This document shows, piece after piece, positions 1 to 20,000 of a stretch of 20,000 bases of DNA. The translations under genes were made by a program, and so were the position numbers. Each line of letters begins with the position of its first letter. Within the stretch, counting starts at the first letter, position 1. Source of the DNA: an uncultured virus (IMG/VR IMGVR_UViG_3300032323_002211) (Duplodnaviria > Heunggongvirae > Uroviricota > Caudoviricetes); IMG/VR virus record IMGVR_UViG_3300032323_002211; one strand, written 5' to 3'. The notes below the pieces were generated by a model. That model made no database searches, was not told where the DNA came from, and saw only the letters and a program-made list of their open reading frames with translations.

Positions 1-24
1 AGCTTTAAGTTCCTGCTTTGTCAT
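1..24 (-). CDS. 5' end of a downstream gene running off the window (MTKQELKA...)
   Basis: ATG at 24-22, open to position 1, 37 bp after the stop of the 828-aa gene and preceded by a promoter-like TAAATTTA. Confidence 0.5.
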
Positions 25-61
25 TGTGGGTAAAATTTGTATGTAAATTTAGTAATATTTC

Positions 62-2548
62 TTATACCAATAACTTTAATGCCTCTAAAGTATCTTCAGC
101 GTCCTTATCACCCGTTTCAGCTAAGATTTCTAAAGCAGCTATTGTTTCTAGTATTTCCTCTCTAGTAGCCTCAGCTTCAGGTTCGGGTTCTATGTCTTCA
201 GGCTCAGGTACAACTATGGGGGGTGCAGGTTCTTCAACAATCGGAAGTACCGCCTTTTGCTCCTCTAGTTTGGTTTCCATTTCGTCTACAGAAGGCTCTA
301 CGACCTGAGCTACCAATTCGTCATTTTTAACGAAATCCACAACCTTTTCCCCACCTTTCTTTTTGTCCACAACCATACCTAGACCTGTTTCCCCGCTATT
401 TCCTTTGTAGTCTATGTATTGGTCTTCTCTAATATCAGAAGGTGGAACGAAGTTTCCTATATCATATTTTCTCTTAGCTACTTCAACTATTTTCTCCATG
501 AAAGTACCAATATATTCTAGCTCCTTTCCTGCAGGATAAGGTCTTTGGTAGCCTTCAGCAATAATGTCTTCCATAGGAATATCAGCAACTAGATAGTTAC
601 TTACCCTATCCGCATCAAATAGCTTTTTTAGAATCCATGTTTCCCATGAACGAGCAAATAGCTCCACAGCACTTGTCCAATATTTTGTTCTACGAACACC
701 ACCCACTATATATTTTTTATATGTAGATTTTGGGTCTAAATACACATATTGAAAGTAAGAATAAGCTGTTTTATGGTACAAATAGCTAGTTTTTAGCTTC
801 ATTGGTACTTCATAGCTTTCAAGTCCGAAATGCTTGATTACATAGCCAAATACCTTCACTTGACTAGAAAGTAGTGATTCATCCACTACTGCTAAATCGT
901 CAAGCCCATTTAACGTTTCCTCTATAGTAGCTTTGATTTCTACATCTTTAGTTCTATAACTTCCTCTAATGTAGTATTTGGGTGTTTCTTGACTTTCAAC
1001 AGCCATGAATTTCATAGGAAGTCTTGGTGTGTATAAGTCATTACCATTATAAATAAAACTAAAAAGCTCTTTAAAAAGAGTTTTCAATTCAGAATCAGGG
1101 CTGTAACCTTCAGAGGCAAACTGATTAGTTGCTCTTTGTTGGTCTAGCTCCACTATTACGTTGTCGAAGTAGTGACCCCATTCGTGAGCTACAGACCCAT
1201 CACCATTACTTTTCGTTAGGTTAATATCTTTTGTTTGAGGGAAATAGGCAGCAGCGTGTCCTTTGCGTCCTTTTGCCCCGAAAGCTATTTTTAACTTACC
1301 TAGCTGATTTGCTTTTTTGATGTCAATATTTATGATTTCAGCCATGTCGCTGATGGCAGCCAAGAAGTGTTTTGTATGCTCTTTACTCCATTTATCGTCT
1401 ACATATTGACCATAATTAACAGCAGCAAACCCAAACTTATTAACAACTTCTGCAGGTGTTATTTCAGGTATTTTATAACCCCCTGTTCTTTTAATGTAAG
1501 AAAGTGGAGCTTTTGTATTGATAGCCTGTTCTTTAGGAGCAGCAGTATCTTTCTTTGTTTCGTCCTTTGTTTCAGCCTTTTCAAACCATGACCAATTGTT
1601 AGGTCTAGGTGCTGCACTTAGTTGCTTTGTTGCATAACTCATTCTTGACCTTCTCAATTCATCTTCTGAGTATTTTATTAGAAAATCTCTGAATTTCTCT
1701 ATGTCAGCCTTATAAATTGATTGGTTGTATGGACTAATTCTCCAAGAAGTCTCCATAGTTAGTAAAAGCTGCTTTCTGTCCATTTCTTTATACCTAGCTA
1801 CTTTTTTCTGAAATGACTCGACAGCGTTCATTTCCCTTTCTTTAAGGGCATCAATAATCTCTTTTGATTTTTCTTCGCTTATAGGTTCTTTTTCATCTGC
1901 TTCAAGCCAAATAGCTGCTGCTGCATCACTACGTCTAAACAAAATGTTTTCAAATCTTGAACTAAAAAGCTCGTTTATGACCTTTCTAACAAGAGTGCTA
2001 CTACCATACATGAAAGCCAATCTTATGTTTCTATTCTGCTTGAGGGATTCTTCAATAGCTTTTTTTGTCACTTCGTCTGAAGTATCATAGTCGGGATTGA
2101 AAAATGTCATTATAACTTCGGGCATAGTCATATCCCTATAAAATTCAGAGAGCTTTCTAATATCTTCTACATTAAAACAGGCATCTAGCTTATTTTGAAG
2201 GTTCTCCAAAAAAAGTACATAGCTCCTTCTCATTCCCTTTTCGTCTTTAGGTCTTGTAGGAACAGCCTCCCTTAGCTTTACTTTTAGGAACGCTGCACCC
2301 GAAGTAACACCATTTTCCTTTTGAGCTTTTACGTCAATAGGTGACCAAACGTTGTCCTTTTTAACCATGTTGTATGCCATTACAGCATCGTCCTCTAAGT
2401 CAGTTAGGACTTTGGAATTGATTAATCTAAAGGCTGCCTTTTCCTTTTTAGTCTGTGCTACACGACCAATATCTTTGAACTCTCTATTAGATTGCTTTTC
2501 CTGTAGCCTTTGTTCTACCTGTTCCTTTATTTGATTTAAGTCAGCCAT
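62..2548 (-). CDS. Large polyvalent-type phage protein with LPD1-like zincin metallopeptidase domain
   Basis: 828-aa ORF. FGFAAVNYGQY...LKIAFGAKGRKGHAAAYFP...INLTKSNGDGSVAHEWGHYFD (HExxH at 1172-1186) plus a distal YWTSAVELFARSWE matches the LPD1 signature as I recall it. Ends in a Pro/Glu-rich linker and a short helical tail. Confidence 0.8.
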   Translation of the reverse strand: MADLNQIKEQVEQRLQEKQSNREFKDIGRVAQTKKEKAAFRLINSKVLTDLEDDAVMAYNMVKKDNVWSPIDVKAQKENGVTSGAAFLKVKLREAVPTRPKDEKGMRRSYVLFLENLQNKLDACFNVEDIRKLSEFYRDMTMPEVIMTFFNPDYDTSDEVTKKAIEESLKQNRNIRLAFMYGSSTLVRKVINELFSSRFENILFRRSDAAAAIWLEADEKEPISEEKSKEIIDALKEREMNAVESFQKKVARYKEMDRKQLLLTMETSWRISPYNQSIYKADIEKFRDFLIKYSEDELRRSRMSYATKQLSAAPRPNNWSWFEKAETKDETKKDTAAPKEQAINTKAPLSYIKRTGGYKIPEITPAEVVNKFGFAAVNYGQYVDDKWSKEHTKHFLAAISDMAEIINIDIKKANQLGKLKIAFGAKGRKGHAAAYFPQTKDINLTKSNGDGSVAHEWGHYFDNVIVELDQQRATNQFASEGYSPDSELKTLFKELFSFIYNGNDLYTPRLPMKFMAVESQETPKYYIRGSYRTKDVEIKATIEETLNGLDDLAVVDESLLSSQVKVFGYVIKHFGLESYEVPMKLKTSYLYHKTAYSYFQYVYLDPKSTYKKYIVGGVRRTKYWTSAVELFARSWETWILKKLFDADRVSNYLVADIPMEDIIAEGYQRPYPAGKELEYIGTFMEKIVEVAKRKYDIGNFVPPSDIREDQYIDYKGNSGETGLGMVVDKKKGGEKVVDFVKNDELVAQVVEPSVDEMETKLEEQKAVLPIVEEPAPPIVVPEPEDIEPEPEAEATREEILETIAALEILAETGDKDAEDTLEALKLLV

Positions 2549-2550
2549 GA

Positions 2551-5500
2551 TTATTTGAAATTAGATTTACCAAATTGTGATTGCATAATTTTAGCGTCTT
2601 CGTCTTCGTCACCATCAATAAAACCACCCATAGCATAGCTTTTTTGAGGTAATTTGTTCTTTACAAGTGCTATTGCAGGTTCTAGTTCCCTTTCTGTGCT
2701 AATATTTTTGATTGAAATTGATTTGTCTTTGAAGTATTTACTTAATTCCTCAAAAGTAAGGTGTTTATCCTCCATTTTAGACTGAAGCGGACTTTTAGGC
2801 TTGTTTACAAGGTTTACTCCGTCATCTGAAAAAGATACCACTTCCCATTGGTCATTACCACCACTTGAATAGACTATTGTACCTACAGCTAACATAGGCA
2901 TACCATCTGAAAGACCTAAATCGTCTGCAGTAATGTAATGCTCTTCTACCATCATTTCCTCCATTACAGGCTCTAATTCAACTTCAACCTCAACTTCTAT
3001 TTTAGGGAATAAATGGCTTTTAAGTTCTGTTTGGTAGTCGGTTTCCCCGCCTTCAGCCATTTTTCCACCTTTACCAAATTTTGCGACTTTCTTTAATTTA
3101 ATTGAATATTGTGCTTGTCCTGTATTTTGGTTGTATTCCATATTTACTGAATCGGCATCGAAAAATTCAGCACTTGAAGTAGCCTCTTTATGTAATTTTT
3201 CAGCCATGCCTGTCGTATAATTCTCATCAAGTCCAATAATTAAAGAGTTTGAATCTTCGTCAATATAATAAAACTTTATAGGCTGTACCTTCTTTATAAA
3301 TATTTCTATTTTTTGAGCTAAAAGTTGATTTGTTAATGAATGTAAATCACCTGTTATTCCACCTTCAGCCATAGAGTGTTTACAACCGCATGAGCTAACT
3401 ATTTCATGGTCTTTCATCATTTTACCACCATACTTGTATTCTTTCCCACTTGTATAAATACTTTCAGGAATATCCCCGCCATCAGCAAAAGAGACACCCC
3501 CACCGCTTTCATTGATTTTTGAAAGGATTTCCCTGTTGGTCATCATTTTGCCTTCAAACTCACGCTTTTGATTGTCAGATACGGCATTACGGGTAATAAC
3601 CACCTCACCCCCCTCCATTTCTAAAGGTTGGTTAGTTGATTTGTTTACAGCTTTGATACCGCCTTCGCTATGTCTTTTACCAACTAAAACACCGCCAACG
3701 TTACCGCTGCCATGTGAGAAGTAGTCTTTTACGTTTTTATCGTCAGGGTTTATTTCGCCACCTGCTTTATAGTAACCACCTTTTTCCATTTTGTTGTTTT
3801 TATGTTTTCTGACCATAAAGCCATTTGGCAATAATTCAAAGCCAAACTTCTCATAGTAAGATATTAGGTATTCTCTAGTTATTTTTTCCTTTTTAGAGCT
3901 ATCCTTTATATGATTGTGTCTAGGTATCGGCTCTAAATAAACATCTATTTCGTTCTTATCTGCTAATTCTAAAAGCTCCTTTAGTTTTTCTTTACCATCT
4001 ACACTTTCGTCCCTTTTCTCAAAAACGTCCAAAATCACATGATTATCCTCACTTGACATTTTACTGAACTCGTTTGGTACTGATACCATAATGGTCATCT
4101 TATCCGATACACCATTTTTGTACCAATCTTGGTATTGTTTGTAAAACTCTGTAATACCCCCCTGAGCCATTTTATTTTGGCTTTCCATGTATTCTAGTTT
4201 CTCATAGTAGTCAATCATTTCGTCTAAATGCTGTAAAGCAATAGTTTCTTGAACGGTTGGGTTATCTGAGTGTTCTGATTCTGTTTTCATGCCCTTTCTG
4301 AGCTGCTCTTCGGCATAATCTAAAGGAACATCCTTTTCTTTGGCTATTTGTTCAATAGTCTTTGAAGGCTTAAATAACTCAAGACCTAACTCCATTTTGA
4401 TTAAATCGTGCTGAGAAGGAATGGCTAAAGTACCCCCATCAGCGTAATTATCTTTTATAAAAACAGCCTCTTGGTTATCAAATTCCTCTTTTAGAATGTC
4501 TTTTCTTGACCTTGACTCAGATATAGTACCATACTTTTTATCTAATTGCTTGAAATAGATATAATTACCATCGTCTTTTCTGTCCTTGTATGTGATTGTA
4601 TCATTCTTATTTACAATCGTATTTATGTATTTACGATTGTCTTGAACAAACTCGAATTTAAGACCTTCTTTGAAAAAAGAGCTATCCTTTTTCCATAAAA
4701 CAACACTAAAGTCATCTACTACTTCTAGCTCTTCGCCTACTTTGTCCCCTACTTTAATAGTTCCATTAAAAGATATTTCAGTTAAATCAGGATTGTCTTT
4801 AATGATTTCGAGAACCTTTCTTTGACTTGGATTTTTAGATTCAATAAATTCAGAATCCCTTTCAGATTCTTTTTTGTAAGAATAACCATCATTTCTTGCT
4901 ACAACAATTTTAGACCCCAACTTATACCATTCTGCTATTTTCTTTTCTCTTTCCTTCCTTACTGATTCAATTAGATTTTCAGTTGGACTTACAATTAAAC
5001 CACCATCTGCATACATTTTCGGGTTGCTTAGGTAATATATCGCAACTTCTTTGGCTGCTTTTAGTGTTTTGTAGCCACCAATAGTCTTTTGTGGCTTACC
5101 ATCATGCTGCATATTTAATATCCACAATTTGTCAAGTTTGCTGTAATGTATACTTGCATCTTTGTATTTGTATTCAGTATCTTCAAAAGATTCATCTATA
5201 CCCAAATATTCTTTTTTTATTCTCTTAAAATCATCTGCTGCACCACCATCTGCCATAAATCCTATTGGCTCAGAGTCATAAAATGTTCTGTTATCAAACC
5301 CGCATTTGTGACAAATGTATTTATCAGATTCATCAGAATCAGAGGTGTTCCAATGCCATCCACAATTAACGCAAGTGATTTCTTGACCTACAGAACCGCC
5401 ATCAGCCATCTTATCTGAGCTGAAGTTTTGCATAATTTCGTAATAGCCCTTAATCTTTGTACCATCTGCAAGGGTTGCATTTTCTAAATGAGTTATATAT

Positions 5501-7560
5501 CTATAGTGAAAAGAAACTATGTTATACCCCGCTGCAGGTATGGCTTCAGTAACAAAATCAAAATAACTGCCATCGGCAAAATTAAATCTGTAACGTCCCT
5601 CAAATCCTTTTTTACCAACTTTTAGACTTTCTCTACTTACATCAGATATTGGCTTACTAACTCTAGGGAAGTTATCCAATACAGCCTTCAAAAATCTGTA
5701 TTTCAAAGACTCAGCATAGTCTAAAATGATTTTATCCATTATAGGCTTATAATCAGATTTTAGCTCTAAGTCTTTATAGAAATTTTCAATTATTGGATAA
5801 CCTCTATAGTCCTTAGTTTTAACTATTCTTGGCTGACTTTCAATAAAAATGTCTCTCCAAAATACTATTGCTGTTTGTAACTTTTCTAAGTTTACCCCAC
5901 CTTCTTTTTGACTTAGCTCAATATATTCTTTTATCAAACCTTCAAATCTCTCAGTTTCTCTTTCAATTACAATCTTTTCAACGTCCTTAAAGTCTTCAAA
6001 AAGCTGCTTATATAGTGATTTGAATACATCTTGATTCATTTTTGGTATCTTGGAAAGTATTTCATCCATTTGCTTTTTTGCCTCTTTTTTGAGGTTACTT
6101 TCCTGTGAGAATACCTTTTTTGGAACTTTTATTCCATGCTCTTCTGCTATCTTTATTACTTCGTCTTCTGTAATTTCCCCATTTTCTAGAAGTTTTTTAT
6201 AAGTGTCATCTTCTATAGCCCTTCTTATTTCAGGCTTATTTGACTTTTTGTATTCAGAATCTAGATTATCAAAAATTACTTTATCTGCAAAAAACTTGTT
6301 TAAATCTTTGAAAAAGGAAACATTTTTTTCTAGTATGTCTTTGGGGGTTGGTTTAGGTATTTCCATTTTCTCATCAGCATATCTACTGAATTTTATATAA
6401 TTCCACTTTTTAATTGCCCCTTTCTCACTATCAGTATCAAAACGTCTTCCTGTGTTTTTTCCTTCTAAAGCTCTACTTAATACCTGCTCGTATGTTGTCT
6501 TGTAAAGACCGCTGTAACTTGTATTTGCTAAATACTCACTATTTTTTCTAGTGAATTTCTCATATTCTTTTAAAAGTGGAATAACCCTGTCCTCATACTC
6601 TGATTTAGTCATTAAGTATGCAGGTTTACTAGTATCGTCAGTTTTAGCAGCCTCTATCTTTTGTGCGTCTATAATCTTTTGTTTTTCCCTCTTTATCTTA
6701 TTTTCAAGGTCTCTTGCCTTTTTTCTTTCCTTTTCAGCAGCAGCTCCTCTATTGTATTTTTCATAATCTTCTTTAGCTCTCTCTCGTCCGAAATCGGAGT
6801 CATCATAAACTACATAACCATAATATTCTTTGGGCATTTTGTTGTACCTAAGTCTATAACCTAAAAGTCCTTCTTTTGTCAAATCTTCAGATTCTTCCCT
6901 ACCTAAATCATTTGTGGATGTATAAACACCAACAATCGTATAAGCCTCTTTGCTTTTCTTGGTTTCGCCACCATCGGCTAGTTTTGAATCAGATAACATT
7001 TTTTCGTATTGTTTTTTTGTAACTAAATTATACCCCCACCTTTTAGCCATATCCTTTACTACACTTAACCTTTTATCACCATCAACATTGTAGTAATTAT
7101 TGTCCCCATCTTTAGTAATTAACCAATAAAAACCACCTTCCCATTTTTCAATAAAGGCAAACTTTTTTACATCACCTCCATCAGCCATTAAGTCATCGTC
7201 CTGAACGTATGCAGCTTTAACCTGCTGACCTGCCTTCTTTTTAAGGAATTTATTTACTCTAGCAAAGCCCCATGCTTGTCTGCTATTTGGAGCTCCACCT
7301 GTAATTGTAGGTCTGTGAGAAGTAGAATAAGCACCCATACCCCTACGCATAACTGCTTTTAGGGTTGCAACGCTTACTTTATTTTTTGGGTGACTTTCGT
7401 TGTAATCTTTTGCCTTTTGGCTTAAAGTGGCTAGTATGCTTTCATTTAGCTCAATCCCTTTGGCTGAGGCTTTAGAACTAGCACTTCCGACCTTGTTTTT
7501 GTCAGAGCCATAAATTCTGTCCTTTTTAGGAGCAGGGGTTTTTGATAGGCTTTTCGGCAT
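2551..7560 (-). CDS. Large modular (polyvalent/polyprotein-like) protein with about 15 MADGG-like motifs; DUF5824-like N-terminus, Zn ribbon, DUF5661-like and GNAT-like modules
   Basis: 1669-aa ORF. N-terminal LKAVMRRGMGAYSTSHRP...QAWGFARVNKFL; CVNC...CHKC; QLRKGMKTESEH...IALQHLDEMIDYYEKL; LLELADKNEIDVYLE...LISYYEKFGF; GKRHSEGGI...EMEGGEVVI. Confidence 0.75.
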   Translation of the reverse strand: MPKSLSKTPAPKKDRIYGSDKNKVGSASSKASAKGIELNESILATLSQKAKDYNESHPKNKVSVATLKAVMRRGMGAYSTSHRPTITGGAPNSRQAWGFARVNKFLKKKAGQQVKAAYVQDDDLMADGGDVKKFAFIEKWEGGFYWLITKDGDNNYYNVDGDKRLSVVKDMAKRWGYNLVTKKQYEKMLSDSKLADGGETKKSKEAYTIVGVYTSTNDLGREESEDLTKEGLLGYRLRYNKMPKEYYGYVVYDDSDFGRERAKEDYEKYNRGAAAEKERKKARDLENKIKREKQKIIDAQKIEAAKTDDTSKPAYLMTKSEYEDRVIPLLKEYEKFTRKNSEYLANTSYSGLYKTTYEQVLSRALEGKNTGRRFDTDSEKGAIKKWNYIKFSRYADEKMEIPKPTPKDILEKNVSFFKDLNKFFADKVIFDNLDSEYKKSNKPEIRRAIEDDTYKKLLENGEITEDEVIKIAEEHGIKVPKKVFSQESNLKKEAKKQMDEILSKIPKMNQDVFKSLYKQLFEDFKDVEKIVIERETERFEGLIKEYIELSQKEGGVNLEKLQTAIVFWRDIFIESQPRIVKTKDYRGYPIIENFYKDLELKSDYKPIMDKIILDYAESLKYRFLKAVLDNFPRVSKPISDVSRESLKVGKKGFEGRYRFNFADGSYFDFVTEAIPAAGYNIVSFHYRYITHLENATLADGTKIKGYYEIMQNFSSDKMADGGSVGQEITCVNCGWHWNTSDSDESDKYICHKCGFDNRTFYDSEPIGFMADGGAADDFKRIKKEYLGIDESFEDTEYKYKDASIHYSKLDKLWILNMQHDGKPQKTIGGYKTLKAAKEVAIYYLSNPKMYADGGLIVSPTENLIESVRKEREKKIAEWYKLGSKIVVARNDGYSYKKESERDSEFIESKNPSQRKVLEIIKDNPDLTEISFNGTIKVGDKVGEELEVVDDFSVVLWKKDSSFFKEGLKFEFVQDNRKYINTIVNKNDTITYKDRKDDGNYIYFKQLDKKYGTISESRSRKDILKEEFDNQEAVFIKDNYADGGTLAIPSQHDLIKMELGLELFKPSKTIEQIAKEKDVPLDYAEEQLRKGMKTESEHSDNPTVQETIALQHLDEMIDYYEKLEYMESQNKMAQGGITEFYKQYQDWYKNGVSDKMTIMVSVPNEFSKMSSEDNHVILDVFEKRDESVDGKEKLKELLELADKNEIDVYLEPIPRHNHIKDSSKKEKITREYLISYYEKFGFELLPNGFMVRKHKNNKMEKGGYYKAGGEINPDDKNVKDYFSHGSGNVGGVLVGKRHSEGGIKAVNKSTNQPLEMEGGEVVITRNAVSDNQKREFEGKMMTNREILSKINESGGGVSFADGGDIPESIYTSGKEYKYGGKMMKDHEIVSSCGCKHSMAEGGITGDLHSLTNQLLAQKIEIFIKKVQPIKFYYIDEDSNSLIIGLDENYTTGMAEKLHKEATSSAEFFDADSVNMEYNQNTGQAQYSIKLKKVAKFGKGGKMAEGGETDYQTELKSHLFPKIEVEVEVELEPVMEEMMVEEHYITADDLGLSDGMPMLAVGTIVYSSGGNDQWEVVSFSDDGVNLVNKPKSPLQSKMEDKHLTFEELSKYFKDKSISIKNISTERELEPAIALVKNKLPQKSYAMGGFIDGDEDEDAKIMQSQFGKSNFK

Positions 7561-7593
7561 TGAAAAAACTTTTTTTGAAAAATAAGTAAAAAA

Positions 7594-7620
7594 TTTGTAT
7601 AAAATTAGTACTTATATTTG
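7594..7620 (+). promoter_or_regulatory. Bacteroidota -7 promoter element for the small + strand ORF
   Basis: Perfect TAnnTTTG (TATATTTG, 7613-7620), 36 nt upstream of ATG 7657. TTTG at 7594-7597, but its spacer is short (15 nt). Confidence 0.45.
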
Positions 7621-7628
7621 TATCTCAA
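7600..7628 (-). promoter_or_regulatory. Bacteroidota sigmaA-like promoter for the 1669-aa gene
   Basis: Minus strand TTG (7628-7626) - 18 nt - TAATTTTA (7607-7600), resembling TTG-N~19-TAnnTTTG. The same spacing occurs at 19709-19737. Confidence 0.5.
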
Positions 7629-7656
7629 TATTTTTTAACCCCAAAATTCAAAAATC

Positions 7657-7773
7657 ATGTTTCAAGGATTTTTCGACATTAAAAGCGACAAGTGGCTTGG
7701 TGGTGTTAATGTACACAATACATTAGCTCTAATCGGCATTGGCTACCTAGTAGTTAAGGCTTGGAAAAAGTAA
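7657..7773 (+). CDS. Small single-pass membrane protein, 38 aa (MFQGFFDIKSDKWLGGVNVHNTLALIGIGYLVVKAWKK)
   Basis: Translated by hand; below the ORF-track cutoff. A-rich leader AAAAATCATG, upstream TAnnTTTG and downstream terminator. Hydrophobic stretch followed by KAWKK. Confidence 0.7.
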   Translation: MFQGFFDIKSDKWLGGVNVHNTLALIGIGYLVVKAWKK

Positions 7774-7803
7774 TTGCTCCCCTGTGGGGGCTGACTTTCG
7801 CAG

Positions 7804-7843
7804 AATAGACCCGTTTTTCGAGAGATTGACGGGTTTATTTTTT
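7804..7843. terminator. Probable bidirectional intrinsic terminator between convergent genes
   Basis: AATAGACCCGT (7804-7814) pairs with ACGGGTTTATT (7829-7839), followed by a T tract. Lies between the stop of the 38-aa ORF and the stop of the GT4 gene. Confidence 0.65.
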
Positions 7844-9065
7844 ACCCTAACCTCTTAATATCGTCTGAGAATCCTTTTGATATTGAATGCCAATCTAGAC
7901 TCTTAACATATTTCAAAGCCTTTTCTTTTATCAATTTTTGGTCTAGTGCATTACTACGCTTATCCTTATCTACCTGACTAATCACTTCGGCTATTTCATA
8001 GATATTACACTTCCAACGTATGATATTATCAATATTGTGAACGTCAGGTGATAGCTCCTCCAAATAATAGCACCTCTCACCACTCTTACCCCCCAATTCT
8101 CCAAACGAAGTGTGTCTAGGCATAATTACGGGTGTACAAGTTGCCATAGCCTCCGTAACTGTAAGTTCCCAACCACCACCTGTTGCTGTGGTAATAAAGC
8201 AATCTGAGGCATTATATATCTTATTAAGGGTTTCTACACTAGCTCCTTTATTGTAATCTTCTTCAGAAGGAAACATATAATCTACACCCTCTACAAGTGG
8301 AGTTTGCTGCATTACCCTCTTTAAGTCCCAACCTAAAGGGTCTTTCGGGTTCATGTGCAAATACAAAAATGAGTTTTCGTTAAATTGCTTCTTATACTCC
8401 AAAAAGCCAAATATAGTTGTAGGTATATCCTTTCTAGGTTGATTTCTATTGATATTCGTAACAATAAACTTATCAGAATTGCTACCAAAATATTCTTTTC
8501 TAAACGAGTTATCTAGTATCGGAAAGAAGTCTTTGGTATTCGTACCATGTGGAACAACCTTAACTTTCCCCTGCAAATCAGGTCTTTGAATCAGAACTTC
8601 TTTACGTCCAAATTCTGTGTAAGTAGCTAAAACGTCAAAAAACTCAAGCCCAACACATAGGTTTGGTACAAGTGTAGAGTCAATAGGAAAATACAATATT
8701 GATTTGAAATTAGGCTTATTAGCTAGTCTCTTTTCCTCTTTGAACTTCTTCAAGTGAGGCACTAAACCAATAGTTACACCCAAGTCCTGAAGTATAAATA
8801 ATACGTCATAGTCATTATCAAGTACTGATTTAAGGAATGTATATCTACCGAAATCGTCCTTTTGATTATCTGTAAGTTTAGCTGAAATGATACGAGTTCC
8901 GTCCTCTTCTGTATACGGGTCTCCAAAGTAATTAATGGCTACAATATCGAATTGAGCCTGAGCTCCTAATTGCTTTTTCCAATTCTGCATTAAATTCTTT
9001 GATACAGATGCAAAGCCCGTAAAACAGTTGTAATCAAAAAGGCAAAGTACTTTAATTTGTTTCAT
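7842..9065 (-). CDS. GT-B fold glycosyltransferase (GT4-like)
   Basis: 407 aa. TGFASVS N-terminal motif, VVPHG, NINRNQPRKD, and IYNASDCFITTATGGGWELTVTEAMATCTPVI (ExxxxxxxE-like motif, first Glu replaced by Gly). Confidence 0.88.
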   Translation of the reverse strand: MKQIKVLCLFDYNCFTGFASVSKNLMQNWKKQLGAQAQFDIVAINYFGDPYTEEDGTRIISAKLTDNQKDDFGRYTFLKSVLDNDYDVLFILQDLGVTIGLVPHLKKFKEEKRLANKPNFKSILYFPIDSTLVPNLCVGLEFFDVLATYTEFGRKEVLIQRPDLQGKVKVVPHGTNTKDFFPILDNSFRKEYFGSNSDKFIVTNINRNQPRKDIPTTIFGFLEYKKQFNENSFLYLHMNPKDPLGWDLKRVMQQTPLVEGVDYMFPSEEDYNKGASVETLNKIYNASDCFITTATGGGWELTVTEAMATCTPVIMPRHTSFGELGGKSGERCYYLEELSPDVHNIDNIIRWKCNIYEIAEVISQVDKDKRSNALDQKLIKEKALKYVKSLDWHSISKGFSDDIKRLG

Positions 9066-9080
9066 GGTTATCTTTTATTA

Positions 9081-9103
9081 AGTAATTAATTTTAATTGTT
9101 TTT
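9081..9103 (-). repeat. Gene-junction element copy (AAAAACAATTAAAATTAATTACT)
   Basis: Exact consensus. Contains the stop of the 59-aa ORF and lies 15 nt before the GT4 ATG. Confidence 0.9.
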
Positions 9104-9271
9104 TTTCTGTAAGGCATTTCCCAAATCTATTATTGTTTTTTCTATTTCGTCAGGGTCATACCCTAATCCAATACAAGCTGCAACAAAGCTCTCAAGCAAA
9201 TCGTCTAGGGTTGCATCAGGCTTTTTAATAGTTACTGAGCTACCCAAAGTTTCTATTGTGATTGTACCCAA
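9092..9271 (-). CDS. Small hypothetical protein, 59 aa (MGTITIETLGSSVTIKKPDATLDDLLESFVAACIGLGYDPDEIEKTIIDLGNALQKKNN)
   Basis: Not in the ORF track. TTG start immediately after the junction element at 9272; stop inside the next element. Fills the gap on the coding strand. Confidence 0.75.
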   Translation of the reverse strand: MGTITIETLGSSVTIKKPDATLDDLLESFVAACIGLGYDPDEIEKTIIDLGNALQKKNN

Positions 9272-9294
9272 AGTAATTAATTTTAATTGTTTTT
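9272..9294 (-). repeat. Gene-junction element copy
   Basis: Exact consensus between the PhyH stop and the TTG at 9271. Confidence 0.9.
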
Positions 9295-10018
9295 ACGGTA
9301 TTAAATTTGAATCTAAATATGATACCAAAGTTCCTTCATTTAAATAAAATGGATATTTGTTAGCAGCTTTACTCCTACAAAATCCGTTCATATAAGTCAT
9401 CCTATCCTGTGGGGACATATTCGGCTCACTGCCATGTACAATCTTTACAGACCAAATCAATACACTTCCTTTTGTTGCAGTATACTTTGTACCTTTTCTA
9501 CCTTCTCTATTGAATATTCTAAGATTTGAAGGAGGCTCAATTATTGATTCTTTATGTGAGCCATCTATAAACTCTATTGCTCCATTTTCTTCAGTTATGT
9601 CATCTACAGCTATGATTGTCTGAAAATAGTCATCCTCTACGTCTTCGTTGAAAATATTTGACTCTCTAAACATGATGTCCTGATGCCATGCGAATTGGTC
9701 ATTATCACCTGCCTCTCTGAAATATATTTGATTATTAATTTGTCTAACGTCTTGTCCAATAAACTCTTTAACTAAGTTTACCATTCTGTCATCTACCCTT
9801 ATCTTGTTTAGATACGAATTACATAAAGCAGGGAAAAATATTAGACTTCTTTTATTATAAGCGGTCTGTGATGGTTGGTGTGGATAGCCTGAATTTGTAA
9901 TATCTATATCATTTACGCTGTATGCTTGTCTTTTAATTTCAGAACACTCTTCAGATGTGAAGACATTAGGTATTACGACAATTCCATTTTTCTTGTATAG
10001 GTCTTTGTATTTTTCCAA
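9293..10018 (-). CDS. PhyH-family Fe(II)/2-oxoglutarate dioxygenase
   Basis: 241 aa. YKKNGIVVIPNVF, WHQD (HxD), IAVDDITEENGAIEFIDGSH and HGSEPN...R motifs. TTG start. Confidence 0.9.
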   Translation of the reverse strand: MEKYKDLYKKNGIVVIPNVFTSEECSEIKRQAYSVNDIDITNSGYPHQPSQTAYNKRSLIFFPALCNSYLNKIRVDDRMVNLVKEFIGQDVRQINNQIYFREAGDNDQFAWHQDIMFRESNIFNEDVEDDYFQTIIAVDDITEENGAIEFIDGSHKESIIEPPSNLRIFNREGRKGTKYTATKGSVLIWSVKIVHGSEPNMSPQDRMTYMNGFCRSKAANKYPFYLNEGTLVSYLDSNLIP

Positions 10019-10041
10019 AGTAATTAATTTTAATTGTTTTT
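10019..10041 (-). repeat. Gene-junction element copy
   Basis: Exact consensus. Contains the stop of the 67-aa ORF and abuts the TTG at 10018. Confidence 0.9.
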
Positions 10042-10233
10042 TGTTCTTCCTAATGATGGGTTATTTTGTAAAGATATTTGTTTATTATCCAAAGTCCATA
10101 TATCACCATCGTCCATAGCACATACAAATAATAGATAGTGCTCCTGTGAATAGTCTATAACTATAAAAGCAAACCCTTTCATTTGGTCAGATTTCCTGAC
10201 TATTGGTATCATTGGATTTAGTTGTAGTATCAT
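10030..10233 (-). CDS. Small conserved-type phage hypothetical protein
   Basis: 67 aa. ILQLNP.IP...G.A...IDYSQEH.L...GDIW pattern resembles small phage proteins. Tightly packed with neighbours. Confidence 0.75.
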   Translation of the reverse strand: MILQLNPMIPIVRKSDQMKGFAFIVIDYSQEHYLLFVCAMDDGDIWTLDNKQISLQNNPSLGRTKNN

Positions 10234-10422
10234 TTAATTGTTTTGTGCTAAGTATCTGTTGTATGCTCTTGTGTATGCCTCTCTATTAAATGCTTCAAAT
10301 GGATTTTCCTGATTAACACAATCCTCATAAGTCAGATAAAATACATCGTGGTCTCTTGTATACAGATATATTGTTCTTCGTAAAAAATTGTCTTTCAAAC
10401 TTACTTGGTATATAGTGTCCAT
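10234..10422 (-). CDS. Hypothetical protein
   Basis: 62 aa, abutting both neighbours. Ends in a half junction element (AAAACAATTAA-ATG). Confidence 0.65.
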   Translation of the reverse strand: MDTIYQVSLKDNFLRRTIYLYTRDHDVFYLTYEDCVNQENPFEAFNREAYTRAYNRYLAQNN

Positions 10423-10838
10423 TACCTAAAAATTAAATAGCCACCGCCAAGTCCTGCAATAAAAGTTCCCCATTTTGCAAGTTTCTGCCTTCTAGCTATA
10501 CTCCTTTGAAGTTTATACTTTTGGTCTAGGTTGTCTATAATCTTTTTATAGTTGTCTATTGAAGCCTCATAGCTCCACATCATTTTATTATGCAAAGCGT
10601 CCTTTTCTTTCAAAAAGGTAATTACTGAGTCTTTTAGAACGATACGACCTTCTAACAAACTTACCTTTTCATTGGTTAAGTCAAGTTCCTGTTTCACTAG
10701 TTTCCCCTGCTCTATTTTGACAATAGCAGCCTTTAGCTGTGAATTAGGCAGACAAGTTACTGAGTCATTTGAGGTCTGAGAAATACCTCGAAATGCTGTC
10801 AGAATTGTAATTACGAACAATATCTTTAGCTTTTTCAT
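10422..10838 (-). CDS. Exported coiled-coil protein, possible spanin-like partner
   Basis: 138 aa. Signal peptide MKKLKILFVITILTAFRGISQ, coiled coil and hydrophobic Gly-rich C-terminus. Overlaps the upstream gene by 74 bp. Confidence 0.6.
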   Translation of the reverse strand: MKKLKILFVITILTAFRGISQTSNDSVTCLPNSQLKAAIVKIEQGKLVKQELDLTNEKVSLLEGRIVLKDSVITFLKEKDALHNKMMWSYEASIDNYKKIIDNLDQKYKLQRSIARRQKLAKWGTFIAGLGGGYLIFR

Positions 10839-11136
10839 ATTTTGGTTTTATGTCGTTTATCTTTTTATCTATGGCAGAAACCTTACTTATCAGCTCCCTT
10901 TCCATACATTCTATGGTCTCAATTTGCTTTTGCCTTTCTATTAGCTGAAGAGAAATGGAATCCCTTTCAGCCTTATAAAAGTCATTTTTACGGAGTAGAC
11001 TATCATTAATCTTCTCGATTTCTTTAATTTTATTTTTCAGGTCTTTAGTTCCTGTGTCAAATAGTCCAACGTACCCAATAACTACTATAATGATTACTAG
11101 GACGTAGGTAAGCCAATTTTGTTTTAATTTATTCAT
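10765..11136 (-). CDS. N-terminally anchored coiled-coil protein, i-spanin-like
   Basis: 123 aa. TM segment WLTYVLVIIIVVIGYVGLF followed by a long heptad-rich helix. Confidence 0.6.
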   Translation of the reverse strand: MNKLKQNWLTYVLVIIIVVIGYVGLFDTGTKDLKNKIKEIEKINDSLLRKNDFYKAERDSISLQLIERQKQIETIECMERELISKVSAIDKKINDIKPKYEKAKDIVRNYNSDSISRYFSDLK

Positions 11137-11357
11137 AGTATCTCTTCTTTTAAGGAATATAGCTCCACCGCCACATTCTCGTCAAATTCTTTTACAAATT
11201 TCGTGCTAGTTTTCTCATTTTCCATTCTTATTTGAAAGCAGGAAAAGGGTTTTTCACCGAAAAAGTACTTTATGTATACAGCCGACTTCTCTACTATATT
11301 ACAAATGGTACAAGTAGCTAGTCTGTTATTTATATTTATTTTTAATGTCCTCACCAT
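11133..11357 (-). CDS. Hypothetical protein
   Basis: 74 aa, ATGA overlap with the next gene. Single CxxC. Confidence 0.55.
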   Translation of the reverse strand: MVRTLKININNRLATCTICNIVEKSAVYIKYFFGEKPFSCFQIRMENEKTSTKFVKEFDENVAVELYSLKEEIL

Positions 11358-11559
11358 AAATAGCGTTGTGTTTTAGCATCAATTCTCCTATTACGATATT
11401 AGTACTTATTCCGAATATAATCAAAAGTGTAAAGTTCATATCGGAGAGATAAGCCTGTTTGAAGTACGTTAAAATTAGGTAAGTACAGATAACCACTATA
11501 TTAAATATAAATAGTGCTATAAGAAAATATTTCATTTGTTTATTTTGTATTGGTATCAA
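11326..11559 (-). CDS. Small two-TM membrane protein (holin-like topology)
   Basis: 77 aa, two hydrophobic segments and a basic C-terminus. Confidence 0.55.
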   Translation of the reverse strand: MIPIQNKQMKYFLIALFIFNIVVICTYLILTYFKQAYLSDMNFTLLIIFGISTNIVIGELMLKHNAIYGEDIKNKYK

Positions 11560-12226
11560 TTGATATAACCACCGCTTCAGATATGCCGTCTTCCTTCTTG
11601 TCGTAAGGGGTCACATAAACCTCTTCATTTGGCATTCCACCCCACTTTTTGATAAACAGCTCTTTGTTCTGTATATAGTTATTCAAAAGAGGGTCTTTAA
11701 GTATCGTTTGGGAGTTTAGGTAGACATCGGGGTTTAAGTCATCTTCGTATTTGATTTTAACACCTGCTAGTTTCATTCTGTAGGCATAATCATTGTCTTC
11801 AAAATAGCACTTCTCAAACCCTTCGTCAAACTTACCAACTGAGTCGTAAACTGACTTTCTAAGCACAAAAGAAGACCAATTGTAAGCGGAACGGCAAACC
11901 TGAAAGGTATTGTCATTTCCTTTTTTTAGCATCTTTTTTATAATGTCTTCGTCCTTTTGTAAGATTACGTCATCATTGAGAATCAAAAAGTTAGTTTCCC
12001 CAAAGTAAGAGGCATAGGCAATCAGACAGTTCCAAGACCTTGCTACTCCCATCGGTTCAGGGAATCCTAAAATGGTAACATTTGGATTTGAGCTACCTAG
12101 CTCCTGCTTACCGCTGTCTACTACGATAATTCTCGTATTTGGGTAGGCTTTATCATAGTGGTCTAACGCTTGAATTAAAAGGTCTTTCCTATTGATTGTA
12201 GGAATAAGAATACAGAAATTACTCAT
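11540..12226 (-). CDS. GT-A fold glycosyltransferase (GT2)
   Basis: 228 aa. ILIPTINRKDLL, IIVVDSG, GVARSWN, LILNDD, VGKFDEGFEKCYFEDNDYAYR. Confidence 0.9.
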   Translation of the reverse strand: MSNFCILIPTINRKDLLIQALDHYDKAYPNTRIIVVDSGKQELGSSNPNVTILGFPEPMGVARSWNCLIAYASYFGETNFLILNDDVILQKDEDIIKKMLKKGNDNTFQVCRSAYNWSSFVLRKSVYDSVGKFDEGFEKCYFEDNDYAYRMKLAGVKIKYEDDLNPDVYLNSQTILKDPLLNNYIQNKELFIKKWGGMPNEEVYVTPYDKKEDGISEAVVISIDTNTK

Positions 12227-12235
12227 GGCTTTGTT

Positions 12236-12853
12236 TTAGTATTTATTAAAATTTTGTCTATGTCTTCTATAATATAGCAGTCCCTGACTCACATGGCTCA
12301 CATTTGCTCCTGCCACTTTCAGCTTATTCCAAAGGTTCAGGTCTTCATCAGTTCTAGGTGAAGTTCGGTTATGTTCATATCCCCCTAAGCTCAAAGCTAG
12401 TTTTACGTCATACATCATACTTCCATGATGCTGACCCTTCCTTGACCAATACCAATCCCCAAAGTGAAGATTTACCTCTCTTGGATAAAACGTCCGAATT
12501 TCGTCCCTTAGCTCCCCTGTTACTACTATGTCACAAACTATTACGTCTGTTTTCTCTTTGGAAAGCTGCTCTAGGGTATCAGGTCTAAGCCAATTATCTG
12601 CCCCCACAAACATAACCATATCTGTGGTAACTCGCTCTAACATATCCTGAAAATTTGCCACTATACCCAAATTTTTGTCTCTGAGCACAAATTCTACTTC
12701 AGGGTACATACTGACTAGGTGCTTACAATCCCCCGCTCCGTCATCTACGAAAAGTATCGTATTAAACTTTTTAGTCTGACAAAGTACTGATTCTATACAG
12801 TTAGCTGCCAAATGACCATAGTGGTATGAAGCTATTACACAGGTGTATGTCAT
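12236..12853 (-). CDS. GT-A fold glycosyltransferase (GT2)
   Basis: 205 aa. VIASYHYG...CIESVLCQT, FVDDG, NLG, FVGADN, EDLNLW, LYYRRH. Confidence 0.9.
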   Translation of the reverse strand: MTYTCVIASYHYGHLAANCIESVLCQTKKFNTILFVDDGAGDCKHLVSMYPEVEFVLRDKNLGIVANFQDMLERVTTDMVMFVGADNWLRPDTLEQLSKEKTDVIVCDIVVTGELRDEIRTFYPREVNLHFGDWYWSRKGQHHGSMMYDVKLALSLGGYEHNRTSPRTDEDLNLWNKLKVAGANVSHVSQGLLYYRRHRQNFNKY

Positions 12854-13110
12854 AATTTATCAATTATTGTTCTTACTTGTTTCCAATGGTCTATTTCAAT
12901 ACCATTTTTTAATAGCTCCCTATTATAGGATTCAGCAATATATTTAGCCATATCCTTAACAGCCCTATCAATATTAATTTCAGGTATTAAATTCAAATTA
13001 TGAGGGAAACATCCCCATGTACCTGTTTGAATTATAGACCTGCAATCTCTTAATAAGATTAAAGCATCTTGATTGGGTGTAAATTCCATGTCATTCTGTT
13101 TCATTGTCAT
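12850..13110 (-). CDS. Hypothetical protein
   Basis: 86 aa, overlapping both neighbours on the coding strand. Confidence 0.6.
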   Translation of the reverse strand: MTMKQNDMEFTPNQDALILLRDCRSIIQTGTWGCFPHNLNLIPEINIDRAVKDMAKYIAESYNRELLKNGIEIDHWKQVRTIIDKL

Positions 13111-13360
13111 GATATTTTGTGTATTGATTATAGGCTTTTGGGTTTTCGTCCTTTAAGTGCTGTAGTGAATTTAGGATTCTGTCCAATTTCTTATTATTGA
13201 TATACAGCTCATGTGTTAAAGAATCTACTAACTTATCTTGACTTTTGATATTAGTCTTGATTTCTCCGTTCTGCAGGGCTAATACAATAACCCCGACAAA
13301 TGCTATTGAGGATAAAAGAAGTACCCAAAGTACGTTCTCTAGTTTTTTTAATATTGACAT
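13091..13360 (-). CDS. Membrane-anchored coiled-coil hypothetical protein
   Basis: 89 aa, N-terminal TM (VLWVLLLSSIAFVGVIVLAL). Confidence 0.7.
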   Translation of the reverse strand: MSILKKLENVLWVLLLSSIAFVGVIVLALQNGEIKTNIKSQDKLVDSLTHELYINNKKLDRILNSLQHLKDENPKAYNQYTKYHDNETE

Positions 13361-13371
13361 AATTAAGGTTT

Positions 13372-14001
13372 TTATTTTTTAAGCCATATACTAGCTCCCT
13401 TTACAGCTCCTAAATTACTAATTATATTATTCGGCACAAAATCGTATTTAGACTTTAATTCCTCATTATTGTTTTCTGATATTAAATAGTTGAAGGCTAA
13501 TACCTCGTAATCATGTACTATTTTAATTATAATATCGTTTTCGTTCCATAAACGCATATTAACGTCATTAAGCCATTCTTTAGGATAACCATACATACCG
13601 AAATAATCATGAAAGTGTATTAATACCCCTTTTTTTAATTTTGGCAGAATTTCATGAATTAAGAAATGTACGTCACTTCCTGTTTCATATATATGGCTTG
13701 AATCTATAAATAGAATGTCGTTTACGTCTAGTACGTCAAAGGTATCAACGTATACGTCCTGAACGTATGAACGTACATATTCAATATTTGGGTAGATTAC
13801 TCTAGGTAACGGGTCTATGGCAGTCAGCTCGACATTCGCCCTGCTAGATAACCATGTGGAATAACCACAGCCGATTTCAATTACCCTTTTAGCTTTTGAA
13901 AGAAAATGCCAATAGGTAAGGGCATCAAGGGGTGGAAATTGGTCATTGTGCCAATCGAAGTCTTTTGGAAAGTCAGCTATGTCTAGGTCTAGTGGTTTCA
14001 T
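13372..14001 (-). CDS. Class I SAM-dependent methyltransferase (Methyltransf_24-like)
   Basis: 209 aa. RVIEIGCGYST, AIDP, DILFIDSSH, ILPKLKKGVLIHFHD, WNE. Confidence 0.88.
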   Translation of the reverse strand: MKPLDLDIADFPKDFDWHNDQFPPLDALTYWHFLSKAKRVIEIGCGYSTWLSSRANVELTAIDPLPRVIYPNIEYVRSYVQDVYVDTFDVLDVNDILFIDSSHIYETGSDVHFLIHEILPKLKKGVLIHFHDYFGMYGYPKEWLNDVNMRLWNENDIIIKIVHDYEVLAFNYLISENNNEELKSKYDFVPNNIISNLGAVKGASIWLKK

Positions 14002-14010
14002 TTAACAGGT

Positions 14011-14523
14011 TTAAAGGTAAGGTCTGTATACTTTGTAACACCAATCTTGTTCAGAGCGGTTTTGACTTCCCTGAGTAACGCTCCAAGCCATTTCGTAACC
14101 TGCCTCTTTAACGCATTCTATTACTAGATTATTGTAGTTACCGTATGGATAAGCAAAGAACTTCATTGGGAAAGGAGGGGTTATTTCCTGCATGATTTCA
14201 CTTCTGCTCAGTTTGGTTAGGTCGGGATGTGACCAAGTATGCCACCCAATTTCAAAATCTAAATTGTCACACATTTCGTGAATTTCGTCCCATGTGCAGT
14301 ACTTCTCTAGTTTGGGTACATGGGCTAAATCAAACTTGTTGTCCTTTCCTACATAGTCACCCATGACAAAGAAAACACCCCGTTTACCAACTAAAGTGTC
14401 TCTGTTCTCGTATACATTTCTATAGATTCCATCAAACCCTATCAGGTCATTACAGGCTAGTATCTGCTCTCTAGTATGATAGTTTGAGTGGTTTTCAGTT
14501 CCAATGTTGTGTGCTAGTACCAT
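14011..14523 (-). CDS. Polysaccharide deacetylase (NodB/CE4 family)
   Basis: 170 aa. GFDG (variant of TFDD), FFV, EIGWHTWSHPDL, FAYPYG, VKEAGY. Confidence 0.85.
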   Translation of the reverse strand: MVLAHNIGTENHSNYHTREQILACNDLIGFDGIYRNVYENRDTLVGKRGVFFVMGDYVGKDNKFDLAHVPKLEKYCTWDEIHEMCDNLDFEIGWHTWSHPDLTKLSRSEIMQEITPPFPMKFFAYPYGNYNNLVIECVKEAGYEMAWSVTQGSQNRSEQDWCYKVYRPYL

Positions 14524-15002
14524 TATCTTATTTTATAAAGGGTTGTTCTTTGGGTAAATTCCCTATAATTAAAATTAATTGTTTTTATCGGTTCACCAAA
14601 GTCATAGTCTATAAGCCATTCTGCTATACCTGATATTAGGATATGCTTACTACTGCATTTCATTATCATATCGTAAATAGCTTTGTGGTCATATTGAGGA
14701 TAAAGCGTTCCCGTACTGACTACTAGGTCAAATTTGCCTTCAGGCTTAGTTACAGCCTTTACTATTTGGGGTAGTCTAGACATAGCGTTATCTGATAGGT
14801 CAAGACCAAAGATTTCTGCTGCAGGTAACTTTTCAGTTACAAAGCCTTCGCCACAGCCAATATCTATTGCTCTTTTGTACAAAGGTTCGTCTTCTAGTAG
14901 TCCTAGTATAAAGTCCCTTCTTTTAAAATCTTCAGGGTTTGAGAAATACCCCCATTGGTCAGGTTTATCGTACCAACGTTCTAAATCTTCTTTTGTCTGC
15001 AT
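14523..15002 (-). CDS. SAM-dependent methyltransferase, NodS-like
   Basis: PDQWGY...YKRAIDIGCGEGFVTEKL...GLDLSDNA, KFDLVVSTGTLY. Start revised to ATG 15002 (MQTKEDL), just after the upstream stop. Confidence 0.8.
   Translation of the reverse strand: MQTKEDLERWYDKPDQWGYFSNPEDFKRRDFILGLLEDEPLYKRAIDIGCGEGFVTEKLPAAEIFGLDLSDNAMSRLPQIVKAVTKPEGKFDLVVSTGTLYPQYDHKAIYDMIMKCSSKHILISGIAEWLIDYDFGEPIKTINFNYREFTQRTTLYKIR
14566..14586 (-). repeat. Junction element, TT-spacer variant, inside a CDS
   Basis: AAAAACAATTAATTTTAATTA within the 3' end of the methyltransferase, about 43 nt upstream of the deacetylase ATG. Confidence 0.7.
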
Positions 15003-15003
15003 A

Positions 15004-15246
15004 TTATTTAGTATAAATGTGTAAAGGTGTGTGTTCCCCAACATAAGCACCTAGAATATTAAAGTCAATCCATTCTAAAGCATCTACTTCAGTCCAATCA
15101 GGGTTTTGTTTTAGTAGGCATTCAGATAGCTTATCCAAATCGTATACTGCAACATAATCGGTAGTAAAGCCAATAACTGCTTCATCTAGGTCATCCCAAA
15201 GAATAGCATCGGGGTTGTTTTCTGTTATTTTTTCAATTATGGTCAT
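15004..15246 (-). CDS. Small acidic phage hypothetical protein
   Basis: 80 aa. LDEAVIG...AVYD...EVDALEWIDFNILGAYVGEHTP pattern resembles aquatic phage proteins. ATG abuts a junction element. Confidence 0.8.
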   Translation of the reverse strand: MTIIEKITENNPDAILWDDLDEAVIGFTTDYVAVYDLDKLSECLLKQNPDWTEVDALEWIDFNILGAYVGEHTPLHIYTK

Positions 15247-15269
15247 AGTAATTAAAATTAATTGTTTTT
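15247..15269 (-). repeat. Junction element, TT-spacer variant
   Basis: AAAAACAATTAATTTTAATTACT directly followed by ATG. Confidence 0.85.
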
Positions 15270-15675
15270 AGTCAAATGGTGAAATACTATCTTTTGTGGT
15301 CATGTAGTATCTGAAAGCCTTATCACTATACATAACATGAAGGGTGACAAATTTGTACTCTTTGTAATAGACCATGTTTACTAGACAGCTCCTTCCTTTT
15401 TCATCTGTACACTTCCAACCATGACTATTGTAGCCTTCTTGATTATCGTCACCCATATCTTCTTTTATCTTGTAAAATGATTTTGCCTCGTCATTACAGC
15501 TTATGTAGGTCTTACCTAAAGTAAACGTAAGTTCTGAAAATCGTGCCTTTTCCCAAACCCATTCTTGGTCGTACTGATTCCATACACCTACCTGATTTTT
15601 ATAAGAATATAGATAGCTTTGAGAAAATGAGCTTAATGTAAAAAATAAGAACAGTACGATTAATAGTTTTTTCAT
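15268..15675 (-). CDS. Exported protein with signal peptide
   Basis: 135 aa. MKKLLIVLFLFFTLSSFSQ signal peptide and a beta-rich mature region. Confidence 0.8.
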   Translation of the reverse strand: MKKLLIVLFLFFTLSSFSQSYLYSYKNQVGVWNQYDQEWVWEKARFSELTFTLGKTYISCNDEAKSFYKIKEDMGDDNQEGYNSHGWKCTDEKGRSCLVNMVYYKEYKFVTLHVMYSDKAFRYYMTTKDSISPFD

Positions 15676-15697
15676 GTAATTAATTTTGATTGTTTTT
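15676..15697 (-). repeat. Junction element (1 mismatch)
   Basis: AAAAACAATCAAAATTAATTAC directly followed by ATG. Confidence 0.85.
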
Positions 15698-15892
15698 TAT
15701 TAATAGGGTTTTCACTACTTCTTTCATTTTATTGGGTATTCTAGTTGTAGATTCCCAAAAAGGTAGTCCTAAAGTTTTAGCATTCTTTAATTCAAAGTAT
15801 ATGATTTGAGGTATCTTAGATTTAGAAGAATCGAGCTTTATGTTAGCCTCTACCAACTCATGTAGGATTTGTTCTTTAGTTTCTGTCTTCAT
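15680..15892 (-). CDS. Hypothetical protein
   Basis: Likely start is ATG 15892 (MKTETKEQ), right after the upstream TAG. Stop lies inside the junction element. Confidence 0.6.
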   Translation of the reverse strand: MKTETKEQILHELVEANIKLDSSKSKIPQIIYFELKNAKTLGLPFWESTTRIPNKMKEVVKTLLIKNNQN

Positions 15893-15893
15893 A

Positions 15894-16220
15894 CTAGAAT
15901 AGAGGTATTTGTTGGAACTTCTCTTTTTCAAATACTATTTCCTGAGCTATCTGTCCCCCTTGTTGTTGTCTTTGTTCCCATTCCTCACCCCTGAGTTCAG
16001 GATTGTGCTCCTGTATCTTTCTCCATATCCTAGATATAGTCTGTGGATTTGTGAGCTTGAATGAGAATAGAGCGTCATAATAATCAGGCTTACTTATTCC
16101 CCAAGTCATCATTTCAATGTCATGGATTTGTTTTACGACTAGCATCCAATTGTCTCTTGATTCTTTGTTGTTTGTTAAAATGCTAAAAGTCATTCTAGAT
16201 ATATAACCTTTGTTCTGCAT
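15894..16220 (-). CDS. Hypothetical phage protein
   Basis: 108 aa. SRDN...TISRIWRKIQEHNPELRG. ATG abuts a junction element. Confidence 0.8.
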   Translation of the reverse strand: MQNKGYISRMTFSILTNNKESRDNWMLVVKQIHDIEMMTWGISKPDYYDALFSFKLTNPQTISRIWRKIQEHNPELRGEEWEQRQQQGGQIAQEIVFEKEKFQQIPLF

Positions 16221-16243
16221 AGTAATTAATTTTAATTGTTTTT
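16221..16243 (-). repeat. Gene-junction element copy
   Basis: Exact consensus; makes up the whole intergenic sequence. Confidence 0.9.
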
Positions 16244-16802
16244 AGAATACGTTTTTTTCTATTTCTGATTTTTCTTTATCTCTTAAAGTCATGTTCTTTA
16301 TATTCTCATATGCTATTCTAATCTGCTTATATTTTGAAACCTGAATTGAAATATTGGAATTATCGTAATTAAACCAATAGGCTGAATAACCGCATTTGTC
16401 ACTTGCTACTGCTGTCATTTCATATCCGTCTCCTTCTTTGTATGGAGTAAAAAAAGACGTATACGACTCAGATGGACTTCCGTAATTATTTGATAGTACC
16501 TGTAAGTATTTATTGTAATCTTCTTTTAGGTCTACCCAATCTTCTTGCTTAGGCATGAATACTACAGCCTTAAATAAGGTCTTACTCTTTGGAGTTATAA
16601 AAAGCATGAGCTCCACTTCTCTATTAGCTACCTGACCTTTGAGGGTTGCTCCTGATTCAAAATTATCTGTGACTCTATAGCCTTTAGCTTTGTATTTAGC
16701 TATTGCAGTTGGTAGGTCACCACTAATTGACACTCCGTCAAATGATTGGGAAAATGCGTTGATTGATAAAAAGGCAAATAATGTAACGAGTAACTTTTTC
16801 AT
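16242..16802 (-). CDS. Exported protein with signal peptide
   Basis: 186 aa. MKKLLVTLFAFLSINAFSQ signal peptide. F.G..I.G and L..YGSP patterns resemble Bacteroidota periplasmic proteins. Confidence 0.8.
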   Translation of the reverse strand: MKKLLVTLFAFLSINAFSQSFDGVSISGDLPTAIAKYKAKGYRVTDNFESGATLKGQVANREVELMLFITPKSKTLFKAVVFMPKQEDWVDLKEDYNKYLQVLSNNYGSPSESYTSFFTPYKEGDGYEMTAVASDKCGYSAYWFNYDNSNISIQVSKYKQIRIAYENIKNMTLRDKEKSEIEKNVF

Positions 16803-16826
16803 AATGATTCTTTTTTGTTTTTTTTA

Positions 16827-16849
16827 AGTAATTAATTTTAATTGTTTTT
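16827..16849 (-). repeat. Gene-junction element copy
   Basis: Exact consensus. Contains the stop of the 285-aa gene and lies 24 nt before the next ATG. Confidence 0.9.
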
Positions 16850-17695
16850 GAAATAAGAGACATGGACTTTTTTAAGTAGTTGTATGATGTCAGTTTCATC
16901 GAACTTTTTACATACGATATACTCCCTAGCATACTTCTTTCGTTTCTCTTCAGGGTTTTGGTCTGAGGAAGTTTGCTTGATACCCCTTAAAATGCTTTCC
17001 ATGTTACGTTCCTCTTTCTCCTTTCTGATTTTAACGTCCCCATAGTTTAGAGCCTCTTCTATTTCCTCTTTGGTTGGGTTTACCTGTCCTGTAGTCTTCA
17101 TCCATTTGTAGATTGACTCCTGAGTGTCCCAAAACTTCTCATTGTCTTTCCAAGATTCGTAAATTGAAATAAGGTACTCTTTGAAGACCTGACACTTGTA
17201 TTCAGGGGTTACTTCAGCTTTGGTATCTAAATCCCTTCTGCTTTCAAATCTTTGCTTGTTATAGGCAATTTCATTTACTAGCTGCATCTTTCTAGCTTCA
17301 TAAGACTGCATACACTTAGATATATAGAAGGCAGATATATTCTTTTGGGTTACGAACCCTACATCTATTTTCCCACCTATAGACCAATTCATAGCTGTTT
17401 TGATGTCAGCCAAAGTGAATTTACCAAAGTTGTCATAAATGAATTGACAGATAACCACTAGCTCTGCTTGGGTTGAATCGTTGGTTACTCCTAATAAAAG
17501 TCTCCATTGAGCCATAACTTTTACAAGTTCAGCCATGTCATCTGCGTCATAGTTCATTATCTTTTTCTCTGAGAAGGTTCTAGCTACAACTAGCTCATCG
17601 TCTGTTTTTATCCAACTTCCAATTAAAACGTTGGGCTTTTGCAACGCTATCTGAGAGTTTGCTGATTGTGTCTTTTGGAGTTCTTGGTTGTTCAT
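16838..17695 (-). CDS. Hypothetical protein, possibly replication-associated (helicase loader/inhibitor position)
   Basis: 285 aa, helical. Directly downstream of and overlapping the Phg_2220_C gene. Function inferred from position only. Confidence 0.6.
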   Translation of the reverse strand: MNNQELQKTQSANSQIALQKPNVLIGSWIKTDDELVVARTFSEKKIMNYDADDMAELVKVMAQWRLLLGVTNDSTQAELVVICQFIYDNFGKFTLADIKTAMNWSIGGKIDVGFVTQKNISAFYISKCMQSYEARKMQLVNEIAYNKQRFESRRDLDTKAEVTPEYKCQVFKEYLISIYESWKDNEKFWDTQESIYKWMKTTGQVNPTKEEIEEALNYGDVKIRKEKEERNMESILRGIKQTSSDQNPEEKRKKYAREYIVCKKFDETDIIQLLKKVHVSYFKNN

Positions 17696-17927
17696 TTAAG
17701 TATTTTGTGAATTTTTGTCCAAATAGGGTTTGGGGTCTTATATACTGTTCGTATTCCGTTCCTTTCCATTGTGCTACTTTAAGTAAGGTTACTTTTTTGA
17801 AGTCTTCTAAAGTGTGCCCTTTATCAATTAAGGCTTTAATTAGATTTTGAGCTTCAGCGTAGTTAAAGGCATTTTGGGTTTGGGTTTTGAAATAGTCGAG
17901 TATCAGGTTTATATCCTCTATACTCAT
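17595..17927 (-). CDS. Conserved phage C-terminal domain protein (Phg_2220_C, replication-initiator associated)
   Basis: 110 aa. ILDYF...LIKALIDKGHTLEDFKKV...KVAQWKGTEYEQYIRPQTLFGQKFTKYLNE. Confidence 0.85.
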   Translation of the reverse strand: MSIEDINLILDYFKTQTQNAFNYAEAQNLIKALIDKGHTLEDFKKVTLLKVAQWKGTEYEQYIRPQTLFGQKFTKYLNEQPRTPKDTISKLSDSVAKAQRFNWKLDKNRR

Positions 17928-18160
17928 AGTATATCAGTTATAGGTACGTCTAATGCGTCAGCAAACTTCTTAGCTGTATCTAGCTTTGCTATAGGTCTAA
18001 AACCACTACAAATATTAGATAGGTTGGTAAGAGCTATAAAGTAGCCTGTCTTTTCAAATAGGATTTCAGCAAACTCTCTTTGCGTCATTTTCCTCTCCTT
18101 TAGGATTTGCCCTAACTTACTTCTAGTATAGGGTTTCTGTTTCTTTTGTGTTTGTTCCAT
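17924..18160 (-). CDS. XRE/Cro-family helix-turn-helix protein
   Basis: 78 aa. LGQILKERKMTQREFAEIL...NLSNICSG...LDTAKKFADALDVPITDIL. Confidence 0.88.
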   Translation of the reverse strand: MEQTQKKQKPYTRSKLGQILKERKMTQREFAEILFEKTGYFIALTNLSNICSGFRPIAKLDTAKKFADALDVPITDIL

Positions 18161-18161
18161 T

Positions 18162-18217
18162 AGTAATTTATTTTGATTGCAATTTATTTTAATTATAATT
18201 ATTTTTAATTGCTTTTT
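18162..18217 (-). promoter_or_regulatory. Three tandem degenerate copies of the palindromic core upstream of the HTH gene (candidate operators)
   Basis: 14-bp cores start at 18165, 18181 and 18197 (16-bp period), each with 1-2 mismatches to AATTAAAATTAATT. Confidence 0.6.
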
Positions 18218-18485
18218 ATCCCCAATTTATTTTAGCCTCTCTGAATGTGGATATACCTTCTTGTCTTTCTACTATATCGAAATCCACTACACTATCATAG
18301 TGGTCATTGGTCAGTTTATCCCAATCTTCCCTACATACAAATAAACTACTTGCTCCTGTATTAAGATTTTGACAATCCATTACGAATATCGAACCATCGT
18401 CTGATTTATGGTCAGTTCCATGAGGAAAGGTTACAGTCCAATACGTTGCACCTGTACCTGCCGTTCTTTTTAATATTCCTTTCAT
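18216..18485 (-). CDS. Hypothetical protein
   Basis: 89 aa; ATG abuts a junction element. Confidence 0.75.
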   Translation of the reverse strand: MKGILKRTAGTGATYWTVTFPHGTDHKSDDGSIFVMDCQNLNTGASSLFVCREDWDKLTNDHYDSVVDFDIVERQEGISTFREAKINWG

Positions 18486-18507
18486 GTAATTAATTTTAAT
18501 TGTTTTT
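18486..18507 (-). repeat. Gene-junction element copy
   Basis: AAAAACAATTAAAATTAATTAC directly followed by ATG. Confidence 0.9.
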
Positions 18508-18759
18508 TTAGTCTTTAGTTAATTCAGCCATTTTAGCGTTAAGGTGAGTTAATAGGTCTACCATAAAATCGGTTTTGCCATGCAGCCTATTTATTTCATA
18601 CTGCTCAATAATTAAATCAGCAAAATGCTCAGGGCTATTTGGTATTTCGTCCTTTCTCCTTTCAAGAAGGATAATCTCACCTGATATAATATGTTTTTGC
18701 TTTTGGCAGAAATTATAGATACTCTCTGCAAAATGATATAGCTTTTCTTTATCGGTCAT
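18508..18759 (-). CDS. Hypothetical protein
   Basis: 83 aa, bounded on both sides by junction elements. Confidence 0.75.
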   Translation of the reverse strand: MTDKEKLYHFAESIYNFCQKQKHIISGEIILLERRKDEIPNSPEHFADLIIEQYEINRLHGKTDFMVDLLTHLNAKMAELTKD

Positions 18760-18781
18760 AGTAATTAATTTTAATTGTTTT
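18760..18781 (-). repeat. Gene-junction element copy
   Basis: AAAACAATTAAAATTAATTACT directly followed by ATG. Contains the upstream stop. Confidence 0.9.
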
Positions 18782-19193
18782 CGTCAAATAAGATTTCACT
18801 ACCGTTTACTTTGGTCACAGGGTTATTATACTCAGATTTATATTTGAGGAACAAGCTCAACATCTTTTCATACGATTCCTCATGCTCCTTTTCAGTAAAC
18901 TTAACATCAACATCCTTTAATTCAGCCCTATCCCAAATAGCAAAAACGTATTGAGTCTTTACTTCCAACCTATTAGTTACGGTAGGTTTAATTCTTTTCT
19001 CTAACCTTAATTTTTCATAACTATTGATAATAGATATTTCAACAGGCACATATACTTCTTTGTTCTTTTTGTACCATTGAGTAGCCCAAGTATCATTTTC
19101 AAAATGTTCTGAGTCTACATAAGTATCGTCTACTTTAAATGTGTAACGATAATAATTGCTTGAAGTCATAGATTTCTCTAATTTGAAGTTCAT
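18771..19193 (-). CDS. Hypothetical protein
   Basis: 140-aa ORF on the coding strand with an A/C-rich leader. Confidence 0.75.
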   Translation of the reverse strand: MNFKLEKSMTSSNYYRYTFKVDDTYVDSEHFENDTWATQWYKKNKEVYVPVEISIINSYEKLRLEKRIKPTVTNRLEVKTQYVFAIWDRAELKDVDVKFTEKEHEESYEKMLSLFLKYKSEYNNPVTKVNGSEILFDENN

Positions 19194-19211
19194 GGTGTTT
19201 GTTTTTATGGT

Positions 19212-19442
19212 TTAAAAATATTTAGGGAAATCGGATTTATGACCAATATGGATAAAAGAATCCCTACGAAACGTATGGGGTAGCTTTTGGAATACATCCC
19301 CCTTTGAAGTAATAAAGTATTCGCTTCCTCCTAGTGTGTTAAACATATCTATGGAATCTTTTGACATTCCGTAGCCGAAGGTGAAAACGTTGGTTGCTGT
19401 ACGCTGAAGGTACTTGCGTGATAGGATTTTAGATTTTGTCAT
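19212..19442 (-). CDS. Hypothetical protein
   Basis: 76 aa; leader AACCATTTAAACCATG. Confidence 0.7.
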   Translation of the reverse strand: MTKSKILSRKYLQRTATNVFTFGYGMSKDSIDMFNTLGGSEYFITSKGDVFQKLPHTFRRDSFIHIGHKSDFPKYF

Positions 19443-19453
19443 GGTTTAAATGG

Positions 19454-19687
19454 TTATTTGGTGATTATTTCAAAAGTGTAGTTACCGCTTTTATCAGCTT
19501 TTGTAAATAGTTGTAATAGACCCTGAGCCTCATTTGTATTTTGGAGCTGTGCATCACTTTCATGACCCCAATGCTCTGACTGACCTAAAGCACCCAAGTC
19601 TATGTAACCTACAAAGTATCGTACTTGATTTAGATAGTTTTGATTGGAAGATTTGATTCTAGTTCTTTTGATAACGTAGTTTTTCAT
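19454..19687 (-). CDS. Hypothetical protein
   Basis: 77 aa; same leader AACCATTTAAACCATG. First gene after the promoter. Confidence 0.7.
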   Translation of the reverse strand: MKNYVIKRTRIKSSNQNYLNQVRYFVGYIDLGALGQSEHWGHESDAQLQNTNEAQGLLQLFTKADKSGNYTFEIITK

Positions 19688-19708
19688 GGTTTAAATGGTT
19701 TTAGGATA

Positions 19709-19737
19709 TAAAAATACTAAATTCTCATTACTAGCAA
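19709..19737 (-). promoter_or_regulatory. Bacteroidota sigmaA-like promoter heading the leftward gene run
   Basis: TTG (19737-19735) - 18 nt - TATTTTTA (19716-19709), 21 nt upstream of ATG 19687. Confidence 0.5.
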
Positions 19738-20000
19738 TAATAAATCTGTTAAAATTTTGTTAAAGAATACTAAATGCTATTAACAAGTCATGATTTTTAG
19801 ATAGTGGGAGCTCCAAAAATAATTCCTGTTTTGCTACTTCGCACAGAAACGGCTCAAATTTCCATTCAATTTCCCGACCTAACGAAATACCCCACTTCGA
19901 GAATTAAACGGAAATTCCCGCCTATAAACTACCCTGCAATCCGCATTCACCACCCACCGCCACATTCCATATCCGAAAATATCCCCTAATATCCGAAAAC

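Follow-up and report, generated by a model that had tools for sequence, protein, structure and literature searches.

How are the many unrelated parts of a giant phage protein held together, and can they be set free from one another? The question is raised by a 1669-residue protein (P0001) encoded in the window, the whole stretch of 20,000 nucleotides from an uncultured Caudoviricetes virus (IMG/VR record IMGVR_UViG_3300032323_002211) that was analysed. An earlier note on this DNA had described the protein as punctuated by 15 [MYFL]xxGG motifs, here called seams. The reading frame is indeed open throughout 2551-7560 on the minus strand, and all 15 motifs are present, each located by the low end of its 15-nt span in plus-strand numbering. 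A 16th match (YSSGG, 2857-2871) lies in a beta strand of the low-confidence model of the C-terminal half, and is thus probably incidental.

The seam is the standard joint between modules, at which relatives insert, delete and permute them. Its conservation, which acts on the protein, extends over a family of more than 1000 clusters. The preferred reading, which we hold to be nearly but not quite probable, is that P0001 is a polyvalent phage cargo chain whose seams are read by a partner, most likely a protease cutting at or beside the seam.

A polyvalent protein and its modules

P0001 is a member of the phage "polyvalent" protein class. It joins at least 12 modules without mutual similarity on one polypeptide in a phage context, and passages of the defining paper give 2-15 or more unrelated domains for such proteins (Iyer et al. 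2017, PMC5512222). Hallmark domains of the class are found in its surroundings. Many of its homologues (415 at E<=1e-3, from 7997 candidates scored) carry ART-PolyVal (PF18760), Zeta_toxin, methylase or GNAT domains; further domains in relatives are ParB, LPD11 and DNA methylase, and the adjacent gene encodes a predicted metallopeptidase (MPTase) with an LPD1 domain. The architecture varies fast, with lengths of 1366, 1669 and 2053 aa among relatives that share blocks 82-92% identical. The class itself was already known.

The only Pfam domains of P0001 itself are DUF5661 and DUF5824, and the Pfam LPD and ART models did not match it. No PHROG family matched at E<=1e-3, no cultured phage matched the gene by megablast, and tblastn against cultured phages returned only the DUF5824 and DUF5661 pieces, in seven records. 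Sequence searches of the PDB with P0001 and the neighbouring P0002 gave nothing below E 0.1. A scan of genome contigs yielded three matches in metagenome-assembled genomes of unrelated phyla, so the host cannot be inferred. From the genomic context, the protein is presumably packaged in the virion and delivered into the host. In G002, the closest relative contig among those 90% complete, SLT and glucosaminidase genes come after the second giant gene.

Table 1. Modules and seams of P0001 and features of the neighbouring genes in the window.
Feature	Position	Residues (aa)	Strand	Evidence
Glycosyltransferase, upstream, conserved neighbour of the module-10 cargo gene	7842..9065		(-)	PHROG 2170, E 1.6e-32; homologue in 21/29 related loci
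P0001, polyvalent (cargo/effector) protein, 1669 aa	2551..7560		(-)	open ORF and translation; at least 12 modules joined by seams
Module 1, DUF5824-like helical, near-universal in the family	7189..7560	1-124	(-)	PF19141, E 1.1e-5, 26 bits (cutoff 25; scanned alone); mean cover 103 of 119 listed homologues; pLDDT 61-84 over aa 34-80
Seam MADGG	7174..7188	125-129	(-)	pLDDT<50 linker 116-132; in L002, module 1 is fused directly to the Zn ribbon at this junction
Seam LADGG	6967..6981	194-198	(-)	pLDDT<50 linker 191-202
Module 3, large mixed alpha/beta, no assigned fold	5410..6966	199-717	(-)	pLDDT mostly 77-92; no Pfam family at E<=0.01
Seam MADGG	5395..5409	718-722	(-)	pLDDT<50 linker 717-725
Module 4, CxxC-x16-CxxC zinc ribbon	5257..5394	723-768	(-)	Cys 730, 733, 750, 753; mean cover 93 of 119 homologues
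Seam MADGG	5242..5256	769-773	(-)	low-pLDDT stretch 763-833; L002 homology ends here
Seam YADGG	4999..5013	850-854	(-)	180-aa extra L001 module exactly here, flanked by two YENGG
Seam YADGG	4432..4446	1039-1043	(-)	matching L002 junction without GG (TAEMGMEIPSQ)
Module 7 with DUF5661	4171..4431	1044-1130	(-)	PF18905, E 1.4e-8, aa 1070-1127
Seam MAQGG	4156..4170	1131-1135	(-)	M292, G295, G296 (aligned-piece numbering) invariant, 28 sequences
Module 8, possibly GNAT-like	3790..4155	1136-1257	(-)	language-model neighbours: phage GNAT clusters 0.85-0.88, lead only
Double seam MEKGG-Y-YKAGG	3757..3789	1258-1268	(-)	motif scan
Module 10, conserved core GKRHSEGGI...EMEGGEVVITRNA	3490..3756	1269-1357	(-)	mean cover 115 of 119 homologues; no Pfam family at E<=1
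Seam FADGG	3475..3489	1358-1362	(-)	G522, G523 (aligned-piece numbering) invariant, 28 sequences
Seam YKYGG	3424..3438	1375-1379	(-)	kept in small stand-alone relatives
Seam MAEGG	3358..3372	1397-1401	(-)	motif scan
Double seam FGKGG-K-MAEGG	3046..3078	1495-1505	(-)	L001 and L002 each insert extra modules between the two
Last seam YAMGG	2623..2637	1642-1646	(-)	G806, G807 (aligned-piece numbering) invariant
Acidic 23-aa C-terminal tail FIDGDEDEDAKIMQSQFGKSNFK, conserved, past the last seam	2554..2622		(-)	tail type common at the C-terminus of family members
P0002, next gene: 828-aa predicted zincin-like MPTase with LPD1	62..2548		(-)	no strict seam
HEWGH, then D462, in P0002	1172..1186	455-459	(-)	invariant in 4 aligned relatives; fits the phage-type MPTase as described in passages of PMC5512222
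LPD1 domain of P0002	470..694	619-693	(-)	PF18796, E 5.8e-11

The earlier note had placed the motifs at domain borders, with three recognisable units each bracketed by them. For the zinc ribbon (C730-x2-C733...C750-x2-C753, flanked by seams 718 and 769) and the DUF5661-like unit (flanked by seams 1039 and 1131) this is borne out. The unit at 1136-1257 is bracketed as well, but its GNAT-like character is a language-model lead, with zero Pfam families at E<=1. The sequences between the motifs are unrelated, as had been supposed, since a self-BLAST of P0001 at E<=10 gave no off-diagonal match.

The seam as a conserved joint

The motif is far more frequent than the composition of P0001 predicts. 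Among 20,000 composition-preserving shuffles none reached the 16 observed [MYFL]xxGG matches (shuffle mean 1.54, sd 1.22, max 9), and the narrower forms [MYFL]AxGG (11 against 0.08) and ADGG (7 against 0.03) are likewise enriched. M, Y, F or L stands three residues before the first Gly in 16 of the 25 GG dipeptides, with a background of 18.5%. The consensus is [Y/M/F]-[A/E/K]-[D/K/E]-G-G-x-[V/I/L/T]. A logo built from 1552 unique GG contexts is led at position -3 by Y (.29), M (.19) and F (.15), and at -2 by A (.26), E (.22) and K (.17); the second residue past GG is most often V, I or L (.18 each), followed by T (.12). Tandem seams six residues apart recur family-wide (47 of 1739 intervals). 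The idea that translation might also start internally, at the Met of the seam, was ruled out, because Y and F are equally common at that position.

Conservation acts at the protein level, as the earlier note had proposed. The logo shows this, as do the GG pairs that are invariant across 28 aligned sequences amid varying flanks. The further remark that the codons vary is true but incomplete, as codon choice at the motif is biased towards GCT and GAT. Seam Ala codons are GCT in 60 of 76 cases, compared to 216 of 495 in the remainder of these genes, and seam Asp codons are GAT in 35 of 35, compared to 549 of 778. Orthologous sites from three close relatives are among these counts, which inflates the p-values.

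Hardly any strict motif lies outside the giant cargo genes, as a proteome scan of three related phage contigs indicates. Two giants hold 25 and 10 copies in G002 and 24 and 18 in G001, and the giants of G003 hold 8, 7 and 3; elsewhere, each contig has a single copy. Over 29 loci, seam-rich ORFs carry 0.66 copies per 100 aa and the remaining ORFs 0.042, and the MPTase ORFs of these loci have no seam in 3140 aa. A rough composition-based estimate by hand is about 0.016 per 100 aa. The value for the other ORFs is not below it, and avoidance of the motif by other proteins is thus not indicated.

Module 10 occurs in 1017 representative clusters (50% identity) at E<=1e-3, and in 579 at E<=1e-10. The strict motif was found in all 358 relatives inspected, comprising 120 longer homologues, 120 shorter ones and 118 new representatives, with median densities of 0.72, 1.07 and 0.71 seams per 100 aa, respectively. 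The search for shorter homologues returned only multi-module proteins (267-911 aa) and no clean single-module ones. Small representatives (156-285 aa) may be cut at contig ends, and their termini therefore allow no conclusion.

The suggestion that the motif is a joint for module shuffling finds direct support in two close relatives, L001 and L002, which insert, delete or re-join modules at seams. For example, the L002 fusion of module 1 to the zinc ribbon reads ...QDDDL-MEKGG-SVGQEITC. Gain and loss exactly at the motifs, as would be expected of such a joint, is seen in these insertions and deletions but not throughout, as one L002 junction has lost its GG. The GG is therefore not indispensable at every joint. 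Alignments across 120 family proteins gave 28,576 internal HSP starts and 32,230 internal HSP ends, of which 46.6% and 46.2%, respectively, fall within 8 aa of a seam, compared to 15.4% and 15.7% at random; these HSPs are not mutually independent. Furthermore, module order is permuted among family members.

Predicted structures place the seams in flexible linkers between domains. In the AlphaFold model of the N-terminal half (mean pLDDT 70.5), all five seams (125, 194, 718, 769 and 850) lie in segments with pLDDT below 50. Such segments account for 189 of the 860 residues and run between confidently modelled domains. In the model of the C-terminal half (mean pLDDT 39.3), 12 of 12 seams lie in such segments, yet so do 604 of 830 residues, and this poor model says little on the seams there. 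A Foldseek search of the PDB with the N-half model gave no match at E<=0.001. A wide VIA-align search reached a best Z of 6.1, for merely common helical arrangements, and was set aside.

What may read the seam

A fixed aromatic residue or Met, two Gly and a fixed aliphatic residue would make the seam a peptide that is read by a partner. This partner would most likely be a protease that cuts at or next to the seam, releasing the modules either before packaging or after injection; we infer such cutting, and the chain may be cleaved in this way. The best candidate cutter in this phage would be the zincin metallopeptidase of the next gene (HEWGH..D plus LPD1), itself seamless. It carries HExxH with an Asp three residues past the second His (HEWGHYFD, aa 455-462), and by tblastn its core matches the MPTase regions of 933W-type and other phage polyvalent proteins in 193 records (E down to 3e-14), the 933W LPD5-domain protein among them. 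Passages of Iyer et al. (PMC5512222) propose that MPTases process polyvalent proteins into functional units. According to the same source, the N4 virion RNA polymerase, ArdC and TraC1 have MPTase domains and yet are delivered uncut, which counts against the cleavage reading.

A predicted complex between MPTase residues 330-720 and P0001 residues 700-790 gives weak support to cleavage. Its median ipSAE is 0.46 (runs 0.55, 0.00 and 0.46), and the best of three controls is 0.00. The mark used is reached by 116 of 157 solved complexes and by 2 of 215 mismatched pairs; of those that reach it, only 18 of the 157 solved complexes but both passing mismatches do so at 0.60 or under. The runs share at least 24% of contacts, with a partner pLDDT of at least 43.

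The zincin is the sole recognisable peptidase in the ORFs scanned. The prohead, JAB or Ulp1/C48-type protease that the earlier note had asked for was not found when 89 ORFs of G002 were scanned with Pfam and 91 with PHROGs, and other recognisable peptidase families were found neither in G002 nor in the scanned ORFs of G005 and G011. A P0002-like ORF is present in 3 of the 29 module-10 loci, all of this lineage, and another HExxHxxD protein in two more. A search for related loci with the MPTase alignment (N-terminal patterns) returned only the three known ones, and the MPTase profile at E<=0.01 matched none of ten related whole contigs, six of them at least 90% complete. The seam logo is the same with or without a nearby MPTase. 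In 15 of the 29 loci, an AAA+ ATPase and a partner of about 527 aa occupy the slot that the peptidase has in this lineage. Relatives thus keep the seam without the peptidase, which weakens the simplest story of a phage protease cutting the chain and means that the true reader may be another factor. Candidates for a factor that accompanies the seam are the AAA+ ATPase, its partner of about 527 aa and the conserved glycosyltransferase.

A wider version of the processing reading, possible but rather doubtful in our judgement, is that the seam is a shared processing code of the very large phage cargo family. All seams would then be cut by one conserved factor other than the MPTase, and the giant genes would be polyproteins into which new effectors recombine. 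If true, each giant gene would give rise to at least a dozen individual effectors for injection, and recombination at the same code would plug in new ones.

An alternative that we take seriously, while thinking it the less likely, is that the seam is never cut. It would then be a standard flexible linker that lets modules fold and unfold singly for passage through the tail, and the shared coding sequence would offer in-frame microhomology for module exchange. Conservation would result from descent and from selection for viable junctions, not from a protease. The gain, loss and permutation of modules exactly at the seam, its place within low-confidence linkers and its persistence without a recognisable peptidase all agree with this. 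So do a RecT-type annealing protein encoded by G002 and seam codons more uniform than elsewhere in the same genes, which give a shared ATGGCTGATGGTGG-like stretch, although the codon counts include orthologous sites and synonymous differences are common between seam copies, so that the DNA identity is short. In passages of PMC10172136, moreover, the crAss001 cargo protein gp45 is described as threading the portal, with no cleavage word in the main text. Mere flexibility, however, needs neither a fixed aromatic residue or Met at -3 nor an aliphatic residue two past GG beside unrelated modules. No such linker occurs in the multi-domain MPTase protein that these phages also encode, which in L005 has 1473 aa and lacks the seam at its own domain borders.

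We consider it unlikely that the seam is a multivalent docking or packaging tag, by which the peptide would bind a chaperone or some part of the particle (capsid interior, portal or tail lumen), and the cargo would be loaded and held uncut. The specific conserved side chains, the frequent tandem pairs, the confinement to putative cargo genes and the independence from the peptidase would suit a tag. The same holds for the adjoining SLT and glucosaminidase genes in G002 and for the AAA+ ATPase and its partner in the peptidase slot. However, no docking partner emerged and no structural genes could be recognised in these phages, and the presence of the protein in the virion is itself suggested by context only. 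T4 capsid targeting uses one N-terminal signal, and 15 to 26 copies per protein are far above known capsid-targeting signals.

Cleavage right after GG by a clan CE (Ulp1/adenain-like) or JAB protease, as in adenovirus or ASFV polyproteins, is very improbable: GG and the upstream hydrophobic residue superficially resemble (M/I/L)xGG|X, but no such protease was found in the scanned ORFs of G002 or the window's own ORFs, and the hydrophobic residue stands one position further from GG.

Polyvalent proteins have been predicted since 2017 to be cut into working units, and the cut site has hitherto been undefined. With the seam there is now a short, conserved peptide that marks nearly all module borders, and by which giant orphan phage proteins could be divided, in their hundreds, into functional modules. 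If it is not cut, the seam would still be a natural portable linker for in-frame exchange of effector cassettes, which would explain the fast diversification of phage arsenals.

Comparison with known systems

The adenovirus protease recognises (M/I/L)xGG|X, in which P4 is the hydrophobic position. Both this system and ASFV pS273R (GG|X) are alike to the seam in having Gly-Gly and an upstream hydrophobic residue at domain borders. The register is off by one residue from the adenovirus site that the earlier note had named, as the hydrophobic residue three before the first Gly would be P5 if the cut fell after GG, and a clan CE protease was not found in the G002 scan.

Prohead proteases process internal head proteins, T4 gp21 at L/I-x-E and phiKZ gp175 at S/A/G-x-E. 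In these systems, one phage protease is guided by a short, degenerate peptide that recurs in several proteins inside the virion, which is the likeness to the seam. The seam differs from these motifs, no prohead protease could be recognised here, and cutting is only inferred.

Tape-measure proteins offer a parallel. The T5 protein pb2 is cut after R1127, as a passage of Linares et al. 2023 (PMC10038345) states, and its sequence record reads ...FVPR|AEGGMMY at the cut, the sole A[DE]GG of that protein. A virion protein is thus cut beside a small-residue/Gly-Gly peptide that separates functional parts; it has a single site, and Arg instead of the seam aromatic residue or Met. This parallel is an observation on four residues. 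Module 10 has no similarity to pb2 residues 1100-1219 (pb2C; BLASTP E 26), and membership of P0001 among tape-measure proteins (T5 pb2 or lambda gpH) was rejected, with zero PHROG matches and no pb2 similarity. Lambda gpH is cut in a glycine-rich region; passages of PMC12617516 give the enzyme and exact site as unknown, so the site is not comparable with the seam.

The crAss001 cargo proteins gp45 and gp46 are large, partly unstructured, present in the particle and ejected before the DNA, and one cargo protein spans capsid and tail, according to passages of Bayfield et al. 2023 (PMC10172136), in whose main text "cleaved", "cleavage" and "proteolytic" each occur zero times. The likeness would lie in large particle-borne proteins. 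With 21 GG but two strict seams in gp45 and none in the other structural and cargo genes scanned, crAss001 is not a good model for the seam. The resemblance of module 10 to crAss_CARG1 is a weak language-model lead (0.83), with no Pfam match at E<=1, in a Pfam copy that possibly lacks this model.

No description of the seam motif was found in the literature searched, which included passages of papers on phage polyvalent, tape-measure and cargo proteins. The main text of PMC5512222 has zero occurrences of "GG motif", "linker", "diglycine" and "glycine", and the passages searched name no junction or cleavage motif. The closest counterparts are still the polyvalent proteins of that paper, as its passages portray them. 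In the present phage, the peptidase is a separate protein, absent from most relatives; what is shared is the giant size, the unrelated domains, the variable architecture, and a phage-type MPTase with LPD1 next door.

Modules and seams of the giant protein

The giant cargo protein P0001 is read from a single open frame, and its recurring Gly-Gly motif is real and strong. All 15 copies reported in the earlier note, each placed by the low end of its 15 nt, were found again. A sixteenth match to [MYFL]xxGG, YSSGG, is probably incidental, being modelled as a beta strand in the low-confidence C-terminal half. In comparison with 20,000 composition-preserving shuffles, [MYFL]xxGG occurs 16 times (shuffle mean 1.54, maximum 9), [MYFL]AxGG 11 times (mean 0.08) and ADGG seven times (mean 0.03). 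Furthermore, 16 of the 25 GG dipeptides have M, Y, F or L three residues before the GG. The stretches between motifs are mutually unrelated, as previously proposed, with zero off-diagonal matches in a self-BLAST at E<=10.

Structure models, breakpoints between close relatives and alignment ends across the family show that this motif, the seam, is the border between modules and a joint for module shuffling, one of the roles suggested in the earlier note. In the AlphaFold model of the N-terminal 860 aa (mean pLDDT 70.5), all five seams lie in short segments with pLDDT<50 (189 of 860 residues in total) that separate confident domains. The C-terminal model is poor (mean pLDDT 39.3); 12 of 12 motifs fall in low-confidence stretches, as does 73% of the chain. 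Orthologues on two IMG/VR contigs are 2053 and 1366 aa long, with common blocks 82-92% identical. At the close relatives' loci L001 and L002, whole modules differ from P0001 and the breakpoints lie on the motif. L002 fuses a P0001-type module 1 to the Zn ribbon (...QDDDL-MEKGG-SVGQEITC), L001 has 180 extra aa flanked by two YENGG, and both have additional modules between FGKGG and MAEGG; the exception is one L002 junction without GG. In an all-against-all BLAST of 120 family members, whose HSPs are not independent, 46.6% of 28,576 internal HSP starts fall no more than 8 aa from a motif versus 15.4% at random, and 46.2% of 32,230 internal ends versus 15.7%. Module order is permuted among the relatives.

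When 5.8 billion proteins were searched and 7997 candidates scored, 415 matched P0001 at E<=1e-3. Domains such as ART-PolyVal, Zeta toxin, DNA methylase, GNAT, ParB and topoisomerase are found in many of these homologues, and therefore P0001 belongs to the polyvalent proteins, a class known from Iyer et al. 2017 (PMC5512222). In P0001 itself, Pfam recognised nothing beyond DUF5661 and, when module 1 was scanned separately, DUF5824; PHROGs gave no match. The DUF5661 copy in the window reads SESEH, and copies at L035, L039, L048, L049 and L050 carry an HExxH-like HE[LM]EH. Module 10 is a near-universal unit of about 90 aa whose K, H, E and Gly-Gly positions (GK.H..GGI.A...QP.E.EGGE) do not vary. 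At E<=1e-3 it occurs in 1017 representative clusters, and relatives have it at either terminus or in the middle. No Pfam family matched it, and AlphaFold leaves it unfolded (pLDDT 23-33).

Coordinates of features in the window and in related loci and contigs
Feature	Location	Strand	Details
P0001	window 2551-7560	-	1669 aa
YSSGG	window 2857-2871
Module 10	window 3490-3756		aa 1269-1357; GKRHSEGGI...EMEGGEVVI
DUF5661 copy	window 4171-4431		Pfam match aa 1070-1127
P0002, next gene downstream	window 62-2548	-	828 aa; HEWGHYFD; LPD1 ('large polyvalent protein-associated domain 1')
Glycosyltransferase, upstream of P0001	window 7842-9065		~424 aa; PHROG 2170
Sugar/sulfate-handling genes	window 9293-15050		PhyH dioxygenase, two GT2, methyltransferases, polysaccharide deacetylase
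Further sugar/sulfate genes	G002 9-25 kb and 71-77 kb		GT9, GT1, sulfotransferase, APS kinase, PAPS reductase-like gene
Second giant gene	L001 18707-23611		1634 aa; 24 strict seams
Second giant gene	L002 16643-22924		2093 aa; 25 strict seams
AAA_5-type AAA+ ATPase and partner	L053 15870-19015; L058 10733-13738		~455 aa; ~527 aa, no known family
Collagen-repeat/S74 protein	G002 26815-35256 (L010 6815-15256)		2813 aa; 177 GG

Distribution of the seam and its gene neighbourhood

The strict motif, [MYFL][AEK]xGG, was present in all 120 longer homologues (median 0.72 per 100 aa), all 120 shorter ones (1.07) and all 118 new 50%-identity representatives (0.71). A logo of 1552 unique GG contexts reads [Y/M/F]-[A/E/K]-[D/K/E]-G-G-x-[V/I/L/T], and in 28 aligned sequences the flanks vary around unchanging GG pairs. 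Scanning whole proteomes of three related contigs, as the earlier note had advised, placed the motif almost entirely in the giant genes flanking the peptidase gene, with a single copy elsewhere in each (35 versus 1 in G002, 42 versus 1 in G001, 18 versus 1 in G003). Over 29 loci, seam-rich ORFs had 0.66 copies per 100 aa and all other ORFs 0.042; the peptidase ORFs had none in 3140 aa.

Seam codons are skewed to GCT, GAT and GGT relative to the remainder of the same giant genes (the window, L001, L002 and the relative locus L005). With orthologous sites counted repeatedly, Ala is GCT in 60/76 seam codons versus 216/495 elsewhere (p 3e-7), Asp is GAT in 35/35 versus 549/778 (p 3e-4), and Gly favours GGT (p 0.002). 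This bias could stem from common descent or from gene conversion at the joints.

The region upstream of P0001 contains the glycosyltransferase and a series of small genes and genes for sugar modification. The glycosyltransferase is a conserved neighbour of the module-10 cargo gene, present in 21 of 29 related loci; in the window and its close relatives it sits immediately upstream. Sugar- and sulfate-handling genes are dense in the window and G002. In both close relatives, at a position just past the window's left edge, the peptidase gene is succeeded by a second giant gene. Many of its seams form tandem GGYMA[DK]GG pairs, and its products in L001 and L002 matched no Pfam family and did not resemble P0001 by BLAST. 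Genes for an SLT transglycosylase and a glucosaminidase come after it in G002.

The ATPase/partner pair occurs in 15 of 29 related loci. In G005 and G011, the contigs whose gene order was inspected, it lies between the two seam-rich genes, the slot of the metallopeptidase gene in this lineage. Scans of G002, G005 and G011 (L009-L013, L053-L062), rated 90-100% complete by CheckV, with PHROGs and Pfam turned up no terminase, portal, major capsid protein or prohead protease. These contigs seem to represent a phage lineage that has been little charted. In the IMG/VR classification, G005 has inverted terminal repeats. The large G002 protein combines collagen triple-helix repeats with an S74 chaperone domain at its C-terminus and is probably a tail fibre; it has 0 strict motifs, and its many GG dipeptides have no relation to the seam.

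Possible cleavage at the seams

Cutting at the seams would release the modules of P0001, the candidate enzyme being the adjoining metallopeptidase P0002. We consider such cleavage plausible, at slightly less than an even chance. In Iyer et al. (PMC5512222), a widespread phage-type metallopeptidase is described as HExxH with Asp three residues on, which HEWGHYFD of P0002 fits; these enzymes are predicted to process polyvalent proteins, and several proteins bearing them are delivered uncut. The P0002 core (aa 343-480) matches metallopeptidase regions of giant proteins from 933W-type, Bacillus, Pseudoalteromonas and other phages (193 records). A predicted complex of a longer peptidase segment (P0002 aa 330-720) with a two-seam P0001 fragment (aa 700-790) weakly supports contact, with a median score of 0.46 (runs 0.55, 0.00, 0.46; best control 0.00) and at least 24% of contacts in common between runs (partner pLDDT at least 43). 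The calibration mark is reached by 116/157 solved complexes and 2/215 mismatched pairs, but scores at the mark and up to 0.60 comprise only 18 of the 157, plus both passing mismatches.

Two seam-rich genes flank the peptidase gene, whose product carries no seams, even in the 1473-aa multi-domain version of L005. An uncut hinge doubling as an in-frame recombination joint leaves this absence unexplained, as it does the fixed aromatic/Met and aliphatic residues beside unrelated modules, yet it accounts for module swapping, linker position and seam codon bias. Weighing against cleavage, a P0002-like peptidase occurs in only 3 of 29 module-10 loci, all of this lineage, and another HExxHxxD protein in 2 more; its profile had 0 matches in 10 related whole contigs, six of them at least 90% complete, and the seam logo is identical with and without the peptidase. 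Such independence, together with the tandem seam pairs, fits a possible multivalent docking tag, also suggested earlier. Adenovirus/ASFV-type GG|X cleavage, the model the earlier note drew on, is unlikely: the register differs, and the ORFs scanned included no protease of this type. Nor did the scans of G002 (PHROGs 91/119, Pfam 89/119 ORFs) and of ORFs from G005 and G011 recognise any further peptidase family, another point against cleavage.

Comparison with known systems

Polyvalent proteins are an established class (Iyer et al. 2017); no published account of the seam motif was found. The main-text passages of PMC5512222 that were searched name no junction or Gly-Gly motif; a full-text search with seam strings listed no phage-related paper, and the titles and abstract openings listed included no polyvalent-protein cleavage site. 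The seam is important because it turns a long-standing processing prediction into a simple bench test. As a point against cleavage, the crAss001 paper reports a cargo protein that extends through both capsid and tail, and no cleavage-related word occurs in the main text of that paper. As a point in favour, the T5 tape-measure protein is cut after R1127 (PMC10038345); the sequence record reads FVPR|AEGG at this site, a likeness to the seam of four residues only.
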